NCBI GenBank assembly: GCA_012727555.1
Contig: JAAYGT010000033.1
Location: 21,921-85,920 of the forward strand
DNA: 64,000 nucleotides
Reading direction: 5' to 3'
Origin: Alcaligenaceae bacterium
GTDB taxonomy: Bacteria > Pseudomonadota > Gammaproteobacteria > Burkholderiales > Burkholderiaceae_B
Shown here: one piece after another, positions 1 to 64,000 of the stretch
How positions within the stretch are numbered: the first letter of the stretch is position 1
How the letters are laid out: every line of letters starts with the position of its first letter
The notes under the pieces: model-generated
What the model saw: the letters and a program-made list of their open reading frames with translations, nothing else
What the model was told of the DNA's origin: nothing
The model's database searches: none
Translations under genes and position numbers: made by a program

Positions 1-840
1 CATTTGCGTGAGCGTGGCCGTATGGAGATCGGTGGCCTGCTTGATTTGCACCAGTTTGGCAATGATGGGGCGCGGTGCCACGATATAACCCAGGCGCAGG
101 CCGGGTGCCAGCACCTTGGAGAAAGAACCCAGACGGATGACCGTGGCGCCAGCCTTGCGACCCAGACCCAGCACGCTGGGCTGCTCGGAGCCTGCGTAGC
201 GCAGTTCACCGTAGGGGTCGTCTTCGACAATGGGTAGACCCAGTTCGGCACAACGCTGAACCAGTGCCTGGCGACGGGCGAGATCAAGCGTGAGCCCGGT
301 GGGGTTCTGAAAGTTGGGCAATACGTAAATGAAACGGGCGCCATCAGCGCGTTCGGCCGTGATGCTTTCAGGGATCAGGCCGCCGGCATCGGTGGGCACT
401 GCTTCGTACTGGGGCTGGAACATGGAAAACGACTGCAGGGCACCCAGGTAGCTGGGAGCTTCCACCAGCACTTTGCTGCCCGGATCGATGAACAGTTTGC
501 CAAGCATGTCGAGGGCCTGCTGCGAGCCGGACACGATCAGGATTTCATCGGGGGAAACGTCGTCGGCGCCATGGCGCTTGAGGTCGTTGGCCACCCAGGC
601 GCGCAGGGGCGCATAGCCTTCGGTGGGGCCATACTGAAGCGCCGACATGCCATTGGTTTCAAGCACACGGTTGAAGGCGTTCTGGATAACCTGTACCGGA
701 AACCCCTTGGGCGATGGCAAGCCACCCGCGAACGAAATGATTTCCGGGCGCTCGGTGACCTTGAGAATTTCCCGGATGGCCGAGCTGGTCAGTTGCTGGG
801 CGCGCTGGGAAAACGTGTATGTACGGGTAGCAGAGTCCAT
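1..840 (-). CDS. PLP-dependent aminotransferase, fold type I (partial; C-terminus outside window)
   Basis: Absent from the ORF track because it runs off the window edge. My minus-strand translation from ATG (rc of 838-840) is open to base 1: MDSATRTYTFSQRAQQLTSSAIREILKV...LPNFQNPTG...GSFSKVLAPGLRLGYIV. The NPTG and SFSK (PLP-lysine) motifs are typical of class I/II aminotransferases. Confidence 0.8.
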   Translation of the reverse strand, partial: MDSATRTYTFSQRAQQLTSSAIREILKVTERPEIISFAGGLPSPKGFPVQVIQNAFNRVLETNGMSALQYGPTEGYAPLRAWVANDLKRHGADDVSPDEILIVSGSQQALDMLGKLFIDPGSKVLVEAPSYLGALQSFSMFQPQYEAVPTDAGGLIPESITAERADGARFIYVLPNFQNPTGLTLDLARRQALVQRCAELGLPIVEDDPYGELRYAGSEQPSVLGLGRKAGATVIRLGSFSKVLAPGLRLGYIVAPRPIIAKLVQIKQATDLHTATLTQM

Positions 841-1092
841 GATGCAGTAAGTATCCGGTAAAGAGCAGAAGGATAAACCAGAACTCTACTCGATAACGGC
901 AAGTTATGCGATTCCCGCGACGGGACAACGGGCACACCTGAACGCCCGGGAACCCGTATCAGCGCAAAACAAGCCGGCCAGCCCGCACGGATCACAACGG
1001 AAATCAGGTAAAATTTTACCCCCTGTTTTCGCACAACCAAGGTGTACGCCGAATGGCCTTGCCCTTAACCGAACACGGAGTGGTCGTGCATC

Positions 1093-1722
1093 ATGCGCCT
1101 GACTGAGCCACTCATTGATCGCCTGGCCGAACACGGCTGGGCCAGCTGCGACACACTCATCCCTTGCGCATTGCGCGACCAACTCTACACCACCGCCCAC
1201 ACCCTGTGGGACACCGGCCACTTCCATCAAGCCGCCATCGGCCGGGGCCTGACCCAAACCAGCAACACCACCCTGCGCGGCGATGCCATTTGCTGGCTCG
1301 ACCGGCACACGGCTTTCCCCCCCACCGAAAACACCGTCACCCAGCACTTCCTCGACTGGACCGACACGCTGCGCCACGACCTGAACCAGGCCCTGTACCT
1401 GGGCCTGAACAACGCTGAATTTCACTTTGCCCGTTATCCGGCCGGCGCAGGCTATACCACCCACATCGACCAGCACCGCGATGCACCGCAACGCCGCATT
1501 TCGCTGGTGCTGTACCTGAACCCCGAGTGGCACACTCAAGACCACGGCGAACTGATCATGTACAAGCCCGACAACCCGGCACACGTACTTGAAAGCCTGT
1601 TGCCCATGCCGGGACGCCTGGTGATCTTCCGCAGTGATCTCATGCCCCACGAAGTTGCCCCTTGCCTGCGTACGCGCTGGAGCCTGACCGGCTGGTTCCG
1701 CACCGATCACGGGGTGTTCTAG
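1093..1722 (+). CDS. 2OG-Fe(II) oxygenase (prolyl 4-hydroxylase-like)
   Basis: 209 aa. Candidate HxD...H iron triad (YTTHIDQH ... LMPHEV) and a distal RWSLTGW motif. Size and layout match small P4H-like 2OG oxygenases. Confidence 0.7.
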   Translation: MRLTEPLIDRLAEHGWASCDTLIPCALRDQLYTTAHTLWDTGHFHQAAIGRGLTQTSNTTLRGDAICWLDRHTAFPPTENTVTQHFLDWTDTLRHDLNQALYLGLNNAEFHFARYPAGAGYTTHIDQHRDAPQRRISLVLYLNPEWHTQDHGELIMYKPDNPAHVLESLLPMPGRLVIFRSDLMPHEVAPCLRTRWSLTGWFRTDHGVF

Positions 1723-1816
1723 CCGTCCCCGGGCCTGGGCTCGCTGGCGGCAAACCGGTCGCAGCAACCTCTTTTTTGATGTCACTTTCTTGACAGTCAC
1801 ACCGTTTAGCCTGTAA

Positions 1817-1830
1817 CTTGTACGAACAAG
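1817..1830. promoter_or_regulatory. Inverted repeat CTTGT-ACGA-ACAAG, candidate GntR/HutC operator
   Basis: Read directly from the sequence, about 80 nt upstream of the GntR start. It fits the loose GT-N-AC core of GntR-family operators. This is a sequence-only guess. Confidence 0.3.
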
Positions 1831-1911
1831 CGTATAGGTAGGAATCCGGACGCACACCGAATCGTCCTGCAACGCAACGAAAAAGAACATGCAGCACGGA
1901 GACACGGCCAC

Positions 1912-2664
1912 ATGCGCAGTCATGCACACATACCGGGAAATGCCAAACATGCACAGGTTGCACGCGCTCTGCTGGCCGGTATAGATCGCGGCACCTACCC
2001 GCTCGATTCCCTGCTGCCTTCGGAAAGCGAATTGGCCACCGCCTTTGGCGTCAGCCGCCAGACCATACGGGCAGCATTGCGCACGCTGCGAGAACTGGGC
2101 ATTGTTGAAGGACACCAAGGGGTTGGAAGCTTCGTGCGCGCCACCCGGCCCAGCACGCGCTACGCCTACTCATTCGACACCCCCAACGACCTGCAACAGT
2201 ACGCCACAACCACCCAGGTACGTGTTCTCGGGCATCGGGAAATCGTGGTACAGGGCGCGCTGGCCAAGCGACTGGAGCGTCGTGAAGGTGAGCGTTGGTG
2301 GGAAATCAGCACCTTGCGTACAGCCTCCGATGGTGCGCCCGTGGCCGCCTCACGCATCCTGATCCCCTATGCCTTCGCACCGCTGCTCGACACCCTGCAT
2401 GCAACGCGCGAACCCCTGTTTGCGCTGATCCAGTCCGAAATGGGGCATCCGATCACGGAAATCTGGCAGAACATCATGGCCACGTCCATCAGCACCGCCG
2501 ACGCCGCCTTGCTGAACGTGCCTGAAAACAGCCCGGGCCTGCAGATTGAACGACGCTATTTCGGACGCAACGGCGAACTGCTGGAAGTGTCTGAATCCGT
2601 TCACCCGGCCAACACCTTCAACTACGCCATGCGCATGCGCCTGACGGCCGCAGACAGCGCCTGA
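1912..2664 (+). CDS. GntR family transcriptional regulator (HutC/UTRA subfamily)
   Basis: 250 aa. Winged HTH SESELATAFGVSRQTIRAALRTLRELGIVEGHQGVGSFV followed by a UTRA-sized effector domain. Confidence 0.85.
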   Translation: MRSHAHIPGNAKHAQVARALLAGIDRGTYPLDSLLPSESELATAFGVSRQTIRAALRTLRELGIVEGHQGVGSFVRATRPSTRYAYSFDTPNDLQQYATTTQVRVLGHREIVVQGALAKRLERREGERWWEISTLRTASDGAPVAASRILIPYAFAPLLDTLHATREPLFALIQSEMGHPITEIWQNIMATSISTADAALLNVPENSPGLQIERRYFGRNGELLEVSESVHPANTFNYAMRMRLTAADSA

Positions 2665-2685
2665 CCCCCAGGAAAACAGCACCCC

Positions 2686-3879
2686 ATGTTCGATACCCTG
2701 CTTAAAGACCTTCGGGTTCTCGACCTCACACAAAACGTGGCCGGCCCGTTCTGCACCCAGATTCTGGGTGACCTGGGCGCCGAGATCATCAAGATCGAGC
2801 GCCCGGGCACCGGTGATGACACCCGGGCCTGGCGCCCGCCGGAACTGGATGGCCACTCGTCCACGTTCCTGGCCCTGAATCGCAACAAACGCAGTATCTG
2901 CATTGATCTGGCCACGCCGGAAGGCCAGGACCTCGTGCGGCGCCTGGCCCAATCGGCCGACGTGGTTGTTCACTCAATGAAACCCGGCAGCGCCGAGAAA
3001 ATGGGTCTGGGTTCAGACACCCTGCGCGCCTTGAATCCACGCCTGGTGTACTGCGCCATCAGTGCCTTCGGAGAAACCGGCCCCCTGGCCAGCCTGCCTG
3101 GCTACGATCCGCTCATGCAGGCGTTCTCGGGCATCATGAGCGTTACCGGCAATGAAGGCGACGACCCCGTACGCGTCAGTGTGTCACTGATCGACATGGG
3201 CACCGGCATGTGGTCTGCCCTGGGCATTCTGGCCGCCATCATGGCGCGCCAGACCTCCGGCGAAGGCGCGGTGGTCAGTGCCAGCCTGCTTGAAACCGGC
3301 TTGTCATGGATGACCGTCTTTGTGGCAGGCTACCTGGCCTCCGGTCAATTGCCCCGCAAAATGGGTTCGGCCATGAGCATGGCAGCCCCCTACGAACTGT
3401 TCAAGACCGAGGACGGTTACGTGTTCATTGCCGCCGGCAATGACCGCCTGTTCGCCAAAGTCTGTGCCGCACTGAAGTGCCCCGAACTGTGCAGCGACCC
3501 CCGTTTTGCCACCAACGCCGACCGGGTCCGCAACCGCGATGCCCTGAAACAGACGCTGACCACACACACACAAACCTGGCACTCCGTGGATCTGGCCAAC
3601 GCACTGCGCCGCGAAGGTGCACCCTGCAGCGAACTGAACACCATTGATCAGGCACTGGATCATGAACAGGTGAAGGTGTCGGGCATGGTTACCCCCCTGC
3701 CGTCTGACCATGCACCCAACCTGCGCGTTGTCGGGTTGCCCCTGCGCATGAATGGCGAACGGGTTGGTCAGCACCAGCCTCCGCCCCTGCTGGGCGCCGA
3801 CACCGACGCTATTCTGGCCGGCCTCGGGCTGCAACCCCAGGAACTGACTGAACTCAGAACACGTGGCATCACGGGTTGA
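2686..3879 (+). CDS. Family III (CaiB/BaiF) acyl-CoA transferase
   Basis: 397 aa. N-terminal LRVLDLTQNVAGPFCTQILGDLGAEIIKIERPGTGDDTR signature of CaiB/BaiF CoA-transferases. AGGAAA RBS. Confidence 0.9.
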   Translation: MFDTLLKDLRVLDLTQNVAGPFCTQILGDLGAEIIKIERPGTGDDTRAWRPPELDGHSSTFLALNRNKRSICIDLATPEGQDLVRRLAQSADVVVHSMKPGSAEKMGLGSDTLRALNPRLVYCAISAFGETGPLASLPGYDPLMQAFSGIMSVTGNEGDDPVRVSVSLIDMGTGMWSALGILAAIMARQTSGEGAVVSASLLETGLSWMTVFVAGYLASGQLPRKMGSAMSMAAPYELFKTEDGYVFIAAGNDRLFAKVCAALKCPELCSDPRFATNADRVRNRDALKQTLTTHTQTWHSVDLANALRREGAPCSELNTIDQALDHEQVKVSGMVTPLPSDHAPNLRVVGLPLRMNGERVGQHQPPPLLGADTDAILAGLGLQPQELTELRTRGITG

Positions 3880-3905
3880 TGCGATTTTCTCAAGGACACT
3901 TCACC

Positions 3906-4697
3906 ATGACGTACGAAACCCTGTTGCTTGACTACACCGAGGCCGATCGCCAGATCGCCATTGTCCGGCTGAATCGTCCGGATGTCATGAACGCCATGAA
4001 CACCCGCATGTTCCATGAAATGCTACTGGTGCAACGCGCACTGAAGGACAACGATGCGCTGCGTTGTGTGGTACTGACCGGCAGCGGCAGCAAGGCCTTC
4101 TGCGCCGGCGGCGACCTGAAAGAACGCAATGGCATGAGCGACGACACCTGGCGCAAGCAGCACGATCTCATCGAAGAGGCCTTCCTGGGCTTCAAGAATT
4201 TCCCGCTGCCCCTGATTGCCGCTGTGGAAGGTCATGCGCACGGCGGTGGGTTCGAGCTGGCCCTGATGTGCGATTTCATCATCGCTTCGGAAACGGCACG
4301 ACTTTCAGTGCCTGAAGTGACCCGCGGCATCATGCCCGGTGGCGGGGGCATCCAGAACCTGGTGCGAGCGGCCGGTGCGCGCCGCGCCAAGCAATGGATC
4401 CTGACCGGTGCAGCGATGCAGGCACAGCAGGCCCTCGACTGGAACATCGTGAACGAGGTCACCCCGGCCGGGCAGGCCCTGGACCGTGCACTGGCCATCG
4501 CACAGCAGATCACACGCAATGCCCCGATGTCAGTGCGTTACGCCAAAATGGCCGCCGACAAAGGCGGCGAAGTCGATTTCCATACCGGCTATGCCATGGA
4601 CATTGCCGCCTACAACATTCTGGTGTCGTCCGAAGACCGTCTTGAAGGCGTGCGTGCCTTCAACGAAAAGCGTGCACCCCGCTGGATGAACCGTTGA
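3906..4697 (+). CDS. Enoyl-CoA hydratase/isomerase (crotonase family)
   Basis: VLTGSGSKAFCAGGDLKE and HGGGFELALMCD crotonase motifs. The ORF track starts at TTG 3876, overlapping the upstream stop. ATG 3906 (MTYETLLLDY) with AAGGA upstream is preferred. Confidence 0.85.
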   Translation: MTYETLLLDYTEADRQIAIVRLNRPDVMNAMNTRMFHEMLLVQRALKDNDALRCVVLTGSGSKAFCAGGDLKERNGMSDDTWRKQHDLIEEAFLGFKNFPLPLIAAVEGHAHGGGFELALMCDFIIASETARLSVPEVTRGIMPGGGGIQNLVRAAGARRAKQWILTGAAMQAQQALDWNIVNEVTPAGQALDRALAIAQQITRNAPMSVRYAKMAADKGGEVDFHTGYAMDIAAYNILVSSEDRLEGVRAFNEKRAPRWMNR

Positions 4698-4705
4698 GAG
4701 CCGCC

Positions 4706-6073
4706 ATGCCAGGTACTGACACCCTCGTCCAGTTCATCCATACGCCGCACGCACGCCTGAATCGCCCGCTGCTGAGGGAACGGGCGGTACGCTACCTGAT
4801 CGACACGCTGGCGGTCACGGTGGCCGGCTCCACCGAGCCGGCGGTGGCAACGCTGCTGGACAACTACGCTACCCTCCAGATGAACGGCACCCCCCTGCCC
4901 TGGACAGCCCGAACCCTGTCAACGGACGATGCCTGCCTGGTCTTCGGCACCGCATCGCATGTGCTCGATTACGACGATGTCAGCATGCTGGCCGTGTGCC
5001 ACCCCAGCGCACCCATCGTGACCGCACTGAACAGCCTGGCGCACCTGAAACCGATGTCGGGGGCCGAACTGGTCGATGCCTTCATTGTGGGCACCGAAGT
5101 GCTGATCCGCACCGGCCAGGCCATGGGGTTTCGCCACTACGAACTCGGTTTTCACGCAACGGCCACACTTGGCGCCCTGGGGGCCGCCGCCTGCAGCGCC
5201 CGGGTGCTGGGCCTGACGGCCGCACAAACACGGCATGCCTTGTCGATCGCAGCCAGCCAGTCGGCCGGCCTGCGCAAGAACTTTGGCAGCATGGTGAAGT
5301 CATTGCATGTAGGCCTGGCCGCCAGCCATGGCCTGCAAGCCGCCCGCCTGGCCCAGGCCGGCGTGGAAGGCTCGCACGAGGCCTTCATGAACGGTGGCTG
5401 GCTGCACGCCTACTCGGGCGGCGAAACCGACCGCTGGCCCGACGACTTTCAGCCAGGCAACCCAACCGCCATTGAAGAAACCGGGTTTGAGCAAAAACGC
5501 TTTCCCTGCTGCTACATGACCCACAAGATCATCACAGCGGCACTGGCCCTGAAAACGCACCATGGCCTGACACTGGACACCATTGAGCAGATCGATGTCC
5601 AGTTGTGCAAGGGCGGCACAACCCCCCTGATCCACCCACGCCCGACCACGGGCCTGCACGCCAAATTCAGCGCGCCCTACACCGTGCTGGCTGCGCTGGC
5701 CGATGGCCGGGTCAATCTGGCCAGTTTTGAAGAGGGTGCCGTGATGCGCCCCGAGATTCAGGCACGTCTGGATGATGTCAGGGTGGGCGAAGACACCGCC
5801 CCCCTGGCCCACGGCAACGATGTGGGCAAAGCACCCGCCACCGTCACGGTGCAGACCCGCGATGGCCACACCCTGTCGCACACCGTCGTGGCTTCGCCAG
5901 GCTCACCCGATGATCCACTGAGCGATGCCGATCTGGCCATCAAATGGGCCGACTGCCTGCGCCACACCCGGCCGGACCTGACGCCCGCAACGACCCACAC
6001 CCTGTTTGCAACAGGCCTTGACCTTGACAACGTGGCCGATGCAGGCCGCTGGCTCAGGCTGGAAACGCCCTGA
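4706..6073 (+). CDS. MmgE/PrpD family protein
   Basis: About 455 aa with MmgE/PrpD-like blocks (HVLDYDDV, CHPSAPIV, GFHATATLGALGAAA). ATG 4706 is preferred to the TTG 4694 in the ORF track. Confidence 0.85.
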   Translation: MPGTDTLVQFIHTPHARLNRPLLRERAVRYLIDTLAVTVAGSTEPAVATLLDNYATLQMNGTPLPWTARTLSTDDACLVFGTASHVLDYDDVSMLAVCHPSAPIVTALNSLAHLKPMSGAELVDAFIVGTEVLIRTGQAMGFRHYELGFHATATLGALGAAACSARVLGLTAAQTRHALSIAASQSAGLRKNFGSMVKSLHVGLAASHGLQAARLAQAGVEGSHEAFMNGGWLHAYSGGETDRWPDDFQPGNPTAIEETGFEQKRFPCCYMTHKIITAALALKTHHGLTLDTIEQIDVQLCKGGTTPLIHPRPTTGLHAKFSAPYTVLAALADGRVNLASFEEGAVMRPEIQARLDDVRVGEDTAPLAHGNDVGKAPATVTVQTRDGHTLSHTVVASPGSPDDPLSDADLAIKWADCLRHTRPDLTPATTHTLFATGLDLDNVADAGRWLRLETP

Positions 6074-6148
6074 CCACCACTGCGCGGGCCTCTTGAAACA
6101 CCCGCGCGCACGACGACAAACGCCCTCACCCAAACCCAGGAGACAACC

Positions 6149-7183
6149 ATGAAACTACAGCGCCGCACCCTTCTTTCCGCCGCACTGGGCGCCTCGCTCA
6201 TGCTGGCTGCCCATCTGCCCGCCTACAGCGCAGAACAGGCCACCATCCGTATCGCCTACAACCTGCCCAAAAACCATGCAACCGGTTTCTATTTCGAAAC
6301 GCTTGCCAAGGAAATCGAGGCACGCACTGCCAAAACCTCGTTGCAACTCAAGGCGCGCACGTTCCCGAACGGCCAGCTTTTCAACGATACCCAGTTGCCG
6401 GATGCCGTCAGTACCGGTGCCGCCGAAATCGGCCAGATGAACATTGGTTTCATGAACGGCCCGGGCACCGAACCCCTGCGCGTCTGGGGTCTGCCCTTCC
6501 TGTACAACTCCTGGGAAGCGCTGTGGGCCACCGAAGACAACCCGACGTTCAAAGGCGTGTTCAATACCCAGTTTGAAAAATTCGGCATGCACATGCTGAG
6601 TTGGGTGCAATATGGCCTGGTCGAGTTTTACGCCAGCAAACCCATCAAATTGCCGGCCGACATGAAAGGCCTGCGCATGCGTGCCTTCGGTGTGGACACC
6701 AGCATGCTGATCCGCGACCTGGGCGGCTCACCTGTCAGTCTGAGTTCACAGGAAATGTTCCAAGCCGTGCAACGTGGCACGATCGACGGTTTCATCACCG
6801 GCCCCACATCGGTCTATTCCCGCAAACTGTACGAAGTCACCAAATACGGCACCAACCTGGGCATCAACTACCTTTCGTTCATGGCCACGGCCAACCTGGA
6901 CTGGTGGAAGAAACTGCCGGCTGACACGCGCGCTGCCGTTGTGGAAGCCGCCGATGTTGCCCAGAAAGCCGCCCGTGAACGCGCCAAAGTGGATGACCAG
7001 GACGCCAAGGACAAGCTGACCGCCAAAGGCGTGGTGGCCTACAACCCCACGCCGGCCGACTTCCAGCAATGGGTCGATGCCTCGAAAGACTTGTATGAAA
7101 ACTACAAGAAACAAGCCGGTCCGCAAGGCGAGGAACTGCTGGCCATCATTTCGGCTGCCAACAAGCAGTTCGCCCCCAAGTAA
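6149..7183 (+). CDS. dctP: TRAP transporter substrate-binding protein (DctP family)
   Basis: 344 aa. Signal peptide MKLQRRTLLSAALGASLMLAAHLPAYSA, DctP-like pattern, AGGAGA RBS, followed by dctQ and dctM. Confidence 0.9.
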   Translation: MKLQRRTLLSAALGASLMLAAHLPAYSAEQATIRIAYNLPKNHATGFYFETLAKEIEARTAKTSLQLKARTFPNGQLFNDTQLPDAVSTGAAEIGQMNIGFMNGPGTEPLRVWGLPFLYNSWEALWATEDNPTFKGVFNTQFEKFGMHMLSWVQYGLVEFYASKPIKLPADMKGLRMRAFGVDTSMLIRDLGGSPVSLSSQEMFQAVQRGTIDGFITGPTSVYSRKLYEVTKYGTNLGINYLSFMATANLDWWKKLPADTRAAVVEAADVAQKAARERAKVDDQDAKDKLTAKGVVAYNPTPADFQQWVDASKDLYENYKKQAGPQGEELLAIISAANKQFAPK

Positions 7184-7213
7184 CCATCTGAACGGGCCCC
7201 CAAGGAGCTACGC

Positions 7214-7690
7214 ATGAATCTCTGGAGAAACAGCCTGACGGCGCTTAACCGGATTGTGGTCGGTATCGGTCTGGTCGCATTGGGCATACTGCCTTTTGTG
7301 GTTTTCTACGATGTGACTGCACGGTACGTATTCAACGCACCCACCATCTGGGCAACGGAAACCGCCATCCATCTCCTCCAGATTCTCGTGTTTCTTCCCA
7401 TGGGTCTGTTGCTCAGGAAGAATCAGCATATCCGCTCCACCCTCATTGTGGATCTGCTGCCCCGGCGCGCTCAAAAAGCGCTACAGGTAGTTTCCACCCT
7501 GCTGGTTGCCACGCTTGCCGTGTGCATTACCTGGCTGGGCTGGAAACTGACCGCCCACGCCTGGAACCAACAACAGGTGTCGGCAACCCTGCTGGCCATT
7601 CCGCTCTGGATACCAAACGCCCTGATCCCGGGGGGCGGATTCCTGCTGCTGGCCAACGCCCTTGGCAATCTTGTGTGTCCTGAACACTGA
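7214..7690 (+). CDS. dctQ: TRAP transporter small permease (DctQ family)
   Basis: 158 aa hydrophobic four-helix protein located between dctP and dctM. Confidence 0.85.
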   Translation: MNLWRNSLTALNRIVVGIGLVALGILPFVVFYDVTARYVFNAPTIWATETAIHLLQILVFLPMGLLLRKNQHIRSTLIVDLLPRRAQKALQVVSTLLVATLAVCITWLGWKLTAHAWNQQQVSATLLAIPLWIPNALIPGGGFLLLANALGNLVCPEH

Positions 7691-7722
7691 AACGCTCGTA
7701 CTGTCCAACAAGGAAAACGTTC

Positions 7723-8994
7723 ATGGACTTTCTGACCATCGGCATTCTGGTCGCCACGCTATTGGGTCTTTTAATGATCGGCATGCCGGTCGGCTTCGCG
7801 CTGGGTCTGGCTGGCGTGGCCAGTATCCTGACCATCGGTCCCTCATTCCTGATCCAGATCCCGCTCACTTTCACCCGGGCCTTTTCAGACGTTATTCTGA
7901 TCGCCATTCCCCTGTTCGTGCTGATGGGTGAAATACTGTACAGAGGCAAAGTCGGCCAGCAACTGTTCGACACCGCGAACCAGTGGCTCGCGCGTCTGCG
8001 CGGCGGGGCCGGCATGTCGGCCATCTTTGCGTTCACCTTTTTTGCTGCCATTGTCGGTTCCAGCATGGCTTCAGTGCTCACGATCGGCAAAATTGCCATG
8101 CCGGAAATGGAACAGCAAGGGTACAGCAAGCGCCTCACCTACGGCGTGACGGCCATCGGCGGCTCACTGGGCATTCTGATTCCACCCAGCATTCCGCTGA
8201 TCATCTATGCCTCGCTGACCGACGTTTCACCCGGCCAGGTATTTATCGCCGGTTTCCTGCCGGGCTTGATGATCGCCCTGTTGCTGGCCGCCTGGGTCGC
8301 CTGGAAAGCACCGTCAACCCACACGGCCCCTGCCTTCAGCCTGACACGCGCTTTATCGGCCACACTAAGGGCCCTGCCTGACTTGATGTTGCCGGTCGTG
8401 ATTCTGGGTGGTATCTATGCCGGTATCTACACCCCCACGGAAGCCGCCGCCATTGGTGTGGTCTATGCATTGATCCTGACCATGGTGGTGCGCAAGACCA
8501 TTCGCCTGCGCGATTTGCCGGGCGTGTTGCAGGCATCACTGGTGAACAATGCCATGCTGCTCACCATCGTGCTGGGCGCACTGATTTTTGGGTCGGCCCT
8601 GACGCTGATCGGCCTGCCGCAGATGCTGTCCGACATGGTGCAGGAAGCCCAATTGCCGAACTGGGCCCTGATGCTGCTGTTCTCGCTGATCTGGATGGTC
8701 ATGGGCTGCTTTCTGGAAGTGATCTCCATCATTCTGATCACTGTGCCCGTGTTTTTCCCGATCGCCGAAGCCGCCGGCATTGACCCGATCTGGTTCGGCA
8801 TTTTCATGGTGATCAACATGGAAATGTCCGTGATCACCCCGCCGGTCGGCATGAACCTGTTCGCGATCAAATCGCTGCTGCCCCATGAGCCCCTGGGTAC
8901 GATCACCCGCGCGGCGGTACCCTCGCTCATCATTCTGCTGATCAGCCTGGTTGTCCTGTGGTTTTTCCCGGAACTGGTCAGCGCCTTGCTGTAA
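7723..8994 (+). CDS. dctM: TRAP transporter large permease (DctM family)
   Basis: 423 aa polytopic membrane protein with DctM-like blocks (GILIPPSIPLIIYA, TPTEAAAIGVVYAL). Confidence 0.9.
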   Translation: MDFLTIGILVATLLGLLMIGMPVGFALGLAGVASILTIGPSFLIQIPLTFTRAFSDVILIAIPLFVLMGEILYRGKVGQQLFDTANQWLARLRGGAGMSAIFAFTFFAAIVGSSMASVLTIGKIAMPEMEQQGYSKRLTYGVTAIGGSLGILIPPSIPLIIYASLTDVSPGQVFIAGFLPGLMIALLLAAWVAWKAPSTHTAPAFSLTRALSATLRALPDLMLPVVILGGIYAGIYTPTEAAAIGVVYALILTMVVRKTIRLRDLPGVLQASLVNNAMLLTIVLGALIFGSALTLIGLPQMLSDMVQEAQLPNWALMLLFSLIWMVMGCFLEVISIILITVPVFFPIAEAAGIDPIWFGIFMVINMEMSVITPPVGMNLFAIKSLLPHEPLGTITRAAVPSLIILLISLVVLWFFPELVSALL

Positions 8995-9028
8995 AAAAAG
9001 CACCGTACCGCACATGCGGATACGGTGC
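8993..9028 (-). terminator. Intrinsic terminator candidate between convergent dctM and bug
   Basis: Hairpin GCACCGTACCGCA-CA-TGCGGATACGGTGC at 9000-9028. On the minus strand it is followed by T7 (8993-8999). A second 10-bp stem pairs GCATGCCGTG (9033-9042) with CACGGCATGC (9060-9069). Confidence 0.5.
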
Positions 9029-9090
9029 CGGAGCATGCCGTGACAGCAGGCCGTTTTGACACGGCATGCTGCGTGCTGGACAAACCGTGC

Positions 9091-10083
9091 TTACTGCACG
9101 GATGCACCGGTTGATTTGATCAGTGGAACCCAGCGCGCTTCTTCGGCTTTCAGAAATTCCCCGAACTGGGCGGCATCCATCTGCAATGCCTGCATACCCT
9201 GTTCGTTGAAACGCTTGACCACTTCCGGTGCCTTCAGTGCTTTGGCAACTTCGGTATTCAGGCGCTGAACAATGGTATCCGGCGTACCCGACTTCACCAC
9301 CATGCCAAACCATACGCCGGCATCGACCTCGGGAATACCCAATTCAGCCAGTGTTTTGACATTCGGCAAAGCGTCGGAGCGTTTTTCTGCCGCGATGGCC
9401 AAAGGCTTGAGCTTCTGACCGGCAATCAGGGGCGCAGTGGTAATGACCGGATCGAACATCATGTCGACATGGTTACCCATGACATCTTGCAGACCGGGTG
9501 CGGACCCTTTATAAGGCACATGGGCCAGCTTGGCCTGGGTCTGGTTGGCGAACTGGGCACCCAGCAAATGGCCGATCGAACCCACACCCTGCGATGCAAA
9601 AGTGACCCCATCCGGTTTGGACTTGGACAAGGCGACCAGTTCCTCGACGGTATTGGCCGGACTCTGTGCAGGCACCACCAACACCAGCGGTGAAGCCGCC
9701 AAAGGACTGACAGGTGCAAAATCCTTCATGGGACTGTAGGAAAAGTTCGTGAACAGGGTGGGGTTGATCACGAACATTTCCGTTGCGGCAACAAACACCG
9801 TATAGCCATCAGCCGGGTTACGCAAGACTTGGGTCGCCGCGATCTGGCCACCGCCACCCGGTTTGTTCTCGACAATGATGGGCTGCCCCATGCTGGTCGA
9901 CATTTCCGAGGCGATCATGCGGGACAGCACATCGGTGATGCCACCGGCAGGGAACGGCAGCACCATGGTGATGGGCCGGGACGGGTAGGATGCGCTCTGG
10001 GCCTGGGCCGTGCCCGCCCCGACCGCAAAGACGCTACCCAAAGCCAGCGTGGTGGCAAGAAAACGACGTTTGGCTGCTTTCAT
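9091..10083 (-). CDS. Bug family (TctC-like) tripartite tricarboxylate transporter substrate-binding protein
   Basis: 330 aa. Signal peptide, NKPGGGGQIAA block, Bug/TctC-like layout, GGAGA RBS. Last gene of the mhpA-B-D transcription unit by position. Confidence 0.9.
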   Translation of the reverse strand: MKAAKRRFLATTLALGSVFAVGAGTAQAQSASYPSRPITMVLPFPAGGITDVLSRMIASEMSTSMGQPIIVENKPGGGGQIAATQVLRNPADGYTVFVAATEMFVINPTLFTNFSYSPMKDFAPVSPLAASPLVLVVPAQSPANTVEELVALSKSKPDGVTFASQGVGSIGHLLGAQFANQTQAKLAHVPYKGSAPGLQDVMGNHVDMMFDPVITTAPLIAGQKLKPLAIAAEKRSDALPNVKTLAELGIPEVDAGVWFGMVVKSGTPDTIVQRLNTEVAKALKAPEVVKRFNEQGMQALQMDAAQFGEFLKAEEARWVPLIKSTGASVQ

Positions 10084-10141
10084 GGAAAGTCTCCGTAAGT
10101 TGTAGATATGTTTACTGATTCATGTTGCAGAGGTGAGCATT

Positions 10142-10927
10142 TCAGGCATCGAACCGTGCGCGCACTGTACCCACCTGGCCGATGCGGGCTTCATAGGTTT
10201 TACCGGCCTCCACCGGCACCATGGGGCCCAGGGCGCCTGTCAGGATCAGGTCGCCGGCACGTAACGGTGTTTTCAGGGCAGCCAGCTTGCGGGCCAACCA
10301 TACGGCGGCATTCAGGGGATGCCCCAGGCAATCACTGCCACGCCCGGTCGAACGAACCTCATCGCCACACAACAGGCTCATGTCAACGGTTTTAAGATCA
10401 AGCCCTTTCAGGGATACCGGCACTGCACCCAGCACCACCAGACCGCTGGACGCGTTGTCGGCCACGGTATCAACGTAGCGAATGTTCCAGTTGGCCACGC
10501 GACTGCCCACCACCTCGATGGCCGGCATGACATAGGCAACCGCATTGATCAGATCCACCAAGGTGGCATCTTCGTGCGTGACATCGCGCTCAAGCACCAG
10601 CGCGATCTCGGCCTCAACCTTGGGTTGCAGCGTGCGACTGACGGGAATGGGCTCGTCGTCACCAAAGACCATATCAGCAAACAAGGTGCCGAAGTCGGGC
10701 TGACTGACACCCAGTTGGCGCTGCACGGCCGGCGAGGTGAGACCGATCTTGCGCCCCACAATGCGACGCCCCCGGGCACACCAGAAATCCACATTGGCCT
10801 GCTGGATGGCGTAGGCCGTGGCTTCATCGTCCTCGGCCACCTGACCGCGAATCGGCTCAATGGGCGTTGCGGTTTCTTCGGCAGTACGCAAGCGCGTGGC
10901 CAGTTCCTGGATCAATGTCGAACTCAT
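10142..10927 (-). CDS. mhpD: 2-keto-4-pentenoate hydratase
   Basis: 261 aa with a MhpD-like sequence ([23 protein letters not shown]), adjacent to mhpB and mhpA. Confidence 0.85.
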
Positions 10928-10988
10928 TCAGATTTCCTTGTAAAAGACGACAGGGCAGGAAACCTGCCCACTGTGGTCGATAGGGTAC

Positions 10989-11933
10989 TCAAATTGAAGA
11001 AGGCTGACCATGCATGACAGCAAAACCGGCGATCCATTCGTCAATCGCACGGTAGTAGTCAAGCTCCGCACGGTAAGGTCCGGTCGCTGCAAGGGCACCG
11101 AAGGCGGCGATCCAGGTACGTATTTCATGGGCCGACTTGCCGCCTTCGCGGGTAATGACCGCATTGGTCAGACCATCAAGCGCCGTCAGGTCACCACTCG
11201 CCAGACTATCCAGAAACGCGCGATCCCATTCCGGATTCAATGGGTGCAGAGGACTGTTGCCCGAGGCAAATGCCTGTGCTGCCGCCACCGTACGCGCCTG
11301 GCGTGCTGCACGCGCCTCGGGGGTCGGGTTGCGGCCTGCGATCAAACGCTCGGCCACTTCGGCATCGGCCCGGGCAATTTCCGGCACGGGTGGCTCATGG
11401 GAAATGCCGCCCGAACCAACCACCAGAACCCGCCTGTTCAATGTGCTCAGGTAACGGCCAATGGCCTGCCCCAGCAAGCGGGATCGACGGGCACTTGCCA
11501 TGGGCGGTGCCACAGAATTGATGAACACCGGAACGACCGGGTAGGCATCAAGCCCACCTGTCAATACCTCAAGGGCCTGGGCACAGCCATGATCCACCTG
11601 CATGCGATACGACACCGCCGTATCGATGTCGGCATCAAGCACCGCCTGGGCCATATCCAGTGCAATGTCGCGCGGCACGTTCAACGGACCCGCCAGGCTT
11701 TTGAAATCACCGACCGCCGAGGCCTCGACTCCGATGCAGAACTGAGGCATGAGATCGTAGAAAAAACCATTGTAGTGGTCAGGCGCAAACACCACGATCA
11801 GTTCCGGATCGTAAGCCCGGACGCGGTCACGAGCTTGCGCCAGCACACTTTCCACCTCGGCAACCACAGTGGCTGCGGGATCGTAGTAGCCATGCAAGGG
11901 CGTATGCGACAGGCATTCCAGCTGGATGCTCAT
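10989..11933 (-). CDS. mhpB: 2,3-dihydroxyphenylpropionate 1,2-dioxygenase (LigB-type extradiol)
   Basis: 314 aa. The N-terminus [19 protein letters not shown] is typical of MhpB. The start overlaps the mhpA stop (ATGA at 11930-11933). Confidence 0.85.
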
Positions 11934-13726
11934 GCGGGATTCTCCGTAAGTGACAGACGCCCGGCCAGGGCAACAATGGTCTGCGAAACTTGCTGGGGCG
12001 AGCAGACCCCGGCCACAAAGCGATCAGGCCTCAGTACGACCACCGAGTGTGCAGAAGCACCGAACCAGTCTTTAAGACGGTTCTGCACATCACCCACGAC
12101 CAACACGTCGTCCGCGACGTCGGCGGTATAGGCCATCTGGACATCCGGTTTCACAACAACAAAAGCTGCACCCAGACGGGCCCAGATAGCACGCGCCTGC
12201 GGGCTGAGAGCGAAGGTGGGGTCCGTGCCCCACGACACGATCGCAAACCGCTGACCGATCACATCGTCGAGCAAAGCCTGCTCACCGGCCACCGTGCGCA
12301 CACGGGGTTGAATGAAGAGGCGACCCACCGGCGATTGGCCGTGAGGATCCTTGCCATGCACAATGCGCCCCCAGAGCGAGTCACGTTTTTCAGCCATCAA
12401 CCCGAGCAAACGCCCGATGGCCGAATTGCCTGCCTTATCGAGCCGCCGTGCCAGCCAACCTTTGGAAACTTTTCTGCGTGGCAACAGCACGACACCCGAC
12501 TCATAACGCGGCATGGGTTTAAAACGCATCTCGACAAAGTAACGCTTGAACGCCGGCACACCATTGAAAAGCCAGGTGAAACCGTCACGCAAGGCGGCTG
12601 CCCAGCGGCTGGGGGGATTGAAAATATCACCCGCCACTTCAGACAGGTGGATCATGGCACGGGCATGGGCCCGACGCTCTTCCCCATAGGTATCGAGCAG
12701 TTTGTCGGAGGCCAGCCCCTTGACCACCATGGCCAGCTTCCAGCCAAGATTGTTGGCATCGCGAATGCCGCTGTTGTAGCCCTGGCCCTGCCAGACCGGC
12801 ATGATGTGGGCGGCATCGCCGGCGAGCAAAACCCGCCCCTGACGGAACGTAGCCGCCAGGCGTGCATTGTGCGTGTAGACCCGTTTACGGATGTAATCGA
12901 CGTTTTCGGGATCCGGGACGACCTTGGACATCAGTGCAGCCAGATTATCCGGCCGGTACAGCTCCTCTTCGGTTTCTCCCGGCATCACCATGAATTCGAA
13001 GCGCCGCACGCCATGTGGCAAAGCGGCAGACACATAGGGGCGTTCAGGATCGCAGTGCAAATAAATGTGTGGTGTACCTACCGGATCGTTGCGTACATCA
13101 ACGACGATCCACTGATTGGCTTTGGTACGACCCTCGAAGGGGATATCGAGTGTTCGACGAATAAAACTGTTGCCGCCATCGGCAGCCACCAGATAGGCTG
13201 CCTGGATCGCTTTTTTACGGCCATCACTGCCCTCGGTGATCACCGTCACCCCTTGAGCATCATGGGTGAAACTGGACACTTTCTGGCTGAACCAGACCGC
13301 GACATTCGGAAAACGGCTCAAGCCACGGTAAAGCAACTGGTCAGCCTGCGGTTGGTGGAACGCATTGCGACGCGACCAACCGAACTCGTCGGTACGGGGC
13401 TCAATCGACGCAAAGCAACGGCCTCGTGGTGTTACGAAACGCATCCAGTGCCAAGGGGTCGTATGGGGCAGCAGTTCATCGGCCAGGCCCACCGACTGAA
13501 AAACCCGCAACGCCTCGTCGTCCAGCCCAATGGCGCGTGGATAATCGATAATGGCATCCAGTTGCTCCAGCATGATCACGCTCACACCTTCGCGCCCCAG
13601 AATATTGGCGATCGTCAGCCCGACAGGGCCGGCCCCCACAATCACGACATCGGCAGACACAACCGCCGATGCCTCGGTGGCAGCATTCACTTCGGGCCCA
13701 ATACCCGTTTCAGACGCGGCCGACAT
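11930..13726 (-). CDS. mhpA: 3-(3-hydroxyphenyl)propionate hydroxylase (FAD monooxygenase)
   Basis: [19 protein letters not shown] Rossmann motif and [25 protein letters not shown] motif, about 598 aa. The start is ATG 13726 or GTG 13732. Confidence 0.85.
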
Positions 13727-13839
13727 ACACACCCCCCCCGATTTTCAATGACCCGCTCATGATTGCTCCTCATTTTTTGAACATGGAATGCGCGCAGTCT
13801 AGCGAAGCAACTTGATCTGGAACAAAAAAAACTTCAAGA

Positions 13840-13856
13840 TGTGCAAGGAGTGCACA
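13840..13856. promoter_or_regulatory. MhpR-type operator candidate TGTGCAAGGAGTGCACA
   Basis: Lies in the mhpA/mhpR divergent region. GTGCA half-sites have the same spacing as the E. coli MhpR site as I recall it (GGTGCACCTGGTGCACA). 12 of 17 positions are identical, and both half-sites are conserved. Confidence 0.45.
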
Positions 13857-13882
13857 GCGTTGATTTAAAAGTGAAAGGCCCA

Positions 13883-14710
13883 ATGACACCCCAGCCCTCC
13901 GACCGATCCCCCTACAGTGCCGTACGCGGTCTGGCACGTGGCCTGCAGGTGCTGCGGGCACTGAACCGTATGCAAAGCGGGCGGGCCTCGGCCCAGCAAC
14001 TCAGTCAGGCAACCGGTTTGCATCGCACCACCGTCAAACGCCTGCTTGAAACACTGGTAACCGAAGGCCTGGTGCGCCGCAGCCCCTCCGATGACAGCTA
14101 CCGGCTCACTCTGCAGGTACGCGACCTCAGCGAAGGCTTCACCGACGATGAATGGATATCGACCGTTGCCGCCCCCCTGATGGGCGAACTGATGCACAGC
14201 GTGATCTGGCCGTCTGATCTGGCAACACCCGATGGCGGAGCCATGATCATTCGCGAAACCACACACCGTTTCAGCCCGCTGTCGTTTCACCGGTCCATGG
14301 TGGGCAGGCGCCTGCCCCTGCTGCTCACGGCCGCCGGACGTGCCTATTTTGCTCGCTGTCCATCAGGCGAACGGGAGCATTTGCTCACGCTGCTGCGCAG
14401 CGGACAAGGGGGTGAAATACAGGCAGCACTGGCCAATGATCCACATTACGTGCGTAACCTGCTCAGAACCTTTGAGGCATGCGGCTACGCCACCAATCGC
14501 GGCGACTGGTCGGAACAGAGCACAATCAGTGCCATTGCAGTGGCCATAGAACACGACAACCGTGTTCTGGGTTCGCTGAATGTGGTTTACCTGACGCGCG
14601 CCCTGAGCGCCGGACAGGCAGTGGAACTGTTCGTTCCACCGCTGCGACATATTGCAACACGCATCTGCACGGGCCTTCGGCAAGCTGCGGCACACAGCCC
14701 GCCTGCCTGA
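13883..14710 (+). CDS. mhpR: IclR family transcriptional activator MhpR
   Basis: Colinear with E. coli MhpR as I recall it (GLHRTTVKRLLETL, VRRSPSDDSYRLTLQVRDLSEGF, RETTHRFSPLSFHRSMVGRRLPLL). ATG 13883 with an AAAGG RBS is preferred to GTG 13841. Confidence 0.8.
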   Translation: MTPQPSDRSPYSAVRGLARGLQVLRALNRMQSGRASAQQLSQATGLHRTTVKRLLETLVTEGLVRRSPSDDSYRLTLQVRDLSEGFTDDEWISTVAAPLMGELMHSVIWPSDLATPDGGAMIIRETTHRFSPLSFHRSMVGRRLPLLLTAAGRAYFARCPSGEREHLLTLLRSGQGGEIQAALANDPHYVRNLLRTFEACGYATNRGDWSEQSTISAIAVAIEHDNRVLGSLNVVYLTRALSAGQAVELFVPPLRHIATRICTGLRQAAAHSPPA

Positions 14711-14723
14711 ATGTGGCAAGACA

Positions 14724-14743
14724 CGGCGGCATGCGAGCCGCCG
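14724..14743. terminator. Short GC hairpin between convergent mhpR and mhpC
   Basis: CGGCGGC-atgcga-GCCGCCG, a 7-bp stem. There is no clear T-run on either strand, so this is a weak call. Confidence 0.3.
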
Positions 14744-14748
14744 GAAGA

Positions 14749-15609
14749 TCAGTGCGTGAAAAAGTCGAGCGTCAGGCGGTTGAACGCCTCGGCATGCTCC
14801 CACTGAGCCCAGTGACCGCACTTGTTGAAAATGTGCATTTGTGCGTTGGGCAGGTTGGCCAACGCACGCAAACCGACATCAAGCGGCACAAAACGGTCGT
14901 TGCGACCCCAGATGATCAGTGTTTCCGCCTGGATTTCATCCATACGGTAACCGTAGTCGGTGAACTGCTTGGGAAATGCCTGCAAACTTCGGACAAAATT
15001 CTGCAGATGCTCGGGGCGGGCAAGAATATTGCTCAGCCGCTGCTCGTACAAATCTTCAGAGAGGCTGCTGGTGTCAAAAACGAAAACCTCCATCATGCGC
15101 TTGAGATTTTCGATGGTGGGATTGCGATACAACTGACCGATCAGCTTGATGCCTTCGGCCGGCATGGGGGTGAACAGACTGGGCCCGCCTGTGCCGCCGC
15201 CCATCAGTATCAGCTTGCCGACACGACCGGGGTTGGCCAACGCGAACGCCGTAGTGCTGTGGGCCCCCATGGAATTGCCAATGATGTGGGCCTTGTTGAT
15301 ATTGAGCGTATCCATGAGCTGAAGCAGGCAGCGCGCATTCAGTTCGGAACGGGATTCTGCGCAGAGAATGGAATCACTTTTGCTCCAGCCCAGGCAATCC
15401 ATGAGAATGACGCGGAAACCGGCGCTGGCAAGCGGCTCGATATTGCGATGAAAGTTGGCCCAGCCACTAGCGCCAGGCCCTGACCCGTGCAACATGACGA
15501 CGACATCGGTACCCGTCAGGGTGTCGTTGTAATGAAGCCGGTACGCTTTGCCACCTTCCTGGATCGTGATGAAATGACTTGTAGATTCTTCGGTAATGCC
15601 TGACGACAT
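14749..15609 (-). CDS. mhpC: 2-hydroxy-6-ketonona-2,4-dienedioate hydrolase (alpha/beta hydrolase)
   Basis: [42 protein letters not shown] and the GNSMGAH nucleophile elbow match MhpC. ATG 15609 with a strong GGGGGA RBS is preferred to ATG 15630. Confidence 0.85.
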
Positions 15610-15735
15610 GAAATTCCCCCTGGTTTGCATTCAAAACGGTGAAAATAACAGACATTGTGCCTTTTTCGGGTTGCGAACGTAAACCAGACATTCAATTGGC
15701 CCCGGCCGCCGACGACCTCCGGAGACCCCAGGCGG

Positions 15736-16284
15736 TTAGTCACGTGCCGTGAATTCTTCAGCCCGTGCAACCAGTTTGTCGACCATCGCGGCCAGCTGCT
15801 GCAGCTCTTCTTCGGTGAACTGTTCAAGCAGGAAAGCGGCCTGCTGCTCGGAATGAGGCGCAATTTCACGAAAGATCTGTTGACCGGATTCGGTCAGCCA
15901 GAGCAAGGCACGCCGATGATTTTCGGGATCGCGCTCATCGCGCACACGGCCTGCTGTACGCAGGCCGGTAACGGCACGGCTGATGTTCATGGGATGCAGG
16001 CCGGTCAGGGCGGCGATGTCCTGGGCCGCGATACCGGGGCGGTTGGCCAGGACCACCATGGTGCGCCATTCCGTGAGCGTAAGGGCGTGCTGCTTGGCAA
16101 ACTTGCCAAAAAATGGCCGCGTCAACAGGTTGGTGAGCTTGAGCAAACGAAAACCCACCATTTCAGGCGTCAGCGGCGGGCGCCGGGCCGTAGTGGTTTG
16201 TATGCTGCCTGGCACTGTCGTTACAGCCGACGATTGGGTTCGTGTTGACACGCGCTTACGCCCTGAGGAATGGGATGAAGTCAT
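15736..16284 (-). CDS. MarR family transcriptional regulator
   Basis: Winged HTH LTLTEWRTMVVLANRPGIAAQDIAALTGLHPMNISRAVTGLRTAGRVRDERDPENHRR. The start is uncertain (ATG 16284 or GTG 16335). Confidence 0.75.
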   Translation of the reverse strand: MTSSHSSGRKRVSTRTQSSAVTTVPGSIQTTTARRPPLTPEMVGFRLLKLTNLLTRPFFGKFAKQHALTLTEWRTMVVLANRPGIAAQDIAALTGLHPMNISRAVTGLRTAGRVRDERDPENHRRALLWLTESGQQIFREIAPHSEQQAAFLLEQFTEEELQQLAAMVDKLVARAEEFTARD

Positions 16285-16389
16285 GGTTTTTACAGGGTGT
16301 ACATGATACACAGTTGAAACAGGAAAACAGGCCACTGAATTTTCAGAGCGGCTCCGTGTTTTCCCTGCATCGGGTTTTCCCTGCTATTA

Positions 16390-16419
16390 ATAACAAAAGT
16401 TATCGATAATAATTGTTAT
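16390..16419. promoter_or_regulatory. Nested 30-bp palindrome ATAACAA-aag-TTATCGATAA-taa-TTGTTAT
   Basis: Perfect 10-bp palindrome TTATCGATAA (16400-16409) concentric with the ATAACAA/TTGTTAT arms. It sits in the MarR/ABC divergent promoter region and is a candidate MarR operator. Confidence 0.4.
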
Positions 16420-16477
16420 AGAGGACAGCTTCCATGATTTGCATCAAATAATCCGCTGTTCGCACTGGAGACACATC

Positions 16478-17368
16478 ATGCTTAATGCGTTCACGAAAAC
16501 ACGTTTGCTGGGGCAGGCCGTTCTGGCAGTATCCGCCTTCCTGGTGGCGGGCCCGATGGCACCCGCGCACGCCAGCTCGGCCCCCTTGTACAACGAACTG
16601 CCGGAAACTATCAAGAAAGCCGGCAAAATACACGTTGCAGCCGACAAACTTCCACCCTACCGCATTTCATCGGAAGATGGCCGCAAGGTGGAAGGCCTGG
16701 AAGTGGAACTGATCCAGGCACTGGAAAAACAACTGGGTGTTCCCTTCGAAACGTCGATTGTAGCCAATGGCCCTGCTATTTTCACCGGCATTGATACCGG
16801 TCGCTACGACATTTCATTCGGCCCTGCTCTGGCAACCGCTGAACGCGAAAAACGCTACGACATCATTCCCTGGCTGCTGAGCAAACCCGCCTTTGTACTT
16901 CCCGCGCAACACGGCTTGAAAACGAAATCGCTCATGGACCTCTGCGGGCGCCGCATTTCGGTCATGACAGGTTCAGCAGCCATTCGCGAAATCGAAATCA
17001 TGGACGGTCTGTGCGAAAAAGCAGGGCAGAAAAAGGTGCAGCAGGTCGTCATGCCTGATCAAAACGCCACGCTGCTGGCCGCACAATCAGGCCGCGCCGA
17101 TGCCTTCTCGATGCAATATGCAGCCGCTCTTTACCTGCTGAAAACCCGTCCGGGTGAATACACTGTCCAGACAGACGAAAGCAACTCGCTGACCACGCTG
17201 CGCCTTGGCATGATCCTGAAAAGCGGCTCGGCACTTTCGCCCGTCATGCAGAAAGCCATGCAAAACCTGCTCGACAACGGCGAGTACAAACGTATTCTGC
17301 AGAACTGGGGTCTGGATCCGGCATCCATCGATACCATCCAGCTGAATCCGAACTCCCAGAAACGCTGA
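16478..17368 (+). CDS. Polar amino-acid ABC transporter substrate-binding protein (family 3)
   Basis: Signal peptide MLNAFTKTRLLGQAVLAVSAFLVAGPMAPAHA and a family-3 SBP layout. ATG 16478 with a GGAG RBS is preferred to TTG 16439. Confidence 0.85.
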   Translation: MLNAFTKTRLLGQAVLAVSAFLVAGPMAPAHASSAPLYNELPETIKKAGKIHVAADKLPPYRISSEDGRKVEGLEVELIQALEKQLGVPFETSIVANGPAIFTGIDTGRYDISFGPALATAEREKRYDIIPWLLSKPAFVLPAQHGLKTKSLMDLCGRRISVMTGSAAIREIEIMDGLCEKAGQKKVQQVVMPDQNATLLAAQSGRADAFSMQYAAALYLLKTRPGEYTVQTDESNSLTTLRLGMILKSGSALSPVMQKAMQNLLDNGEYKRILQNWGLDPASIDTIQLNPNSQKR

Positions 17369-17381
17369 CCGAACCCGCATC

Positions 17382-18299
17382 ATGTCCAGTATGCCCTTAC
17401 CCTCACCCCTTACGGCCCCGGCAACACCGCTCTGTGCCGACGATGTCTCCCGGGCCCGCTACCCTGTCAGTCCGGCGCGGCGCGCAGCCAGTATCGCGCT
17501 GATCCTGGTGGCTGCATGGCTGGCCTGGTTTCTGGTCAGCAATCCCCGTTTCGAATGGCCTGTCGTCTGGAAATATCTCTTCGCCCCTGCCGTACTCGAA
17601 GGCCTGGGTGTCACCCTGGCACTGACCGTCATCGGTATGGTGGGTGGCATTATTATGGGTACCATTGCGGCCCTGCTGCTCATGAGCGACTACAAGCCGG
17701 GTCGCTGGGCTGCCAATACCTACCTGTGGGCCTTTCGGGCAACGCCACTGATGATCCAGTTGCTGTTCTGGTACAACCTGGCCTACCTTTTGCCCACCAT
17801 TTCCATTGGGCTGCCCTTCGGTGACCCCTGGATCGAATGGCGCACCATTGAATTGATCAGTCCGTTCACGGCTGCCGTACTGGGCCTGAGCCTGGCCGAA
17901 GGTGCCTATATGGCCGAGATCATGCGTGCCGGATTGCTCTCGGTGGATCAACGCCAGCACGATGCCGCCAAAGCCATCGGCATGAGCCCACGCCAGGCCT
18001 TCTTTCGCATTATCGTGCCCCAGGCCATGCGCTTCATCATCCCGCCAACGGGCAATCAGGTGATCAGCATGGCCAAAGCCACCGCCCTGGTCTCGGTCAT
18101 TGCCATGAACGACCTGCTGTTTGCGGTACAGGCCATCTACAACCGCACCTATGAAATCGTTCCGCTGCTGATGGTCGCCGTATTCTGGTATCTGGTTGTC
18201 ATCACCTGCCTGTACGCTGTGCAATCCCGTCTGGAAAAACACTATTCCAGAGGCCATCAACGTACCGCACCGGCACCTGCCGAAGCAGCGACTGCCTGA
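17382..18299 (+). CDS. Amino-acid ABC transporter permease (His/Glu/Gln/Arg/opine family)
   Basis: 305 aa with an EAA-like loop (AAKAIGMSPRQAFFRIIVPQAMRFIIPPTGNQ). It carries an unusual N-terminal extension of about 50 aa. Confidence 0.85.
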   Translation: MSSMPLPSPLTAPATPLCADDVSRARYPVSPARRAASIALILVAAWLAWFLVSNPRFEWPVVWKYLFAPAVLEGLGVTLALTVIGMVGGIIMGTIAALLLMSDYKPGRWAANTYLWAFRATPLMIQLLFWYNLAYLLPTISIGLPFGDPWIEWRTIELISPFTAAVLGLSLAEGAYMAEIMRAGLLSVDQRQHDAAKAIGMSPRQAFFRIIVPQAMRFIIPPTGNQVISMAKATALVSVIAMNDLLFAVQAIYNRTYEIVPLLMVAVFWYLVVITCLYAVQSRLEKHYSRGHQRTAPAPAEAATA

Positions 18300-18312
18300 G
18301 GAGCTCACGAAC

Positions 18313-19101
18313 ATGTCCGAATTATCTCCGCCCGGTTCAAAACGCAAAATACTCCGGGCTGAAAACGTGACCAAACGCTATGGCCGTTATGTTGCGCTGA
18401 ATGAAGTCAGCCTTGATGTTCACGAAGGTGAAGTCGTTGCCATCATCGGGCCATCAGGATCAGGAAAATCCACCCTGATCCGCTGCATGCACCAACTCGA
18501 ATCCATCGAAGGCGGCGCCATTTACCTGAACGACGAATTGCTGGGCTTTCGTCGTCAGGGCAACCAACTGCTTGCCCTGAATGCCAAGGCGGTGGCACGC
18601 CAGCGTCGTGAACTGGGCATGGTGTTCCAGCAGTTTGTGCTCTTTCCGCACATGACCGTCGCAGAGAACATCATGGAAGGCCCCGTCCATGTGCTGGGAG
18701 ACAGCGCCGCCGATGCCCGCAAACTGGCCGAACACCTGCTCGACCGGGTAGGCCTGGCCCAGAAAATGGATGCCTACCCGCCCCAGTTATCCGGTGGGCA
18801 ACAACAGCGCGTTGCGATTGCGCGGGCCCTGGCCATGCGCCCCAAGGTGCTGTTGTTCGATGAACCCACCAGCGCACTTGATCCCGAACTGGTCGGCGAA
18901 GTGCTGAACGTGGTCACTGACCTGGCCAAGGCCGGCAAAACGATGGTGGTGGTTACCCACGAAATCGGCTTTGCCCGCGAAGCGGCCCACCGCGTGGTGT
19001 TCATGGAACATGGTCGTATTGTCGAAGAAGGCGAGGCACGCAGCACGCTGGCCAACCCCCGCACGGAAAGACTGCGCACGTTCCTTTCGCGGGTCATGTG
19101 A
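18313..19101 (+). CDS. Amino-acid ABC transporter ATP-binding protein
   Basis: Walker A GPSGSGKST, signature LSGGQQQRVAIARAL, Walker B LLFDEPTSALD. ATG 18313 with a GAGGAG RBS. Confidence 0.9.
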   Translation: MSELSPPGSKRKILRAENVTKRYGRYVALNEVSLDVHEGEVVAIIGPSGSGKSTLIRCMHQLESIEGGAIYLNDELLGFRRQGNQLLALNAKAVARQRRELGMVFQQFVLFPHMTVAENIMEGPVHVLGDSAADARKLAEHLLDRVGLAQKMDAYPPQLSGGQQQRVAIARALAMRPKVLLFDEPTSALDPELVGEVLNVVTDLAKAGKTMVVVTHEIGFAREAAHRVVFMEHGRIVEEGEARSTLANPRTERLRTFLSRVM

Positions 19102-19154
19102 GCTGTTTTTTTTATTTTCTCAATAACAAAAGATACTGAATGGATACCTGATTC

Positions 19155-20525
19155 ATGGCACGAAAAATCAAATATTTGTCACCGACCGGTGTACTTGGCG
19201 TGGGGTTCTCCGAAGATCACTTCATGGCCGCACTCAGTCCGGAACTGGCCTTCATCGGCTGCGATGCAGGCTCCACCGACGGTGGGCCTGCCAACCTGGG
19301 CGGCAATAAACCCTTTTTCTCGCGCGGGGCCATCAAACGCGACCTGCGCATACTGATCAAGGGTGCACGCACGCTGGACATCCCGCTACTGGTGGGCTCC
19401 TGCGGGGGCAGCGGCGGCAACTGGAATCTGAACTGGGTGCGTGAAATCGTGCTGGAAATTGCCGCCGAAGAAAACCTGCACTTCAAAACAGCCGTGATCG
19501 AGTCGGAGCCCGACCGGGAGCTGCTGTTGAAAAAATACCGGGAAGGCAAGTTCCGTGCCCTGGACCCGGCACCGGAAATCACTGAAGACACACTGCGCGA
19601 CACCGATCACATTGTGGCCATGATGGGTGCCGAAGCCTATCAGGAAGCCTTGGCCAATGGCGCACAGGTGGTGCTGGCAGGCCGCTCGACCGATGCCGCG
19701 ATTTTTGCGGCCATTCCAGTGGCTCAAGGCTTTCCGGCGGGTCTGTGCTGGCATGCCGCCAAGATCATGGAGTGTGGCGGGGCAGCCGTCGTGACCATGG
19801 ACAAGCCCGAGGGCATGCTCTGCACCATCACCGATGACTACTTTGAGCTTGAGCCCGTCAGCCCGACCCAGCGTTGCTCCCCACTGAGCGTGGCCGCCCA
19901 CGCACTGTACGAAACAGGCGACCCCTACATGATGCGCGAACCAGGCGGTGTCATGGACCTGACCCACGCCCGGTATGAGCAGTCCGGGGAGCGCACTGTA
20001 CGGGTCTCCGGCAGCGCATTTCATCCCGAACCCTACACCGTGAAACTGGAAGGCGCCAAGCAGATCGGCTACCGGGCCATGGTACTGGGTGGCGTGCGTG
20101 ATCCGGTGATTCTCGAACAATTCGACAGCTGGTTCGGCGGCTTGCAGGGGTCTATTCGCGACAACATCGATGCCGTGTACGGCCAGTCGATGGCCGGTAA
20201 ATACCGCATCGACTTCAAACTTTATGGCCACAGCGGCGTACTGGGTACGCGCGAGCCGACACTGGGCCAGACACCGACCGAAGTGGGTGTACTGATGGTG
20301 AGCCTGGCCGACACCCAGGAAGTGGCCTACGCCATTGCCGGTCAGGCCGCACACATGGTGCTGCACCACGCCGTTCCGCAATGGCAAGGCCTTGTCTCGA
20401 ACCTTGCCTTCCCGATCGCTCCACATTTCTGGAGTCTGGGACCCGCTTACAAATTTGTACTCAATCATGTGGTGGAACTGGATCACCCGCTTGAGCTGCA
20501 CCGTATCCGCTACGAGGAGATCTGA
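19155..20525 (+). CDS. AtuA-like protein (DUF1446), function unknown
   Basis: 456 aa. The N-terminus IKYLSPTGVLGVGFSEDHF...FIGCDAGSTDGGP...LLVGSCGGSGG matches the acyclic-terpene-utilisation AtuA/DUF1446 pattern as I recognise it. Confidence 0.75.
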   Translation: MARKIKYLSPTGVLGVGFSEDHFMAALSPELAFIGCDAGSTDGGPANLGGNKPFFSRGAIKRDLRILIKGARTLDIPLLVGSCGGSGGNWNLNWVREIVLEIAAEENLHFKTAVIESEPDRELLLKKYREGKFRALDPAPEITEDTLRDTDHIVAMMGAEAYQEALANGAQVVLAGRSTDAAIFAAIPVAQGFPAGLCWHAAKIMECGGAAVVTMDKPEGMLCTITDDYFELEPVSPTQRCSPLSVAAHALYETGDPYMMREPGGVMDLTHARYEQSGERTVRVSGSAFHPEPYTVKLEGAKQIGYRAMVLGGVRDPVILEQFDSWFGGLQGSIRDNIDAVYGQSMAGKYRIDFKLYGHSGVLGTREPTLGQTPTEVGVLMVSLADTQEVAYAIAGQAAHMVLHHAVPQWQGLVSNLAFPIAPHFWSLGPAYKFVLNHVVELDHPLELHRIRYEEI

Positions 20526-20527
20526 TC

Positions 20528-20857
20528 ATGGCCCTGTTACGCGACCTCGCCAAACTCATTCGCACCAAGAACGCCGGCCCCTTCCAGCTGACAACGGACA
20601 TCATGTTTGCCGATGCGGCCACTTACCGGCATGTGGCAGACAGCGGTGTACTGTCCGTCGCCCTGATGGCCCGCACCTTCAAAGTACCCGAAACGTCGGT
20701 GCGGCTGTTTCACTACGACCCTGCCAATGCCATCAAAGTCACCATCCCGCGCCCGGTGACCTCGGGCAACCCCGAAGACACCGATCTGTTTGGCGGCCAG
20801 CAATTTGCCCCGCTTGTGAACATCGAAGTACCCGACCTGCCCTCCACCCAATCCTGA
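20528..20857 (+). CDS. DUF4387 domain protein (usual partner of DUF1446)
   Basis: 109 aa starting 2 nt after the AtuA stop. LIRTKNAGPFQLTTDIMF is typical of DUF4387 as I recognise it. Confidence 0.65.
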   Translation: MALLRDLAKLIRTKNAGPFQLTTDIMFADAATYRHVADSGVLSVALMARTFKVPETSVRLFHYDPANAIKVTIPRPVTSGNPEDTDLFGGQQFAPLVNIEVPDLPSTQS

Positions 20858-20872
20858 TCCAGGAGCTGAAAA

Positions 20873-21913
20873 ATGACCCAACCCATTCTGCGTGAACTTG
20901 TCACCGATGCAACGGCCTGGAAAGGCCCTGACCTGCAAAACGATACATCCTGGATCTATCACCTGGATGCGGCCGACCTGAACGAGCTGGAGCAGGCCTG
21001 TGCGACCGTCAAAGAGGCCGGCCTGAACTGGGGGAACTTCACGAAAGAGCAGTTCCCACTGCCCGGGCTGAGCGCCAAACTGGCCGACATTGACCAGCAG
21101 ATCCGTCACGGACGCGGCTTTGTAGTGATCCGTGGTCTGCCCGTCAAAAAATACGACAACGAACAGATCAGAACGCTTTACTGGGGCCTTGGCACCCACC
21201 TGGGCCAGATCATTTCCCACAACGTGAAAGGCGACACCATGGCCCCGGTCACCGACCTGGGACTCAAGGACAACGACCCCAACCGCCGCAACAACACAAC
21301 AAACCAGGTGCTGGATCCGCACACGGATCTGGCCGATGTGGTTGCCCTGCTGTGCATTGAAAAAGCCCGCGAGGGCGGCATGAGCAGCCTGGCCAGTTCC
21401 GTGGCCATCCACAACGAAATCGTGAAAAACCACCCGGAATACCTGGAGGTGCTTTACAACGGCTTTTATCACGACTACCGGGGGTATGGCCCCAACGGTG
21501 ATCCCAACGAAGTGACCGAAACACGCATCCCCGTCTTCGAGTTCAACAATGGCCGTGTGAACTGCGCATTTGCCAAGAAAATCATCGAAACCGGTGCCCG
21601 CAAGCACGGTGTGCCACTGACCGAACTGCAACAGGCGGCGATCGACTACGTGCATGAACTGGCCATTCGTGAAGACATGCGGATCGACATGCTGCTGGAG
21701 CCGGGCGATATCCAGATCATCAACAACTACATGACCCTGCACGCACGCACCAACTACATTGACCACGATGACGGACGCAAGCGTTACCTGTTGCGCATGT
21801 GGATCAACCTGCCCGACAGCGTTCAACTGTCGCCGGATTTTGCCAAATTCGTGCGCCGCGGTATTCCTGCCCAGGAAAAGGCCGTGAAAGAGACTGCGGG
21901 AGCGGCTGCATGA
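20873..21913 (+). CDS. TauD/TfdA family Fe(II)/2-oxoglutarate dioxygenase
   Basis: 346 aa. HxD (DPHTDLAD) and distal His (TLHART) with a RYLLRMWI tail, typical of the TauD/clavaminate-synthase-like fold. AGGAG RBS. Confidence 0.8.
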   Translation: MTQPILRELVTDATAWKGPDLQNDTSWIYHLDAADLNELEQACATVKEAGLNWGNFTKEQFPLPGLSAKLADIDQQIRHGRGFVVIRGLPVKKYDNEQIRTLYWGLGTHLGQIISHNVKGDTMAPVTDLGLKDNDPNRRNNTTNQVLDPHTDLADVVALLCIEKAREGGMSSLASSVAIHNEIVKNHPEYLEVLYNGFYHDYRGYGPNGDPNEVTETRIPVFEFNNGRVNCAFAKKIIETGARKHGVPLTELQQAAIDYVHELAIREDMRIDMLLEPGDIQIINNYMTLHARTNYIDHDDGRKRYLLRMWINLPDSVQLSPDFAKFVRRGIPAQEKAVKETAGAAA

Positions 21914-23319
21914 ATGCCCCGGAAACCCTCGTGACCATGCCGGCAGTCACTGACACACTGGCCGCCTTCGCAGCCGGGCTGCGCTTTGAGGATCTGCCCG
22001 CTGACGTCGTTGAGCGCACCAAAATGCTGGTACTGGACCTGTCCGGCATTATCATCCGCTCGCAGGATTTCGATTCCACACTCAGCATGAAACAGGCACT
22101 GCATTGCCTGCAGGGTAACCGTGGCTCACTGCGCGTGATGGGCAGCAACGAACACTGGACCCCGCAGGCAGCAGCGCACCTGGCCGGCGCGGCAGCGCAC
22201 AGCATGGATTTCGATGACACCCATGCACGTGCGCAACTGCACCCCGGGGCCCCCGTGATCGCAGCCGCCTTCGCAGCCGCCCAATTGGCCGGCTGCAGCA
22301 CCCGGGCCCTGCTGACCGGCATTGTGGCGGGGTACGAAGTGATGATTCGTGCCGCCCTGGGCGCAGGTGCCCGCGCACACGCCGAGCGCGGTTTTCACCC
22401 GACCGCCACGGTGGGCGTGTTCGGGGCCGCCGCCGCGTGCGGCAACATTCTTGGACTTGATGCCACACAAATGGCGCACGCCTTCGGTTCGGCCCTGAGC
22501 CAGTCTGCAGGCACAGGACAATTTGCAGTCAACGGGGCCTGGACAAAACGCTTTCACGTTGGCTATGCCGCATCCAGTGGCCTGACCAGTGCCGTATTCG
22601 CCAGCCAGGGTTACACCGGCGCCACACAGGCCCTTGAAGGCCGGGAAGGTTTCTTCAACGTGTACTCACCCAGGCCGGAACCCGAACTGGCCGTACAAGG
22701 CCTGGGCCAACGCTGGGAAATCATGGAATCCGGCATCAAACCCTACCCCTGCTGCCGCGGCATTCATGCACCGCTCGATGCCCTGACCAGCTTGCAGCAA
22801 CAACACCCCTTCACGGCGGCCGATGTCGCAGCCGTACGTGTCGGTATGGCACGTCGTAGTGTGTTTGTGGTGGGTGAACCCCAGGAACGCCGCCGCAAAC
22901 CACGCAATGTGGTGGACTGCCAGTTCTCGACCCATCTGTGCATGGCCATTGCCCTGAAACACCGCCGCATGGGCTGGGATGACTACGAACCCGCACTGCT
23001 AGACCCGGACATCTTCAAACTGATGGAACGCATTGATGTCTTTGAAGATGCCGAATGCGAAGCCAACTTCCCCACAGCATTTTCTGCGGTCGTGGAAGTG
23101 ACGCTGAACTCGGGTGAAACACTGCGTGCCTTCCAGTACGCCCCCCGTGGCGAACCCGATGACATGCCCACACAGGACGCCATGCAGCAGAAATTCACCC
23201 TGCTGGCGCAACCCGTGCTGGGTGCCGCTGCGGCACAGGGGCTCTACCAGACGCTCATGCAACTGGATGCCGACCTGCCTGTGGATAAACTCTTTGATCA
23301 CTGCGCGCACATCGCCTGA
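21910..23319 (+). CDS. MmgE/PrpD family protein (second copy)
   Basis: About 469 aa from ATG 21910, which overlaps the TauD stop (ATGA). It has the same family blocks as the first copy (HSMDFDDTH, LHPGAPVIAAA, GFHPTATVGVFGAAAA). The longer ORF-track start at 21799 lies inside the TauD gene. Confidence 0.85.
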   Translation: MNAPETLVTMPAVTDTLAAFAAGLRFEDLPADVVERTKMLVLDLSGIIIRSQDFDSTLSMKQALHCLQGNRGSLRVMGSNEHWTPQAAAHLAGAAAHSMDFDDTHARAQLHPGAPVIAAAFAAAQLAGCSTRALLTGIVAGYEVMIRAALGAGARAHAERGFHPTATVGVFGAAAACGNILGLDATQMAHAFGSALSQSAGTGQFAVNGAWTKRFHVGYAASSGLTSAVFASQGYTGATQALEGREGFFNVYSPRPEPELAVQGLGQRWEIMESGIKPYPCCRGIHAPLDALTSLQQQHPFTAADVAAVRVGMARRSVFVVGEPQERRRKPRNVVDCQFSTHLCMAIALKHRRMGWDDYEPALLDPDIFKLMERIDVFEDAECEANFPTAFSAVVEVTLNSGETLRAFQYAPRGEPDDMPTQDAMQQKFTLLAQPVLGAAAAQGLYQTLMQLDADLPVDKLFDHCAHIA

Positions 23320-23341
23320 TGTGCAAAGGACCCGGCTCACC

Positions 23342-24088
23342 ATGACACAAGCCACACACCCACACACCGAACAGGAACTTCGCGTACAGCTGGCTGCCTG
23401 CTACCGCATCTTCGACATGCTGCGCTGGACCGAAATGATCTACAACCACATCACGCTGCGGGTACCTGGTCCGGAAAAACATTTTCTGATCAATCCGTTC
23501 GGACTGCTCTACAACGAGGTCACCGCCTCGAAACTGGTCAAGATCGACATTGACGGAAACGTGATTCAGGACAACGGTTACCCGGTCAATCCGGCAGGCT
23601 TCACCCTGCATTCGGCCATCCACAAACATGTGCCGGACGCGCACTGCATCATGCACACCCACACCACCGCGGGGTGTGCCGTTGCAAGCGCCGATTGCGG
23701 GCTGTCACCCGACAATTTCTATTCTGCCCAGTTGTACGACCGCGTGGCCTACCATGCGTTTGAAGGCATCACACTGCATGCCGAAGAAGGACCGCGGCTG
23801 ATCAAGTCCATCGACAACAAACCCGCCGTCATTCTGCGCAACCATGGCCTGCTCAGCTGGGGCCCCACACTACCCATGGCCTTCGCCACGCTCTGGACGC
23901 TCCAGCGTGCCTGTGAAATTCAGGTGATGGGCGCCGCACTGGGACCGACACGCGCCATTTCCAAAGCCATCCAGCAACAATGCAGTGCCCAGGCCCTGCA
24001 GTTCGATCCCCGGCACGGCGCAGGCGAAGACGTATTTGCTGCGCTGGTGCGCCAGGTCGAGCGGCTTGACCCGTCCTACAAAGACTGA
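23342..24088 (+). CDS. Class II aldolase/adducin family protein
   Basis: 248 aa. Blocks NHITLRVPG, HSAIHKHVPDAHCIMHTHTTAG and LRNHGLLSWG are typical of the class II aldolase/adducin head fold. Family members act as aldolases, decarboxylases or dehydratases. Confidence 0.8.
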   Translation: MTQATHPHTEQELRVQLAACYRIFDMLRWTEMIYNHITLRVPGPEKHFLINPFGLLYNEVTASKLVKIDIDGNVIQDNGYPVNPAGFTLHSAIHKHVPDAHCIMHTHTTAGCAVASADCGLSPDNFYSAQLYDRVAYHAFEGITLHAEEGPRLIKSIDNKPAVILRNHGLLSWGPTLPMAFATLWTLQRACEIQVMGAALGPTRAISKAIQQQCSAQALQFDPRHGAGEDVFAALVRQVERLDPSYKD

Positions 24089-24099
24089 AAAGGTACACC

Positions 24100-25098
24100 A
24101 TGAAAGTATGTATCTACGGCCTGGGTGCGATCGGCGGCTTGCTGGCCGCGCGGCTGGCCGCACGCGGCGAAGTACAGACCAGTGCGGTGGCACGCGGAGC
24201 AACACTGCACACGCTGCAGCAACAGGGCCTGACCCTCATTGAAGGCCCGCCTGAGCAGTCAAAAGAGCAGCGCCATCGCCTGCACGCCAGCGACAACCCG
24301 ACCGACCTGGGTGTTCAGGATGTCGTCATTCTTTCGGTCAAAGCCACCGCTTTACCCGACGTGGCGAAGCACATCGCCCCCCTGCTGGGGCCCGACACCA
24401 CCTTGCTGTCCATGATGAACGGGGTTCCCTGGTGGTTCTTCCATGGTTTGCCCAACGCCCCCGAACAGATCCAGCTGACCAGTCTGGATCCTGACGGCAG
24501 GCTTGTGGCGGCACTGCCCTGCGACCGCGTGGTGGGTACCGTCACCCACCTGTCGGCGGCCAACCTGGGGCCCGGTATGGTGCGCCATGTAGCCGGTAAC
24601 CGCATCATCATCGGTGAACCTGGCGGCGGCACGGCCACCCCGCGGGCCCAGGCCATCCTGCAGGCACTGCAATCCGCCGGCTTCGACGTTGAACCCTCGG
24701 AACAAATCCAGAAAGACATCTGGTACAAACTGTGGGGCAACATGACTGTCAACCCGATTTCCGGACTGACCGGTGCAACAGGCGACAGAATTCTGGATGA
24801 TGCCTACGTGCGCCAGTTCATGAGCCGCTGCATGCACGAAGCTGCCGAAATCGGCCGTCGTATCGGCATAACGATTGACCAGGATCCGGAAGATCGTCAC
24901 CAGGTCACCCGTCAGCTGGGCGCATTTCGCACCTCCATGCTTCAGGACGTGCAGGCCGGCAAGGCCATCGAACTGGACGCCCTGGTGGGCGCTGTACTGG
25001 ACATTGCCCGCCAGGTACACGTTGCCGCACCGAATATTGAAACCCTCATGGGCCTGAGCCGGCTGCACGCCCGCACCCTGGGACTTTACCCGGCCTGA
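24100..25098 (+). CDS. Ketopantoate reductase (PanE/ApbA) family 2-oxoacid reductase
   Basis: 332 aa. N-terminal MKVCIYGLGAIGGLLAARLA Rossmann motif and KPR-family layout. Confidence 0.8.
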   Translation: MKVCIYGLGAIGGLLAARLAARGEVQTSAVARGATLHTLQQQGLTLIEGPPEQSKEQRHRLHASDNPTDLGVQDVVILSVKATALPDVAKHIAPLLGPDTTLLSMMNGVPWWFFHGLPNAPEQIQLTSLDPDGRLVAALPCDRVVGTVTHLSAANLGPGMVRHVAGNRIIIGEPGGGTATPRAQAILQALQSAGFDVEPSEQIQKDIWYKLWGNMTVNPISGLTGATGDRILDDAYVRQFMSRCMHEAAEIGRRIGITIDQDPEDRHQVTRQLGAFRTSMLQDVQAGKAIELDALVGAVLDIARQVHVAAPNIETLMGLSRLHARTLGLYPA

Positions 25099-25126
25099 GC
25101 AACGGTACAAGGAAAACGACAGCGTT

Positions 25127-25196
25127 AAGTGAACGCTGTCAGGTAAACGCTGTGAAGTGAAAGCTGTTAAGTGAACGCTGTCAGGTGAACGCTGTC
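25127..25196. repeat. Tandem repeat, 5 x 14 bp (consensus ARGTGAACGCTGTC)
   Basis: Read directly: aagtgaacgctgtc / aggtaaacgctgtg / aagtgaaagctgtt / aagtgaacgctgtc / aggtgaacgctgtc. A degenerate sixth unit follows. Upstream gacagcgtt (25118-25126) is the inverted complement of aacgctgtc. Confidence 0.9.
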
Positions 25197-25274
25197 AACG
25201 CAGCTCGTTCAAACCTTACCTGCCAACACAGACCTGGGGCTCTTGGAAGCAAGCATTACCCTGAGGTTCTGACA

Positions 25275-25470
25275 GGGAGCGGGGCCGCGCCGGGTGCTTG
25301 AGCACGCCGTTGTTTCTGCCCTGACCGGGGAAACAAGGGTCCAGCTGTCTGAGCGCGATGCTTGTCGATCCACCGGATCGACCGCGCGAGTTCTGGACCC
25401 GCCCCGGTCAGGGCAGAAACAACGGGAAGCCCGCAGGGCCGTGCGATGCACCTGGTGCGGCCCTGCACCC
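25275..25470. repeat. Long imperfect palindrome (rod-like hairpin) with a perfect 22-bp core stem
   Basis: GTTGTTTCTGCCCTGACCGGGG (25309-25330) is the exact reverse complement of 25402-25423. Further pairings: 25337-25344/25393-25400 (GGGTCCAG/CTGGACCC), apical 25366-25371/25375-25380, and an imperfect outer stem 25275-25297/25448-25470. Confidence 0.85.
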
Positions 25471-25534
25471 TGACAGAACCGGCAAAGCATACCCACACCC
25501 TTTGCAAGAAGCCACCCCTTTGCAAGAAAACGCA

Positions 25535-25584
25535 TCAAAGAAGCAAAGAACCGGCCGATGCAGTAAAAATCGCATCGGCCGGTT
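25535..25584 (-). terminator. Intrinsic terminator downstream of mhpE
   Basis: Perfect 13-bp stem AACCGGCCGATGC (25549-25561) / GCATCGGCCGGTT (25572-25584). On the minus strand a T-rich tract follows (CTTTGCTTCTTTG). It lies 25 nt after the mhpE stop. Confidence 0.65.
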
Positions 25585-25608
25585 TATTCACCAGATCTGA
25601 AACGTTGA

Positions 25609-26637
25609 TCAGCCTTGCTGCTTGGCACGCACCAGCGAAAGAGCGGTGTCTTCGATCATGTCTTCCTGGCCACCGACCATCCCGCGACGGCCCATTTCAA
25701 CCAAAATTTCACGGGCAGGAATGCCGAACTTCTGTTCAGCCCGTTTCGCAAACAACAGGAACGAACCATACACACCGGCGTAGCCCAATGTCAGGGCATC
25801 GCGGTCAACACGGATCGGGAAATCCATGATGGGTACGACCAGATCTTCGGCGACGTCCTGGATCTTGAAAACATCCACCCCGGTCTCAATGCCCATCAGG
25901 TCGAGCACGGCAACCAGCACTTCCATGGGCGTATTACCGGCACCGGCACCCAGACCGGCAGCAGCCGCATCGATACGGTCGGCACCGACTTCAATAGCGG
26001 CAATACTGTTGGCCACACCCATGGCCAGGTTGTGGTGGCCGTGGAAACCCAGTTCTGTTTCGGGCTTGAGGGCATCGCGCACAGCCTGCAGACGCTCTTT
26101 CACTGTACCAGGCAGCAAGTGGCCGGCGGAATCCGTGATGTAGATACAGTTCGCACCGTAGCTTTCCATCAGGCGTGCCTGCTTGACCAGACCTTCGGGG
26201 CTGTTCATGTGGCTCATCATCAGAAAACCGACCGTATCCATACCCAGTTTGCGACCCAGGGTAATGTGCTGTTCCGACACATCGGCTTCAGTACAGTGGG
26301 TGGCCACACGAATGGTGGTCACGCCCAGATCGTGGGCCATTTTCAGGTGATCCACAGTGCCAATGCCGGGCAACAACAAGGCCGAGACCTTGGCCTGCTT
26401 CAACTGGGGAATCACGGCGCTCAGGTATTCTTCGTCGCTGTGCGCAGGAAAGCCGTAGTTCACGGACGCACCGCCCAGACCATCACCGTGAGTGACTTCG
26501 ATCAGGGGAATGCCGGCCTCATCGAGCCCGCGGGCGATGGAAACCATCTGGTCCAGCGTGATCTGGTGACGCTTGGGGTGCATGCCATCGCGCAGGCTCA
26601 TGTCATGCAGAACGATTTTCTTGGTAGTTGCAGTCAT
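25609..26637 (-). CDS. mhpE: 4-hydroxy-2-oxovalerate aldolase
   Basis: 342 aa. [19 protein letters not shown] and [13 protein letters not shown] match DmpG/MhpE-type aldolases. AAGGAGA RBS. Confidence 0.9.
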
Positions 26638-26651
26638 GGTGTTCTCCTTGC

Positions 26652-27548
26652 TCAGGCGGTTTCGGCCGCGATCATCTGTTCGGCAAACATTTCGGCGGTA
26701 CGTGCTGCGGCAGCTGTCATGATGTCAAGGTTGCCCGAATACTTGGGCAGGTAGTCGCCCAGGCCTTCCACTTCCAGATAGATGGAAACGCGGTTGCCAT
26801 CGAACACCGGACCGTTGACCAGACGATAGCCCGGCACATACTTCTGCACTTCCTTGATCATGGCGTGCACCGATTCGGTGATACGGGCCTGATCGGGTTC
26901 ATCATCGGTCAGGCAGTGCACGGTATCACGCATGATCAGCGGCGGTTCGGCCGGGTTCAGAATGATGATGGCCTTGCCTTCGCGAGCGCCACCCACACGT
27001 TCGACCGCGCCGGCGGTGGTGCGGGTGAACTCATCAATGTTCTTGCGTGTACCGGGACCGGCCGATTTGGAAGACACCGTAGCCACGATTTCAGCGTATT
27101 TAACCGACTGCACACGCGAAACGGCATGCACCATGGGAATGGTGGCCTGACCGCCGCACGTCACCATGTTCACGTTTTTCTCGCCACGACCCAGGTGTTC
27201 CTGCAGGTTGACCGGAGGCACACAGAACGGGCCAATGGCTGCCGGCGTGAGATCGATCATCATCACGCCCAGTGCGGTGAGCTTGTCGGAGTTGTCTTTG
27301 TGCACATAGGCACTGGTTGCATCGAATGCAATCTGGATGTTGTCTGCCTTGACATGCGGCACCAGGGCATCGACCCCTTCTGCCGTCGTCTTGATACCCA
27401 GTGCCGCAGCGCGCTTCAAGCCATCGGACTCAGGATCGACCCCGACCATCCAGACAGGTTCCAGTACAGGGCTGCGCATGAGCTTGGCCAGAAGGTCCGT
27501 GCCGATGTTGCCCGGGCCAATAATGGCGCAACGAAGTTTTTTCGCCAT
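26652..27548 (-). CDS. mhpF: Acetaldehyde dehydrogenase (acetylating)
   Basis: 298 aa. [19 protein letters not shown] and [12 protein letters not shown] match DmpF/MhpF. Located immediately upstream of mhpE. Confidence 0.9.
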
Positions 27549-27610
27549 GGTGTTCTCCAGTAAAAAAAGGAGCCCCGGACCTGTGACCCGGGACGGGTAT
27601 CAGGAAGGGC

Positions 27611-28894
27611 TTATTGCCCGAAAAGACTCAGGGGTGCCAGTGAAATCCAGGGCACATACGTTGTCAGGATCAGTGCCAGGAACATGGCGAACACAAAGGG
27701 CATTGATCCGGCCGACACTTTTTCAAGCGAGGTTTCACCCACCCGGGCCCCGACGAACAGGTTGACACCAACCGGCGGCGTGACCATGCCAATGGCCAGG
27801 TTCACGATCATGACAATACCGAAGTGAATGGGATCAACACCCACGGCCGTAACCACCGGCAACAGAATGGGCACCAGAATGATGATGGCCGCCAGGGTTT
27901 CCATGAACATGCCAACAAACAACAGCAGTACGTTAACCAGCAGCAGGATCAAGATAGGGTTGTCGGTCAGGTGCACGATGTAGTCGGCGATCATGAACGG
28001 AATACGCTCAATGGCCAGCATGCGCCCGAAAATGGTGGCGGTTCCGACAATCACGATCACTGTAGCCGACGTAAGGGCCGACGTGCTGATGACCTTGTAC
28101 AGGTCTTTCCATTGCAGTTCGCGGTAAACAAATACCCCGACAATGAAACCGTAAATGACACCAACGGCAGCGGCTTCAGTGGGCGTGAACACACCGCCAT
28201 AAATACCGCCGAGGATGATCACGGGCACCAGCAAGGCCCATTTGGCATCGGAAATGACAGCCCAGGCCTGCGCTGCGTTAAAGCGCTGTTCAGACCCCGT
28301 GTAACCTTCCTTGCGAGCCTTCAGCCAGGCCGTGACAATAAGAAATGCACCGATCATGAACCCGGGAATGATGCCGGCCAGAAACATTTGCGTAATCGAC
28401 ACGTTAGCCGACACGGCGTAAATGATCATGGGGATACTGGGCGGGATAATGATACCCAGGCTGCCGGCAGACGCCAGCAAACCGACGGAATAACCTTTGT
28501 CGTAACCCGCTTTGGCCATCGCAGGTAACAGCAGACCGCCAATTGCAGCAACCGTTGCAGGGCCCGATCCGGAAATAGCGGCAAAAAACAGGCAGGTGAC
28601 CACGCCGATGATGGCCAGACCCCCGGTATAGCGACCGAAGAAAACATTGGCAACCGCCAGCAGGCGGCGCGACAGCCCCCCGGCCCCCATCAGATCACCG
28701 GCCAGAATGAAGAACGGCACTGCCATGAGCGGAAAGGAGTCAATCGAGGTGACCAACCCCTGGGCGATGTACGAACTGCTGACCTTGCCGCTATAGAGCA
28801 AAGCCAATGCCGATGCCAGGCCCAGTGATATGGCCACCGGCACGCTGGCGACCAGGAAAAGAATGAAACAACCGAAAAGAATCAGTGAGACCAT
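27611..28894 (-). CDS. dctM: TRAP transporter large permease (DctM family)
   Basis: 427 aa polytopic membrane protein (GIIIPPSIPMIIYA, TPTEAAAVGVIYGF). Downstream of dctQ and upstream of mhpF on the minus strand. Confidence 0.9.
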   Translation of the reverse strand: MVSLILFGCFILFLVASVPVAISLGLASALALLYSGKVSSSYIAQGLVTSIDSFPLMAVPFFILAGDLMGAGGLSRRLLAVANVFFGRYTGGLAIIGVVTCLFFAAISGSGPATVAAIGGLLLPAMAKAGYDKGYSVGLLASAGSLGIIIPPSIPMIIYAVSANVSITQMFLAGIIPGFMIGAFLIVTAWLKARKEGYTGSEQRFNAAQAWAVISDAKWALLVPVIILGGIYGGVFTPTEAAAVGVIYGFIVGVFVYRELQWKDLYKVISTSALTSATVIVIVGTATIFGRMLAIERIPFMIADYIVHLTDNPILILLLVNVLLLFVGMFMETLAAIIILVPILLPVVTAVGVDPIHFGIVMIVNLAIGMVTPPVGVNLFVGARVGETSLEKVSAGSMPFVFAMFLALILTTYVPWISLAPLSLFGQ

Positions 28895-28899
28895 GATGG

Positions 28900-29376
28900 T
28901 CAGGCTCCCGAACGCATGGCGCGAATTTCACCCACGATGGACTGGATCAGCCTGAGGATGACCAGCCCGAACCCCACAACCGGTGCCATATAGATATAGC
29001 CCATGGGCACGCCCATGGCTGAGGACTGCTGGCCGAACTTGAAAATTTTCAGAGTCAGCGCATAGCCTTCCTTGAGCACCAGTACAGCAAACAGAATGAA
29101 CAGCAGGTGAGCCACGATGGCAGCAATATGGCGATAAAACGGGCTGAAACGCTGAACCAGGGCCTCAACGGCAATGTGACCTTTGCGCTTCACGCCGCAG
29201 GCCACCCCGATGTACGTTGCCCAGATGAAACAATACCGGGCCAACTCTTCAGACCACGTGAGCGAGTCGTTCATGACATAACGCATGAACACTTGCACAC
29301 CGATCAAAAGGGACATAAGAGACAGAAGAAACACAAGCAGCATTTCTTCGAAATTTTCATCGAGAAACTTGAGCAT
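28900..29376 (-). CDS. dctQ: TRAP transporter small permease (DctQ family)
   Basis: 158 aa four-helix hydrophobic protein between dctP and dctM. Confidence 0.85.
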   Translation of the reverse strand: MLKFLDENFEEMLLVFLLSLMSLLIGVQVFMRYVMNDSLTWSEELARYCFIWATYIGVACGVKRKGHIAVEALVQRFSPFYRHIAAIVAHLLFILFAVLVLKEGYALTLKIFKFGQQSSAMGVPMGYIYMAPVVGFGLVILRLIQSIVGEIRAMRSGA

Positions 29377-29425
29377 GGGGGTAGCGCCTGATCGGGCAAT
29401 GGCACGTGCAATGGCCTGGGAAATT

Positions 29426-29459
29426 ACGACAAAGGCAGGTGGATACCTGCCCTTGTCGT
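29426..29459 (-). other. Intercistronic stem-loop between dctP and dctQ
   Basis: ACGACAAAGGCAGG-tggata-CCTGCCCTTGTCGT, a 14-bp stem with one mismatch. It starts 15 nt after the dctP stop on the minus strand. Confidence 0.5.
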
Positions 29460-29473
29460 GATGGCGTTAATGC

Positions 29474-30487
29474 TTACTTGCTGGCTTCAGCAATGATGGC
29501 GTCAACGATTTCTGCGCCAACACGCTTTTTCACCATGTCCTGAACAGGGCCCATGCGTGAGGAAAAGGCAGTCATTTCTTCAGGCGTCAATTCAACGATC
29601 GTGACATCTTTCATGGCTTCAACCGCTTTTTCGTCGGCTTTCTGGGCCAGATCGCGCTGGTAGGCCGTTGTCTTGTTCACGGCTTCGACCAGAATTTTCT
29701 TGTCGGCATCGCTCAGACGGTTGTAGACGTCGGGGTTGATGAGAACGGGCCAGGGCGAGTAAACGTGGTTCGTTTTTGTGATGAACTTCTGGACTTCGTA
29801 GAACTTCATGTCGTAGAACAGGTTGATCGGGCCTTCCTGGGCATCGAATGTACCTTGTTGCAGCGCAGTGAACAGTTCACCAAATGCCAGAGGCGCGGGG
29901 TTTGCACCCTCTGCTTTCCAGGCGGCAATGTGCACTTCGTTTTCCATCGTGCGCATCTTCATGCCTTTCAGGTCATCAGGCGACTTGATGACTTTCTTGC
30001 TGTTGGTCAGCTGACGGAAACCGTTTTCCCAGTAACCCAGGCCCTTGATACCCACTTTGTCGAGGCTGGCCAACAGATCGGTACCGATCTTGCCATCGAG
30101 AACACGGTAGACCGAAGCGCGGTCTTTGAACAGGAAGGGGATATCGAGTGCAAAGAACTGCTTGTTGAACGCGCCCAGCACAGCCGATGACACAAACGTC
30201 ATGTCAACGTTGCCCAGCTGAATGCTTTCGACCAGTTCGCGCTCGCTGCCCAGTTGCGAGTTCGGGAAAATTTCAACGGTGATGCGACCGTTGGTCTTTT
30301 CAGCCAGTTCCTTGCCCAGAAATTCAAAAGCGAGGTGACCGGTGTTGGACGTGGACGCGGCATGGCCGGCCTTGAGCACAACCTTGTCGTTGGCGAGAAC
30401 GGACGTATTCACGCCCAATGAAAAAGCACAGAAACCCAGTGCCATGGCTGCGGAACGAACGAATTTCCGGGGAAACAGGAAAGACAT
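29474..30487 (-). CDS. dctP: TRAP transporter substrate-binding protein (DctP family)
   Basis: Signal peptide MSFLFPRKFVRSAAMALGFCAFSLGVNTSVLA and DctP-like layout. ATG 30487 with a GGAGA RBS is preferred to the 30577 start in the ORF track. Confidence 0.9.
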   Translation of the reverse strand: MSFLFPRKFVRSAAMALGFCAFSLGVNTSVLANDKVVLKAGHAASTSNTGHLAFEFLGKELAEKTNGRITVEIFPNSQLGSERELVESIQLGNVDMTFVSSAVLGAFNKQFFALDIPFLFKDRASVYRVLDGKIGTDLLASLDKVGIKGLGYWENGFRQLTNSKKVIKSPDDLKGMKMRTMENEVHIAAWKAEGANPAPLAFGELFTALQQGTFDAQEGPINLFYDMKFYEVQKFITKTNHVYSPWPVLINPDVYNRLSDADKKILVEAVNKTTAYQRDLAQKADEKAVEAMKDVTIVELTPEEMTAFSSRMGPVQDMVKKRVGAEIVDAIIAEASK

Positions 30488-30718
30488 GAGGTATCTCCGT
30501 TTTGATGTTTTTGATCGAAGGAAGGCCGTTATGCAACACGGCACATAGAGCGGCGGACTGAAAAGCCAGGGAATCAATCACATAGAGACGTGCATTTCAC
30601 CCATTCAAGCCACAGCGTTTCTGCGAGGATTGTAAAATGCACCCATACATTTATCAACTATTGAATTTTAATCTCAATATTTGAGAAAAATTATTAACGA
30701 ATTTCTGGATACCGCACC

Positions 30719-32149
30719 ATGACTCATTCACAACCTGCCATCGCTTTTGATCCCGTCCAGGCACAGACCGTTGTTCAGGCACTGCGTGATTGCCTGGATC
30801 CTGCCGGACTGCTGACCGGTGATGACATCGGCGCCCGTTATCTGACCGACTGGAGCGGCGAGCCGGGTCAAATGCCGCTGGCGGTGGCGCGCCCATCCAC
30901 CACGGAACAGGTTGCCGCCGTATTGAAGGTGTGTACAGCCCACAGCTGGCCGGTTGTACCTCAGGGCGGGCTCACCGGCCTGGCCGGCGGGGCGGTACCG
31001 GCGCAGCACGCCGTTGCCTTGTCGCTTGATCGCATGAGCGGTATTGAGGCAATAGACACCGCCAATGCCACCCTGACCGTGCTGGCTGGCACGCCACTGC
31101 AAACCATCCAGGAAGCCGCCGAAGGTGCCGGTTTTTTCTTTCCTCTGGATCTGGGCGCACGCGGCTCCTGCCAGATTGGCGGGAATATCGGCACCAACGC
31201 CGGGGGCAACCGGGTGATCCGCTACGGCATGACACGCGATCTGGTGCTGGGGCTGGAAGTGGTCCTGCCTGATGGCACGGTGCTGTCCATGATGAACAAA
31301 ATGATCAAGAACAACGCTGGCCCCGACCTGAAAGGCCTGTTCATCGGCACCGAAGGCACGCTGGGGGTTGTCACGCGCGCGGTGCTGCGCCTGCATCCGG
31401 GTGTCAAGGGGGCCAATACCGCGCTGGTAGCTGTCAGTGATTTTGACGCGGTCATCAAACTGCTGCGTCATGCGCAGCAACAGCTTTCGGGTCGCGTCAG
31501 CGCCTTTGAAGTCATGTGGTCGGACTACTACCGCTGCGCCACCACCGCAGGCGGAATACGTGCCCCCTTGCCGTCCGACTACCCGATCTACGTCCTGATG
31601 GATATGCAGGGCTCGGAGCCCGAAGCTTCGGCACCGCTATTCGAGTCCGTGCTGGAACATGCCCTGGCCCAGGGCTGGGCGCTGGACGCCGCCGTTGCCC
31701 AGTCGCATGCCGACACCCTGGCGTTCTGGGCGCTGCGCGATTCGATCGGTGAAATGCTCAAGACATTTGCGCCCACCATCAATTTTGACGTGTCGTTCCC
31801 CATTTCCCTGATGGGCGAAGGGGTAGAGCGGCTGCGTCAGATCATGGACACACAATTCCCGGGCATTCAAGCCATGTATTTCGGCCACGTGGGTGATGGC
31901 AACGTGCACATTGTGGTGGGCCCACTGCCCGATGATGCTCGCAAAACCGAACACGCCATTGAAGACGCTTTCTACCAGGTGACTGCGGCCCTGGAAGGGT
32001 CCGTATCCGCCGAACACGGCATTGGCCTGCACAAGAAGCCTTATCTGCACTACAGCCGCACACCGGAAGAGCTGGCACTGATCCGCACGCTGAAGCAGGC
32101 GATCGACCCGAAAGGCATCATGAATCCGGGGAAAATACTGTCGATGTGA
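30719..32149 (+). CDS. FAD-linked oxidase (GlcD / D-2-hydroxyacid dehydrogenase family)
   Basis: 476 aa. PCMH-type FAD-binding block VVPQGGLTGLAGGAVP and C-terminal SAEHGIGLHKKPYL, typical of D-lactate/glycolate oxidase-like enzymes. Confidence 0.8.
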   Translation: MTHSQPAIAFDPVQAQTVVQALRDCLDPAGLLTGDDIGARYLTDWSGEPGQMPLAVARPSTTEQVAAVLKVCTAHSWPVVPQGGLTGLAGGAVPAQHAVALSLDRMSGIEAIDTANATLTVLAGTPLQTIQEAAEGAGFFFPLDLGARGSCQIGGNIGTNAGGNRVIRYGMTRDLVLGLEVVLPDGTVLSMMNKMIKNNAGPDLKGLFIGTEGTLGVVTRAVLRLHPGVKGANTALVAVSDFDAVIKLLRHAQQQLSGRVSAFEVMWSDYYRCATTAGGIRAPLPSDYPIYVLMDMQGSEPEASAPLFESVLEHALAQGWALDAAVAQSHADTLAFWALRDSIGEMLKTFAPTINFDVSFPISLMGEGVERLRQIMDTQFPGIQAMYFGHVGDGNVHIVVGPLPDDARKTEHAIEDAFYQVTAALEGSVSAEHGIGLHKKPYLHYSRTPEELALIRTLKQAIDPKGIMNPGKILSM

Positions 32150-32207
32150 GGGTGGGTTGACACGAAGGGTAAGAAAACACCGCCAACGCGATTGGCCTTA
32201 CTTTCAG

Positions 32208-32224
32208 GGTGCACAATGTGCACC
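32208..32224. promoter_or_regulatory. 17-bp palindrome GGTGCACAATGTGCACC, MhpR-type operator candidate
   Basis: Perfect 8-bp arms, about 70 nt upstream of the Rieske alpha-subunit start. 13 of 17 positions are identical to the recalled E. coli MhpR site, with the same half-site spacing as 13840-13856. Confidence 0.5.
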
Positions 32225-32295
32225 TTCCTTTGAAGAATCGTTGATACAGATCAAGGCGAAACCTACCATGGCCTCCTACCGAAAGGAGAACTTCC

Positions 32296-33561
32296 ATGGA
32301 CACCTACACCCCCGAAACACTTCAGGCGCTGGTTGATGACCAGCCTGAAGAATTCCGCGTTTCCACCGCTGCCTACCGTGGCAAAGAAATTTTTGAAGAA
32401 GAAATGGACCGGATTTTCCATAAAACGTGGATCTTCCTGTGCCATGAAAGCGAGATCGCCAAACCGGGTGATTTTAAATCCACCCAACTGGGCTCCCGTC
32501 CGGTCATCGTGTCACGCGCACGCGACGGCAAGATCCACGCATTGTTGAACGTCTGTACACACCGGGGCGCCACACTGTGCCGTGAAGAGCACGGCAATAC
32601 CCGTGCGTTCGTCTGCCCCTACCATGGGTGGTCATTCCGCCCCTCGGGTGAATTGATCGGCATACCCGACGAAGACCGCTACCACGCCTGTTTCAACAAA
32701 GCCGATAAAAACCTGAAAGCTGTTCCCCGCGTTGCCTCGTACGGCGGGCTGGTTTTCGGTTCTTTCAACCCGGATGTCGAGCCACTGGAAGACTTCCTGG
32801 GGGGCGCGAAACAACACATCGACATCTGGCTCAAGCGTACAGCAGGCGGCACCTACCGCGTATCCACTGCACACAAATACGGTTACGACGGCAACTGGAA
32901 ATTCCAGGCTGAAAACGTCTGTGACGGCTATCACCCCGGATTTGTACACCGGTCTGCCTTCAATACAGTAAGCAAATTCTCGGGCTCATTCGAAAACCGG
33001 GCTCTGGACGTTGCTGTGCGCCAGCAAGGCTATACACGCGGCTACCCGGAAGGCCATGGAACACTGGAAGCCGGTGCACCGCTGGAGTCGGGCGGCATTG
33101 ATCCTGACGTTCGCCAAGCTTACAACGACCAACTGACAGCGCTATACGGTGAAGAAGGTGCTGCAGAAGTATTGACCAACCGCCAATTCCTGATTTTCCC
33201 CAACCTGACCATCTTCGACTTCAATATTCGTGTCATTCAACCCATCAGTCATGATCGTACCGAGGTTTATTCCTACCCGCTCATGATCGAAGGTGCCCAC
33301 GACCAGATCAACAGCAACCGCATGCTCGATGCACAAACCCGAGTGGGCACGGCCGGTATTCTTTCAGCCGATGACATCGATGTATTTGCCGGTGGACAAA
33401 ACGCCCTGAAAGCCGAAGGGTTTGACTGGATCACACTGAGCCGAGGCCTGGGTAAAGAAGAGATCAAGCCCGATGGCGAACGTGTTGGCGTTTATAGCGA
33501 TGAAGTACCGCAACGTGCGTTCTGGCGCAAATGGCGCTCAATGATGAAAAGCGACTCTTGA
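32296..33561 (+). CDS. Aromatic ring-hydroxylating dioxygenase alpha subunit (Rieske, benzoate/anthranilate-like group)
   Basis: Rieske motif CTHRGATLC...CPYHGWSF and mononuclear iron motif DGYHPGFVH. The N-terminal region resembles the BenA/AntA/XylX group. GAAAGGAGA RBS. Confidence 0.85.
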   Translation: MDTYTPETLQALVDDQPEEFRVSTAAYRGKEIFEEEMDRIFHKTWIFLCHESEIAKPGDFKSTQLGSRPVIVSRARDGKIHALLNVCTHRGATLCREEHGNTRAFVCPYHGWSFRPSGELIGIPDEDRYHACFNKADKNLKAVPRVASYGGLVFGSFNPDVEPLEDFLGGAKQHIDIWLKRTAGGTYRVSTAHKYGYDGNWKFQAENVCDGYHPGFVHRSAFNTVSKFSGSFENRALDVAVRQQGYTRGYPEGHGTLEAGAPLESGGIDPDVRQAYNDQLTALYGEEGAAEVLTNRQFLIFPNLTIFDFNIRVIQPISHDRTEVYSYPLMIEGAHDQINSNRMLDAQTRVGTAGILSADDIDVFAGGQNALKAEGFDWITLSRGLGKEEIKPDGERVGVYSDEVPQRAFWRKWRSMMKSDS

Positions 33562-33582
33562 ACACAGACCCCTGGAACCACC

Positions 33583-34068
33583 ATGACACATGCTATTGAA
33601 AAACTGATTTTGCGTGAAGCCCAGTTGCTGGATGCCGGAAAACTGGATGACTGGCTGGCGCTGTACACCGAGGATGCCACCTATTGGCTTCCTATTGATG
33701 AAACCGTTGATCCGCTTAAAGAATCTTCGATCATCTTCGACAACCACATACGCCTGGCAATGCGTGTCGAACAGATCATGCGTCAGGCACGCGTGGCACA
33801 GCAACCGCCATCACAAACACTGCGCATGATTTCGAATGTTGATGTACAGGAAAGCACGGACGAGACCGCCACAGTGAACTACGCCCTGTTGATGACCGAA
33901 GTGCGTTCCGGCGACTGGCGCCAGAACGGGCTGGGACAAACGCGTTTCTTCCCGGGTCATTGCACCGTCAAGGCACGAAACGTGAATGGCGACTGGAAAA
34001 TTTGCCAGAAAACCATTGTGCTGCTGAACCGGCACCAACCCATCGTAGGTATGTCCTTCATCATCTAA
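33583..34068 (+). CDS. Aromatic ring-hydroxylating dioxygenase beta subunit
   Basis: 161 aa with an NTF2-like beta-subunit pattern (REAQLLDAGKLDDWLALYTEDATYW). Immediately follows the alpha subunit. Confidence 0.85.
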   Translation: MTHAIEKLILREAQLLDAGKLDDWLALYTEDATYWLPIDETVDPLKESSIIFDNHIRLAMRVEQIMRQARVAQQPPSQTLRMISNVDVQESTDETATVNYALLMTEVRSGDWRQNGLGQTRFFPGHCTVKARNVNGDWKICQKTIVLLNRHQPIVGMSFII

Positions 34069-34148
34069 AACTGATACCGGAATCGTGGGCTGACAGCTGA
34101 CTGAAACGGCCAACAGCTCCACATCAACATTATCCCCTGGAGAAGACA

Positions 34149-35132
34149 ATGAATCCTTCCAAACGTGCTTTCTGTACCTGGACCGGCGCCGCACTGTTGG
34201 CGCTGTCCACAACATTCGGCAGTCTGGCGACCGCACAGGCCGCCTATCCTGAAAAACCCGTTACACTGGTTGTACCGTTTGCACCGGGTGGGTCTTCGGA
34301 CAGCGCCACACGCATTCTGGCCGAACTCCTTGGCACAAAGTGGAAGCAATCTGTCATCGTGCAGAACAAACCGGGCGCACTGGGTTCGATTGGTGCCATG
34401 TCCGTTGCAAAGGCCCCCGCCGACGGCTACACACTGCTCGTAGCACCGGTTTCAATTGGCACGATCGAACTGTTCCTGAAAAACCCAGGCTTCAATCGTG
34501 ACACCGATCTGGCCCCCATTACCCAGTTTGCCAAGGGTGACTATGTTCTGTCAGTCGGCAAGGACATTCCTGTCTCGACCATGGCCGAACTGGTCGAGTA
34601 TTCACGTCAGCGCCCGGAACAAGTGTTTCATGGCGCCTTTGGCGGCGCATCGCGCCTGGCCTTTGAAAGTTTTGCCCTGCAAAACGATATCCAACCCACA
34701 AACACCAATTATCGCGGCGAGGCCTTGACCTTGACCGCCCTGGCGGGCGGTGAAATCCAGGTGGCACTGACTACTTTAGTGGGCGCTCGCCCCTTCATTG
34801 AATCAGGCCGCATCAAGGCGCTGGGCATTCCTGCCAAAGAGCGCTCACCCCTGGCACCCAATATTCCTACCTCGGATGAAAGCGGAGCGAAAAACTTCTA
34901 CGCCGATTTCTGGTTCGGTCTGATGGCACCGGGCCAAACCCCTGAACCCCTGCGCGCGCAGATAGCCGCCGATGTTGCCGAGGTTCTGGCACGTCCGGAA
35001 GTTCAAACCCGCTTTCAGGAACTGGGCTTGCTGGCACGCTCATCAACCCCAGCCGAATTTGCAGCATTGATCAAACATGAATCAGAACGCTGGGTTGAGG
35101 TTGCCAAAAAAATTGGTCTTGAACCCCAGTAA
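34149..35132 (+). CDS. Bug family (TctC-like) substrate-binding protein
   Basis: 327 aa. Signal peptide, YPEKPVTLVVPFAPGGSSD and NKPGALGSIGA Bug blocks. Embedded within the dioxygenase operon. Confidence 0.9.
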   Translation: MNPSKRAFCTWTGAALLALSTTFGSLATAQAAYPEKPVTLVVPFAPGGSSDSATRILAELLGTKWKQSVIVQNKPGALGSIGAMSVAKAPADGYTLLVAPVSIGTIELFLKNPGFNRDTDLAPITQFAKGDYVLSVGKDIPVSTMAELVEYSRQRPEQVFHGAFGGASRLAFESFALQNDIQPTNTNYRGEALTLTALAGGEIQVALTTLVGARPFIESGRIKALGIPAKERSPLAPNIPTSDESGAKNFYADFWFGLMAPGQTPEPLRAQIAADVAEVLARPEVQTRFQELGLLARSSTPAEFAALIKHESERWVEVAKKIGLEPQ

Positions 35133-35186
35133 GCAGCATACCGCCCACAGCGCCCCGTTTTCACATACCCATCAGGACTTTTGATC

Positions 35187-36221
35187 ATGTTGACTGTCAG
35201 CAAAGTAGCCGCCGGATCAGGCGGCCTAGCCATCCGGCACGCCGAACCCCGGGAACCCGGCCCAGGTGAAATTATGCTGAAGGTACACGCTGCCGGTGTC
35301 TGTGGCACCGATATGCAGATCTACCACAGCTACGGCGCCATTGCCAAACGTGTGAAACTTCCAACCACACTGGGCCATGAAGCCTGCGGCACGGTGGTAC
35401 AAACGGGTCTGGGTGTGGATCGGGTCAGTGTGGGCGATCTGGTCAGTCTGGAAAGCCACATACCCTGTGGGCGGTGCAAAGCGTGTCACACGGGTCGTGC
35501 ACATGTCTGCCCGAATACACGGTATCCAGGTATCGATATCGATGGCACATTCGCAGAATATGTAACCGTGCCGGCTGAAATCGCCTGGGTAAACCCCAAA
35601 GGCACCGACCCTGCACTGGCCGCGCTGCTTGAACCTCTGGGCATTGCCGTCCATGCAACCCTGGAAGGCTCCGGGGTATCCGGTCAAACAGTTGTCGTCA
35701 ACGGCTGCGGCCCGATCGGATTGATGAATGTGGCAGTGGCACGCCACTTCGGTGCCCATAAAATCATTGCATTTGACCCCAATCCGGGGCGTCGTGCCAT
35801 TGCCGAACGCATGGGAGCCGACATCGTGGCGGACCCGTCCAGTGTGTCTCCACCGCACCTTGTGAACGAGTCAACGCGCGGTGATGGTGCCGATGTTGTG
35901 TTCGAATACAGCGGCAATGAACAAGGTGCCCTGAACTGTTTCGCCATGGTGGGCTCATTGGGCGACGTTCGATGGTGCGCCACACCGGGCCAACCCATGA
36001 CCTTTGACTTCGGGGCATGGCGCAAAGGGCGCCCGACCATCTACAACATCCACGGACGACGTATCTGGTCGACCTGGCACGCCATGGCACCCCTCGTTTA
36101 CGAGAAAAAAATCGATCTCGAACCCGTTATCAGTCACCGCCTTCCGCTGTCTGAAGGCGTCAAGGCCTTTGAACTGATCGTGGCCGGCGCAGCCATCAAA
36201 CCCCTGATCATGTGCTCCTGA
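35187..36221 (+). CDS. Zinc-dependent alcohol dehydrogenase (MDR family)
   Basis: GHEACGTVV catalytic-zinc motif, CGRCKACHTGRAHVC structural-zinc cluster, VNGCGPIGL NAD motif. ATG 35187 is preferred to TTG 35181. Confidence 0.85.
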   Translation: MLTVSKVAAGSGGLAIRHAEPREPGPGEIMLKVHAAGVCGTDMQIYHSYGAIAKRVKLPTTLGHEACGTVVQTGLGVDRVSVGDLVSLESHIPCGRCKACHTGRAHVCPNTRYPGIDIDGTFAEYVTVPAEIAWVNPKGTDPALAALLEPLGIAVHATLEGSGVSGQTVVVNGCGPIGLMNVAVARHFGAHKIIAFDPNPGRRAIAERMGADIVADPSSVSPPHLVNESTRGDGADVVFEYSGNEQGALNCFAMVGSLGDVRWCATPGQPMTFDFGAWRKGRPTIYNIHGRRIWSTWHAMAPLVYEKKIDLEPVISHRLPLSEGVKAFELIVAGAAIKPLIMCS

Positions 36222-36226
36222 TTATC

Positions 36227-37183
36227 ATGACTTCATCCATTCCCCTTCGTATCAAGCGCATTGAAACAGTCGCACTGGATGTCAAATTTCTGACACTGCA
36301 CCATCGCGATGACGCACCCCTGCCTGACTGGCAAGCCGGTGCCCACATTGAACTGGAATTGCCCAACGGACTGGTACGCAGTTATTCCCTGTTAAACAGG
36401 CCGGGTGAGACCGGGCATTACCAGATCGCGGTGCATAAATCACCCACCAGCGCCGGCGGGTCCCGCTGCGTTCACGAGGCATTGTCCGAGGGCAGCGAAC
36501 TCTCTGCACAAGCGCCCCGCAACCACTTCCCCCTGCATGAAGAAGCGGGTCATTCATGCCTGATCGCTGGCGGCATTGGCATCACGCCACTGATGGCCAT
36601 GGCGCAGCGTCTTAACCAGTTGGGCCGCCGTTGGGAATTGCACTACTGCGTGCGCACGCCGGAACATGCAGCCTTCGTCAGGGAACTGCAGACGCTGGCC
36701 GATGAGCACGGAAACCACTTCGTATGCCATTTCGATCAAGTCTCCGACGCTAATCCACTCGACATCGCCGCCACTGTGCGCACGGGCAACGCTGACACGC
36801 ACTGGTACTGCTGCGGCCCTACCGGCATGCTTGAGGCCTTTGAACAGGCCACAAAACACTGTCGTGACAGGGCCCATGTGGAATACTTCGGTGCCAAACA
36901 AGAGGCCGCCCTTGAGGGTGGCTACACGATCGAGCTTGCCCGTAGTGGCAAAACCCTGCACGTCCCGCCCGGACGCTCTATACTCGATGTCGTGCTGGCT
37001 GCAGGCATCAATGTGAAAACATCCTGCCGTGAAGGTATATGCGGCAGTTGTGAAACCGGCATTATTGAAGGCGAAGCCGATCACCGTGATGCCCTTCTTA
37101 CGCCTGAAGAACAGGCAGAAAACACAACCATGATGATCTGTTGCTCCGGTGCCAAATCCGGAAAACTGGTGCTTGATCTTTAA
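36227..37183 (+). CDS. PDR/VanB-type oxygenase reductase (FMN + NAD + [2Fe-2S])
   Basis: RSYSL FMN motif, GGIGITPLMAM NAD motif, C-terminal CREGICGSCETGII...MICCS plant-type ferredoxin. ATG 36227 is preferred to GTG 36212. Confidence 0.85.
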   Translation: MTSSIPLRIKRIETVALDVKFLTLHHRDDAPLPDWQAGAHIELELPNGLVRSYSLLNRPGETGHYQIAVHKSPTSAGGSRCVHEALSEGSELSAQAPRNHFPLHEEAGHSCLIAGGIGITPLMAMAQRLNQLGRRWELHYCVRTPEHAAFVRELQTLADEHGNHFVCHFDQVSDANPLDIAATVRTGNADTHWYCCGPTGMLEAFEQATKHCRDRAHVEYFGAKQEAALEGGYTIELARSGKTLHVPPGRSILDVVLAAGINVKTSCREGICGSCETGIIEGEADHRDALLTPEEQAENTTMMICCSGAKSGKLVLDL

Positions 37184-37217
37184 GTATTTTCCCGGGCGAA
37201 ACCTGGTTTCGTCCGTC

Positions 37218-38060
37218 ATGCGCCCCCCCATGCCCTCCACCGAACAACCCGACCCCGTTTACCGACATTGTGAATCCCTGATCAAAGGGCTGTCACTGCT
37301 GGCCGAACTGAACCGCTCTCCCAACGCAAGCGCGGTCATTTCGGAACTGTCAAGAACCACCGGTTTACATCGCACCACTGTCAAACGACTGCTCGAAACA
37401 CTTAAACACGCGGGCTATCTTGAGCACGATCTCATCACCAATGAATACCGGTTGTCATTTCGTGTGCTGCAACTCAGTTACGGTTATCGTGACACCACAC
37501 GGGTAACCGAGCTGGCATGGCCGTTCATGCGCACCTTCACACAGAAAATGGTCTGGCCTTGTTCGCTGGTGGCACCTGAAGGCGACGAAATGGTGGTCCG
37601 GATATCCACCCGCCCCTACAGCAAACTTTCGTTTCACCCTGGCATGCCCGGCCGGCGGATGCCCATGGTCACCACAGCCGCTGGCCGGGCTTACTTTGCT
37701 TTTGCCTCGAAAGCAGCCCAGGAAACCCTGCTGGCTATGCTGTGCCACAAACCTGACATCGCCAAAGCCAGACACCATCACAGCGCATCCTGGATACACG
37801 ATGTCATGGATCAGACACGGACGCGTGGCTATGCAATAAACCGTGGCGAATGGGAAGACGAACCACGATTCAGTGCGTTTGCTGTACCCATACGGAATAC
37901 AACCGGTGAGGCGATCGTGGCACTGAATGTGATTTTCCTGACTACAGCGGTCAAGACACCACAAGCCCAGAACAAACTGCTCGAAGGGTTGCATGAAACT
38001 GCGCGGGCCATTGAAGCAGCATACGCCCAGAATGCCCTTGAGATACACCGCTCTGCATGA
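37218..38060 (+). CDS. IclR family regulator, MhpR paralog
   Basis: Shares the 15-aa HTH segment TGLHRTTVKRLLETL and the LSFH...GRR...TAAGRAYFA blocks with the mhpR product at 13883-14710. Start is ATG 37218 or ATG 37230. Confidence 0.8.
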   Translation: MRPPMPSTEQPDPVYRHCESLIKGLSLLAELNRSPNASAVISELSRTTGLHRTTVKRLLETLKHAGYLEHDLITNEYRLSFRVLQLSYGYRDTTRVTELAWPFMRTFTQKMVWPCSLVAPEGDEMVVRISTRPYSKLSFHPGMPGRRMPMVTTAAGRAYFAFASKAAQETLLAMLCHKPDIAKARHHHSASWIHDVMDQTRTRGYAINRGEWEDEPRFSAFAVPIRNTTGEAIVALNVIFLTTAVKTPQAQNKLLEGLHETARAIEAAYAQNALEIHRSA

Positions 38061-38066
38061 AAGGAA

Positions 38067-38894
38067 TCAAGCCTTCGATGCGCCCAGTTCGTGACTGATC
38101 TGGCGAGCCGTGCGCCGCACCAGCGGCACCAGGGACTCCATGCGGTCAAGGTCCATGTATTCAAGCGTACTTGACACACTGATGGCCGCCACGATGCGGT
38201 TGCTGCTGTCGCGCAGCGGCGCCGCCACACAACGTATGCTCTGTTCGTCTTCGCCCAGATCATAGGTATAACCCTGGGCGGCATACCGGCGCATATTGGC
38301 AAGCCACTGCTGGCGGCTCAAGGGCTCACGGGCCAGGTGGGCGGTACGCTCGTGCAAACCCAGCCAGTCTTCTTCCGACCAGTCAAGAATCAGGGCCTTG
38401 CCGATCCCGGTACAGATCAGGGGCTTGATACCACCGATTCGCGAACTGATTTCCACGGGTCGCCGGCTGGAAATTTTTTCAAGGTAAATGACGTTGTCCT
38501 GCTCGACATAGCCCAGATGCACGGTATCGCGGGTTTCTTTGGCCAGCACACGCAGAAACGGGTTGGCCAGGCGCACAAGATCAACCTGGGAATACGCACG
38601 GTAACCCAATTCCAGCACCTTGCGTCCCAACCGGTAACCGCGTTCGGGGTCACGTGCCAGATAATGCCGCTGCTGCAAGGCCGACAGAATACGATGCGTC
38701 GTGCTGTAGGTCATGCCGGTGCGGGCGGCAATATCGGCGATATCGCCCACCCCTTCGGCAACGGATTCCAGAATATCCAGACCCCGGAGAAGGGTCTGGC
38801 TGGCCAAAGGCTTGGCCGCCTTTTCGCCGGGGGATTTCGATTGCGCCTGGCCGGCCTGTACAACGTGGCCGGCCTTATTGCTGCGTAGATTCAT
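38067..38894 (-). CDS. IclR family transcriptional regulator
   Basis: 275 aa. HTH IADIAARTGMTYSTTHRILSALQQRHYLA plus an IclR effector domain. Its stop is 6 nt from the convergent IclR gene. Confidence 0.85.
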   Translation of the reverse strand: MNLRSNKAGHVVQAGQAQSKSPGEKAAKPLASQTLLRGLDILESVAEGVGDIADIAARTGMTYSTTHRILSALQQRHYLARDPERGYRLGRKVLELGYRAYSQVDLVRLANPFLRVLAKETRDTVHLGYVEQDNVIYLEKISSRRPVEISSRIGGIKPLICTGIGKALILDWSEEDWLGLHERTAHLAREPLSRQQWLANMRRYAAQGYTYDLGEDEQSIRCVAAPLRDSSNRIVAAISVSSTLEYMDLDRMESLVPLVRRTARQISHELGASKA

Positions 38895-38905
38895 AAAAGG
38901 GAAAG

Positions 38906-40099
38906 TCAGGCAGAACGCACCTGCGCCACAATGGCATCAAGGCGTTCGAGCATGAGATCGATTTCTTCAGTGGTGACGTTCAGGGCCGGCATGAAACGCA
39001 ACAAGTTCGGGCGGGGAGCATTCAACAGCATGCCTTCCGGGCTGAAATCGCGTGCGGCTTCAACGATGGCGGGACCATCGTCACGGTCAAGGATAAGAGC
39101 GCGCAGCAAACCTTCACCACGCTCGCCCTGCATGCCCCACTTGGCTGACAGTTTCAACAAACCCTGCGACAAGTAGTTTCCGCGTTCCTGGACACCCTGC
39201 AGGAAACCCGGTGCCATGAGGGCGTCGAACACCGCCACGCCAACCGCTGTCATGAGCGGGTTACCGTTGTAGGTGCCGCCCTGGTCGCCGTGCTGGAAGA
39301 CGGAAACGGCTTCGCGGGCACACAAGGCCGCCAGCGGCACGCCGCCGCCAATGCCTTTGCCAAGCGTCATGATGTCGGGCTCGATGCCAAACAACTGATA
39401 GGCAAACATGGCACCCGTGCGGCCGTAGCCGGTTTGCACTTCATCGACAATAAGCAACAGGCCACGCTCGGTGGTGAGCTGGCGCAACGCTTTCATGAAT
39501 TCGCGATCGGCGGGAATGACACCGCCTTCGCCCTGAACGGGTTCGAGCATGACGGCAACAGTCTGGTCGTCGATGAGCGCCTTGACGGAATCGATGTCGT
39601 TCAGACGGGCTTTGGGGAAGCCTTCAACCTGAGGCGGGAACATGGTGCCCCAGCCCGGTTTGCCGGACGCCGACATGGTGGCAATGGTGCGGCCATGAAA
39701 GCTGTGATCGAAGGTGATGATCTTGTAGGCACCGTTGCGCTTGAGCTGGCCCCACTTGCGCGCCAGCTTGATGGCACCTTCGTTGGCCTCGGCACCGGTA
39801 TTGGCAAAGAACACGCGGTCGAAACAGGAAGCACCGGTGATGCGGTTGGAAAGATCAATGGAGGGCTTGTTGTAGAAGGCCGGCGACGGGTTCAACAACA
39901 ACGAGGCCTGTTCATTGATGGCCTTGACGGCTTCGGCAGGGCAATGCCCCAGGCAATTGACTGCCCACCCCTGAACAAAATCGAGGTATCGCTTGCCAGT
40001 GTGATCGTACAGCCAGGAACCCTGGCCACGAACGAAAACGAGTTCGGGACGCTTGGTGATGTCCATGAGCGCATTGACACTGGAAGGATCAAATTTCAT
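38906..40099 (-). CDS. argD: Class III aminotransferase (acetylornithine/succinylornithine aminotransferase-like)
   Basis: About 397 aa from ATG 40099 (AGGAAA RBS). Colinear with ArgD as I recall it ([44 protein letters not shown]). The gene symbol is tentative. Confidence 0.75.
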
Positions 40100-40296
40100 T
40101 GTGCTTTCCTGAGAAGGATGGAGTGGGGAAAACCGGGATGGCTGAAGAAGAAAGTCCGGTACGCCATTATCCCAGATTTGAAGGCCCTTCCCCAAGCATC
40201 AGTCGCCAAAACGTGCGAAAACACCACCTGAAAACACATTAAATACGCTAAAGTGCGTTGATGCACGTTCTCGCATGAACCGACAGGAACCGAACG

Positions 40297-41166
40297 ATGA
40301 CAGCAACCTTGCTTTCCCTGCACAGTTACCCCGTCAAATCGTGTGCTGCACTGAACCATGAGCAGGTCAGCATCAGCCAGAGCGGGCTGTTCCTTGATCG
40401 TCACTGGGTGGTTGTTTCGGAATCCGGCACCTTCCTGACCCAGCGCAGCCACCCCCGCATGGCCCTCATTCAGCCCGCGCTGCAACAACACGACCTCACG
40501 CTGTCGGCACCGGGCATGCCGCCCCTGCACGTGCCCTGGCTCACCGACACCGACACCCCCGATCCCGTACCGGTACGCATCTGGTCCAGCAACACGCTGG
40601 GCTTCGATGAAGGCCCCGAAGCCGCGCACTGGCTTTCAGGTTTTCTTGAAACCCCCTGCCGCTTGCTGCGCGTGCATCCCACCGCCGAACGCCTGGCCAG
40701 CCCTGAACACCTGAACGCATGGCGTGTGCAGCACGGCCACCAGGCCCCCAACCTCCCGGCCAGCCACCGTTTCGGTTTTGCCGACGGTTTCCCGTTTCTG
40801 GTGGCATTCACAGCATCACTGGATCAGTTGAACCACGATATTGCGGCCAGTGGCCATGCGCCGGTGCCTATGAACCGTTTCCGGCCCAATCTGGTGATCA
40901 GCGGTACACAAGCCTTCGAAGAAGACTTCCTGGCCGGCCTGCGCATCGGTACGCTCACGTTCGCGTTCGTGAAAGCGTGTACGCGCTGCACGGTACCCGA
41001 CATCAACCAGGCCACCGCAGAACGGGGCGCCGAACCCGGCCTCACTCTGGCCCAAACCCGCCAGAGCCACGAAGGCACGCTGTTTGGCTGCAATGCCGTA
41101 GTAGCCGGCACCCACCCGGGATCCACCCTGGCAACCGGCCTGGATGTGCAGCTGCTGTACGCCTGA
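40297..41166 (+). CDS. MOSC domain protein (YcbX-like, N-terminal beta-barrel + MOSC)
   Basis: 289 aa. LSLHSYPVKSCAA N-terminal motif, RFRPNLVISG and a C-terminal CTRCTVP cysteine motif typical of MOSC proteins. Confidence 0.8.
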   Translation: MTATLLSLHSYPVKSCAALNHEQVSISQSGLFLDRHWVVVSESGTFLTQRSHPRMALIQPALQQHDLTLSAPGMPPLHVPWLTDTDTPDPVPVRIWSSNTLGFDEGPEAAHWLSGFLETPCRLLRVHPTAERLASPEHLNAWRVQHGHQAPNLPASHRFGFADGFPFLVAFTASLDQLNHDIAASGHAPVPMNRFRPNLVISGTQAFEEDFLAGLRIGTLTFAFVKACTRCTVPDINQATAERGAEPGLTLAQTRQSHEGTLFGCNAVVAGTHPGSTLATGLDVQLLYA

Positions 41167-41212
41167 GCCCACCGCAGACACAACACGATCTGAACAAAGC
41201 ACCGGGAACACT

Positions 41213-42364
41213 TCAGTACAGCGAAAGCTGCACCGGTTCGTGCAGGATTGCTCCCCCGGCATCCGTGCCGGCCGACAACGTGCCCACCCGCACGCCCAGC
41301 AAACGTATTCGCCGTGAAAGATCCACCCGCTTCAGGCACGATCCGGCGGCGCGACGGATCTGCACCGGATCATCGGTTGGATCAGCCAGGGTGCAATCGC
41401 GCGTTACCGTATGAAAATCCTCAAAGCGCAGCTTGATGCCCACGGTACGCCCCGCACAGCCCTTGTTTTTCAGGTCCTGGCTCACGCGCTGGCACAAATC
41501 GGAAAAAATGGCAGACAAGGCCGCCTTGTCGCGCACCACATGCAGATCGCGCTCGAACGTTGTTTCACGGCTGACCGACTTCGGGTCTGAAACCGTAACA
41601 ACAGGACGCTCATCAACGCCCTGTGCAACCTGCAGCATCCAGCGGGCCTGCCCCAGGCCAAACTGTGCCTGCAAAAGGTGGGGTTTGGCCTGGGCAAGGT
41701 CGCGAATGGTAAAAATACCCAGACTTTCAAGCCGTGTCCGGGCACGGGGCCCGATGCCATTGATTTTGCCCACGGGCAAAGGCCAGATACGGGTTTGCAG
41801 ATCCCCCGGCTCCAGAATGGTAATGCCATCCGGCTTGTTCAGATCCGAAGCAATCTTGGACAACAATTTATTGGGCGAAATGCCCACAGAGCAGGTCAAC
41901 CCGGTGGCCTCGAACACCGCACGCTTCAGCATCCGGGCCAACGTGTCCGAATCCTGTTCGTGCAGCGTCAGATCAATATAGATTTCATCGATCCCCCGAT
42001 CTTCAACCTGTGGGGCAATCGCCCGCACGGCCGCCTTGAAACGGCGTGAATAATCGCGGTAGGCGTTGAAATCGGCTGGTAAAACCACCGCATCCGGTGC
42101 AAGACGGGCCGCTTTCATCATGCCCATTGCCGAAAAAACGCCCAAGGCACGCGCTTCGTAAGTGGATGTGGTAACAACGCCGCGGCCCGTATAGTCCTTC
42201 AATTGAGCGAACTGCAGCACGCCATCCGGACCGGCAACCGGCGCCTTCGTGGATCGACCACCAATCACCACCGCCTGCCCGCGCAACTGCGGGTAACGCA
42301 GCAATTCAACGGACGCATAGAAAGCATCCATATCGAGATGAGCAACACGGCGTTGATGTGACAT
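41213..42364 (-). CDS. dinB: DNA polymerase IV
   Basis: Typical Y-family polymerase blocks VAHLDMDAFYASVELLRYPQLRGQAVVIGG and SVGISPNKLLSKIASDLNKPDG. ATG 42364 is preferred to GTG 42424. Confidence 0.9.
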   Translation of the reverse strand: MSHQRRVAHLDMDAFYASVELLRYPQLRGQAVVIGGRSTKAPVAGPDGVLQFAQLKDYTGRGVVTTSTYEARALGVFSAMGMMKAARLAPDAVVLPADFNAYRDYSRRFKAAVRAIAPQVEDRGIDEIYIDLTLHEQDSDTLARMLKRAVFEATGLTCSVGISPNKLLSKIASDLNKPDGITILEPGDLQTRIWPLPVGKINGIGPRARTRLESLGIFTIRDLAQAKPHLLQAQFGLGQARWMLQVAQGVDERPVVTVSDPKSVSRETTFERDLHVVRDKAALSAIFSDLCQRVSQDLKNKGCAGRTVGIKLRFEDFHTVTRDCTLADPTDDPVQIRRAAGSCLKRVDLSRRIRLLGVRVGTLSAGTDAGGAILHEPVQLSLY

Positions 42365-42616
42365 GGCAAAAGTGTACAACCGGAACAACGCCACCATGAT
42401 TGTGCATCGCAACACAAAATGCACCGGATTGGTGCATCACCCTGTTCAGAAAAAGCCTGAAATGAACGCCCCTTCACGCCCTGACGAACACCTGCCGGAC
42501 AGTTAGATCAACATGGGCTGCCGCAGACCATCACGAATGACTGGCACAAAAATTGCTTGAGGGAAATCCGTAAAACCCCTGAATCAGTAAGCAAGCCGTT
42601 TATCAAGGAGCATGGC

Positions 42617-43444
42617 ATGAAACCCCCGGCGATCCGTCTGGCCCCTGGCACACACACACGACGTTGTGTGCGACAGTTGGACAGGATCTCTACCAGCATG
42701 GCCGGGCCGATCACAGGCTTCACGCTGCTGTTGCTGATCTGGCAGATTCTGGCGTTGTTCATCGAGACAATCCCGGACCCCGGCAGTACGCTCCAGACGG
42801 CGCTGGCGCTGTTTGGCAACCCGTTTCCCGACCCCGCAACCGGCCAGACAGGACTGGGCTGGAACATTCTGATCACCCTCGAACGCCTGTTCACCGGGCT
42901 TGCACTGGCCCTGCTGGCTGGATTCCCGGCCGGTGTACTGCTGGGCCGACTGCCCTGGCTGACCAATGTCTGCACGCCCGTGATCAACTTGTTCCGCCAC
43001 GTCTCGCCCCTGGCCTGGCTACCCTTCGGACTGCTGGTATTCAATGCCCCGGAATCGGCCGCTGTCTGGACCATTTTTGTGTGCTCGGTCTGGCCGTTGC
43101 TGAACAACACGGCCGAAGGCATACGTCGAGTGCCCCGTGATTACCTGAATCTGGCGCGCACCCTGGCACTGCCGGAGTGGAAGGTATTTACACGCATCAT
43201 TTTGCCGGCTGCCGCACCGCACATCGTCACGGGACTGCGCATGTCGGTCAGCGGTGCCTGGCTTGTGGTGGTGGCCTCGGAAATGTTCATTGGCGGGGAA
43301 GGCATAGGATCCTGGCTGCGTACAGCCCTGGCGAACCTGAACAGCGAAAAAATCGTGATCGCCATTTTGCTTGTCGGCACAATTGGGCTGTTGCTGGACC
43401 TGCCCCTGCTTGCACTGCGAAAACGCCTGACCCCGAAAAACTGA
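42617..43444 (+). CDS. ABC transporter permease (NitT/TauT nitrate/sulfonate/bicarbonate family)
   Basis: About 275 aa from ATG 42617 (AAGGAG RBS). NitT/TauT-like permease pattern (NLARTLALPEWKVFTRIILPAAAPHIVTGLRMS). Confidence 0.8.
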   Translation: MKPPAIRLAPGTHTRRCVRQLDRISTSMAGPITGFTLLLLIWQILALFIETIPDPGSTLQTALALFGNPFPDPATGQTGLGWNILITLERLFTGLALALLAGFPAGVLLGRLPWLTNVCTPVINLFRHVSPLAWLPFGLLVFNAPESAAVWTIFVCSVWPLLNNTAEGIRRVPRDYLNLARTLALPEWKVFTRIILPAAAPHIVTGLRMSVSGAWLVVVASEMFIGGEGIGSWLRTALANLNSEKIVIAILLVGTIGLLLDLPLLALRKRLTPKN

Positions 43445-43512
43445 CCTCTCATTCGCATCAACACGTTCGATCTGAAACGCACACCGCACGCAACCACGGA
43501 AAAGGCCTGACC

Positions 43513-44322
43513 ATGGAAAATCATGTCCGTATCGACCACCTGAGCCATCGCTTCATCAACAAAAAAACACAACCGTACCCGGTGCTGCACAACATCAACC
43601 TGAGCATCCGTAAAGGTGAAGTCGTCTGTCTGGTGGGTAATTCAGGCTGTGGAAAATCAACACTCATCCAGATGCTGGCCGGCCTGGAACGCCCTTCGGA
43701 AGGCGTGCTGATCTGCAACAACCGCGAAATCTCGGGACCCGGCCCCGACCGGGCCCTGGTGCTGGAACAACCCACCTTGCTGCCCTGGCTCAGTTGCTTT
43801 CAGAACGTGTACCTGGCGGTTGAACAGGTGTTCGGGGCCCGGGAAACCCCGGGTGAACTGCGTGCCCGCGCACGTGCTGCGCTGACACGGGTGGGACTGC
43901 TGAACGATGCAGCCAAGTTCCCGGGTGAGTTGTCGGCCGGCATGCGGCAGCGTGTCAGCATTGCCCGGGCCATTGCCATGGAACCCAAGGTATTACTGAT
44001 GGACGAACCCTTCAATGCCCTGGACCCCCTGACCCGCAGTCACCTGCAGGACGATGTTCTGCGCATTGTAGGCACCCTGGACACAACCGTGATCATGGTG
44101 TCACACGACGTTGACGAAGCCTTGCTGATGGCGGACCGGATTGTTCTGCTGACACAAGGGCCGGCCGCCACGATCGGAACCATTGTGCCGGTTGATCTGC
44201 CCAGACCACGCAACCGGCTGACGGTGCTCAGCGAGCCCCGTTATCTGGAACTGCGCACACGCATATTGACATTTCTTCACGATCAGCGTCACCATCGTGA
44301 ACCGGAGTTACACGCAGCATGA
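43513..44322 (+). CDS. ABC transporter ATP-binding protein (NitT/TauT family)
   Basis: Walker A GNSGCGKST, signature LSAGMRQRVSIARAI, Walker B LLMDEPFNALD. ATG 43513. The longer ORF-track start overlaps the permease gene. Confidence 0.85.
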   Translation: MENHVRIDHLSHRFINKKTQPYPVLHNINLSIRKGEVVCLVGNSGCGKSTLIQMLAGLERPSEGVLICNNREISGPGPDRALVLEQPTLLPWLSCFQNVYLAVEQVFGARETPGELRARARAALTRVGLLNDAAKFPGELSAGMRQRVSIARAIAMEPKVLLMDEPFNALDPLTRSHLQDDVLRIVGTLDTTVIMVSHDVDEALLMADRIVLLTQGPAATIGTIVPVDLPRPRNRLTVLSEPRYLELRTRILTFLHDQRHHREPELHAA

Positions 44323-44359
44323 CGCTGAAATTCGTACCAATTCTACGTACAATTCAAGC

Positions 44360-44929
44360 ATGGAACGTTGTCACTGGTGCACCCAGGATCCCCTCTATAT
44401 TCAGTACCATGATACCGAGTGGGGTGTCCCTTCGTTTCATGCGCCGCATTTATTCGAAAAATTGATCCTTGAAGGCTTCCAGGCCGGTCTGTCGTGGTTC
44501 ACCATACTGCGCAAGCGCGAACACTTTCGTGCTGTCCTGCACCGGTTCAATCCCGAACGCCTGGCGGCACTCACCGATGCCGATCTCCAGGCGCTCATGC
44601 AAGACCCCGGCATTGTGCGCAACCGGCTCAAGCTGCAGGCCACCCGGCGCAACGCGCAGGCCTGGCTGCAGCTGAACGATCCGGTCGATCTCATCTGGTC
44701 TGTCGTGAACCACACACCGATCATTCATCATTACGATCACCACAACCAGATCCCGGCCACCAGCGTTCAGGGCGATGCACTCTGCAAACACTTGCGCAAG
44801 GCCGGGTTCACCTTCGTGGGCCCCACCATTTGCCACGCTTACCTGCAGGGTATCGGGGCATTCATGGATCACACCACCCGCTGTCACCGTCACGCGGTGC
44901 TGTCAGGCCGTGCTCACACCCCGGAATGA
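44360..44929 (+). CDS. tag: DNA-3-methyladenine glycosylase I
   Basis: MERCHWCTQDPLYIQYHDTEWGVP...EGFQAGLSWFTILRKRE is near-colinear with E. coli Tag as I recall it (MERCGWVSQDPLYIAYHDNEWGVP). The zinc-ligand Cys/His pattern is present. Confidence 0.9.
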   Translation: MERCHWCTQDPLYIQYHDTEWGVPSFHAPHLFEKLILEGFQAGLSWFTILRKREHFRAVLHRFNPERLAALTDADLQALMQDPGIVRNRLKLQATRRNAQAWLQLNDPVDLIWSVVNHTPIIHHYDHHNQIPATSVQGDALCKHLRKAGFTFVGPTICHAYLQGIGAFMDHTTRCHRHAVLSGRAHTPE

Positions 44930-45633
44930 ACCCCGCACCATTCTCCCAACGGGCAAACCCCCAGATCATCCGGCACACAGAAGGTCCGCTGACCGACTGG
45001 CTGCGGGAATACACGCGCCCCCTGCACAGGGCCCTGGACACCAGCCCCATGCTGCACAACCTGCTGAGGCCCGAACTGAGCATCGCCGATTACGCGACAA
45101 CGCTGCGGGCGCTGCATCAGGCCCACACCCGGGCTGAAACCTGTTTACAGACTCTGGCGCACGCACGCCCACCGGCGCTGCCCCCCTATGTGGCGCGCAG
45201 TCCTGCACTGGCACGTGATCTGCTGGCCGTTGAAACGCTCCGTGCCAACGGCACACACACGGCGCCACCTTCCGTACACGTGTCCGGAACGATCCTGGCC
45301 GCTGCATCACCCGCAACCGATCCCCCGCGTGTCACACACACTGACCCGCACGCCACCTACCTGGGCCTGCGTTATGTGCTGGAAGGTGCCAGCCTGGGCT
45401 CACGTGTGATCGCCCAACAACTAAAAAAACGATGGCCTGAAATTGAACAACATGCTTTTGCCTACTGGGGCTTACAATCCGAACTAATGCAGCACTGGCT
45501 TGGTGTGTGCGAACAGATCAACAGCCACCCGGCCGGCCTGCATGAATCCTCCCTGCTTCAGGGCGCTGAAACGGCATACCACTGCTTCCTGAGCGTGTTC
45601 AGGCCGGAAACCCATGACACCACCCACCTTTGA
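44926..45633 (+). CDS. bphO: Biliverdin-producing heme oxygenase (BphO-like)
   Basis: 235 aa from ATG 44926, which overlaps the tag stop (ATGA). Proximal-His region LREYTRPLHRALD and the YVLEGASLG motif of heme oxygenases. The upstream part of the ORF-track entry is an out-of-frame overlap with tag. Confidence 0.75.
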   Translation: MNPAPFSQRANPQIIRHTEGPLTDWLREYTRPLHRALDTSPMLHNLLRPELSIADYATTLRALHQAHTRAETCLQTLAHARPPALPPYVARSPALARDLLAVETLRANGTHTAPPSVHVSGTILAAASPATDPPRVTHTDPHATYLGLRYVLEGASLGSRVIAQQLKKRWPEIEQHAFAYWGLQSELMQHWLGVCEQINSHPAGLHESSLLQGAETAYHCFLSVFRPETHDTTHL

Positions 45634-47644
45634 CGACTGCCTGACCGCCCCGCTGCATTTTTCCAGGGCAATTCAACCTCATGGGGCGCTGCTTGTGGTG
45701 AACCCGGGCGGCGCGATCATTGGTGCATCGGCCAATGCAGGCCGTTGGCTGCACGTGCCTGAAACCGAACTGGAAGGGGCCCGCTGGCACGCACTGTTCC
45801 CGCAAACGCCCTTGCCGCCCGCACCCACCTGTACCACCATCCCCGTCAGCGCACCGGTTTTGCATGCCCTGCACTTGAACGGACAAGCCCTGGTGGTTGC
45901 ACACCGCACACTGAAGGTCGGTACGTTACTGGAATTTGAACAGGTCACCTACTGCACCGAGGAACTGGCCTACAGCAATGCTGCACGCATGGCGATCTGC
46001 ATGGCCGAACTGCCCGACTGCAACAACGAACAAGCGGCCGCTGAATGCCTGATGCGGCATATCGCAGAAGTCACCGGTTTTGACCGGACCATGCTGCTGC
46101 AATTCCTGCCCGACTGGCATGGTGCCGTGGTGGCTGAACAGTGCAAACCCGGCATCACGGGTTATCTGCACCAGCACTTCCCGGCCAACGACATACCGGA
46201 AAACGCCCGTGCGCTCTACCGCCTGAAACACCAGCGCCTGATTGCCGACGCCTGCGCCGAACCGGTACCCATTCTTTCCACGCACCCTGAACCTTTCGAC
46301 CTGACCTACTCCGAGCTCAGGGCCGTACATCCGGCGCATATCCAGTACATGCGCAATATGGGCATACGTACCGCCTTCAGCGTGTCGATCGTGGTCAACG
46401 GAACACTGTGGGGCCTGATTACTTGCCACAACCTGCAGCCTGCCACGCTGTCCTTTGCAAAGCGACTGCTTTGCGAGCAACTGGCCAGTGCAACCGCGTT
46501 GCACATGGCCGGCCTGGCCCGCCTGGCGCATGCCACGGCGCGCCACACCCACCAGCTTGTGCGCACCCAGGTCAAACAGGCACTGCAAACCGGCGGAACA
46601 TCCCCCGAAACCCTCAAGAACAGCCTCCAGGACATCGCGCTGCAGTTCAACGCGCAGGGCGCCTGGGCGCGCGTGCGTGGTCAAACGGTACTCTGGGGTG
46701 TACTGCCCTCTTCACGCCGGCTCAAACGGCTGCGTTCCTGGCTGGCCAGGCATGTAGCACCCGACCTGGCCGTTTTCCATACACATGAAATCCCTGCGCA
46801 ACTGCGCGATGACACCGAACTGGTGCGCCATGCCAGCGGCCTTTTGCTCATCCGGATCAACGCCAACGTCACCCTTCTGCTGCTACGCTCGGAACAACAA
46901 GAACACATCGACTGGGCCGGTGAACAGCAACACGTCAAACCTGAAACGCACCGGCAAAAACTGTCCCCGCGCACGTCATTTGCTGTATGGCGCGAACAGG
47001 TCAAGGGGCAGGCCTGGCCCTGGACAGCCACCGACATTGAAGCGGCCCACGACCTGCGCACGGCCCTGGTTGAACTGATCGACTACCTGGCCCTGGAACA
47101 CAAAAGCCTGACCGATCCTCTTACCGGACTGGGCAACCGCAACTTGCTGCAGCAACGCTTTGACGCCCTGCAATCCAACTCGGGCAAGGAAGCCCGGGCG
47201 GCACTCCTGCTGATCGACCTGGACAACTTCAAACCCATCAACGACACCCTGGGGCACGCCGCCGGCGACGACCTTTTGGTGCAAATTGCAAACCGTCTGC
47301 GTTCACTGGTACGCACCGAGGACACCCTGGTGCGCCTGGGTGGTGATGAATTTGCCGTTGTACTCAAACGGATCAGTACTGCGAAACAGGTTCAGGATCT
47401 GGGTGAACGACTGGTTCAGGCCCTGGCGGAGCCGTATACGCTGAACGACACCCAGGTAACCCTGAGCGCCAGCGTGGGAGCCGCCTTGTTTCCGCAACAC
47501 GCCCGAACCGGGCAATCATTGGTGCACCATGCCGACATGGCCATGTACCAGGTGAAGCGCCGTGGCCGCAACGGGTTCATGTTGTATTCGGCATCGGAAT
47601 CAGGCTCTGCACAATCGGCCCCCGATACCACAGGCACGGCCTGA
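45614..47644 (+). CDS. bphP: Bacteriophytochrome (PAS-GAF-PHY) fused to a GGDEF diguanylate cyclase domain
   Basis: N-terminal Cys9 followed by IQPHGALL. GAF motifs FPANDIPENARALY, HPAHIQYMRNMG and LWGLITCH. PHY tongue WAG and PRTSF. C-terminal RTED-x5-GGDEF (GGDEF codons at 47339-47353). Overlaps bphO by 20 nt. Confidence 0.9.
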   Translation: MTPPTFDDCLTAPLHFSRAIQPHGALLVVNPGGAIIGASANAGRWLHVPETELEGARWHALFPQTPLPPAPTCTTIPVSAPVLHALHLNGQALVVAHRTLKVGTLLEFEQVTYCTEELAYSNAARMAICMAELPDCNNEQAAAECLMRHIAEVTGFDRTMLLQFLPDWHGAVVAEQCKPGITGYLHQHFPANDIPENARALYRLKHQRLIADACAEPVPILSTHPEPFDLTYSELRAVHPAHIQYMRNMGIRTAFSVSIVVNGTLWGLITCHNLQPATLSFAKRLLCEQLASATALHMAGLARLAHATARHTHQLVRTQVKQALQTGGTSPETLKNSLQDIALQFNAQGAWARVRGQTVLWGVLPSSRRLKRLRSWLARHVAPDLAVFHTHEIPAQLRDDTELVRHASGLLLIRINANVTLLLLRSEQQEHIDWAGEQQHVKPETHRQKLSPRTSFAVWREQVKGQAWPWTATDIEAAHDLRTALVELIDYLALEHKSLTDPLTGLGNRNLLQQRFDALQSNSGKEARAALLLIDLDNFKPINDTLGHAAGDDLLVQIANRLRSLVRTEDTLVRLGGDEFAVVLKRISTAKQVQDLGERLVQALAEPYTLNDTQVTLSASVGAALFPQHARTGQSLVHHADMAMYQVKRRGRNGFMLYSASESGSAQSAPDTTGTA

Positions 47645-47646
47645 CT

Positions 47647-48456
47647 TTATCTAGACGCCGCAGGCGCTGTTTGAGTGCTGTACAAACGCGCCGGCAAAAA
47701 CCCGCCATCCACCACAATATCCTGGCCGGTAAGGTACCGCGCTCCGTCCGTCGAAAGAAAGGCGACCACCTGGGCGATATCCTCAGGAACCCCGAAATGC
47801 CCTACGGGCAAAGCAGCCAACCGGGCTGCAGCACGTTCCGGATTCTGGTAATAGGGCTCAGACAAGGGGGTGCGCACCATACCCGGACTGACTGAATTAG
47901 CGCGTATACCTTTTTCACCCCAGGCCACGGCCATCTGGCGAGTGAGACCACACATGGCCGATTTGCTTGCCCCATAGGCGCCCCCACGCGTAGGTGTCTG
48001 ATTACCGATTGAAGCAATGTTCACGATACGTCCCCACCCTTGGACAAACATCATGGGTACCAATGCCTGGGCACAGAGCAACGCCCCTTTGACGTTGACG
48101 TTGAATACACTATCCCACTCGTCCACAGAAATAGCTTCCAGAGGTGTCAGGGCTGTACGGCCTGCGTTGTTCACCAGGATATCGCAGCGCCCAAACCGTT
48201 CCCTGACCGTCTCAGCCATCTGTTCAATCGCTTCGGGCACCGTAATATCGCAGGCAATTGCTACGGCACCAACCGGCAGAACAGCATCGACAGGAACCGT
48301 ACGATCAATCATGGCAACACGTGCGCCCATCGCCAAGAACTGCTGGGCAATCGCCAGGCCCAGACCGCCAAATGCACCGGTGACAACAGCCACTCGCCCC
48401 TTGAGCGAGTCTGGGCTGAAAACAGGGGAAGGAAGCTCAGGAGTCCAAGATGTCAT
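47647..48456 (-). CDS. SDR family oxidoreductase
   Basis: 269 aa with VTGAFGGLGLAIA, NNAG and YGASKSAM motifs. Confidence 0.85.
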   Translation of the reverse strand: MTSWTPELPSPVFSPDSLKGRVAVVTGAFGGLGLAIAQQFLAMGARVAMIDRTVPVDAVLPVGAVAIACDITVPEAIEQMAETVRERFGRCDILVNNAGRTALTPLEAISVDEWDSVFNVNVKGALLCAQALVPMMFVQGWGRIVNIASIGNQTPTRGGAYGASKSAMCGLTRQMAVAWGEKGIRANSVSPGMVRTPLSEPYYQNPERAAARLAALPVGHFGVPEDIAQVVAFLSTDGARYLTGQDIVVDGGFLPARLYSTQTAPAASR

Positions 48457-48553
48457 GGTAATTCAATAAGGTAAAGTCAGGTAACACGAGGGGGACTGCA
48501 TCAGGGTAGAACAGCACACTACGGTCCGACCCGGCAAAAATACGGCTGATGTT

Positions 48554-50056
48554 TCAAGCACGCTTGAGCACAGCATGCAAAAACCGAACCACGAAGAAAA
48601 GCAACATGAGCAGCATAATGGCGAGCAAAGTTGCAGAAATCGGGCGCTCAATGAAGGTCGCAAAATCGCCTTGGGCAACAACCATCGTGCGCCGGAAGTT
48701 TTCCTCGACCATGGGGCCCAGCACAAACCCCAGCAACAGGGTCGCACCATCAAACTGCAGTGCCCTGAACAACAAGCCCAGCAGGCCAAAAATCACCAGC
48801 ACATAGATATCAGTCACGGAACTGCTGACCGAGTACACACCCACACAAACGCAGGCCACCATTACCGGGAACAACAGGTGATAGGGAATGCGCAGCAAAC
48901 GCACCCAAAGTCCCACCAAAGGCACATTCAGAATCACCAGCAATATATTGCCCACCACAAACGAGGCTACCAGCCCCCAGAAAATTTCCGGATTATTGGA
49001 AATGACAGCTGGACCTGGAATGATGCCATGCACCATCAGCACGCCCAGCATCATCGCCATCACGGCATCACCTGGTATGCCGATACTCATGGTGGGAATG
49101 AACGCCGTCTGAACCGCTGCATTATTGGCAGCCTCGGGCGCAGCAACACCCGCCAGCGCACCATGACCAAATTTTTCAGGGGTTCTGGAAACCCGTTTTT
49201 CCAGGGCATACGAAAGGAATGTGGCGATCAGACCGCCAGTTCCTGGTAATGCACCAAAAAACGAACCAATCGCCGATCCACGCAAAGTGGGCATGGTGCA
49301 CTCCCTGACCTGCGCGCGATCAGGCAACATGGAACGCAGGGTGATCCGGTTTTCCGCAACCTTGCCTTCAGGCCCGCCATGGGCCGTGGAAATGATTTCA
49401 GGCAGACCAAACAAACCGAGTGCCAGGGCGACCAGTGACAGACCGTCAAACAAAACGGGCAACCCAAAGGTGAAGCGGGCCTCACCGCTGTTCAGATCCA
49501 GCCCGATCAACCCAAGCAGAACGCCGATGCACACCATGATGAGCGACTTCAAGGGTTTACCTGAAGACAGCAAGGACGCGGACACCAGGCCGAAGGTCAT
49601 GAGCATAAAGTATTCCTGAGGCCCAAAGCTCATGGCCACATTGGCCAGCGGGATGGTCAGCACGGCAAGCAACACCGCACCAAGCATTGAACCCACGAAC
49701 GAAGCAATTGCCGTGATAAAAAGCGCCAGGCCCGCCTGACCATTACGCGCCATCGGATAGCCATCAAGCGTTGTGACCACACTGGTGACCGTACCCGGCA
49801 AATTCAGGAGAATGGAGGCCGTGGAGCCACCGTATGCTGCACCATAATAAATACCGGCCAGCATGATGATCGAGTAGGTCGGTTCGATATGAAATGTGAT
49901 CGGCATCAGTACGGCCAATGTCGCCATGGTGCCTAAACCGGGCAGAACACCTACAACTGTGCCCAGAAAAACACCAAGAAAACAATACATCAGGCCATTT
50001 AATGACAAGGCCACCGAGAAACCCAGTGCGATGTTATCCAGCAAGGATACATTCAT
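48554..50056 (-). CDS. tctA: Tripartite tricarboxylate transporter large permease TctA
   Basis: About 500 aa polytopic protein from ATG 50056, which overlaps the tctB stop (ATGA). TctA-like blocks (GVLPGLG, GAAYGGSTASILLN). Confidence 0.85.
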   Translation of the reverse strand: MNVSLLDNIALGFSVALSLNGLMYCFLGVFLGTVVGVLPGLGTMATLAVLMPITFHIEPTYSIIMLAGIYYGAAYGGSTASILLNLPGTVTSVVTTLDGYPMARNGQAGLALFITAIASFVGSMLGAVLLAVLTIPLANVAMSFGPQEYFMLMTFGLVSASLLSSGKPLKSLIMVCIGVLLGLIGLDLNSGEARFTFGLPVLFDGLSLVALALGLFGLPEIISTAHGGPEGKVAENRITLRSMLPDRAQVRECTMPTLRGSAIGSFFGALPGTGGLIATFLSYALEKRVSRTPEKFGHGALAGVAAPEAANNAAVQTAFIPTMSIGIPGDAVMAMMLGVLMVHGIIPGPAVISNNPEIFWGLVASFVVGNILLVILNVPLVGLWVRLLRIPYHLLFPVMVACVCVGVYSVSSSVTDIYVLVIFGLLGLLFRALQFDGATLLLGFVLGPMVEENFRRTMVVAQGDFATFIERPISATLLAIMLLMLLFFVVRFLHAVLKRA

Positions 50057-50514
50057 AGTGCAAACACCTTGATCGGCAGGCCAAGAACAGCCACAAACAA
50101 AATGGAACACCCAACTGCCGTTACCGCTGACAACACAACTGAACGTGCAATGTGTGCGTTCGCCGAGGCAAACGTTGACAGAAAAACGGCTGCAAAAATG
50201 GCCGGAAGCAAACCAAACCGATCAATCAGCAACGCGAACGCCATAAATGCTGCAATGATCGATACCACCGAGAAAAAACGGGGGAAGGTAGCCTTGGGGG
50301 CCACTGTTGAACTGAATAGCGTGACCCCTGCCAGCAAACAGCCCAAAACAATCAGGACGATTGCGAACATACCGGGGAAATAGCCTGGCCCCATATCACG
50401 CAAGGAACCCATGACATAACTCTGCGACTCGACCAGCACAAAAAGGCCCAGGGCGACTGCAAAACCGGCACCGGCAAGATCAGGCAGTTTTGCATGCAAA
50501 CTCTTCTCACTCAT
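50053..50514 (-). CDS. tctB: Tripartite tricarboxylate transporter small subunit TctB
   Basis: 153 aa four-helix hydrophobic protein directly upstream of tctA. Confidence 0.75.
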   Translation of the reverse strand: MSEKSLHAKLPDLAGAGFAVALGLFVLVESQSYVMGSLRDMGPGYFPGMFAIVLIVLGCLLAGVTLFSSTVAPKATFPRFFSVVSIIAAFMAFALLIDRFGLLPAIFAAVFLSTFASANAHIARSVVLSAVTAVGCSILFVAVLGLPIKVFAL

Positions 50515-50540
50515 TGTTCAGTCTCCTCTTTTTTGAATTG

Positions 50541-50558
50541 TGATCGTGCACACGATCA
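50541..50558. promoter_or_regulatory. 18-bp palindrome TGATCGTG-CA-CACGATCA
   Basis: Perfect 8-bp arms in the 61-nt gap between the CMD-family gene and tctB. This is the only sizeable gap inside the otherwise overlapping operon. Confidence 0.4.
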
Positions 50559-50575
50559 AAGTTAGTTCATCTCGC

Positions 50576-51358
50576 TCAACCCGGCGGAACACCTGCAGTC
50601 CCGGTACCCATAGGCAACCCAGAGTGATCACTCAATGCCGCAGCGCCCAGCGCCGTGCCGTGCACGGACAAATGCGCACCAAGCTGTATGACCTGGACAA
50701 TGTCTGCAACAGCACCACCTTCTTGCAAAGTTGTACGTATTTCAGTGCGCAGTGCATCAGGATTGAACCCCGTGAAACAGGCGTGTAACGCAATATGAAT
50801 CAGATGGCGCTCATACGGTGACAGACCAGCCCCAGGTGTATCAAGAGCGATAAACTCAAGCACAACCCGCACATACCCAGGATCAAACCGACCAACGACA
50901 CGCAACTGCTCACACAAAGCCACGGGCAACGTCGCCAGGTGTGCCGCCAGACCATCAGGCCAGGCCGCATCCGCTGGCACTGAGTCAAGTCCAGCCTCTT
51001 CGGCCAGGATATTCAACCCCTGATACACCGACGACAGCCCCTGTACGGCCACACAATGCAGCACACCCAGTATGTCGGCAGGACTCGCCCCCGCCTCGAA
51101 CGCTTTGGCCAGATGTGTCTTGAGACCCGGACCATATAAATGGGTTGATGAAGCATCCAGAGCCACATAGACCAGTTCGACCATGCGTGCCGACAATGAA
51201 CCTGTGCGGGCAGGGTAGCCGGCATAATTTGCATACGCCTGCAAAAACTGCGGGTGTTGCGCCAGTATGACCTCGGTCCAGGGGCGCCAGTAACCACGCT
51301 CACGGATAAAACAGGCCTTGATAGCCTCTTGCTCAGGCGTCAAATGGGCCATCATCAT
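50576..51358 (-). CDS. Carboxymuconolactone decarboxylase (AhpD-like) family protein, two-domain
   Basis: 260 aa. Two AhpD/CMD-like helical halves (LSARMVELVYVALDASSTHLY... and LSPYERHLIHIALHACF...). The family call is moderate. Confidence 0.55.
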   Translation of the reverse strand: MMMAHLTPEQEAIKACFIRERGYWRPWTEVILAQHPQFLQAYANYAGYPARTGSLSARMVELVYVALDASSTHLYGPGLKTHLAKAFEAGASPADILGVLHCVAVQGLSSVYQGLNILAEEAGLDSVPADAAWPDGLAAHLATLPVALCEQLRVVGRFDPGYVRVVLEFIALDTPGAGLSPYERHLIHIALHACFTGFNPDALRTEIRTTLQEGGAVADIVQVIQLGAHLSVHGTALGAAALSDHSGLPMGTGTAGVPPG

Positions 51359-52581
51359 GCTCCTTGTTCAGTTCGCAGCACAAGCACTTGCCCTGTCAGG
51401 AACTGTGCACGTGCCCCGGCCACGTAATTAATCAACAAAGCGGTATCGTCCAGCGGATACTCTGGCGGCAGGCAGAGGCCGTTCACGCGGAACCCAAGCG
51501 GCCCGAGCTCGCAGGCCAGTGTGGCCACCATCATGCGAGCAGCGGCGTAATCCCCTGCAGCCTGTGCACCGGCAGAAACAGGTCCCTGCGGAAGAATCAG
51601 TGTCAGACTCGACGGTGCCAGCGCATGCTGCACAAACTGCCGGGCCGCTGCATGCAGAGCGGCAACCAGCTCACCTGATGCACACTGCCAGACGGAAAAG
51701 TCCACAACAGCCTGATAACAACCCGCATCGGACCCAGTATCCTGCGCCTGCAGACGGGCCTCCAGTTCAAGGGGCACAGTGCCGCATAGCCGCAGCCGTG
51801 TCGAAGCCGACAAAGAAACCGGGGGAACCTGAGCCGGTGAGAACGCAGCACTGCCGCCAAAAGCGCCCGAACCGCCGTCCACACGCAACGGCTCAGGCCC
51901 AAGGAGTCGAGCAGGCGCACTGGCCAGAAACAACAGAGCATGGGCCAGCTCTTCCGGTTCCGCCATGCGTCCCAACGGAATTTTTGCAACGGCACGTACA
52001 GGATCGAGCCGTTTTTCATCAATCAGGTGCTGCACTAACTCCGTTCGAACAAAACCCGGTGCCAGAACGGATACACACCGCTCGGGCCACTCAGATGCCA
52101 GTGCACGGGATTGCGCAATGAGCCCGGCTTTGGAGGCACTGTAAAGACCACGCCACGGAATGGCCTGAAAAGCGGCACCTGAAGCCACATTCACGATATG
52201 AGCCCGGGGCGCCAGACATGGCTGCAGGACGTGCAGGACAGCCAGTGGAACCTGCAGATTCAGTGTCATCAGACGCTGACACTCCGCCCAGGCCATGTCA
52301 GCCAGGCGCAGACCTCGCGTATCAGAGATACCCGCATTATTGATGACGGCATCCAGCGGTTGTCTGAAATCAGCCAGTGCCGCCAAACCCGCCGGATCCA
52401 GAAGGTCCAGGCACAAAGCCATATGCCCTTGCCCATCGGGATCAGGTAGCGCATCCGCCAGGGCAACAACCCGCGCCGTATCACGATCCAGCAAAACGCA
52501 ACGCCAGCCCTGCGATGCAAACAGCAGGGCGGCTGCACGGCCAATCCCGGCAGCGGCACCCGTGATCAGAACAGTGGCCAC
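51355..52581 (-). CDS. SDR oxidoreductase fused to a degenerate second SDR-like half
   Basis: The first ~250 residues form a canonical SDR (TGAAAGIGRAAA, NNAG, YSASKAGL). The C-terminal ~150 aa keep only late SDR blocks (YAAARMMV, GFRVNGLCLP, FLTGQVLVL) and have no Gly-rich dinucleotide motif. Confidence 0.7.
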   Translation of the reverse strand: MATVLITGAAAGIGRAAALLFASQGWRCVLLDRDTARVVALADALPDPDGQGHMALCLDLLDPAGLAALADFRQPLDAVINNAGISDTRGLRLADMAWAECQRLMTLNLQVPLAVLHVLQPCLAPRAHIVNVASGAAFQAIPWRGLYSASKAGLIAQSRALASEWPERCVSVLAPGFVRTELVQHLIDEKRLDPVRAVAKIPLGRMAEPEELAHALLFLASAPARLLGPEPLRVDGGSGAFGGSAAFSPAQVPPVSLSASTRLRLCGTVPLELEARLQAQDTGSDAGCYQAVVDFSVWQCASGELVAALHAAARQFVQHALAPSSLTLILPQGPVSAGAQAAGDYAAARMMVATLACELGPLGFRVNGLCLPPEYPLDDTALLINYVAGARAQFLTGQVLVLRTEQGA

Positions 52582-52599
52582 AGTCGTCCCCGTGCGTAA

Positions 52600-53358
52600 T
52601 CAGATATTGGTGAATGTGACGCCGCCGTCTACCACCAACGACTGGGCGGTGATGAACCCGGCGTCATCACTGACCAGAAAACAAATGCCGCGAGCGATAT
52701 CCTGCACGTTGCCGAGCCGTCCCAGAGGGGTACGCGCAGCGCGTAAGGCATCCCGCTCGGCATTGCGGTTACGCTGAGTGCCTTCCGTGGGCACTGCAGA
52801 CGGGCAAACAGCATTGACACGAATACGACGAGCCCCCAGTTCGGCAGCAGCGGCACGCGTGATGCCCAAAATACCTGCTTTAATACCGGAATACACCACG
52901 GAATTCAGCGTGGAACGCAACGCAGCCGTGGACGCCACATTCACGATGGCACCACCACGCTCGGGATCCATGGCCTCGGCGGCAGCCTGAATGCCCCAGA
53001 TCACTGCCTTGAAACCAACATCCAGCATACGATCCACGGTTTCAGGCTGGATATCAGGCACCGCTTGATAACGGACCCAGGCAGCGTTGTTGACCAGCGC
53101 ATCAAAACGGCCACCCACCTGGGCCGCCTGGCGAACAGCGGCTTGAATACCTTCGCGGGTAGAAATATTCTGGACCACGCCAAAGGCTTTGCCACCCTGA
53201 TCCGTGATTTCACGAACAGCGGCCTCAACAAACTCTTCCTTGAGGTCATTGACACCGACCAAAGCACCACGCGCAGCCATCTGGCGTGCAGCCTCGCGAC
53301 CAATGCCATTGCCAGCGCCTGTGATCAGGATTACACGACCTTCCATATCCTTATGCAT
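52600..53358 (-). CDS. SDR family oxidoreductase
   Basis: ITGAGNGIGREAA, NNAAW and YSGIKAGI motifs. ATG 53358 is preferred, overlapping the upstream ACAD stop by 8 nt. Confidence 0.85.
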   Translation of the reverse strand: MHKDMEGRVILITGAGNGIGREAARQMAARGALVGVNDLKEEFVEAAVREITDQGGKAFGVVQNISTREGIQAAVRQAAQVGGRFDALVNNAAWVRYQAVPDIQPETVDRMLDVGFKAVIWGIQAAAEAMDPERGGAIVNVASTAALRSTLNSVVYSGIKAGILGITRAAAAELGARRIRVNAVCPSAVPTEGTQRNRNAERDALRAARTPLGRLGNVQDIARGICFLVSDDAGFITAQSLVVDGGVTFTNI

Positions 53359-54331
53359 GTGCTGCCTCCTTGGCAGATTCAATAAATGTCTGGCCGGCAA
53401 TCTGCAATGCCGTCGAGCCTTTCAGAGCCGTATTCAGACGCTGGGCATCACGCAGCGACCAGTGCAATGGCACTTCCCAGGTAAAACCCATGCCGCCGTT
53501 CAGGTGAATGGCACGCTCGATGGCAAAAATTGCGTTATGCACAGCCCCGGTCCAGGCCACCTGGGCATCACGCTCGCAACCGAATTCATCGCTGGTCAAA
53601 ACCCTTTGAACGGCAGCAATCGAAACCTCATTCAGCAATTTCATACGCGCCAGCGTATGACGCACCGCCTGCTTGGCCGTCAATGGGCGACCGAACTGGA
53701 CACGCGTTGCGAGGTACTGCGCTGTAAACTCCAGCGCACCTTGGGCAGCTCCGTTCAGGAAGGCTGCTGTAAGTACGTAAGCATCCCGCCGTAAAACAGC
53801 ATACTGTTCGGCGGTCAGACGCGCCTTCACGACAGCGGATTGCAAACCAACGGTGTATCGGGGTACATCGGGATCAAGCACATCCTCGGTTTCCAGCGAC
53901 ACAGAAGAGCGCTCAACCAACACTGCACGTTCACCGTCAGGCACCAGGATCCAGTCAGCCCGGTCCGCATAGGCCGCATGAGAAGCCAGGCAGCGGCTCC
54001 AGTCACCTTGCCAGGCGATAACCACAACACGGCGTCCACCGACCAGTTCGGCCGCTTCGGGCGTACCCGCCAGCGCCTTGGCCACAAGCAGTTGTTCCAC
54101 CAGGGGAAAGCGCAAACGCAATTTGCCCGCCTGCTGTGCAATCGGTACGGCAAAGGCCAGGCTCAGATTCAAGCCACCATCGCTTTCGGGAACACACACA
54201 CCAACCAGACCGGCCTGGGCCAATATGGACGCCATCGTGGAAAAATCGTGCGACTGCGCATCGGCAATCGCTGCCGCAGCGGCTTCGGCAAATTCCTCGG
54301 GCCGCAGACTTTCATCGTGGGAACTCATCAT
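53351..54331 (-). CDS. Acyl-CoA dehydrogenase family protein (short, 326 aa)
   Basis: ACAD C-terminal blocks (RPLTAKQAVRHTLARM, LNGGMGFTWEVPLHWSLRDAQ). It is shorter than typical ACADs of about 380 aa. Its start overlaps the upstream ACAD stop (ATGA). Confidence 0.75.
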   Translation of the reverse strand: MMSSHDESLRPEEFAEAAAAAIADAQSHDFSTMASILAQAGLVGVCVPESDGGLNLSLAFAVPIAQQAGKLRLRFPLVEQLLVAKALAGTPEAAELVGGRRVVVIAWQGDWSRCLASHAAYADRADWILVPDGERAVLVERSSVSLETEDVLDPDVPRYTVGLQSAVVKARLTAEQYAVLRRDAYVLTAAFLNGAAQGALEFTAQYLATRVQFGRPLTAKQAVRHTLARMKLLNEVSIAAVQRVLTSDEFGCERDAQVAWTGAVHNAIFAIERAIHLNGGMGFTWEVPLHWSLRDAQRLNTALKGSTALQIAGQTFIESAKEAAHA

Positions 54332-55536
54332 TTCTGGACGTCCATGGGCAGTTTGAGAATACGCTGGGCAATAATGTCGAGCTGAACTTCAGTCACGCCT
54401 GCATAAATGGTTTCAGCACGGGCAAACAGGTAGGCGGTTGTGAAATGCTTCCGGGCACGGCGGGCCAGTGGGCTCGAACAATCGTGCACACGAGAAACAA
54501 TGTCCATTGCAAGCCCCGCAAAGGCTTGATGACATTCTGACCAGTACAGTTTGTTCAATGAACCCAGGGCACCAACTGGCCGATCACGCATCAGGTGATC
54601 CACCACGGCCTCGATCAACCCTTTCAGGCCGTCGATTTCGGCAGCAATCTGCCCAATACGACGCTGGTAATAGCCATCGTCCAATACCTTGGCCAGTTCG
54701 GCATCCGAAAGGCATGCACGCACCAGCTGGCGCAGTTCGCACTCGAAACGCCACGGGCGATACATACGATTGGTGGCACGCTCGATCGACAACACACGAA
54801 TTGCCGCATCCCAGCCTTCATCAGGCGCACCCAGTCGGGCGCTGTCAGGCACAATGACATTGTCAAAGAAGACCTCGGCAAACGATTCCTTGCCATCGAT
54901 GGACTTGATCGGCACAACACGAATGCCGGGTGTATCCATAGGCACGGCAAACATCAACAAGCCACGATGTTTGTCGGCCACTGTTCCAGTGCGTGTCAAC
55001 AACAGGCAATAGTGTGCTTTTGCAGCCCCGCTGGTCCAGATTTTCTGGCCATTGATACGCCACACATCGCCTTCCTGAGTCGCCTTGGTACGCAATCCGG
55101 CAAGGTCAGACCCTGCTCCAGGTTCGGAAAACCCCTGGCACCAGTAGTTTTCAATCGCCAGAATGGCTGGCAAAAAAGTGCGTTTCTGTTCTTCGGTACC
55201 CACCGCCATGATGATGGGACCCGCCAGTTCCTTCCCGATCGAGCTGACACTCTCGGGCATGGGCAGCGAACCGATTTCCTTGTTCACGACCAAATGCTCA
55301 CGCAACGACAGCCCATAGCCACCGTATTCTTTTGGCCAGGTCATGCCGGCCAGCCCCGCACGGTACATTGCCGCTTCCCACGCACTGCTTTCCTGCAGTG
55401 TGGGTGTACGGTAGTTCAGGCTGTCCGAACGCATGTAGTCGGGTAAATTGGCAGCCAGCCATTGGCGGGCATGGCGACGATAGGCATCGCGCCCGGACGC
55501 AGGGTCCGGAATCACCACAGTGGTATCAAACGACAT
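54328..55536 (-). CDS. Acyl-CoA dehydrogenase family protein
   Basis: 402 aa. ACAD blocks YWCQGFSEPGAGSD, WTSGA and a C-terminal IYAGVTEVQLDIIA, which corresponds to the usual IYEGT..IQ position with Ala in place of Glu. Confidence 0.85.
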   Translation of the reverse strand: MSFDTTVVIPDPASGRDAYRRHARQWLAANLPDYMRSDSLNYRTPTLQESSAWEAAMYRAGLAGMTWPKEYGGYGLSLREHLVVNKEIGSLPMPESVSSIGKELAGPIIMAVGTEEQKRTFLPAILAIENYWCQGFSEPGAGSDLAGLRTKATQEGDVWRINGQKIWTSGAAKAHYCLLLTRTGTVADKHRGLLMFAVPMDTPGIRVVPIKSIDGKESFAEVFFDNVIVPDSARLGAPDEGWDAAIRVLSIERATNRMYRPWRFECELRQLVRACLSDAELAKVLDDGYYQRRIGQIAAEIDGLKGLIEAVVDHLMRDRPVGALGSLNKLYWSECHQAFAGLAMDIVSRVHDCSSPLARRARKHFTTAYLFARAETIYAGVTEVQLDIIAQRILKLPMDVQK

Positions 55537-57686
55537 CAGTGAGCTCCTGGAGTCAAAGCGAATTCATTCACGGGCACCATCAGTGCATCAAGCACCACAA
55601 CACCCTGGCCCAGGGGGCGCACCAGGACCGGATTCATATCGATTTCAGCGACATTGGCGGCATGGCGGCAGGCGAACTCTGAAAGACGGACCAGTGTCTG
55701 AGCGGCAGCCTGGATATCGGCCTTGGGCTGACCACGAGCCCCATCCAGAATGGGGAACATGCGCAATGACCGGATCATGCGCAGCGCGTCATCCTGGCTC
55801 ACGGGTGCAACCTGTACCGCAATATCTTTGAGCACTTCGGCATGAATACCGCCCATACCCACCATGACCACCGGGCCAAAAACCGGATCGCGGGAAATAC
55901 CCATGATCAGTTCAACACCGCCCTTGGCCATCGGCGTAACCAGAACACCCTCGATGCGAGCGTGTGGCACCTTGCGGGCTACATTGGCCATGATCTGTTC
56001 ATATGCCTGCTGCACAGCCTGGGCCGTTTCCAGATTCAGCAATACGCCACCCACTTCGGTTTTATGGGCGATATCAGGCGACACAATCTTGAGCACCACG
56101 GGCAGCCCAAGCTGTACGGCCTGCTCAGCAGCCTCATCGGCAGAACGCACAATCGCTTCCTGCAAAACGGAAACACCCGCGTGAGCCAACACACGTTTGG
56201 CCACAACCTCATTACCAAACGCAGCTGCGTCCAGAGGCATACGCGGACCATCGTACGCAGGAGCCGCATCCAGGGCTGTAAGTTGCCCCAGCGCCACCAG
56301 GCTCGCAAGGCCTTTTGCAGCTGAGTCGATTGAAGCGAAAACAGGAATACCCAGCGCGTTGATTTCAGCCACGGCATCGGCCGGGCCGGCACTGATGATC
56401 GCCAGCAGGCGATCGGGGCGGCTTGCCCGCACTTTGGCCAGGGCTTCCATGTAAACGCCCCGCAAACGGCTGTTGTAAAGCGACAGGGACAAGAACAACA
56501 ACGTGGCATCTGTCCGGGGTTCTTCGACCAAAGCTGACAAAATACCGTGCAAAATGTCAGGGCGGCTGGACATCTGGGCCGAAGCATCCACCGGATTATT
56601 AGTACCTGCCAACGGCAAGACAGCCTGAATGCGAGCTTTGGTCTCAACACTGAGCTCGGGCAGAATGAGCCCAGCCCGCGTTGTGGCATCGGCCATCATG
56701 ATGCCAAAACCACCCGAAGCCGCCACCAGAGTCACACGAGGCCCTTGGGGCAAACGGCTTGTGCCCAGCAAAGACACGGAATGACCAATCTCCAGCAGCT
56801 CTTCAATAGAGTGCACACGCAGGGCACCATAGCGCCGGAACACAGCGTCAATCACGTTATCCGCACCGGCCAGCGCACCCGTATGCGACGCGGCGGCAGC
56901 CTGGCCGCTTTCCGTGGAACCGATCTTGATGACAACCACCGGTTTGCGATTGTGTCGTGCCCTGTCAAGAGCCCAGGTCAGACGCCCTGCATCACGGCAG
57001 GTTTCCATACAGCACAAAATGACTTGTGTCGCCTCATCATCGGCCAATGCTGCGATACCATCGGCGACATCCACATCCGCTTCATTACCGGTTGCGATGA
57101 AACGGCTGACCCCAAGACCGCGCCGGGCAATATTCTGCATGACAAAGCTGCCAATATTGCCCGACTGGGAAACAATACCCACGTTGCCGGCCGGGGGCAT
57201 GCTTTGTTCGAGTACGATGGTAAACGAACCCACGACACCATCCGCAACGCTGACCACACCCAAACAGTTAGGCCCCAGCAAGCGCATCGTGTGCGCACGC
57301 GCAATACGGACCAATTCCGCCTGACGGGCAGCCCCCTCTTCACCCGACTCGGCAAAACCGGACGACAACACGATCACAGCACGGACACCTTTGTCGGCAC
57401 ACTGCTGCATCGCCTGTACGGCATGTTCGGCCGGCACGGCAAGAATCGCCATATCAGGAGCCGAGGGCAGATCATCAATACGGGCATAGGCTGGCAAGCC
57501 CTGTATTGTGCCTCCTTTGGGATTAACGGGGTACACAGCACCCTGATAACCATATTTGCGCAAGAACCAGACAGGACGACCACCGATTTTGGTTTGATCG
57601 TCGCTGGCTCCGACAACAGCAATAGAGCGGGCCTTGAACAAGGCATCAAGCCCGGCCCCAGGTTGTTGAACAGGCTGACTCACCAT
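55536..57686 (-). CDS. ADP-forming acyl-CoA synthetase (acetate--CoA ligase family; CoA-binding + ATP-grasp)
   Basis: 716 aa. N-terminal CoA-binding domain ARSIAVVGASDDQTKIGGRPV, a succinyl-CoA-synthetase-like flavodoxin domain and a C-terminal ATP-grasp region. Confidence 0.85.
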   Translation of the reverse strand: MVSQPVQQPGAGLDALFKARSIAVVGASDDQTKIGGRPVWFLRKYGYQGAVYPVNPKGGTIQGLPAYARIDDLPSAPDMAILAVPAEHAVQAMQQCADKGVRAVIVLSSGFAESGEEGAARQAELVRIARAHTMRLLGPNCLGVVSVADGVVGSFTIVLEQSMPPAGNVGIVSQSGNIGSFVMQNIARRGLGVSRFIATGNEADVDVADGIAALADDEATQVILCCMETCRDAGRLTWALDRARHNRKPVVVIKIGSTESGQAAAASHTGALAGADNVIDAVFRRYGALRVHSIEELLEIGHSVSLLGTSRLPQGPRVTLVAASGGFGIMMADATTRAGLILPELSVETKARIQAVLPLAGTNNPVDASAQMSSRPDILHGILSALVEEPRTDATLLFLSLSLYNSRLRGVYMEALAKVRASRPDRLLAIISAGPADAVAEINALGIPVFASIDSAAKGLASLVALGQLTALDAAPAYDGPRMPLDAAAFGNEVVAKRVLAHAGVSVLQEAIVRSADEAAEQAVQLGLPVVLKIVSPDIAHKTEVGGVLLNLETAQAVQQAYEQIMANVARKVPHARIEGVLVTPMAKGGVELIMGISRDPVFGPVVMVGMGGIHAEVLKDIAVQVAPVSQDDALRMIRSLRMFPILDGARGQPKADIQAAAQTLVRLSEFACRHAANVAEIDMNPVLVRPLGQGVVVLDALMVPVNEFALTPGAH

Positions 57687-57689
57687 GAT

Positions 57690-58460
57690 TCAACGCCCCT
57701 TGAACACAGGCTGACGCTTTTCAAGAAAGGCCAGACGGGCTTCGCGGGCGTCTTCCGTACGTGCCAGTGTCATGGTGAATTCTTGCTCGAAACGGTAGGC
57801 ATCGCGCTGTGGCATGACATCGACCATATTGGCGGCGCGCTTGGCGTACATGGTGGCCAATGGTGCCTTCGAAGCAATTTCACGCGCCAGTTCCATGGCG
57901 ACAGGCAACAACTGCTCGCGTGGCAGAACATCTTCCAGTACATTGCGACGCAACAAATCATGGGCTGTCAGGCGCTGCCCGGTATAGAACATGCGACGCA
58001 ACGTAGAACGCCCGAACAGGGTGCGCAGCATTGACGCGCCACCCGCAAGACCCACATTGATTTCAGGCATACCGAATGTGGCGTTTTCAGAGGCGTACAT
58101 AATGTCGCAGGCGGCCATCAAGCCCAGTCCGGCACCCAATGCTGTGCCATTGACGGCAGCAATAACGGGTTTTGCACACTCACGAATGGCATTGCCGGTT
58201 TCACGCGTGATACGGTTATGTTCAAGAAAATCACCGGGAATGTCAGCATTGGGCCGGTCTTTCAGGTCGGCACCTGCACAAAACACATCGCCTGCACCGG
58301 TCAGCACGGCACAACGAATGTCCTCGCGCTCGGAAATTTCATCAAACGCAGCGACCATCTGGCGGCGCATGTCCCGGCTCAGCGCATTGACCGGCTTGCG
58401 GTCCATGGTCACAAGTGCAACGTAATCAGCGACTTCTATTCTTACGACTTTGTCTGTCAT
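57690..58460 (-). CDS. Enoyl-CoA hydratase/isomerase (crotonase family)
   Basis: About 256 aa from ATG 58460 (AGGAAAGGA RBS). Motifs VLTGAGDVFCAGADLKD and GTALGAGLGLMAACD. The longer ORF-track start lacks an RBS. Confidence 0.85.
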   Translation of the reverse strand: MTDKVVRIEVADYVALVTMDRKPVNALSRDMRRQMVAAFDEISEREDIRCAVLTGAGDVFCAGADLKDRPNADIPGDFLEHNRITRETGNAIRECAKPVIAAVNGTALGAGLGLMAACDIMYASENATFGMPEINVGLAGGASMLRTLFGRSTLRRMFYTGQRLTAHDLLRRNVLEDVLPREQLLPVAMELAREIASKAPLATMYAKRAANMVDVMPQRDAYRFEQEFTMTLARTEDAREARLAFLEKRQPVFKGR

Positions 58461-59041
58461 GTCCTTTCCTTGGGCAGTGGGGTGTCGGCGCGCAACAACG
58501 CGATAGAGCGAAAACACAGTCGGACTAGACTGTGCCGATGCGAACGGACGGACCGAGGCGTCTTGTCTGTGCAAGCTCTGGGCCAACGGGCCTGTACGGT
58601 TGTACGAATGAATGTGACAGGCACTCCGGACGATGTTTTATGAGCGCGTCCGCTGCCTGTGACCCGCTCTTGATACGTGGTGCGTGAGCCGGCATGAGGT
58701 GGGGATTCTAATGTCAATTTTTTGAACGGACACCTTCGTTTTCACGCAGGCGGGTAGTCTGACAGGTGTCATAAAACCAACTCCCGGATGTTTAAGCGAT
58801 TAGATAAAGCCCTGATTTTTTTGATTTTTATCAATTATTTTCGGAATCAAAAAAGCGGCTTATCCGGCTCGCTACAGCGAAGTAGTTCAAACAGTTCTGC
58901 ACTATTCATCAAGAATGGCAAGGTATTCGCTCGGGTATAGTCTGATCCAGATCAAGAAACAGATGCACCAAAAGCGGTGCATTCTTAACCCGTACCGGGA
59001 CATTACCCATTAACAACAGAAAATCAGGAGAGACAGCAGTC

Positions 59042-60028
59042 ATGCGTCTGTTTTCACGCCGTCACTTCATTGGCCAAGCGGCCGCTTTGGCACTTGCAGG
59101 TGCCTTTACCCTGCCCGCAATGGCAACCGAACTCAAAACGGGGCGCCCCATCAGCATCGTGGTGCCTTACGGTTCGGGCGGCACCTACGATACGTTTTCC
59201 AGAATCCTGGCAAAGGGCATGAGCGATTACCTCAAGCATCCTGTCATTGTCGAAAACAAACCCGGTGCCAACGGTGTAATCGGCGCAACCTACGTGGCCC
59301 AGGCCGCGCCCGATGGCCACACCCTGCTGATGGGTGGTACCGGCCCGGTATCCCTGAATATCATGCTGCGCAAGTCGCTACGATACAACTTCGACAGTTT
59401 TGATTCCGTGTCGCTACTATTCGATGGTCCGTTGTCGATTGCCGTCCCCACCAAACTGGGTTTCAAGAGCCTGCAAGACGTCATCGATCACTCGAAAAAA
59501 ACAGGTACACCTGTGAACTATGCAACGCTCGGACCAGGCAGCGTCACGCATCTTTATGGCCTTTTACTGGGTGATACGCTGGGTATCAAAACAGAACCCG
59601 TGGCCTACAAGGGCGAGGCACCTTCGTTCATTGATTTCATCGCCGGGCTGACAACACTGTCGTTTTCCAACCCCAACTCACTGAATGAATACGTGAAATC
59701 GGGCGAAGTGGATATTCTTGCGTTGAGCACACCTGAACGTGTCCCGTCGTTCCCCAACATTCCCACAATCGGTGAGCTGGGGTATCCCCAGCTGGTGTCC
59801 TCATTCTGGGGCTCAATGCATGCCCCAAAAGGAACACCACCCGATCTGCTGAAAAAACTGTCTGACGCCACGATGTACGCAGCCAAGCAGCCTGAATTCG
59901 TTGACATGCTCACCAAAGGCGGGCTGCGCCCCCTGGGTGAAAGCCCTGAACGCCTGGATGCCCAAATGGCCTCTGACCGCGAAGTCTGGGGCAAGATCAT
60001 CAAAGACAACAACATTGTGCTTGATTAA
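59042..60028 (+). CDS. Bug family (TctC-like) substrate-binding protein, tandem paralog 1
   Basis: 328 aa with a Tat-like RRHF signal and Bug blocks PISIVVPYGSGGTYD and NKPGANGVIGA. AGGAGA RBS. Confidence 0.9.
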   Translation: MRLFSRRHFIGQAAALALAGAFTLPAMATELKTGRPISIVVPYGSGGTYDTFSRILAKGMSDYLKHPVIVENKPGANGVIGATYVAQAAPDGHTLLMGGTGPVSLNIMLRKSLRYNFDSFDSVSLLFDGPLSIAVPTKLGFKSLQDVIDHSKKTGTPVNYATLGPGSVTHLYGLLLGDTLGIKTEPVAYKGEAPSFIDFIAGLTTLSFSNPNSLNEYVKSGEVDILALSTPERVPSFPNIPTIGELGYPQLVSSFWGSMHAPKGTPPDLLKKLSDATMYAAKQPEFVDMLTKGGLRPLGESPERLDAQMASDREVWGKIIKDNNIVLD

Positions 60029-60067
60029 GCCGGCACCTTAAACGCCCACATTCCAAAAGCCCTGACC

Positions 60068-60100
60068 TGGCAACTGATTTTAGTTGCCAAGCTGGTTTTT
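60068..60100 (+). terminator. Weak hairpin plus T-run between Bug paralogs 1 and 2
   Basis: TGGCAACT-gatttt-AGTTGCCA (8-bp stem), then AGCTGG and T5 (60096-60100). The T-run is displaced from the stem, so this is a partial terminator or attenuator at best. Confidence 0.3.
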
Positions 60101-60138
60101 CGCATCCAAAACCAAAATCTTATAAACGGAGACAATAC

Positions 60139-61128
60139 ATGCAAACACAGCGTTCCAGAAGAACTTTTCTTGCACAAGGTGCCGCCTTACTGGCTGCAAG
60201 CAGCTTGCCTGCCCTGACACAAGCCACAGCATTACAGTCAGGTAAGCCGATCAGCATCATTGTTCCCTATGCTCCAGGCGGTACATATGACGCATCACTG
60301 CGCATCATTGCAGAAGGCATGACCAAACACCTTGGTCGCCCCGTCATCATCGAAAACAAACCGGGGGCCAATGGCATCATCGGTGCGTCTTATGTAGCTA
60401 AAGCAGCACCCGACGGGCACACACTGCTCATGGGCGGAACAGGGCCGATCTCGTTGAATATTATGCTGCGCAAATCGCTGCCTTATAACTTCGATAGCTT
60501 TGAATCGGTTGCCATGCTGTTCGATGGCCCTCTTGGTATTGCCGTTCCTTCAAAAATAGGTGTGAACACCCTGCAGGAATTTGTGGACTACGCCAAGAAA
60601 TCGCCCAACCCGGTGCCCTATGGCACACTGGGACCTGGCAGCGTCACCCATCTTTACGGCCTGCTGTTTTCCGATATTTTTGGTTTCAAGTCGATTCCGG
60701 TGGCCTACAAAAGCAACACAGCATCGCTGGCTGACTTCATTGCCGCACAAACAGTGCTCTCTTTTTCGGCCCCCAATGCGCTGGCTGAATATGAAAAGTC
60801 AGGTGACGTCAAGATTCTTGCGATCAGCACCCGCGAACGCGACTCCGCCTTCCCGGACATCGCTTCGATCACCGAACTTGGATACCCGCAGCTGGTTTCG
60901 TCCTTCTGGGCATCGCTGCATGCGCCACGAGGCACTGACCCTGCAATCATTAAAACACTGTCAACAGTGGCCGTGGCTGCAGCCAATGAACCTGCCTTCG
61001 TTGATTTGCTCAGAAAAGGAGGGCTCTCGCCGCGCGGAGGCGATGCATCCGCATTGAATGAACAGCTGAAATCTGACCGCGAAGTCTGGGGCAAGATCAT
61101 CAAAGACAACAACATTGTGCTTGACTGA
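60139..61128 (+). CDS. Bug family (TctC-like) substrate-binding protein, tandem paralog 2
   Basis: 329 aa with an RRTF signal. Roughly two-thirds of residues look identical to paralog 1 by eye. The last 17 codons are nucleotide-identical to paralog 1. Confidence 0.9.
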   Translation: MQTQRSRRTFLAQGAALLAASSLPALTQATALQSGKPISIIVPYAPGGTYDASLRIIAEGMTKHLGRPVIIENKPGANGIIGASYVAKAAPDGHTLLMGGTGPISLNIMLRKSLPYNFDSFESVAMLFDGPLGIAVPSKIGVNTLQEFVDYAKKSPNPVPYGTLGPGSVTHLYGLLFSDIFGFKSIPVAYKSNTASLADFIAAQTVLSFSAPNALAEYEKSGDVKILAISTRERDSAFPDIASITELGYPQLVSSFWASLHAPRGTDPAIIKTLSTVAVAAANEPAFVDLLRKGGLSPRGGDASALNEQLKSDREVWGKIIKDNNIVLD

Positions 61129-61142
61129 CAGGAGACATGACC

Positions 61143-62114
61143 ATGAACACCAAAACCCGCCGCCATTTTCTGGCCACAACGCTCGCCCTGCTGACACTGC
61201 TTGGCACGGGTAGCGTTGCAGCCAGCGAGAAACCCATCAGTATCGTGGTGCCCTATGCTGCCGGTGGTACCAACGATGCCTACATGCGCCTGATCGCTGA
61301 GGGCATGTCACGTGAACTGGGTCGCACAGTTCTGGTTGAAAACAAACCAGGGGCCAATGGCATCATCGGCTCAACCTATGTGGCCAAAGCGGCTCCCGAT
61401 GGCACAACGCTGTTAATGGGCGGCACAGGGCCGGTGTCGCTGAACAGTATGCTGCGTCCCAAACTGGCCTACAACACCGACAGTTTTGACTCAGTAGCCA
61501 TGTTGTTCGACGGACCCCTGACAATCACCGTACCCACCAAACTGGGGGTCAATTCGGTCGAAGAACTCGTAAACCATGCAAAAAAAATATCGACCCCCGT
61601 GCGCTACGGTACGCTGGGTCCGGGTAGTGTGACGCATCTGTACGGGCTTTTACTGGGCAAAAACCTTGGCATCAAAACCGTGCCGGTCGCCTACAAAAAC
61701 AATCCTTCGTCACTGGTCGACCTCATTGCAGGCCAAGCAGAACTGTCATTTGCAACACCCAGCGCACTGGTCGAATACCAGAAAGCCGGTGATCTGAAAA
61801 TCCTGGCGCTGACCACCAAAGAACGTGACCCCTCATTTCCGGACATCCCAACGGTCACTGAACTGGGTTATCCACAACTGATCTCCTCATACTGGGCCGG
61901 ACTGCATGCGCCCAAGGGCACACCCCCCGATGTCTTGAAAAAACTATCAGATGCCGCCGTCAAAGCCGCTCAAGCTCCTGAGTTCGTCGAATTGCTGCGC
62001 AAGAATGGACTGACGGCCAAAGGTGGTGGCAAGGAGGCCCTTGATGCCCAACTTGAAACCGACCGCCAGAACTGGGGCACGATCATCAAAGAGAACAACA
62101 TTGTCCTGAACTAA
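61143..62114 (+). CDS. Bug family (TctC-like) substrate-binding protein, tandem paralog 3
   Basis: About 323 aa with an RRHF signal. ATG 61143 is 7 nt after GGAGA and is preferred to ATG 61137. Confidence 0.9.
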   Translation: MNTKTRRHFLATTLALLTLLGTGSVAASEKPISIVVPYAAGGTNDAYMRLIAEGMSRELGRTVLVENKPGANGIIGSTYVAKAAPDGTTLLMGGTGPVSLNSMLRPKLAYNTDSFDSVAMLFDGPLTITVPTKLGVNSVEELVNHAKKISTPVRYGTLGPGSVTHLYGLLLGKNLGIKTVPVAYKNNPSSLVDLIAGQAELSFATPSALVEYQKAGDLKILALTTKERDPSFPDIPTVTELGYPQLISSYWAGLHAPKGTPPDVLKKLSDAAVKAAQAPEFVELLRKNGLTAKGGGKEALDAQLETDRQNWGTIIKENNIVLN

Positions 62115-62196
62115 GGCAAGCCAGGTATCCAGGCCACTATCAACCGCCTGGATACTGCCAGCCCTTGCTATCAAACACCCCGAACCTGAAACTACA

Positions 62197-63117
62197 ATGA
62201 CCACCCGAAATGCGATCAGCCAGGTAGGCATTCTTAGCACTTTGCTGGGCGAATGCCCGGTCTGGGATACCCTGAACCACCGTTTATGGCTCATGGATTG
62301 CCGCGCCGGCAAACTCATGTCCGTCGAACCAGAAACAGGTGCGATTGTGAGCTCCTTCAGGTTACCGGCCCCCACCGGCTCATTCGCCTTCAACCACGAT
62401 GGACAGATTGTAGTTGCCCTGAAAGAGTCCATTGTGTTGCTCGACCCCGCAACGGGTACGTTCAGCCACCTGGCCCAACTGCCAGTCAGCCACCCGAATG
62501 TTCGTCTGAACGATGGCACGGCGCTACCCGACGGCAGTTTTATTGTGGGTACCATGCATGTACATCGAGAACCTGGCGAAGCGGCACTGGGTGGCATTTT
62601 TCAGCTCAGGCACTCTGGCCAACTACACAAAATTGCCCCCGCTCCCGGCGTTACCAACGGGCCTAATTTCAGCCCTTTCGACAACCGGTTTTATGTTTGT
62701 GACAGCGCCGTGCGAACGATCTTCTCGTATCGGCTTGAACCGGTTCCAGCGGCAGCAAACAACGCAACCGAAGCACCCGTGATCTTTCAGGACAAGCAGA
62801 TTTTTGCCGACACCAGTGCCCTGGATTCGGCACCTGACGGTTGCTGCTTCGACAGCACTGGCGGACTATGGACTGCGCTGGTACATGCGGGGGCGGTTGT
62901 GCGGTTTGACCCCGATGGTTCACTGACGCACCGAATCGATCTGCCTGTCAAACACCCAACGTCACTCTGCTTTGGCGGTCCTGAGCTGCAGGATATGTTC
63001 ATAACCTCAATTCGCGACAGTGGACGGCTGAAAGCTGACGGACGCCTGGATGGCGCGGTATTGAAAATTCGCAATAGTGGCTTTCAGGGTTTTAACCGGC
63101 CACGCTGCTCTTTTTGA
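62197..63117 (+). CDS. SMP-30/gluconolactonase/LRE family protein
   Basis: 306 aa. The GECPVWD N-terminal motif, NDG and a six-bladed propeller repeat pattern are typical of SMP-30-type lactonases. Confidence 0.8.
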   Translation: MTTRNAISQVGILSTLLGECPVWDTLNHRLWLMDCRAGKLMSVEPETGAIVSSFRLPAPTGSFAFNHDGQIVVALKESIVLLDPATGTFSHLAQLPVSHPNVRLNDGTALPDGSFIVGTMHVHREPGEAALGGIFQLRHSGQLHKIAPAPGVTNGPNFSPFDNRFYVCDSAVRTIFSYRLEPVPAAANNATEAPVIFQDKQIFADTSALDSAPDGCCFDSTGGLWTALVHAGAVVRFDPDGSLTHRIDLPVKHPTSLCFGGPELQDMFITSIRDSGRLKADGRLDGAVLKIRNSGFQGFNRPRCSF

Positions 63118-64000
63118 CACCCTGCAAATACTTGTGCAGCTTGAAACGGGCATCTTTGCCTGACACATGCGAAGCGATGAAATCCATGAACAACCTGACT
63201 TTGGCGGGAATCACGGGAGTGTCGGGAATCGTCGCATAGATACCCTCTTCAAAGGTGGTATTTGTAACCCGGTAGTTGGGCAGCAAACGCACAAGATGCC
63301 CTTCTTCGATGTCAGGCGCCACAGTGTAGTCATCGAGCAATGCAATGCCCTCGCCCAGTCGGGCCATTTTCAGCAGAACCATACCATTATTGGTCAGATG
63401 CCTGGGCTTGATCACAATTTCCCGGGTTTTCTGGTCGCACATGAAACGCCATACATGCTGATCACCCGGCAACCAATACACCAGGCAGTCATGCTTGAGA
63501 ATGTCGTCGGGTTGCTCAAGCCGGGGCATACGCGCGACATAAGCCGGCGAAGCCACCAGGTAACGGTCGCTCATGAACAACATGCGACGCCGGACCCCGG
63601 CTTCGACAGGGGGCGAAATACGAAAATCAATATCGACTTGCTGCTTCCGAAGATCGGCCTTGGCCTCGGTGAAAAGCAGTTCGACCAGAATATCAGGGTA
63701 TTCGACACGAAAAGCAGCAATCAGCGGCGTAAGCACCCCCAAACCGAACATCGTACGGGAGTGAATGCGCAAAACCCCTTTAGGTGATGAATTGATCGCA
63801 GTAATGCTGTTACGCGCTTCATTGATGCTCCAGAGAATGCCATCAAGCTGACGAGCATATTCCTGACCCGCTTCGGTAAGCACAACCTGACGCGTGGAAC
63901 GCTGGAGCAGAGTAACGCCCAGATCACTTTCAAATTCAGTAATCATTCTGGAAACAGACGTAGCCGAGACGCCAAACAAACGAGACGTTTCCGTGAAGCT
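63092..64000 (-). CDS. LysR family transcriptional regulator (partial; N-terminus beyond window end)
   Basis: The frame stays open to base 64000 (..SFTETSRLFGVSATSVSRMITEFESDLGVTLLQRSTRQVVLTEAGQEY), so the HTH starts outside the window. The 3' end overlaps the convergent SMP-30 gene by 26 nt. Confidence 0.85.
   Translation of the reverse strand, partial: SFTETSRLFGVSATSVSRMITEFESDLGVTLLQRSTRQVVLTEAGQEYARQLDGILWSINEARNSITAINSSPKGVLRIHSRTMFGLGVLTPLIAAFRVEYPDILVELLFTEAKADLRKQQVDIDFRISPPVEAGVRRRMLFMSDRYLVASPAYVARMPRLEQPDDILKHDCLVYWLPGDQHVWRFMCDQKTREIVIKPRHLTNNGMVLLKMARLGEGIALLDDYTVAPDIEEGHLVRLLPNYRVTNTTFEEGIYATIPDTPVIPAKVRLFMDFIASHVSGKDARFKLHKYLQGVKKSSVAG

What the first reader, a model, noticed from the sequence alone, without database searches (positions are those of the whole stretch)
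19155..25098. Orphan AtuA(DUF1446)/DUF4387 - TauD - PrpD - class II aldolase - KPR-like operon fed by an amino-acid-type ABC importer
Six same-strand genes are packed with gaps of 2, 15, -4 (ATGA overlap), 22 and 11 nt. They lie directly downstream (53-nt gap) of a polar amino-acid ABC importer (16478-19101) and a divergent MarR gene. To my knowledge AtuA/DUF1446 and its small partner DUF4387 have no assigned biochemistry. Here they are linked to an Fe(II)/2OG dioxygenase, an MmgE/PrpD-family enzyme (dehydratase/decarboxylase/isomerase chemistry), an aldolase/decarboxylase-fold protein and a 2-oxoacid reductase. That is a full complement for a hydroxylate - dehydrate/isomerise - cleave - reduce route acting on an imported amino-acid-like or opine-like carboxylate. 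I cannot map it to any named pathway. This is my best candidate for an undescribed system in the window.
Basis: partly seen in the sequence, partly recalled or inferred. Interest (0 to 1): 0.72.

Follow-up and report, generated by a model that had tools for sequence, protein, structure and literature searches.

The report
Conserved orphan operon around a citramalate-lyase-like enzyme
The six genes are real and form a conserved, MarR-controlled breakdown operon for a still unknown organic acid, but its "function-unknown" AtuA/DUF4387 pair now has a solved relative (citramalate lyase CmlAB), so it is most likely the carbon-carbon cleaving step.

Summary
Six + strand genes (AtuA-like, DUF4387, TauD, MmgE/PrpD, class II aldolase, KPR) lie at the stated coordinates with the stated gaps, behind a polar-amino-acid-type ABC importer and a divergent MarR gene.

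The cluster keeps the same order in 22 non-redundant loci: seven Burkholderiales genera, one alphaproteobacterium and two actinobacteria. I found no paper describing it.

Three points need correcting:
- AtuA/DUF4387 is no longer without biochemistry. PDB 9ERQ/9EVF is "citramalate lyase CmlA/CmlB" (E 1.5e-101 and 8.8e-22; model TM 0.89). The window pair is a distant paralogue, not an orthologue.
- The transporter type is not conserved. It is a PAAT ABC, an aromatic-acid-like MFS plus porin, or an SsuA-like ABC. The aldolase gene is dispensable.
- A TAAC-N4-GTTA operator lies before both the importer and AtuA, from Betaproteobacteria to Streptomyces. mhp genes (3-hydroxyphenylpropionate meta-cleavage) adjoin the module in several lineages and follow it on the same strand, without a second operator, in Streptomyces.

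Best reading: an oxygenase, (de)hydratase, lyase and 2-oxoacid-reductase route for a substituted C4-dicarboxylate, possibly aryl-substituted. The substrate is unknown.

The parts
15736..16284 (-). MarR-family regulator (182 aa from the ATG at 16284), divergent from the importer
   Evidence: Pfam MarR/MarR_2. The best NCBIfam hit is HpaR, below its cut-off. Conserved next to the cluster in nearly all versions. The start codon was read.
16390..16419 (.). Operator-like palindrome ATAACAAAAGTTATCGATAATAATTGTTAT (core TAAC-N4-GTTA) in the MarR/importer intergenic region
   Evidence: Unique in the window; 0.01 matches expected by chance. Related palindromes lie in the same intergenic region in Advenella, Pigmentiphaga, Acidovorax, Hydrogenophaga and Streptomyces.
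16478..17368 (+). Periplasmic solute-binding protein, family 3 (PAAT type)
   Evidence: Pfam SBP_bac_3 at 2.8e-17. PDB relatives are all weak, E 1e-13 or worse. It is the least conserved gene of the unit, 44-78% identity.
17382..18299 (+). ABC permease (PAAT type)
   Evidence: Pfam BPD_transp_1. NCBIfam hits to cystine, ectoine and glutamine permeases are all below their cut-offs.
18313..19101 (+). ABC ATPase (262 aa)
   Evidence: Pfam ABC_tran. The ATG at 18313 follows a GAGGAG motif.
19120..19139 (.). Second operator-like site TCAATAACAAAAGATACTGA, 15 nt upstream of the AtuA start and after a T-run
   Evidence: The exact 11-mer AATAACAAAAG occurs only here and in the first operator. An alignment of 12 sites, from Betaproteobacteria to Streptomyces and Propionibacteriaceae, has the invariant core T..TAAC....G.TA.
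19155..20525 (+). AtuA/DUF1446-family large subunit, CmlA-like (putative C-C lyase)
   Evidence: PDB 9ERQ_A/9EVF_A citramalate lyase subunit A: E 1.5e-101 over the full length. AlphaFold model pLDDT 89.8; Foldseek TM 0.89, 39% identity, and it is the only significant PDB fold match. The family-wide invariant polar residues are present.
20528..20857 (+). DUF4387 small subunit, CmlB-like
   Evidence: PDB 9ERQ_B citramalate lyase subunit B, E 8.8e-22. A DUF4387 gene adjoins AtuA in 76 of 79 genome loci; the other three are cut by contig ends.
20873..21913 (+). Fe(II)/2-oxoglutarate dioxygenase of the TauD family
   Evidence: Pfam TauD, 120.5 bits. Best PDB hits are FrbJ (5EQN, 2.8e-53) and 7N7V. 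H150-x-D152...H290 are present. It is 69-88% identical across all versions, actinobacteria included.
21910..23319 (+). MmgE/PrpD-family protein (putative (de)hydratase or isomerase of a dicarboxylate)
   Evidence: Pfam N and C domains. It is not a PrpD equivalog: 60 bits against a cut-off of 950. Nearest solved relatives are IDS epimerase (1.8e-41) and B. subtilis IRG1-like.
23342..24088 (+). Class II aldolase/adducin-fold protein (accessory; probably a decarboxylase or oxidative decarboxylase)
   Evidence: Pfam Aldolase_II and NCBIfam PRK07044. PDB hits: 3OCR (8.7e-58), adducin, TqaM, NovR. Absent from L015, L084 and L094.
24100..25098 (+). Ketopantoate-reductase-family 2-oxoacid reductase
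   Evidence: Pfam ApbA and ApbA_C; NCBIfam PRK06522.1-4, 402 bits. PDB 3GHY at 2.6e-94. KPR motifs are present.
25117..25198 (.). Hairpin and five copies of a 14-nt tandem repeat directly after the KPR stop codon (possible end of the transcription unit)
10142..15630 (-). Flanking mhp genes (context, with their own IclR regulator): MhpD 10142-10927, MhpB 10989-11933, MhpA 11930-13732, MhpR 13841-14710 (+ strand), BphD/MhpC-like hydrolase 14749-15630
   Evidence: NCBIfam: MhpB 570 bits against 467; MhpD 396 against 350; MhpA 604 against 546; IclR regulator 408 against 269. The same neighbours occur in other Advenella, and MhpA/MhpB follow the module in Streptomyces.
25609..27548 (-). Flanking MhpE (4-hydroxy-2-oxovalerate aldolase, 25609-26637) and MhpF (acetaldehyde dehydrogenase, 26652-27548), convergent with the operon
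   Evidence: NCBIfam TIGR03217 at 560 bits and TIGR03215 at 478 bits.

Best explanation
This is a MarR-repressed catabolic unit: an importer plus a six-gene enzyme operon. It breaks down a substituted C4-dicarboxylate, that is, a substituted succinate, fumarate or malate, without CoA esters.

Proposed steps (all inferred):
1. The TauD-type Fe(II)/2-oxoglutarate dioxygenase oxygenates the succinate backbone.
2. The MmgE/PrpD-family protein dehydrates and rehydrates it, placing the hydroxyl where the lyase needs it. A class I fumarase (mesaconase) does this job for CmlAB.
3. The AtuA/DUF4387 heteromer, a paralogue of citramalate lyase CmlAB, cleaves the C-C bond. The products are a 2-oxoacid and acetate.
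4. The KPR-family reductase converts the 2-oxoacid to a D-2-hydroxyacid. Where present, the class II aldolase-fold protein decarboxylates or oxidatively decarboxylates it.

The substituent is probably larger than methyl and may be aryl-alkyl. In that case the product would feed the neighbouring Mhp meta-cleavage pathway.

Shown here: gene content, conservation, shared operator, homology to CmlAB, neighbourhood of mhp genes.
Inferred: every chemical step, their order, and the substrate.
For: 1. Lyase assignment.
- Full-length homology of both subunits to CmlA/CmlB.
- Model TM 0.89 to 9EVF.
- 16 family-wide invariant polar residues are retained.

2. Malate-type chemistry recurs around AtuA/DUF4387 pairs.
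- Class I fumarase: Salmonella mal cluster L103, Klebsiella L106, L113.
- PrpD-like proteins: the window clade, Micrococcaceae and several MAGs.
- Iso_dh with a TRAP transporter: L112.
- Citrate-synthase family and TctC: L104.

3. Related clusters replace functions, not just families.
- TauD by an NtaA/DmoA flavin monooxygenase plus flavin reductase.
- PrpD by a fumarase.
- KPR by 2-Hacid_dh or Iso_dh.
- The aldolase fold by a TPP enzyme plus aldehyde dehydrogenase, or by Amidohydro_2.

4. One unit.
- 22 loci share the gene order with short or overlapping gaps.
- The operator TAAC-N4-GTTA lies before the importer, before AtuA and before a porin.

5. Aromatic hint.
- mhp genes adjoin the module in Advenella, Streptomyces (same strand, no second operator), Propionibacteriaceae and C. 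lacunae.
- The MFS is aromatic-acid-symporter-like.
- The MarR is HpaR-like.
- A phenol 2-monooxygenase lies beside the Pseudarthrobacter version.
Against: - The substrate is not identified.
- The window AtuA lies in a clade far from the characterised CmlA. Identity is 39%, and the mal/glutamate mutase context is absent, so the lyase activity is only inferred.
- 9EVF is an ADP-pyruvate complex. A nucleotide may play a role that I cannot explain.
- The reaction type of the PrpD-like protein is open. It is closest to IDS epimerase, keeps His99 and the Cys, but lacks Tyr145. It also lacks His277 of cis-aconitate decarboxylase.
- The nearest characterised TauD relatives act on phosphonate or amino-acid-like and betaine compounds.
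- In two metagenome contigs (L085, matching the Hydrogenophaga locus L012, and L086, matching the Pigmentiphaga locus L004) the unit sits among housekeeping genes, with no mhp genes within 10 kb.
- In the window no operator lies near the mhp genes.
- KPR, the aldolase fold and TauD also occur together without AtuA or PrpD on an Acinetobacter plasmid. The steps may therefore be ordered differently.
Confidence: 0.5

Rival explanations
1. An imported amino-acid-like or opine-like carboxylate is hydroxylated by TauD and processed by PrpD. The class II aldolase cleaves it and KPR reduces the product. AtuA/DUF4387 has some other, unknown role.
For: - The window has a PAAT-type ABC importer.
- The weak NCBIfam hits of TauD are to amino-acid and betaine hydroxylases.
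- The nearest solved PrpD relative is IDS epimerase, which acts on an N-substituted aspartate.
- A KPR, aldolase and TauD trio follows an amino-acid-type (HAAT) ABC on an Acinetobacter plasmid.
Against: - The importer type changes between versions: MFS plus porin, or SsuA-like ABC.
- The aldolase gene is absent from three complete versions, whereas AtuA/DUF4387 is never absent.
- AtuA/DUF4387 has a solved lyase relative.
- There is no aminotransferase, deaminase or amino acid oxidase in the unit.
Confidence: 0.15
2. The substrate is a small branched C5-C6 dicarboxylate such as methylsuccinate, itaconate, mesaconate or citramalate. The AtuA/DUF4387 pair is a genuine citramalate lyase. The mhp neighbourhood is only a catabolic-island effect.
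For: - Homology to CmlAB.
- An engineered methylsuccinate to mesaconate to citramalate to pyruvate plus acetate route uses the same logic.
- In two metagenome contigs (L085, L086) the unit stands alone among housekeeping genes.
Against: - Pyruvate and acetate need no KPR, decarboxylase, TPP enzyme or aldehyde dehydrogenase, yet such enzymes are conserved partners.
- The window clade is far from the CmlA clade.
- In Streptomyces mhp genes continue on the same strand after KPR, with no second operator between them.
Confidence: 0.15
3. The substrate is a heteroatom-linked succinate adduct (S-, N- or O-succino compound). TauD hydroxylates the substituted carbon, which releases oxaloacetate. This would be analogous to the B. 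subtilis yxe/scm pathway for S-(2-succino)cysteine. The PrpD-like protein would be the counterpart of YxeQ.
For: - The yxe operon combines a PAAT ABC, an NtaA-type flavin monooxygenase (YxeK) and YxeQ of unknown function (PMC9706529).
- The Micrococcaceae versions carry an NtaA/DmoA monooxygenase in place of TauD.
- The PrpD-like protein is closest to IDS epimerase and B. subtilis IRG1-like.
- That YxeQ is a PrpD-family protein is from my memory and was not tested.
Against: - There is no acetyltransferase or deacetylase.
- This reading leaves no role for the always-present AtuA/DUF4387 lyase or for KPR.
- The epimerase Tyr145 is not conserved.
- The regulator is a MarR rather than a sulfur-limitation regulator.
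Confidence: 0.1
4. These are two unrelated modules that merely lie side by side: AtuA/DUF4387 with or without PrpD, and TauD with the aldolase and KPR. They would serve different substrates.
For: - A MarR, aldolase and KPR mini-operon occurs in Caballeronia L111.
- A KPR, aldolase and TauD trio occurs in Acinetobacter L115.
- AtuA/DUF4387 occurs in many other contexts.
Against: - The order is fixed and gaps are tight or overlapping, including the TauD/PrpD ATGA overlap, across 22 loci and two phyla.
- In the window the only operator-like site within the enzyme genes' surroundings lies upstream of AtuA; none lies between the six genes.
Confidence: 0.05

Closest known systems
Citramalate lyase CmlAB (AtuA-family plus DUF4387 subunits; PDB 9ERQ, 9EVF; enterobacterial methylaspartate pathway)
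   Same: - Two adjacent genes of the same two families.
- Full-length homology (E 1.5e-101 and 8.8e-22).
- Predicted fold TM 0.89.
- Conserved invariant polar residues.
- A hydro-lyase partner that makes the hydroxy-dicarboxylate.
   Different: - Only 39% identity, on a separate deep clade.
- No glutamate mutase, methylaspartase or class I fumarase nearby.
- The partners here are TauD, a PrpD-like protein, KPR and an aldolase-fold protein.
- The expected 2-oxoacid product is probably not pyruvate.
Pseudomonas AtuA of the acyclic terpene utilisation (atu) cluster, which gives the Pfam family its name
   Same: Same Pfam family, PF07287.
   Different: - The match to the Pfam model is weak (85.6 bits, partial).
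- None of the other atu genes (carboxylase subunits, acyl-CoA dehydrogenase, hydratase) is present.
- What I know of the atu cluster is from memory.
2-Methylcitrate cycle and leucine-type alkylmalate chemistry (PrpD, isopropylmalate isomerase and dehydrogenase, lyases of the isocitrate lyase family)
   Same: The logic is the same: a substituted hydroxy-dicarboxylate is dehydrated and rehydrated, then cleaved or oxidatively decarboxylated to a 2-oxoacid. A related cluster (L112) carries an Iso_dh-family enzyme.
   Different: - The PrpD-like protein fails the PrpD equivalog models.
- The lyase has a different fold.
- No CoA-dependent synthase is present.
- An oxygenase starts the route.
Glutarate hydroxylase route CsiD/LhgO (a 2-oxoglutarate dioxygenase followed by 2-hydroxyacid oxidation)
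   Same: A 2-oxoglutarate-dependent dioxygenase acting on a dicarboxylate is paired with a 2-hydroxy/2-oxoacid oxidoreductase. This comparison is from memory.
   Different: The dioxygenase family differs (TauD, not CsiD), and the lyase and PrpD-like steps have no counterpart.
B. subtilis yxe/scm operon for S-(2-succino)cysteine breakdown (PMC9706529)
   Same: A polar-amino-acid ABC importer, an oxygenase acting on a substituted succinate, and a protein of unknown function that I recall as PrpD-family (YxeQ).
   Different: There is no acetyltransferase or deacetylase. The oxygenase is TauD rather than a flavin enzyme in the window. The AtuA/DUF4387, KPR and aldolase-fold genes have no counterpart.
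Mhp pathway for 3-(3-hydroxyphenyl)propionate and 3-hydroxycinnamate
   Same: True mhpA, mhpB, mhpD, mhpE, mhpF and mhpR flank the operon. MhpA/MhpB follow it in Streptomyces.
   Different: The six genes are not mhp genes. In the window they have a separate regulator and operator.

Membership tests
CmlAB-type citramalate lyase | AtuA-family large subunit homologous over its full length to CmlA | tested here: met
   phmmer E 1.5e-101, residues 1-446 against 1-440. Foldseek TM 0.89, 39% identity to 9EVF_A.
CmlAB-type citramalate lyase | Adjacent DUF4387 small subunit homologous to CmlB | tested here: met
   E 8.8e-22 to 9ERQ_B; the gene starts 2 nt after AtuA.
CmlAB-type citramalate lyase | Orthology with the characterised enzyme (same clade) | tested here: not met
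   In an NJ tree of 99 sequences, the mal-linked Salmonella CmlA type lies on a distant deep branch. Identity is 39.7%.
CmlAB-type citramalate lyase | Methylaspartate-pathway context (glutamate mutase, methylaspartase, mesaconase) | tested here: not met
   Present in L103. Absent from the window and from all 22 orthologous loci.
CmlAB-type citramalate lyase | Cleavage of (S)-citramalate to pyruvate and acetate | not testable with these tools
   Needs an enzyme assay.
TauD/TfdA Fe(II)/2-oxoglutarate dioxygenases | Pfam domain above its cut-off and the His-x-Asp...His iron triad | tested here: met
   120.5 bits against 27. H150, D152 and H290 are present (by inspection).
Taurine dioxygenase, gamma-butyrobetaine hydroxylase, clavaminate synthase and other named TauD-family equivalogs | Score above the equivalog cut-off | tested here: not met
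   The best score is 40 bits against cut-offs of 268-450.
2-Methylcitrate dehydratase PrpD | Score above the NCBIfam equivalog cut-off | tested here: not met
   60.4 bits against 950, and 25 against 575. Only the Pfam family domains are met.
Iminodisuccinate epimerase | Catalytic pair His99 and Tyr145 (PMC7347537) | tested here: not met
   His99 aligns with H111, but Tyr145 aligns with A158.
cis-Aconitate decarboxylase (IRG1/CAD) | His103, His159, Lys207, Lys272 plus His277 and Tyr318 | tested here: not met
   H111, H163, K213 and K277 are present, but His277 aligns with C282. Tyr318 was not mapped.
Class II aldolase/adducin fold | Pfam and subfamily model, and the three-His metal site | tested here: met
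   166 bits; PRK07044 at 345 bits against 207. H105, H107 and H168 are present.
Sugar-phosphate aldolases and epimerases (FucA, AraD, MtnB) | Equivalog score | tested here: not met
   All scores are 53 bits or less against cut-offs of 137-400.
Ketopantoate reductase family | ApbA N and C domains, subfamily model, Lys/Asn/SMLQD motifs | tested here: met
   Whether it reduces ketopantoate or another 2-oxoacid cannot be told from sequence.
B. subtilis yxe/scm 2SC pathway | YxeK-type monooxygenase or 2SL lyase, N-acetyltransferase and deacetylase | tested here: not met
   None of these families occurs in the unit. The definition comes from PMC9706529.
MarR regulon (one regulatory unit) | The same operator before the importer and before the enzyme genes | tested here: met
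   AATAACAAAAG occurs only at 16389 and 19122. The core is conserved in 12 aligned sites. Binding itself was not tested.

The most novel reading that the evidence does not exclude
The operon encodes an undescribed, CoA-independent and oxygen-dependent route for aryl-substituted succinates or malates. Candidates are hydroxybenzyl- or benzyl-succinate made by anaerobes, or plant benzylmalates such as eucomic or piscidic acid analogues. These would be converted to an arylpyruvate or aryl-lactate plus acetate by a new substrate class of the CmlAB lyase fold. The aromatic product would then be handed to the Mhp meta-cleavage enzymes.
Probability: 0.2. Interest if true: 0.7.

Novelty: new variant of a known kind. 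Interest (0 to 1): 0.5.

Why it matters
PF07287/PF14330 pairs are very common: 534 relatives in one scan of species genomes, and more than 2,700 proteins at E of 1e-20 or better. As far as I could find, only one member has a function.

This clade offers a clean test case:
- a fixed set of partner enzymes;
- a dedicated regulator with a recognisable operator;
- a dedicated binding protein;
- cultured hosts, including Advenella faeciporci, A. mandrilli, Hydrogenophaga electricum and Cupriavidus lacunae.

Finding its substrate would assign a second reaction to a new lyase fold. It would also give a first function to one subgroup each of the PrpD, TauD, KPR and aldolase-fold families. It could reveal a CoA-free way of shortening substituted dicarboxylic acids, which interests pathway engineers. 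The CmlAB enzyme is already used for that purpose.

Tried and rejected
- DNA similarity to plasmids: only two short ABC-gene matches, no orthologous cluster. Protein-mode plasmid searches gave no orthologue: AtuA below 43% identity, TauD below 41%, PrpD at most 45%. They did supply the reference CmlAB locus and other contexts.
- Literature: DUF1446/DUF4387, AtuA with citramalate lyase, CmlA/CmlB, combined family names, and PDB codes 7N7V/5EQN. None described this cluster, and the primary CmlAB paper is not in the library.
- Metagenome scan with TauD: 13 loci and no new architecture.
- Phosphonate or sulfonate substrate. This was suggested by FrbJ, the weak Phosphonate-bd and SsuA-like hits, and an Xsc-like TPP enzyme. 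I rejected it as the main reading. All those hits are far below their cut-offs, no C-P or C-S enzyme is present, and (from memory) NitT/TauT-type ABC systems also carry aromatic dicarboxylates.
- PrpD-like protein as an IDS-type epimerase: the Tyr145 base is missing.
- Operator near the mhp genes of the window: none found.
- PDB relatives of the binding protein: too distant to read a ligand.
- The A. vitis plasmid TauD next to LeuCD is part of an NRPS cluster and is not relevant.
- I could not name the substituent. Several specific candidates (tricarballylate, itatartarate, carnitine-like acids, 5-(3-hydroxyphenyl)valerate) fit some genes but not all.

Full report
**1. Observation**

The six + strand ORFs are where the finding puts them and belong to the families it names:
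- AtuA family, 19155-20525
- DUF4387, 20528-20857
- TauD, 20873-21913
- MmgE/PrpD, 21910-23319
- class II aldolase fold, 23342-24088
- ketopantoate-reductase family, 24100-25098

The gaps are 2, 15, -4, 22 and 11 nt. Upstream lie a PAAT-type ABC importer: binding protein from the ATG at 16478, permease 17382-18299, ATPase 18313-19101. A divergent MarR gene follows at 15736-16284. The iron triad of TauD, the three-His site of the aldolase fold and the KPR motifs are intact. A consensus scan finds no internal promoter or terminator signal above the shuffled expectation. A hairpin plus a 14-nt tandem repeat follows the KPR stop codon. The closest genome relatives are Advenella species, at 91-92% identity for AtuA.

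**2. The AtuA/DUF4387 pair is no longer orphan**

- Against all PDB sequences, the large protein matches 9ERQ/9EVF chain A, "Citramalate lyase, subunit A (cmlA)", at E 1.5e-101 over its whole length.
- The small protein matches chain B, "subunit B (cmlB)", at E 8.8e-22.
- An AlphaFold model (pLDDT 89.8) superposes on 9EVF_A with TM 0.89. That entry is the only significant fold match in the PDB, so the fold is otherwise unknown.
- 9EVF is titled "Citramalate lyase - ADP - pyruvate complex". A nucleotide is therefore bound. I cannot say what it does.
- A 2026 preprint uses this enzyme (Cml, cmlAB, from Raoultella planticola, a gift of I. [quoted passage not shown]
- An older paper had noted the DUF1446 gene downstream of methylaspartase in enterobacteria.
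- I recovered that reference context on a Salmonella plasmid: glmS-glmL-glmE-mal-AtuA-DUF4387-gltP-glsA-class I fumarase-cobO.

**3. The window pair is a paralogue, not an orthologue, of CmlAB**

I built a neighbour-joining tree of 99 AtuA sequences from the fetched loci. The window protein falls in a tight clade with Advenella, Pigmentiphaga, Hydrogenophaga, Acidovorax, Cupriavidus, Paraburkholderia, a Pseudodonghicola MAG, a Streptomyces and a Propionibacteriaceae MAG. The sister clade is Micrococcaceae. The mal-linked CmlA type is a distant deep branch (39.7% identity). Sixteen polar residues are invariant across the whole family and present in the window protein: D37, D42, D63, R177, D180, H200, K203, E206, C207, H249, Y252, E253, K297, E299, E376 and H404. 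The same catalytic machinery is therefore likely (inference).

**4. Conservation of the cluster**

- In 79 genome loci found with an AtuA profile, a DUF4387 gene adjoins AtuA in 76. The other three are cut by contig ends.
- Every locus of the window clade whose contig extends far enough has TauD and PrpD directly after DUF4387.
- There are 22 non-redundant loci, all in the same order and mostly with short or negative gaps.
- 15 reach KPR, and 12 of those have the aldolase-fold gene between PrpD and KPR.
- Three lack the aldolase-fold gene: Streptomyces L084, Propionibacteriaceae L015 and metagenome L094.
- TauD is the best-conserved protein, 69-88% identical even in actinobacteria.
- In two metagenome contigs (L085, which matches the Hydrogenophaga locus L012, and L086, which matches the Pigmentiphaga locus L004) the unit sits among housekeeping genes, so it is self-contained.

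**5. The transporter is not a defining part**

- The window type uses a PAAT ABC.
- Cupriavidus lacunae and Paraburkholderia solitsugae use an MFS plus a porin. The best family for the MFS is the aromatic acid/H+ symporters, followed by MhpT and PcaK, all below their cut-offs.
- The actinobacteria use an SsuA/TauA-like (NMT1) ABC.

The "amino-acid-type importer" therefore says little about the substrate.

**6. Regulation**

- The MarR/importer intergenic region holds the palindrome ATAACAAAAGTTATCGATAATAATTGTTAT (16390-16419), unique in the window.
- The exact 11-mer AATAACAAAAG occurs only twice in 64 kb: there, and 22 nt upstream of the AtuA start (19122-19132). Fewer than one match is expected by chance.
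- The site before AtuA is conserved in every version I looked at. Twelve aligned sites, from Betaproteobacteria to Streptomyces and Propionibacteriaceae, share the invariant core T..TAAC....G.TA.
- In C. lacunae the motif also precedes the porin gene. In Streptomyces it lies before the ABC genes and before AtuA, but not between KPR and the following genes.

This is in silico evidence for one MarR regulon comprising importer and enzymes.

**7. Link to the mhp pathway**

The genes flanking the operon in the window are true mhp genes by NCBIfam equivalog scores:
- MhpD, MhpB and MhpA
- the IclR regulator MhpR
- a BphD/MhpC-like hydrolase on the left
- MhpE and MhpF on the right

Other Advenella species have the same left flank. 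In Streptomyces a hydrolase, MhpA (592 bits against 546), MhpB (504 against 291), an MhpD-like hydratase (below its equivalog cut-offs) and a YdiJ-like FAD/Fe-S 2-hydroxyacid dehydrogenase follow KPR on the same strand. In the Propionibacteriaceae MAG, a GlcD-Fe-S protein, a CCG protein and MhpA (588 against 546) follow KPR. In C. lacunae, the lower-pathway genes lie just upstream. The Pseudarthrobacter version has a phenol 2-monooxygenase nearby. Several independent lineages make chance unlikely. However, the link is absent from four Hydrogenophaga loci, Pigmentiphaga and Paraburkholderia within 10 kb. In the window the mhp genes have their own regulator and no MarR-type operator.

**8. What related clusters say about the chemistry**

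AtuA/DUF4387 pairs recur with enzymes that act on malate-type acids:
- class I fumarases (L103, L106, L113)
- PrpD-like proteins (window clade, Micrococcaceae, several MAGs)
- an Iso_dh-family dehydrogenase with a TRAP transporter (L112, AtuA 65% identical)
- citrate-synthase-family proteins and TctC receptors (L104)

In the nearest relatives each function is kept while the family changes:

| Function in the window | Replacement elsewhere | Where |
|---|---|---|
| TauD | NtaA/DmoA flavin monooxygenase plus flavin reductase | Micrococcaceae |
| PrpD-like | two-subunit class I fumarase | L113 |
| KPR | 2-Hacid_dh or Iso_dh | L113, L112 |
| aldolase fold | TPP enzyme plus aldehyde dehydrogenase, or Amidohydro_2 | Micrococcaceae, L113 |

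This pattern is the main support for reading the operon as oxygenase, (de)hydratase, C-C lyase and 2-oxoacid processing. The presence of 2-oxoacid-processing enzymes argues that the lyase product is not simply pyruvate.

**9. Limits on each enzyme**

- The PrpD-like protein fails the PrpD equivalog models. It is closest to IDS epimerase and the B. subtilis IRG1-like protein. It keeps His99 (H111), the second His (H163), both Lys and the Cys shared with those two. The epimerase base Tyr145 aligns with A158, and His277 of cis-aconitate decarboxylase aligns with C282. Its reaction type stays open. The fumarase replacement favours a (de)hydratase.
- The nearest solved TauD relatives are FrbJ, a phosphonate hydroxylase, and 7N7V.
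- The aldolase-fold protein is nearest to 3OCR, adducin, TqaM and NovR. From memory, the characterised non-phosphate members of this fold are decarboxylases or oxidative decarboxylases.
- The aldolase-fold and KPR genes also form a MarR-linked mini-operon in Caballeronia (64% and 43% identity).
- A KPR, aldolase and TauD trio follows an ABC importer on an Acinetobacter plasmid. The order of steps may therefore differ from my scheme.

**10. Proposed mechanism and rivals**

Best reading (confidence about 0.5): a substituted succinate is oxygenated by TauD and isomerised through the unsaturated acid by the PrpD-like protein. AtuA/DUF4387 cleaves it to a 2-oxoacid plus acetate. KPR reduces the 2-oxoacid, and the aldolase-fold protein optionally decarboxylates it.

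A narrower guess (about 0.2-0.25) is that the substituent is aryl-alkyl and the product enters the Mhp pathway. One version accounts for every gene of the Streptomyces operon: arylpyruvate is reduced to a D-aryl-lactate; the Mhp enzymes degrade the ring to D-malate; a YdiJ-like dehydrogenase oxidises the D-malate. This is conjecture.

Rivals:
- a plain C5 dicarboxylate/citramalate route (0.15)
- a succino-adduct route like B. subtilis yxe (0.1)
- two unrelated modules (0.05)

**11. Novelty and verdict**

No paper in the library holds three of the five family names together, and no annotated plasmid carries an orthologous cluster. The parts are known enzyme families, and the key one now has a characterised relative. 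The combination, its operator and its link to mhp genes are undescribed as far as I could search. I file it as a new variant of a known kind, a catabolic operon built round a CmlAB-type lyase. The substrate is unknown but can be tested directly.

Noticed in passing
window 25127-25198: About five tandem copies of a 14-nt unit (AAGTGAACGCTGTC) directly after the KPR stop codon, overlapping a hairpin at 25117-25141.
   Followed up: partly
window 25307-25330 and 25402-25425: A perfect 24-nt inverted repeat (CCGTTGTTTCTGCCCTGACCGGGG) with a 71-nt spacer, in the non-coding stretch between KPR and mhpE. It could be a REP- or MITE-like element or a large hairpin.
   Followed up: partly
window 4694-8994: A second MmgE/PrpD paralogue (4694-6073, no NCBIfam match) followed by a TRAP transporter (DctP, DctQ, DctM). 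This is another orphan dicarboxylate-type unit.
   Followed up: no
window 10142-15630 and 25609-27548: The mhp pathway genes are split into two blocks by the MarR/ABC/enzyme unit. In other Advenella species mhpE and mhpF are not downstream of KPR, and the hydrolase at the mhpC position is only about 30% identical.
   Followed up: partly
window 27611-38060: A further catabolic island. It holds a TRAP transporter, a GlcD-like FAD oxidase (30719-32149), Rieske dioxygenase alpha and beta subunits (32296-34068; BenA/HcaE-like, below cut-offs), TctC, a Zn-dependent alcohol dehydrogenase, a reductase and an IclR regulator.
   Followed up: partly
window 44494-47644: A haem-oxygenase-like gene followed by a bacteriophytochrome (PAS_2-GAF-PHY) fused to a GGDEF domain.
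   Followed up: no
L081 14949-15943 (Paraburkholderia solitsugae): The KPR gene of the orthologous cluster is called as two ORFs (184 and 131 aa), so it is probably frameshifted or a pseudogene. A transposase and an IS240-type gene lie nearby.
   Followed up: no
L108, L104 and L088: AtuA/DUF4387 pairs of other clades sit next to hydantoinase/oxoprolinase A and B genes (ATP-dependent enzymes). This may bear on the ADP seen in the CmlAB crystal structure.
   Followed up: no
L115 6205-8975 (Acinetobacter sp. NCu2D-2 plasmid): A KPR, class II aldolase and TauD trio in one operon behind an OprD porin and a HAAT-type ABC importer. It is followed by FeaR, a GMC oxidoreductase, an aldehyde dehydrogenase and an aminomethyltransferase-family gene.
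   Followed up: partly
L091 (metagenome contig LFRM01192207.1): A 1.8-kb metagenome contig encodes DUF4387 and TauD 100% identical to the window proteins. The same or a very close strain was therefore sampled in that metagenome.
   Followed up: no
L013/L080 17524-17535 (Cupriavidus lacunae): The TAAC-N4-GTTA operator motif also lies between the MFS transporter gene and the porin gene, which suggests the porin belongs to the same regulon.
   Followed up: partly

What the first reader, a model, noticed from the sequence alone, without database searches (positions are those of the whole stretch)
25275..25470. About 200-nt rod-like imperfect palindrome with a perfect 22-bp core stem in a 510-bp non-coding gap
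Positions 25309-25330 (GTTGTTTCTGCCCTGACCGGGG) are the exact reverse complement of 25402-25423. Pairing continues inward (GGGTCCAG/CTGGACCC; apical CGATCC-acc-GGATCG centred at 25373). It also continues outward (25275-25297 with 25448-25470, with a 16-nt insertion on the right arm). The whole segment can fold into one long interrupted hairpin on either strand. It is far larger than a terminator, and a separate clean terminator sits at 25549-25584. The only ORFs over it are Arg/Pro-rich frames that mirror the palindrome. Possibilities are a MITE/REP-like mobile palindrome (22-bp arms acting as terminal inverted repeats), a structured non-coding RNA, or a recombination or insertion scar marking the edge of the inserted module.
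Basis: seen in the sequence. Interest (0 to 1): 0.62.

Follow-up and report, generated by a model that had tools for sequence, protein, structure and literature searches.

The report
Widespread structured palindromic intergenic repeat family
The 200-base palindrome is one of about 80 copies in this genome of an apparently undescribed, highly structured non-coding repeat that occurs in about half of the sampled genera of its bacterial family (named carriers are Alcaligenaceae) and, in shorter form, in other Burkholderiales; its stems vary freely but stay paired on one particular strand.

Summary
In detail: perfect 24-nt arms, 33-nt outer arms, RNA fold -166.5 kcal/mol (z = -14.9). It is not single-copy. 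An HMM finds 89 loci in this 3.37-Mb wastewater MAG. None lies inside a gene; only one clips a called ORF, by 39 nt. Copies favour gene 3' ends and often form head-to-head pairs.

Copies share invariant junction and loop blocks and a three-way junction, while the stems differ almost completely yet stay complementary (65 of 80 pairs co-vary). BLAST sees nothing in relatives. A covariance model finds full-length copies in 55 of 121 family genomes (27 of 51 genera; named carriers include Alcaligenes, Castellaniella and Pusillimonas). Ten other families of the order carry the ~120-nt inner core.

Pairing is strand-specific: G·U to A·C is 317:72, and the sense strand folds 10-12 kcal/mol better. 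Orthologous copies are kept and co-vary in place. Rfam 15 has no match, Bordetella's BRE is unrelated, and RAYT and TnpB are not associated.

Best reading: a new ERIC/REP-like structured repeat family, amplified in the past and now kept by selection on a single-stranded fold. How it spreads and what it does remain unknown. The 22-bp arms are a variable internal stem, not terminal inverted repeats.

The parts
25265..25480 (+). Complete structured element (the covariance model matches 25268-25479 at 223.7 bits); + is the 'sense' strand, the one that tolerates G·U pairs
25265..25297 (+). P1 outer stem, 5' arm. The termini GGTTCTG... are conserved only within this genome's subfamily; the rest varies between copies but stays paired
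25448..25480 (+). P1 outer stem, 3' arm
25298..25306 (+). Conserved junction block TTGA (unpaired, nearly invariant) plus GCACG, which pairs with CGTGC at 25440-25444 and co-varies
25307..25330 (+). The sequence is hypervariable between copies but always complementary to 25402-25425
25331..25401 (+). Apex module: P3 (GGGTCCAG / CTGGACCC), the invariant internal-loop blocks CTGTCTGAG (25345-25353) and CGAGTT (25387-25392), P4, and the apical hairpin TCGATCC-acc-GGATCGA (25365-25381)
25402..25425 (+). P2 long stem, 3' arm
25426..25447 (+). Three-way-junction side: GAA, the side hairpin GCCC-gca-GGGC (25429-25439), CGTGC, and the invariant GAT. This block breaks the palindrome's symmetry and defines the element's orientation
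25481..25546 (+). 3' tail: A/C-rich, G/T-poor degenerate repeats of the end of the outer stem (CCCTTTGCAAGAA x2, AAGAA motifs). Only 25481-25510 is shared with other copies
25549..25584 (-). Intrinsic terminator of the minus-strand DmpG/MhpE-type aldolase gene; unique sequence, not part of the repeat family
25110..25212 (+). Array of 14-nt tandem repeats built on the small hairpin at 25118-25140; unique sequence, not part of the family
24100..25098 (+). Upstream ketopantoate-reductase-like gene, co-oriented with the element's sense strand. Low-depth metatranscriptome contigs run from its 3' end into the element
25609..26637 (-). Convergent DmpG/MhpE-type aldolase gene on the tail side

Best explanation
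The palindrome is an intact copy of a large, apparently undescribed family of interspersed, non-coding, highly structured repeats. It is closest in kind to ERIC and REP/BIME elements.

Architecture. The unit is a ~215-nt rod with a three-way junction:
- an outer stem, P1;
- a conserved UUGA/GAU internal loop;
- a long stem, P2;
- an apex module with the invariant blocks CUGUYUGAG and CGAGUU;
- a side hairpin on the 3' arm;
- an A/C-rich 3' tail made of stuttered copies of the stem end.

Shown here:
- There are about 80-90 copies in this genome.
- The copies are intergenic, favour gene 3' ends and often form head-to-head pairs.
- The family is spread across the host's bacterial family, and its inner core across the order.
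- The stems vary freely while pairing is kept on one defined strand.
- Orthologous copies are retained and co-vary in place.
- The region is transcribed in at least some carriers.

Inferred:
- The family amplified in the past through an unidentified mechanism. It leaves no target-site duplication and involves neither RAYT nor TnpB, so a single-stranded intermediate is likely.
- Resident copies are now kept because the single-stranded fold matters. The fold is most probably RNA made by read-through from neighbouring genes.
- It would act as a very stable 3'-end or intergenic hairpin that stops or insulates transcription and protects upstream mRNA. The C-rich, G-poor tail could serve as a Rho or Hfq entry site.
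- In the window it would sit in the 3' UTR of the ketopantoate-reductase-like gene, just before the convergent aldolase gene.
For: Copy number and genomic context:
- BLAST gives 44 and then 80 matching places, and an HMM gives 89 loci, about 35 of them at contig ends.
- Word depth over the element is about 40-100 times that of the flanks in four independent metagenomes.
- No copy lies inside a gene (1 of 54 overlaps a called ORF, by 39 nt). The context counts are 14 convergent, 13 tandem and 1 divergent, against a genome background of 329, 1369 and 368.
- There are 13 head-to-head pairs in this genome, 14 of 16 adjacent pairs in named genomes, and pairs in 7 of 11 loci from other families.

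Conserved structure:
- In this genome 65 of 80 pairs show double changes. 94.4% of cells are paired, against 70% when shuffled and 35-47% when slid.
- Across genera 75 of 80 pairs show double changes, with 93% paired against 57% shuffled.

Strand specificity:
- G·U to A·C is 112:43 in this genome and 317:72 across genera, with 94 of 104 elements showing G·U > A·C.
- The sense strand folds 10-12 kcal/mol better in 39 of 40 and 100 of 104 copies.

Distribution:
- The covariance model finds full-length hits in 55 of 121 genomes and 27 of 51 genera of the family.
- Named carriers are Alcaligenaceae.
- The inner core occurs in 10 other families of the order and in 3 of 300 genomes elsewhere in the class.

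Retention in place:
- Both elements of an orthologous pair are 86-98% identical between two species, while the spacer and tails are 20-35% identical.
- At the nrdA-nrdB site of Thiobacillus and relatives, stems co-vary among about 10 orthologues.

Past insertion: the congener has two convergent genes overlapping at their stop codons where this genome has 490 nt of repeat mosaic.

Transcription:
- RNA-derived contigs run from the upstream gene into the window copy.
- At an Alcaligenes copy, RNA-type runs contain a 207-nt hairpin-skipping form that DNA runs of isolates lack.

Tail: it is A/C-rich and G/T-poor in 18 of 18 copies in this genome and 68 of 85 in named genomes.
Against: - No strand-resolved RNA data were available, so RNA versus single-stranded DNA is undecided.
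- The sense strand has no fixed relation to the direction of neighbouring genes. In Thiobacillus it lies antisense inside an operon spacer. That is awkward for a simple cis-acting mRNA role of the sense fold.
- The window copy has no promoter of its own, and the spacer in pairs is not conserved.
- No mobilising enzyme was identified and no target-site duplication was seen.
- Strains in other metagenomes show no presence/absence polymorphism at the two loci tested. Current mobility is therefore not shown.
- The Rho, Hfq and insulator roles are conjecture based on composition only.
Confidence: 0.6

Rival explanations
1. It is a non-autonomous transposable element that moves as single-stranded DNA, in the manner of IS200/IS605 elements or REPINs. 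The conserved loops would be recognition sites for an unidentified HUH-type or other structure-specific enzyme. The strand-specific pairing would reflect the active strand, with no host function.
For: - There are no terminal inverted repeats or target-site duplication of the DDE kind.
- Pairing is strand-specific.
- Orientation is independent of neighbouring genes.
- Copy number ranges from 0 in the congener to about 80 here.
- A recently expanded subfamily is 85-91% identical, and internal-deletion derivatives exist.
- Head-to-head doublets occur, as in REPINs.
- An insertion lies between genes that abut in the congener.
Against: - Y1/RAYT transposase is absent from this genome and unassociated across 121 genomes: 9 of 55 positive against 14 of 66 negative. 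TnpB is likewise unassociated.
- No recurrent neighbouring gene was found in about 130 loci.
- Orthologous copies are conserved better than their surroundings and co-vary in place. A purely selfish relic would not do this.
- No insertion polymorphism was seen among strains.
Confidence: 0.22
2. Each copy is an independently transcribed small-RNA gene. The family would then be a multi-copy structured non-coding RNA with its own promoter, a conserved protein-binding core and an A/C-rich 3' tail.
For: - Covariation is as strong as in curated RNA families.
- There is a strong G·U excess on one strand.
- The internal loops are invariant (UUGA/GAU and UGAG/CGAGUU, possible tandem G·A motifs).
- Head-to-head pairs would suit divergent transcription.
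- The tail is enriched in AAnAAnA motifs.
Against: - There is no sigma-70-like promoter upstream of the window copy.
- Left flanks are not shared between copies.
- The spacer in pairs is only 20-35% identical between two species.
- No terminator follows the tail on the sense strand in the window.
- Copy number ranges from 0 to about 80 within one genus.
Confidence: 0.12
3. The complementarity is kept by a DNA process with no selection on any fold. In this view one arm is recopied from the other by template switching at quasi-palindromes, and the element is only a self-perpetuating palindrome.
For: - The core arms of the window copy are perfect over 24 bp.
- Stem sequences turn over quickly while staying paired.
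Against: - Arm recopying would remove G·T mismatches equally on both strands. Instead G·U-type pairs outnumber A·C-type pairs about 4 to 1 on one strand.
- The asymmetric side hairpin on the 3' arm and the asymmetric UUGA/GAU loop are conserved across an order. Recopying would erase or mirror them.
- Unpaired blocks are more conserved than stems: 84% against 72% majority frequency.
Confidence: 0.04
4. It is a single local duplication-inversion artefact, or a scar at the edge of an inserted gene module.
For: The element lies at the junction between two differently oriented gene blocks.
Against: - There are about 80-90 copies in the genome and homologues in dozens of genera.
- The element is present at this locus in all strains sampled.
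Confidence: 0.01

Closest known systems
ERIC / IRU elements of Enterobacteriaceae (127-bp imperfect palindromes)
   Same: Both are family-wide intergenic imperfect palindromes. Both occur in either orientation relative to genes, are transcribed with their neighbours, have widely varying copy numbers, and have no known transposase. ERIC copies are also retained at orthologous sites, and larger variants are made by internal additions (own knowledge of Hulton 1991, Sharples and Lloyd 1990, and Wilson and Sharp 2006; the first two are cited in PMC3110155).
   Different: There is no sequence similarity. This element is about twice as long and has a three-way junction and a 3' tail. Its stems are hypervariable with only short invariant loops, so BLAST cannot find relatives while a covariance model can. 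ERIC is conserved in sequence.
REP / BIME / REPIN elements with RAYT transposases (PMC3116915, PMC2817692, PMC8266576)
   Same: Both are extragenic palindromes with high copy number that sit at gene 3' ends and form head-to-head doublets. Both show compensatory changes in their hairpins and mosaic arrangements with other repeat modules.
   Different: REPs are 20-40 nt and REPINs about 100 nt; this unit is about 215 nt with multi-branch structure. RAYT is absent from this genome and not co-distributed with the element. No conserved GTAG or CGTC tag was seen at the hairpin foot.
Correia elements (Neisseria) and other bacterial MITEs
   Same: Both are non-coding, about 100-250 bp, multi-copy and intergenic, and both fold into hairpins in transcripts (review PMC3184786).
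   Different: MITEs have conserved terminal inverted repeats and target-site duplications (TA for Correia) and derive from a DDE-type insertion sequence. Here the termini vary between genera, no duplication is seen, and no parent insertion sequence was found.
BRE, the Betaproteobacterial repeat element of Bordetella (Hot et al. 2011, PMC3110155)
   Same: Both occur in the same bacterial family, are GC-rich and intergenic, and are transcribed (BRE as bprJ1/J2).
   Different: BRE has an unrelated sequence (TTTTTTGGCCGCGGGCCGCCCAAGGCAAAAAAGCCCCC...). It is about 90 bp long and arranged in tandem arrays. None of the invariant blocks of the present family occurs in the published BRE list.
Integron attC sites
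   Same: In both, structure is conserved while sequence is not. Both are active on one strand and lie just after genes.
   Different: attC sites are 55-140 nt, carry RYYYAAC...GTTRRRY boxes and sit in one-directional cassette arrays next to an integrase gene. Here the termini read GTTCTG...CAGAAC (the opposite arrangement), and copies are dispersed over more than 80 loci and often lie head to head.

Membership tests
REPIN / REP-RAYT system | A RAYT (Y1 transposase, PF01797) gene is present in the genome and co-distributed with the repeats | tested here: not met
   There is no PF01797 match in this genome. Across 121 family genomes, RAYT occurs in 9 of 55 element-positive and 14 of 66 element-negative genomes.
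REPIN / REP-RAYT system | Short (20-40 nt) palindromic units that form inverted doublets of about 100 nt | tested here: not met
   The unit is about 215 nt with a three-way junction. Doublets do exist, but with spacers of 90-700 nt.
MITE (derivative of a DDE transposon) | Conserved terminal inverted repeats that match a parent insertion sequence | tested here: not met
   The termini are conserved only within this genome's subfamily and differ between genera. Terminal-motif sites outside the family are short deletion derivatives, not insertion sequences.
MITE (derivative of a DDE transposon) | Target-site duplication flanking each copy | tested here: not met
   Aligned flanks of 40-50 copies show no direct repeat at the boundaries. 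The only empty-site comparison is too diverged to place exact junctions.
ERIC-like interspersed structured repeat (as a kind, not sequence homology) | Multi-copy imperfect palindrome, intergenic, found in either orientation, conserved across a bacterial family, and retained at orthologous sites | tested here: met
ERIC (sequence family) | Similarity to the 127-bp ERIC consensus | not tested
   No ERIC sequence was at hand. The hosts are in different orders, and Rfam gave no related hit.
Any Rfam 15 RNA family | A covariance-model match at or near the gathering score | tested here: not met
   The best hit for the window copy is a microRNA model at 26 bits against a gathering score of 98. Nothing overlaps the short forms or the nrd-linked copy.
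BRE (Hot et al. 2011) | Sequence match to the published BRE copies | tested here: not met
   CGAGTT and TGAGCG are absent from the supplementary BRE list, and the listed sequences are unrelated.
IS200/IS605-derived element or TnpB omega RNA | Association with tnpA or tnpB genes | tested here: not met
   TnpB (PF07282) occurs in 10 of 55 element-positive and 17 of 66 element-negative genomes. For Y1 transposase see above.
Intrinsic terminator | A short GC-rich hairpin directly followed by a U tract on the transcribed strand | tested here: not met
   The element is 215 nt long and is followed by an A/C-rich tail. The scan places the only clean terminator at 25584-25549 on the minus strand.
Structured non-coding RNA gene | Covariation that supports a conserved secondary structure | tested here: met
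   65-75 of 80 pairs show double changes, far above the shuffled and slid controls.
Structured non-coding RNA gene | Own promoter and a defined transcript | tested here: inconclusive
   No sigma-70-like promoter was found, and upstream flanks are not conserved. Only unstranded RNA contigs were available.

The most novel reading that the evidence does not exclude
The element is a new class of functional, strand-specific structured nucleic acid of Burkholderiales. It would be either a multi-copy regulatory or insulator RNA with a dedicated, still unknown protein partner that reads the invariant UUGA/GAU and CUGUYUGAG/CGAGUU loops, or the cis-acting part of a new kind of single-strand transposition system unrelated to RAYT and TnpB. 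Its head-to-head doublet would be the working unit.
Probability: 0.25. Interest if true: 0.85.

Novelty: new member of a known kind. Interest (0 to 1): 0.62.

Why it matters
- Annotation. Dozens of copies per genome, in many Alcaligenaceae and other Burkholderiales, are at present unannotated and invisible to BLAST. They fragment short-read assemblies: about 35 of the 211 contig ends in this MAG fall inside copies. They also enlarge intergenic regions, for example from 0 to 490 nt at one convergent gene pair.
- Evolution. The family combines traits usually seen apart. It shows mobile-element-like copy-number swings, and it also shows RNA-gene-like covariation, strand specificity and retention in place. 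This makes it a good case for asking how selfish repeats become host-maintained structures.
- Practical use. The covariance model built here can be used to mask the family, annotate it and study it.
- If a partner exists. A dedicated protein partner, or a new single-strand mobilisation mechanism, would be of wider interest.

Tried and rejected
- Rfam scans of the window copy, of the short forms and of the nrd-linked copy found nothing relevant.
- An exact-pattern scan with a 3'-junction motif found nothing because the motif was too strict. A second pattern built on apex blocks worked.
- BLAST in 40 relatives found essentially nothing. That was misleading, because the covariance model later found the family widely.
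- The BRE of Bordetella looked like a match by taxon and size but is unrelated in sequence.
- RAYT and TnpB were tested as partners and are not associated.
- Clustering ORFs next to about 130 elements found no recurrent mobilisation gene. It showed only the generic ABC ATPase superfamily and the nrdA/nrdB neighbours in Thiobacillus.
- A search for empty sites among related strains at two loci found none.
- The 207-nt 'skip' at an Alcaligenes copy first looked like an empty site. It retains 21 nt of one stem arm, has no flanking repeat and is absent from DNA runs of isolates, so I read it as cDNA synthesis jumping the hairpin.
- The orthologue of the window's flanking gene is not conserved in relatives, so the window locus itself could not be compared.
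- The idea that the inner unit inserted into pre-existing terminator hairpins was dropped. The congener's orthologous site has no hairpin, and P2, which lies between conserved blocks, is as variable as P1.
- A second orthologous pair (L044 and L045) was too similar to be informative.
- One preprint on mining structured non-coding elements could not be opened.
- Orientation relative to replication could not be tested, because whole relatives' genomes cannot be fetched.

Full report
**1.

The window has perfect inverted arms of 24 nt (25307-25330 / 25402-25425) and outer arms of 33 nt at 85% complementarity (25265-25297 / 25448-25480). As RNA the + strand folds to -166.5 kcal/mol (z = -14.9 against dinucleotide shuffles) and the - strand to -155.4 kcal/mol (z = -14.1).

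The fold is not a plain rod. The '16-nt insertion on the right arm' is a small hairpin (GCCC-gca-GGGC, 25429-25439) that creates a three-way junction.

The element lies between convergent genes. A ketopantoate-reductase-like gene ends at 25098, and a DmpG/MhpE-type aldolase gene on the minus strand ends at 25609. The clean terminator at 25549-25584 belongs to the minus-strand gene.

**2. It is one copy of a large family in this genome**

The host assembly is a 3.37-Mb, 57.5% GC MAG in 211 contigs. Near-identical DNA occurs in wastewater and digester metagenomes.

- BLAST with the 226-nt segment gives 44 matches, and a more sensitive run gives 80 places. Three rounds of nhmmer give 89 loci, about 35 of them at contig ends.
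- In four independent metagenomes the contigs of this organism break inside the element, and word depth there is roughly 40-100 times that of the flanks.
- In the window the repeated unit spans about 25262-25510. The upstream 14-nt tandem array and the downstream terminator are unique sequence.

**3. Genomic habits**

I used a simple codon-statistics gene caller (2770 genes, 86% coding).

- No copy lies within a gene. Only 1 of 54 internal copies overlaps a called ORF, by 39 nt.
- Context counts are 14 convergent, 13 tandem and 1 divergent, against a genome background of 329, 1369 and 368. The elements therefore avoid promoter regions and sit at gene 3' ends.
- Orientation relative to the neighbours is neutral.
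- Thirteen pairs lie head to head, with left ends facing and tails outward, 90-700 nt apart. No pair has the opposite arrangement.
- Shorter derivatives exist: the outer hairpin plus tail alone, or copies that lack the apex.
- Left flanks of some copies carry further shared modules, so intergenic regions here are mosaics of repeats.

**4. Architecture and covariation**

I aligned 40 near-full copies.

- Invariant or nearly invariant blocks are TGCTTGA-GCACGCCG, CAAGGG..CAG-CTGTYTGAGCGCG, CGAGTTCTGG..CCGCCCCG and GGGAAGCCC-gca-GGGCCGTGCGATGCA.
- RNAalifold predicts 80 pairs, 65 of them with changes on both sides.
- 94.4% of cells pair, against 70.2% after shuffling partners and 35-47% when partners are slid by 1-3 columns. 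The covariation score is 0.628 against 0.175.
- Unpaired columns are more conserved than paired ones (84% against 72% majority frequency).

**5. The structure is kept on one particular strand**

A G·U pair on one strand reads as A·C on the other. The excess of one type over the other therefore shows which strand is under selection to pair.

- In the orientation with the tail on the 3' side, G·U outnumbers A·C by 112:43 in this genome (p = 3e-8).
- In 104 elements from other genera the ratio is 317:72 (p about 1e-37), and 94 of the 104 have G·U > A·C.
- That strand also folds 10.3, 12.2 and 7.0 kcal/mol more stably than its complement in 39 of 40, 100 of 104 and 22 of 24 copies of three data sets.
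- Orientation was set by the asymmetric sequence blocks. The two strands differ by 60-90 bits under the model, so the choice of strand did not depend on the pairs themselves.

This argues against mere maintenance of a duplex palindrome. In particular it argues against arm-to-arm recopying, which would also erase the conserved asymmetric side hairpin.

**6. Distribution**

BLAST found nothing convincing in 40 relatives, and an exact junction pattern found nothing in the representative-genome collection. A covariance model built from the 40 copies changed the picture.

- Full-length matches of 120-180 bits occur in 55 of 121 genomes and 27 of 51 genera of the same GTDB family. The one congener has none.
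- Printed alignments show the same invariant blocks with entirely different, compensated stems.
- A pattern scan built on apex blocks names the carriers: Castellaniella, Alcaligenes, Pusillimonas, Parapusillimonas, Paralcaligenes, Pigmentiphaga, Pollutimonas, Mesopusillimonas, Allopusillimonas, several unnamed Alcaligenaceae, and Thiobacillus.
- Across the named loci 75 of 80 pairs co-vary, with 93% paired against 57% shuffled.
- At order level, 19 further genomes in ten other families carry only the inner unit (model positions about 35-176; 115-146 nt).
- In those families the core is followed by a conserved U-rich run, a co-varying AT-rich hairpin (GTTACTTTCTTTTG / CAAAAGAAAGTAAC) and a small GC hairpin. 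The Alcaligenaceae tails look like reiterated, degenerate right arms of that hairpin.
- Three of 300 genomes elsewhere in the class also carry the core.
- Head-to-head pairs recur everywhere: 14 of 16 adjacent pairs in named loci and 7 of 11 loci from other families.

**7. Retention and selection in place**

- Two species of one genus share the same head-to-head pair at the same locus. The elements are 86-98% identical, the coding flanks 75-90%, and the spacer and tails only 20-35% with indels. The few differences inside the elements cluster in mid-stem positions and are matched on the other arm.
- In Thiobacillus and relatives one copy sits in the nrdA-nrdB spacer in about 10 species, antisense to the operon. 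Its apical stem reads GGACAC/GTGTCC, AGGCGC/GCGCCT, AGCCGC/GCGGCT or GAACAC/GTGTTC in different species, while the junction blocks do not change.

So structure is maintained at fixed chromosomal sites. It is not merely inherited from a mobile master copy.

**8. Evidence for past spread, and none for present spread**

For past spread:
- Copy number runs from 0 in the congener to about 80 here.
- A subfamily in this genome is 85-91% identical.
- At one convergent gene pair the congener has overlapping stop codons. This genome has 490 nt of repeat mosaic there, including an element, and both C-termini have been rewritten.

Against present spread:
- Strains from other metagenomes carry the element at both loci tested.
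- No target-site duplication is visible.
- RAYT and TnpB are not co-distributed with the element: 9 of 55 against 14 of 66, and 10 of 55 against 17 of 66.
- No mobilisation-type gene recurs next to about 130 elements.

**9. Transcription**

- Low-depth metatranscriptome contigs run from the 3' end of the upstream gene into the left half of the window copy.
- At an Alcaligenes locus, RNA-type runs cover the adjacent gene and the element, and coverage stops about 30 nt beyond it.
- Two of those runs contain, besides the full form, a form lacking 207 nt. It spans the first base of the 5' arm to the middle of the 3' arm and has no flanking repeat. DNA runs of isolates show only the full form.
- I read this as reverse transcriptase jumping a very stable hairpin. 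That implies the region is transcribed and folds.
- All these data are unstranded contigs, so the transcribed strand is unknown.
- The window copy has no sigma-70-like promoter.

**10. Comparison with known elements**

- Rfam 15 has no match for the long form, the short form or the nrd-linked copy.
- The BRE repeat of Bordetella (PMC3110155) is unrelated in sequence.
- Full-text searches found no description of this family.
- In kind it is closest to ERIC elements and to REP/BIME/REPIN elements (PMC3116915, PMC2817692, PMC3184786).
- It fails the defining tests for REPIN-RAYT, DDE-type MITEs, attC sites, IS200/IS605 derivatives and intrinsic terminators (see the membership table).

**11. Verdict**

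Shown:
- a real, very stable, three-way-junction palindrome;
- one of about 80-90 copies;
- a member of a family spread through the host's bacterial family, with its core found across the order;
- strand-specific conservation of structure;
- retention and compensatory evolution in place;
- transcription through at least some copies.

Inferred:
- past amplification by an unknown route that leaves no target-site duplication and probably uses a single strand;
- present maintenance because the single-stranded fold matters, most probably as an RNA hairpin at gene ends, with the C-rich, G-poor tail as a possible Rho or Hfq entry site.

Still unexplained:
- the head-to-head doublets;
- the stuttered tails;
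- which process exposes the sense strand, given that its orientation ignores neighbouring genes.

I rate it a new member of a known kind (interspersed structured palindromic repeats), with a real chance of something more unusual.

Noticed in passing
window 25110-25212: The 14-nt tandem array after the ketopantoate-reductase-like gene is the reiterated loop plus 3' arm of a small hairpin (GACAGCGTT-aagtg-AACGCTGTC, 25118-25140). It is unique in the genome. It shows the same habit of stuttering the 3' arm as the element tails. On the minus strand the hairpin is followed by a T-rich run.
   Followed up: partly
window 25475-25483 and 25547-25555; 25498-25510 and 25516-25528: The direct repeat AGAACCGGC brackets the tail, and its second copy forms the 5' arm of the minus-strand terminator. 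CCCTTTGCAAGAA occurs twice, 18 nt apart, within the tail.
   Followed up: no
L002:1370-1430 (own genome C104:2963-3023) and the left flank of the C115 copy: A second repeated hairpin module (TTATCCGGATCGCC...GGCGATCCGGATAA) accompanies some copies. Intergenic regions of this genome are therefore mosaics of several repeat modules.
   Followed up: no
L183:2450-2460 (congener G001) compared with L002:1268-1757: In the congener two convergent genes overlap at their stop codons. In this genome they are 490 nt apart, and both C-termini differ (…GRLLAA* against …GGYLS*; …SLAR* against …SLARN*).
   Followed up: yes
L136:5130-5274 and the equivalent sites in L063, L108, L118, L140, L143, L145, L155, L158: Thiobacillus and relatives keep one copy of the core in the nrdA-nrdB spacer, antisense to the operon. 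On its sense strand it is followed by a T-rich run and an AT-rich hairpin.
   Followed up: partly
L139:3914-4120 (Alcaligenes phenolicus): Two RNA-type runs contain a contig that lacks exactly 207 nt of the element, alongside the full form. DNA runs of isolates have only the full form. The likely cause is reverse transcriptase skipping a stable hairpin.
   Followed up: yes
L139:4224-4300: A short segment next to the Alcaligenes copy is 5-7 times deeper than its flanks in DNA runs and extremely deep in RNA runs. It is probably a multi-copy tRNA-like or other abundant RNA gene.
   Followed up: no
own genome C76:178-387, C158:1517-1690, C163:4811-5011, C196:3462-3638: There are four TnpB zinc-ribbon fragments. 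Two lie on short contigs that also carry an element, but across genomes TnpB does not track the element.
   Followed up: partly
L044 compared with L045, beyond position 1750: Two closely related species (about 95% identity) lose synteny immediately beside the left end of the element.
   Followed up: no

What the first reader, a model, noticed from the sequence alone, without database searches (positions are those of the whole stretch)
32296..38060. Hybrid aromatic-acid dioxygenase cluster: possible non-orthologous Hca-like feeder into the mhp pathway
The parts are mixed in a way I do not recognise from characterised systems. The alpha/beta oxygenase is benzoate/anthranilate-group, the reductase is a class IA phthalate-dioxygenase-reductase type (FMN + 2Fe-2S) rather than BenC-type, and no separate ferredoxin is present. 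The dehydrogenase is a Zn-dependent MDR enzyme where SDR (BenD, HcaB) or PdxA-type (TphB) diol dehydrogenases are usual. A Bug receptor sits inside the operon, as with tphC/iphC in the terephthalate and isophthalate clusters. The IclR regulator is an MhpR paralog. Given the MhpR-type operator and the adjacent mhp genes, one hypothesis is dioxygenation and dehydrogenation of phenylpropionate/cinnamate-type acids to 2,3-dihydroxyphenylpropionate. That would be functionally analogous to E. coli hcaEFCBD but built from different families. An unknown aromatic carboxylate is equally possible.
Basis: inference. Interest (0 to 1): 0.62.

Follow-up and report, generated by a model that had tools for sequence, protein, structure and literature searches.

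The report
Portable phenylpropionate dioxygenase cassette feeding mhp
A self-contained, strain-variable six-gene cassette most likely turns 3-phenylpropionate (or cinnamate) into the catechol that the mhp ring-cleavage pathway consumes, using protein families different from those of the only characterised system (E. coli hca); this rests on comparative genomics and has no biochemical test yet.

Summary
Window 32296-38060 (+) encodes a Rieske oxygenase alpha and beta subunit, a TctC/Bug binding protein, a Zn-dependent MDR dehydrogenase (Tdh/polyol-DH-like), a phthalate-dioxygenase-reductase-type reductase and an MhpR-like IclR regulator. There is no ferredoxin gene.

- In 10 of 14 related loci from other genera (Advenella, Pigmentiphaga x3, Xenophilus, Parapusillimonas, Noviherbaspirillum, Pollutimonas, Pseudomonas putida, Alkalilimnicola), the same module lies in one operon with, or divergent from, mhpB and mhpC, usually also mhpD, mhpF and mhpE, and no mhpA lies beside it.
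- The linked MhpC proteins are 63-66% identical to E. coli MhpC. Two different MhpB lineages have been recruited.
- Four of these genomes have no MhpA at all.
- A GTGCAC-N3-GTGCAC operator, the same pattern as in the E. coli mhpR-mhpA intergenic region, lies upstream of alpha in 14 of the 15 loci that include the upstream region.

The alpha subunit is not an HcaE or BenA ortholog. Metagenome contigs show near-identical strains that lack exactly 32158-38063, so the module is a presence/absence cassette. No paper describing it was found.

Verdict: a new variant of a known kind, with moderate interest.

The parts
32158..38063 (.). Strain-variable cassette holding the whole module. Near-identical strains join 32157 to 38064, with about 70 other bases in between.
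   Evidence: read laying joints in runs X28 and X9, from different studies, at depth 11 against 1-5 for the module. Runs X1 and X4 carry the module at the same depth as the flanks. No flanking repeats were found.
32208..32224 (.). MhpR-type operator GGTGCACAATGTGCACC, a perfect palindrome of the form GTGCAC-N3-GTGCAC.
   Evidence: The exact GTGCA-N4-GTGCA pattern occurs only twice in the 64-kb window, here and at 13841. It is conserved upstream of alpha in L001-L010, L017 and L089-L091. E. coli mhpR-mhpA has GGTGCACCTGGTGCACA.
32241..32269 (+). Sigma-70-like promoter, TTGATA-17-TACCAT, just downstream of the operator. This places the operator at an activator-type position.
   Evidence: Consensus scan only.
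32296..33561 (+). Rieske oxygenase alpha subunit, 421 aa.
   Evidence: PF00355 and PF00848. Ligand motifs present. Below every NCBIfam equivalog cut-off. 33% identical to HcaE.
33583..34068 (+). Rieske oxygenase beta subunit, 161 aa.
   Evidence: PF00866, 86 bits.
34149..35132 (+). TctC/Bug periplasmic binding protein, the presumed uptake receptor for the acid substrate.
   Evidence: PF03401, 160 bits. Conserved at this position in the Burkholderiales loci. Replaced by TAXI-TRAP, MFS or porin genes in the gammaproteobacterial loci.
35181..36221 (+). Zn-dependent MDR dehydrogenase, proposed NAD-dependent cis-dihydrodiol dehydrogenase.
   Evidence: ADH_N and ADH_zinc_N. Tdh model score 306, below the 458 cut-off. 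TDH structure 2DQ4 at E 1e-82. All Zn ligands and GCGPIG present. It is the only dehydrogenase in the complete operons of relatives.
36212..37183 (+). PDR-type (class IA) reductase with flavin, NAD and C-terminal plant-type 2Fe-2S domains. An ATG at 36227 is an alternative start.
   Evidence: Pfam domain order. 2PIA at E 5.5e-64 and IadC 7YLR at E 3e-59. RSYS, GGIGITP and CxxxxCxxC motifs.
37218..38060 (+). IclR-family regulator, a paralog of MhpR. The longest ORF starts at 37149.
   Evidence: NF007341 score 233, below the 269 cut-off. Recognition segment TGLHRTTVKRLLETL is identical to that of E. coli and window MhpR.
10142..15630 (.). The genome's only mhp set, the presumed consumer of the module's product: mhpD 10142-10927(-), mhpB 10989-11933(-), mhpA 11930-13732(-), mhpR 13841-14710(+), mhpC 14749-15630(-). 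A second operator lies at 13841-13857.
   Evidence: NCBIfam hits above cut-off for MhpB, MhpD and MhpR. A single copy of each in the 3.37-Mb genome.
25609..27548 (-). mhpE (25609-26637) and mhpF (26652-27548), the tail of a dctPQM TRAP operon.
   Evidence: TIGR03217 score 560 and TIGR03215 score 479, both above cut-off. These are the only copies in the genome.

Best explanation
The six genes form a self-contained 'upper pathway' cassette for 3-phenylpropionate, probably also cinnamate.
1. The TctC/Bug protein captures the acid in the periplasm for a TctAB-type carrier.
2. The PDR-type reductase passes electrons from NADH through its flavin and 2Fe-2S cluster directly to the alpha/beta Rieske oxygenase. 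No ferredoxin is involved.
3. The oxygenase adds O2 at ring carbons 2,3 and gives the cis-dihydrodiol.
4. The Zn-dependent MDR dehydrogenase re-aromatises it with NAD+ to 3-(2,3-dihydroxyphenyl)propionate.
5. This catechol is cleaved by MhpB and processed by MhpC, MhpD, MhpF and MhpE. In this genome these are the single mhp set elsewhere in the same window.
6. The MhpR-like IclR protein controls the cassette through a GTGCAC-N3-GTGCAC operator upstream of a sigma-70-like promoter.

Shown here: gene content, motifs, synteny, the operator and the cassette polymorphism.
Inferred: the substrate, the regiochemistry, the role of the MDR enzyme and the sign of regulation.
For: Linkage to the mhp lower pathway:
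- Module plus mhpB-D-F-E-C in one operon: L008 Parapusillimonas, L011 Pollutimonas and L002 Advenella. L091 Alkalilimnicola has the module plus mhpB-mhpC in one operon.
- mhp genes divergent from the module: mhpB-D-F-E-C in L007 Xenophilus and L010 Noviherbaspirillum, mhpB-mhpC in L003, L004 and L006 Pigmentiphaga, and mhpB-C-D-F-E in L089 P. putida.
- No mhpA lies beside the module in any of these loci.

Identity of the linked lower-pathway genes:
- L008 MhpB passes NF009910 (338 against a cut-off of 291), and L008 MhpD passes NF008461 (403 against 350).
- MhpC is 66% (L008), 63% (L089) and 65% (L091) identical to E. coli MhpC. MhpB is 67% (L089) and 63% (L091) identical to E. coli MhpB.
- Two MhpB lineages that are about 45% identical to each other are both joined to the module, which indicates independent recruitment.

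Whole genomes:
- The Xenophilus, Parapusillimonas, Noviherbaspirillum and Pollutimonas genomes have no MhpA. In three of them the only MhpB is the one beside the module.
- All 8 carrier genomes without an adjacent mhpB have an MhpB homolog elsewhere.
- In an Acidovorax MAG, the MhpB of the lineage that sits in the L008 operon lies next to an MhpA.

Operon logic: the MDR enzyme is the only candidate diol dehydrogenase in the complete operons.

Regulation: the operator and the identical recognition helix, and the promoter position.

Own genome: it has no HcaE ortholog and a single mhp set.

Habitat: digester, wastewater, manure and landfill. Phenylpropionate from anaerobic phenylalanine fermentation is expected in such places (established knowledge, not tested here).
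Against: - No enzyme, growth or induction data exist for any member.
- In this particular genome the cassette is 17-22 kb from mhpB and mhpC, and near-identical strains lack it, so its contribution here is not shown.
- The lower pathway constrains the catechol (a carboxyethyl or carboxyvinyl side chain), but not ring substituents or close analogues.
- Four carrier loci (window, Acidovorax L001 and L090, Herminiimonas L009, Marinobacter L017) show no adjacent mhp genes. L005 (Pigmentiphaga MAG) also shows none and has only alpha, beta and tctC.
- No paper was found that describes an MDR-type arene cis-dihydrodiol dehydrogenase.
- The Pigmentiphaga loci lack the reductase gene inside the module.
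Confidence: 0.75

Rival explanations
1. The module attacks a different aromatic acid, for example a ring- or side-chain-substituted arylpropionate, 2-arylpropionates such as ibuprofen-type drugs, or phenylbutyrate. Its catechol is merely accepted by MhpB/MhpC-like enzymes, and phenylpropionate is not the physiological substrate.
For: - The alpha subunit is far from every characterised oxygenase: at most about 35% identity to solved structures and below all equivalog cut-offs.
- The MhpB lineage of the L008-type operons is only 44% identical to E. coli MhpB.
- The organism lives in wastewater, digester and landfill samples rich in xenobiotics.
- The module is rare: 0 of 400 other sampled Burkholderiales carry it.
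Against: - The linked hydrolases are 63-77% identical to bona fide MhpC proteins, and in P. putida and Alkalilimnicola the linked MhpB is 63-67% identical to E. coli MhpB.
- The L008-lineage MhpB sits next to MhpA in an Acidovorax MAG.
- The regulator shares its operator and recognition helix with MhpR.
Confidence: 0.15
2. The Rieske enzyme works as a monooxygenase, for instance hydroxylating 2- or 3-hydroxyphenylpropionate or a side chain. The Zn-MDR enzyme oxidises a side-chain or other alcohol, not a ring cis-dihydrodiol.
For: - Rieske oxygenases of this superfamily include monooxygenases and demethylases (hits to GbcA and salicylate 5-hydroxylase).
- MDR enzymes usually oxidise ordinary alcohols or polyols.
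- An alphaproteobacterial relative (L016) has an MhpA-like gene directly upstream of alpha-beta-MDR.
Against: - The MDR gene is kept beside alpha and beta even in distant relatives (L015 and L016, 54-63% identical) and in every complete operon. These operons would otherwise lack any step between dioxygenation and MhpB.
- Carrier genomes without MhpA need a full route from the unhydroxylated ring.
Confidence: 0.06
3. In this genome the cassette is a recently acquired passenger that is not integrated into metabolism. It would be expressed poorly or not at all, and its product would not be channelled into the resident mhp pathway.
For: - The cassette is a presence/absence polymorphism among near-identical strains, and in two runs the empty-site form is at higher depth.
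- GC content is slightly lower than in the flanks.
- It brought no lower-pathway genes of its own.
- Only scattered metatranscriptome contigs match it.
Against: - All six ORFs are intact, with all ligand residues.
- The cassette carries its own regulator, operator and promoter.
- The same operator type precedes the resident mhpA.
- The host holds a complete single mhp set.
Confidence: 0.04

Closest known systems
E. coli hcaEFCBD (3-phenylpropionate/cinnamate dioxygenase plus HcaB dehydrogenase) feeding mhpBCDFE
   Same: The proposed chemistry and pathway logic are the same: ring 2,3-dioxygenation, dehydrogenation to 2,3-dihydroxyphenylpropionate, then the MhpB/C/D/F/E meta-cleavage route. The oxygenase is an alpha/beta Rieske enzyme in both.
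   Different: - Alpha is 33% and beta 29% identical to HcaE and HcaF. The HcaE model scores 223 against a cut-off of 830. In the tree HcaE lies across a long branch, together with NahAc.
- Electron transfer uses one PDR-type protein where E. coli has the HcaC ferredoxin plus the HcaD reductase.
- The dehydrogenase is a Zn-MDR enzyme; HcaB is an SDR.
- The regulator is IclR/MhpR-like; HcaR is LysR-type.
- Uptake uses a Bug receptor; HcaT is an MFS carrier.
IadCDE of Variovorax (indole-3-acetate dioxygenase; PDB 7YLS/8H2T and 7YLR; PMC10374108)
   Same: A two-component system: an alpha/beta Rieske oxygenase served directly by a PDR-type flavin/2Fe-2S reductase, acting on an aryl-alkanoic acid. 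The reductase here matches IadC at E 3e-59.
   Different: - Alpha matches IadD only at E 2e-54, no closer than it matches naphthalene dioxygenase.
- The iad regulators are MarR-type (PMC9613470, title).
- The genes linked to this module (Zn-MDR dehydrogenase, mhp lower pathway) point to a different substrate and a different fate of the product.
Terephthalate system TphA1A2A3-TphB-TphC, and isophthalate IphABCD
   Same: An aromatic-acid Rieske dioxygenase operon that includes a Bug/TctC receptor and a diol dehydrogenase.
   Different: - TphA2 matches alpha only at E 9e-33.
- From memory, not tested here: TphB is PdxA-like; the diol there carries the carboxylate and is decarboxylated to protocatechuate. 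Here the linked lower pathway is MhpB-type extradiol cleavage.
Benzoate/toluate 1,2-dioxygenase BenABC/XylXYZ with BenD/XylL
   Same: BenA gives the best partial NCBIfam hit (260 bits). In the tree XylX falls on the same side of the deepest split as this family. Both are two-component systems.
   Different: - The BenA cut-off is 781 bits, far above the score.
- The reductase there is BenC-type, with an N-terminal Fer2 domain.
- The dehydrogenase there is an SDR.
- The product there is catechol, reached by decarboxylation.

Membership tests
Rieske non-haem iron ring-hydroxylating oxygenase (alpha/beta type) | Rieske CxH...CxxH cluster motif in the alpha subunit | tested here: met
   C87-T-H89 and C107-P-Y-H110. 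PF00355, 77 bits.
Rieske non-haem iron ring-hydroxylating oxygenase (alpha/beta type) | 2-His-1-carboxylate iron site in the catalytic domain | tested here: met
   E206/D210/H213/H218 (ENVCDGYHPGFVH) and D360, all invariant in 18 homologs. PF00848, 49 bits.
Rieske non-haem iron ring-hydroxylating oxygenase (alpha/beta type) | Separate beta subunit encoded next to alpha | tested here: met
   PF00866, 86 bits, 21 nt downstream of alpha.
HcaE (3-phenylpropionate dioxygenase alpha, NF042946 equivalog) | Score above the curated equivalog cut-off, meaning orthology to E. coli HcaE | tested here: not met
   223 bits against a cut-off of 830. 33% identity. Separated from HcaE in the tree.
BenA / AntA (benzoate or anthranilate 1,2-dioxygenase alpha equivalogs) | Score above the curated equivalog cut-off | tested here: not met
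   TIGR03229: 260 against 781. TIGR03228: 214 against 672.
Class IA (phthalate dioxygenase reductase type) oxygenase reductase | Domain order flavin-binding, NAD-binding, then C-terminal plant-type 2Fe-2S, in one polypeptide | tested here: met
   FAD_binding_6 residues 12-106, NAD_binding_1 residues 117-210, Fer2 residues 242-312. 2PIA at E 5.5e-64 over the full length.
Class IA (phthalate dioxygenase reductase type) oxygenase reductase | FMN, not FAD, as the flavin | not testable with these tools
   Only an RSYS motif like that of PDR is seen. The cofactor must be determined on the protein.
Zn-dependent medium-chain dehydrogenase/reductase (polyol/threonine-DH branch) | Catalytic Zn ligands, four-Cys structural Zn site and a Rossmann GxGxxG motif | tested here: met
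   C41, H66, E67; C96, C99, C102, C110; GCGPIG. PF08240 and PF00107.
L-threonine 3-dehydrogenase (TIGR00692 equivalog) | Score above the equivalog cut-off | tested here: not met
   306 bits against a cut-off of 458. The gene sits in a Rieske operon.
MhpR (IclR-family activator of mhp; NF007341) | Score above the equivalog cut-off | tested here: not met
   233 bits against a cut-off of 269 for the cassette regulator. The window's true MhpR scores 408.
MhpR (IclR-family activator of mhp; NF007341) | Recognition helix and GTGCAC-N3-GTGCAC operator as at the E. coli mhp promoter | tested here: met
   TGLHRTTV(K/R)RLLETL is shared. The operator is at 32208-32224 and in 13 related loci; the E. coli site was read directly. 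Binding itself was not tested.
Upper pathway of the mhp (2,3-dihydroxyphenylpropionate) meta-cleavage route | Genetic linkage to bona fide mhpB and mhpC, without another source of the catechol | tested here: met
   10 of 14 related loci are linked. Four genomes lack MhpA. In the window itself the mhp genes are 5-22 kb away, not adjacent.
Upper pathway of the mhp (2,3-dihydroxyphenylpropionate) meta-cleavage route | Enzymatic conversion of 3-phenylpropionate or cinnamate to the 2,3-catechol | not testable with these tools
   Needs expression and HPLC/MS.

The most novel reading that the evidence does not exclude
The cassette is a portable 'plug-in' that gives any host with an mhp pathway the ability to use phenylpropionate. 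It contains the first arene cis-dihydrodiol dehydrogenase of the Zn-dependent MDR (threonine/polyol-DH-like) family. It would also be only the second genetically defined 3-phenylpropionate dioxygenase system, built from different families than hca. It has been captured independently next to two MhpB lineages in beta- and gammaproteobacteria.
Probability: 0.6. Interest if true: 0.6.

Novelty: new variant of a known kind. Interest (0 to 1): 0.55.

Why it matters
A 2023 paper (PMC9956071) states that 3-phenylpropionate catabolism has been worked out genetically only in E. coli K-12. The compound is a major product of anaerobic phenylalanine breakdown and of plant phenylpropanoid turnover.

A second, non-orthologous upper pathway would have several uses:
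- It would allow correct annotation of a family now labelled only 'aromatic ring-hydroxylating oxygenase'.
- It would add a new enzyme family (Zn-MDR) to the known cis-dihydrodiol dehydrogenases.
- It would add a second example, after IadCDE, of alpha/beta Rieske oxygenases served by PDR-type reductases.
- It would show catabolic modularity: one six-gene cassette with its own MhpR-like regulator, docked repeatedly onto mhp lower pathways and variable between near-identical strains.

The prediction can be tested directly by complementing an E. coli hca deletion.

Tried and rejected
- Order-wide co-occurrence statistic. The alpha subunit was found in 0 of 400 other sampled Burkholderiales genomes. 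The module is therefore too rare for a phyletic test, and the argument rests on physical linkage.
- Plasmid collection. All 380 hits were below 60% identity, with the listed best at 34-38% and generically annotated, so no characterised relative turned up.
- Literature. Searches for phenylpropionate with Rieske, TctC or PDR, and for MDR-type or zinc-dependent dihydrodiol dehydrogenases, found no description of this system.
- GlcD-like FAD oxidase (30719-32149) as part of the operon: rejected. It is not conserved in relatives, it lies outside the cassette border, and a promoter and operator lie between it and alpha.
- The second Rieske alpha on contig C34 as the true HcaE: rejected. It is 37% identical to HcaE, scores 357 bits against a cut-off of 830, and is linked to HpaG-like and aldehyde dehydrogenase genes.
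- Terminal repeats, an IS element or an integrase at the cassette borders in the window: none found.
- RNA evidence. Only a few 151-nt metatranscriptome contigs match, too few to judge expression or co-transcription.
- Structure prediction was not run. The tool returns no coordinates, so the substrate pocket could not have been analysed.
- The tree has only three characterised references (HcaE, XylX, NahAc), so the deep placement ('benzoate group side') is tentative.

Full report
**Observation**

The window holds six co-directional ORFs at 32296-38060. Pfam and NCBIfam identify them as follows.

| Gene | Coordinates | Assignment |
|---|---|---|
| alpha | 32296-33561 | Rieske oxygenase alpha (Rieske + Ring_hydroxyl_A) |
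| beta | 33583-34068 | Ring_hydroxyl_B |
| tctC | 34149-35132 | TctC/Bug binding protein |
| MDR | 35181-36221 | Zn-dependent MDR dehydrogenase |
| reductase | 36212-37183 | Flavin domain, NAD domain, C-terminal plant-type 2Fe-2S |
| IclR | 37149/37218-38060 | IclR-family regulator |

- The reductase matches phthalate dioxygenase reductase 2PIA at E 5.5e-64 over its full length, and IadC (7YLR) at E 3e-59.
- The MDR enzyme is closest to threonine dehydrogenases (2DQ4, E 1e-82) but scores below the Tdh equivalog cut-off (306 against 458).
- All metal ligands are present: Rieske C87/H89/C107/H110; iron H213/H218/D360; catalytic Zn C41/H66/E67; structural Zn C96/C99/C102/C110; reductase CxxxxCxxC.
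- The gene spacing leaves no room for a ferredoxin gene.

**Not an ortholog of any characterised oxygenase**

- Alpha is below every NCBIfam equivalog cut-off: BenA 260 against 781, HcaE 223 against 830, AntA 214 against 672.
- It matches solved structures only at the level shared by the whole superfamily: HcaE 8K0A at 2e-59, naphthalene dioxygenase at 1e-57, IadD 7YLS at 2e-54, TphA2 at 9e-33.
- It is 33% identical to E. coli HcaE.
- In a maximum-likelihood tree of 48 sequences, the 12 module-type alphas form one clade (SH-aLRT 100) inside a large uncharacterised family. HcaE, NahAc and the genome's other Rieske alpha lie across a branch of length about 2. XylX joins the family's side. With only three references the deep placement is tentative.
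- About 530 homologs exist in the large protein collection. Their names are generic ones such as 'aromatic ring-hydroxylating oxygenase', or pipeline labels such as 'benzoate/toluate 1,2-dioxygenase alpha subunit', which the NCBIfam scores above do not support.

**Comparative genomics: the key result**

A scan of 185,579 species genomes gave 80 related loci. Twelve of them (L001-L011, L017) carry alphas 69-86% identical to the window's. Three more loci were fetched by exact protein look-up, two of them from genera not in the scan. In these loci the core alpha-beta-(tctC)-MDR-reductase-IclR is conserved. The Pigmentiphaga loci L003, L004 and L006 lack the reductase gene in the module. L005, a Pigmentiphaga MAG, has only alpha, beta and tctC.

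| Arrangement | Loci |
|---|---|
| Module plus mhpB-mhpD-mhpF-mhpE-mhpC in one operon | L008 Parapusillimonas granuli, L011 Pollutimonas, L002 Advenella |
| Module plus mhpB-mhpC in one operon | L091 Alkalilimnicola |
| mhpB-D-F-E-C divergent from the module | L007 Xenophilus, L010 Noviherbaspirillum |
| mhpB-mhpC divergent from the module | L003, L004, L006 Pigmentiphaga |
| mhpB-C-D-F-E divergent from the module | L089 Pseudomonas putida |

No mhpA lies beside the module in any of these loci. The linked lower-pathway genes are genuine:

- L008 MhpB passes the 3-carboxyethylcatechol 2,3-dioxygenase model (338 against 291), and L008 MhpD passes the 2-keto-4-pentenoate hydratase model (403 against 350).
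- The hydrolases are 63-66% identical to E. coli MhpC and 77% identical to the window's MhpC.
- In P. putida the linked proteins, in E. coli gene order, are identical to their E. coli counterparts as follows: MhpB 67%, MhpC 63%, MhpD 65%, MhpF 78%, MhpE 83%.
- Two MhpB lineages that are only about 45% identical to each other are both found joined to the module. This argues for repeated, independent selection of the linkage.

**Whole-genome checks**

- Xenophilus, Parapusillimonas, Noviherbaspirillum and Pollutimonas have no MhpA homolog (E <= 1e-80). In three of them the sole MhpB is the one beside the module. There the Rieske module is the only visible source of the catechol that MhpB cleaves.
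- All eight carrier genomes without adjacent mhp genes hold an MhpB homolog elsewhere.
- In an Acidovorax MAG, the MhpB of the lineage found in the L008 operon sits next to an MhpA. This ties that lineage to 2,3-dihydroxyphenylpropionate.
- In complete operons such as L008 or L091, the MDR enzyme is the only dehydrogenase available to turn a cis-dihydrodiol into the catechol.
- The window's own genome (3.37 Mb, 99.9% complete) has one mhpABCDFE set, all inside this window, and no HcaE ortholog.

**Regulation**

- A perfect palindrome GGTGCACAATGTGCACC lies at 32208-32224, just upstream of a sigma-70-like promoter at 32241-32269.
- The exact pattern GTGCA-N4-GTGCA occurs only twice in 64 kb. 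The other site is in the mhpA/mhpR intergenic region at 13841.
- The same motif lies upstream of alpha in L001-L010, L017, L089, L090 and L091, 75-120 bp upstream in most of them.
- The E. coli mhpR-mhpA intergenic region contains GGTGCACCTGGTGCACA. From memory, this is the published MhpR operator.
- The cassette regulator is only 35-37% identical to the MhpR proteins. It shares their recognition segment TGLHRTTVKRLLETL exactly.

It is thus a paralog with the same DNA target and a different effector domain. Cross-talk between the two regulators at both promoters is plausible but untested.

**The module is a cassette**

- In two runs from different studies (X28, X9), contigs at depth about 11 join window position 32157 to 38064, with about 70 other bases in between. 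The module is covered only at depth 1-5 in those runs.
- In runs X1 and X4 the module has the same depth as its flanks.
- Near-identical strains therefore differ by exactly the block from operator to IclR. No repeats or mobility genes flank it here.
- In P. putida an integrase gene lies about 1.2 kb downstream of the module. In Acidovorax carolinensis the module sits among housekeeping genes.
- GC content is slightly lower than in the flanks.
- The DNA is found in digester, wastewater, manure and landfill metagenomes.

**Proposed mechanism**

1. The Bug receptor delivers 3-phenylpropionate or cinnamate.
2. The PDR-type reductase feeds electrons directly to the alpha/beta oxygenase.
3. 2,3-dioxygenation gives the cis-dihydrodiol.
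4. The Zn-MDR enzyme oxidises one secondary alcohol with NAD+, and the product tautomerises to 2,3-dihydroxyphenylpropionate. Relatives in this MDR branch act on vicinal diols and polyols.
5. MhpB, MhpC, MhpD, MhpF and MhpE complete the breakdown.

The gene content, motifs, linkage, operator and polymorphism are shown. The substrate, the regiochemistry and the dehydrogenase role are inferred.

**Comparison with known systems and novelty**

- Functionally the module parallels E. coli hcaEFCBD, but every component comes from a different family or subfamily.
- The pairing of an alpha/beta oxygenase with a PDR-type reductase has a precedent in IadCDE (PMC10374108), so that feature alone is not new.
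- A Bug receptor inside an aromatic-acid dioxygenase operon recalls the terephthalate system (from memory).
- PMC9956071 (2023) states that 3-phenylpropanoate catabolism has only been elucidated in E. coli K-12.
- No paper describing this module or an MDR-type arene diol dehydrogenase was found in the held library.

I rate it a new variant of a known kind, of moderate interest. It can be tested directly by complementing an E. coli hca deletion.

**Limits**

- There are no biochemical or expression data.
- The order-level sample contained no other carrier, so no phyletic statistic could be made.
- The reference set in the tree is small.
- In this genome the lower-pathway genes are not adjacent to the cassette.

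Noticed in passing
own genome contig C34 (locus L086) 1-8746: A second, unrelated aromatic-acid Rieske cluster. It holds two TctC genes, a BenC-type reductase (N-terminal Fer2), an alpha subunit (37% identical to HcaE), an SDR dehydrogenase lying between alpha and beta, the beta subunit, an HpaG-like double FAA-hydrolase protein and an aldehyde dehydrogenase. It looks like a dioxygenase feeding a homoprotocatechuate-type meta pathway. The substrate is unknown.
   Followed up: partly
window 25609-30577 (minus strand): mhpF and mhpE are the tail of a dctP-dctQ-dctM TRAP transporter operon, away from the other mhp genes. They are about 56% identical to the mhpF and mhpE genes linked to the module in relatives. 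They are 81-82% identical to a second mhpFE pair in Xenophilus (L007:1710-3654).
   Followed up: partly
L089 (Pseudomonas putida CP113097.1) 3277-16680: The module plus an E. coli-like mhpBCDFE set lies between an OprD-family porin/MFS pair and a phage-type integrase (15775-16680), which suggests a genomic island. There is no TctC gene in this locus.
   Followed up: no
L090 (Acidovorax carolinensis CP021361.1) 10001-16741: The module carries two tandem TctC genes (59% and 35% identical to the window's). It is inserted between holA and arginase, lptE and leuS housekeeping genes, with no mhp genes within 10 kb.
   Followed up: no
L078 and L080 (Comamonadaceae MAG, Ottowia thiooxydans): A distant branch of the same alpha family (40-42% identity) again shows tctC, alpha, beta and a PDR-type reductase (39-42% identical to the window's). 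The alpha/beta + PDR + Bug architecture therefore recurs beyond the module clade.
   Followed up: no
L016 (alphaproteobacterial MAG) 6294-10796: An MhpA-like flavin monooxygenase gene (40% identical) lies directly upstream of alpha, beta and the Zn-MDR gene (53-55% identical to the window's).
   Followed up: no
L017 (Marinobacter MAG) 9753-14191 and L091 (Alkalilimnicola) 7705-8853, 15846-17819: In gammaproteobacterial carriers the Bug receptor is replaced by a TAXI-type TRAP system. In Marinobacter there is also a DcaP-like outer-membrane porin next to the module.
   Followed up: no
window 31901-31915: A partial copy of the operator half-site (AACGTGCACATTGTG) lies inside the GlcD-like FAD oxidase gene, about 300 bp upstream of the real operator. 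It is probably chance.
   Followed up: no
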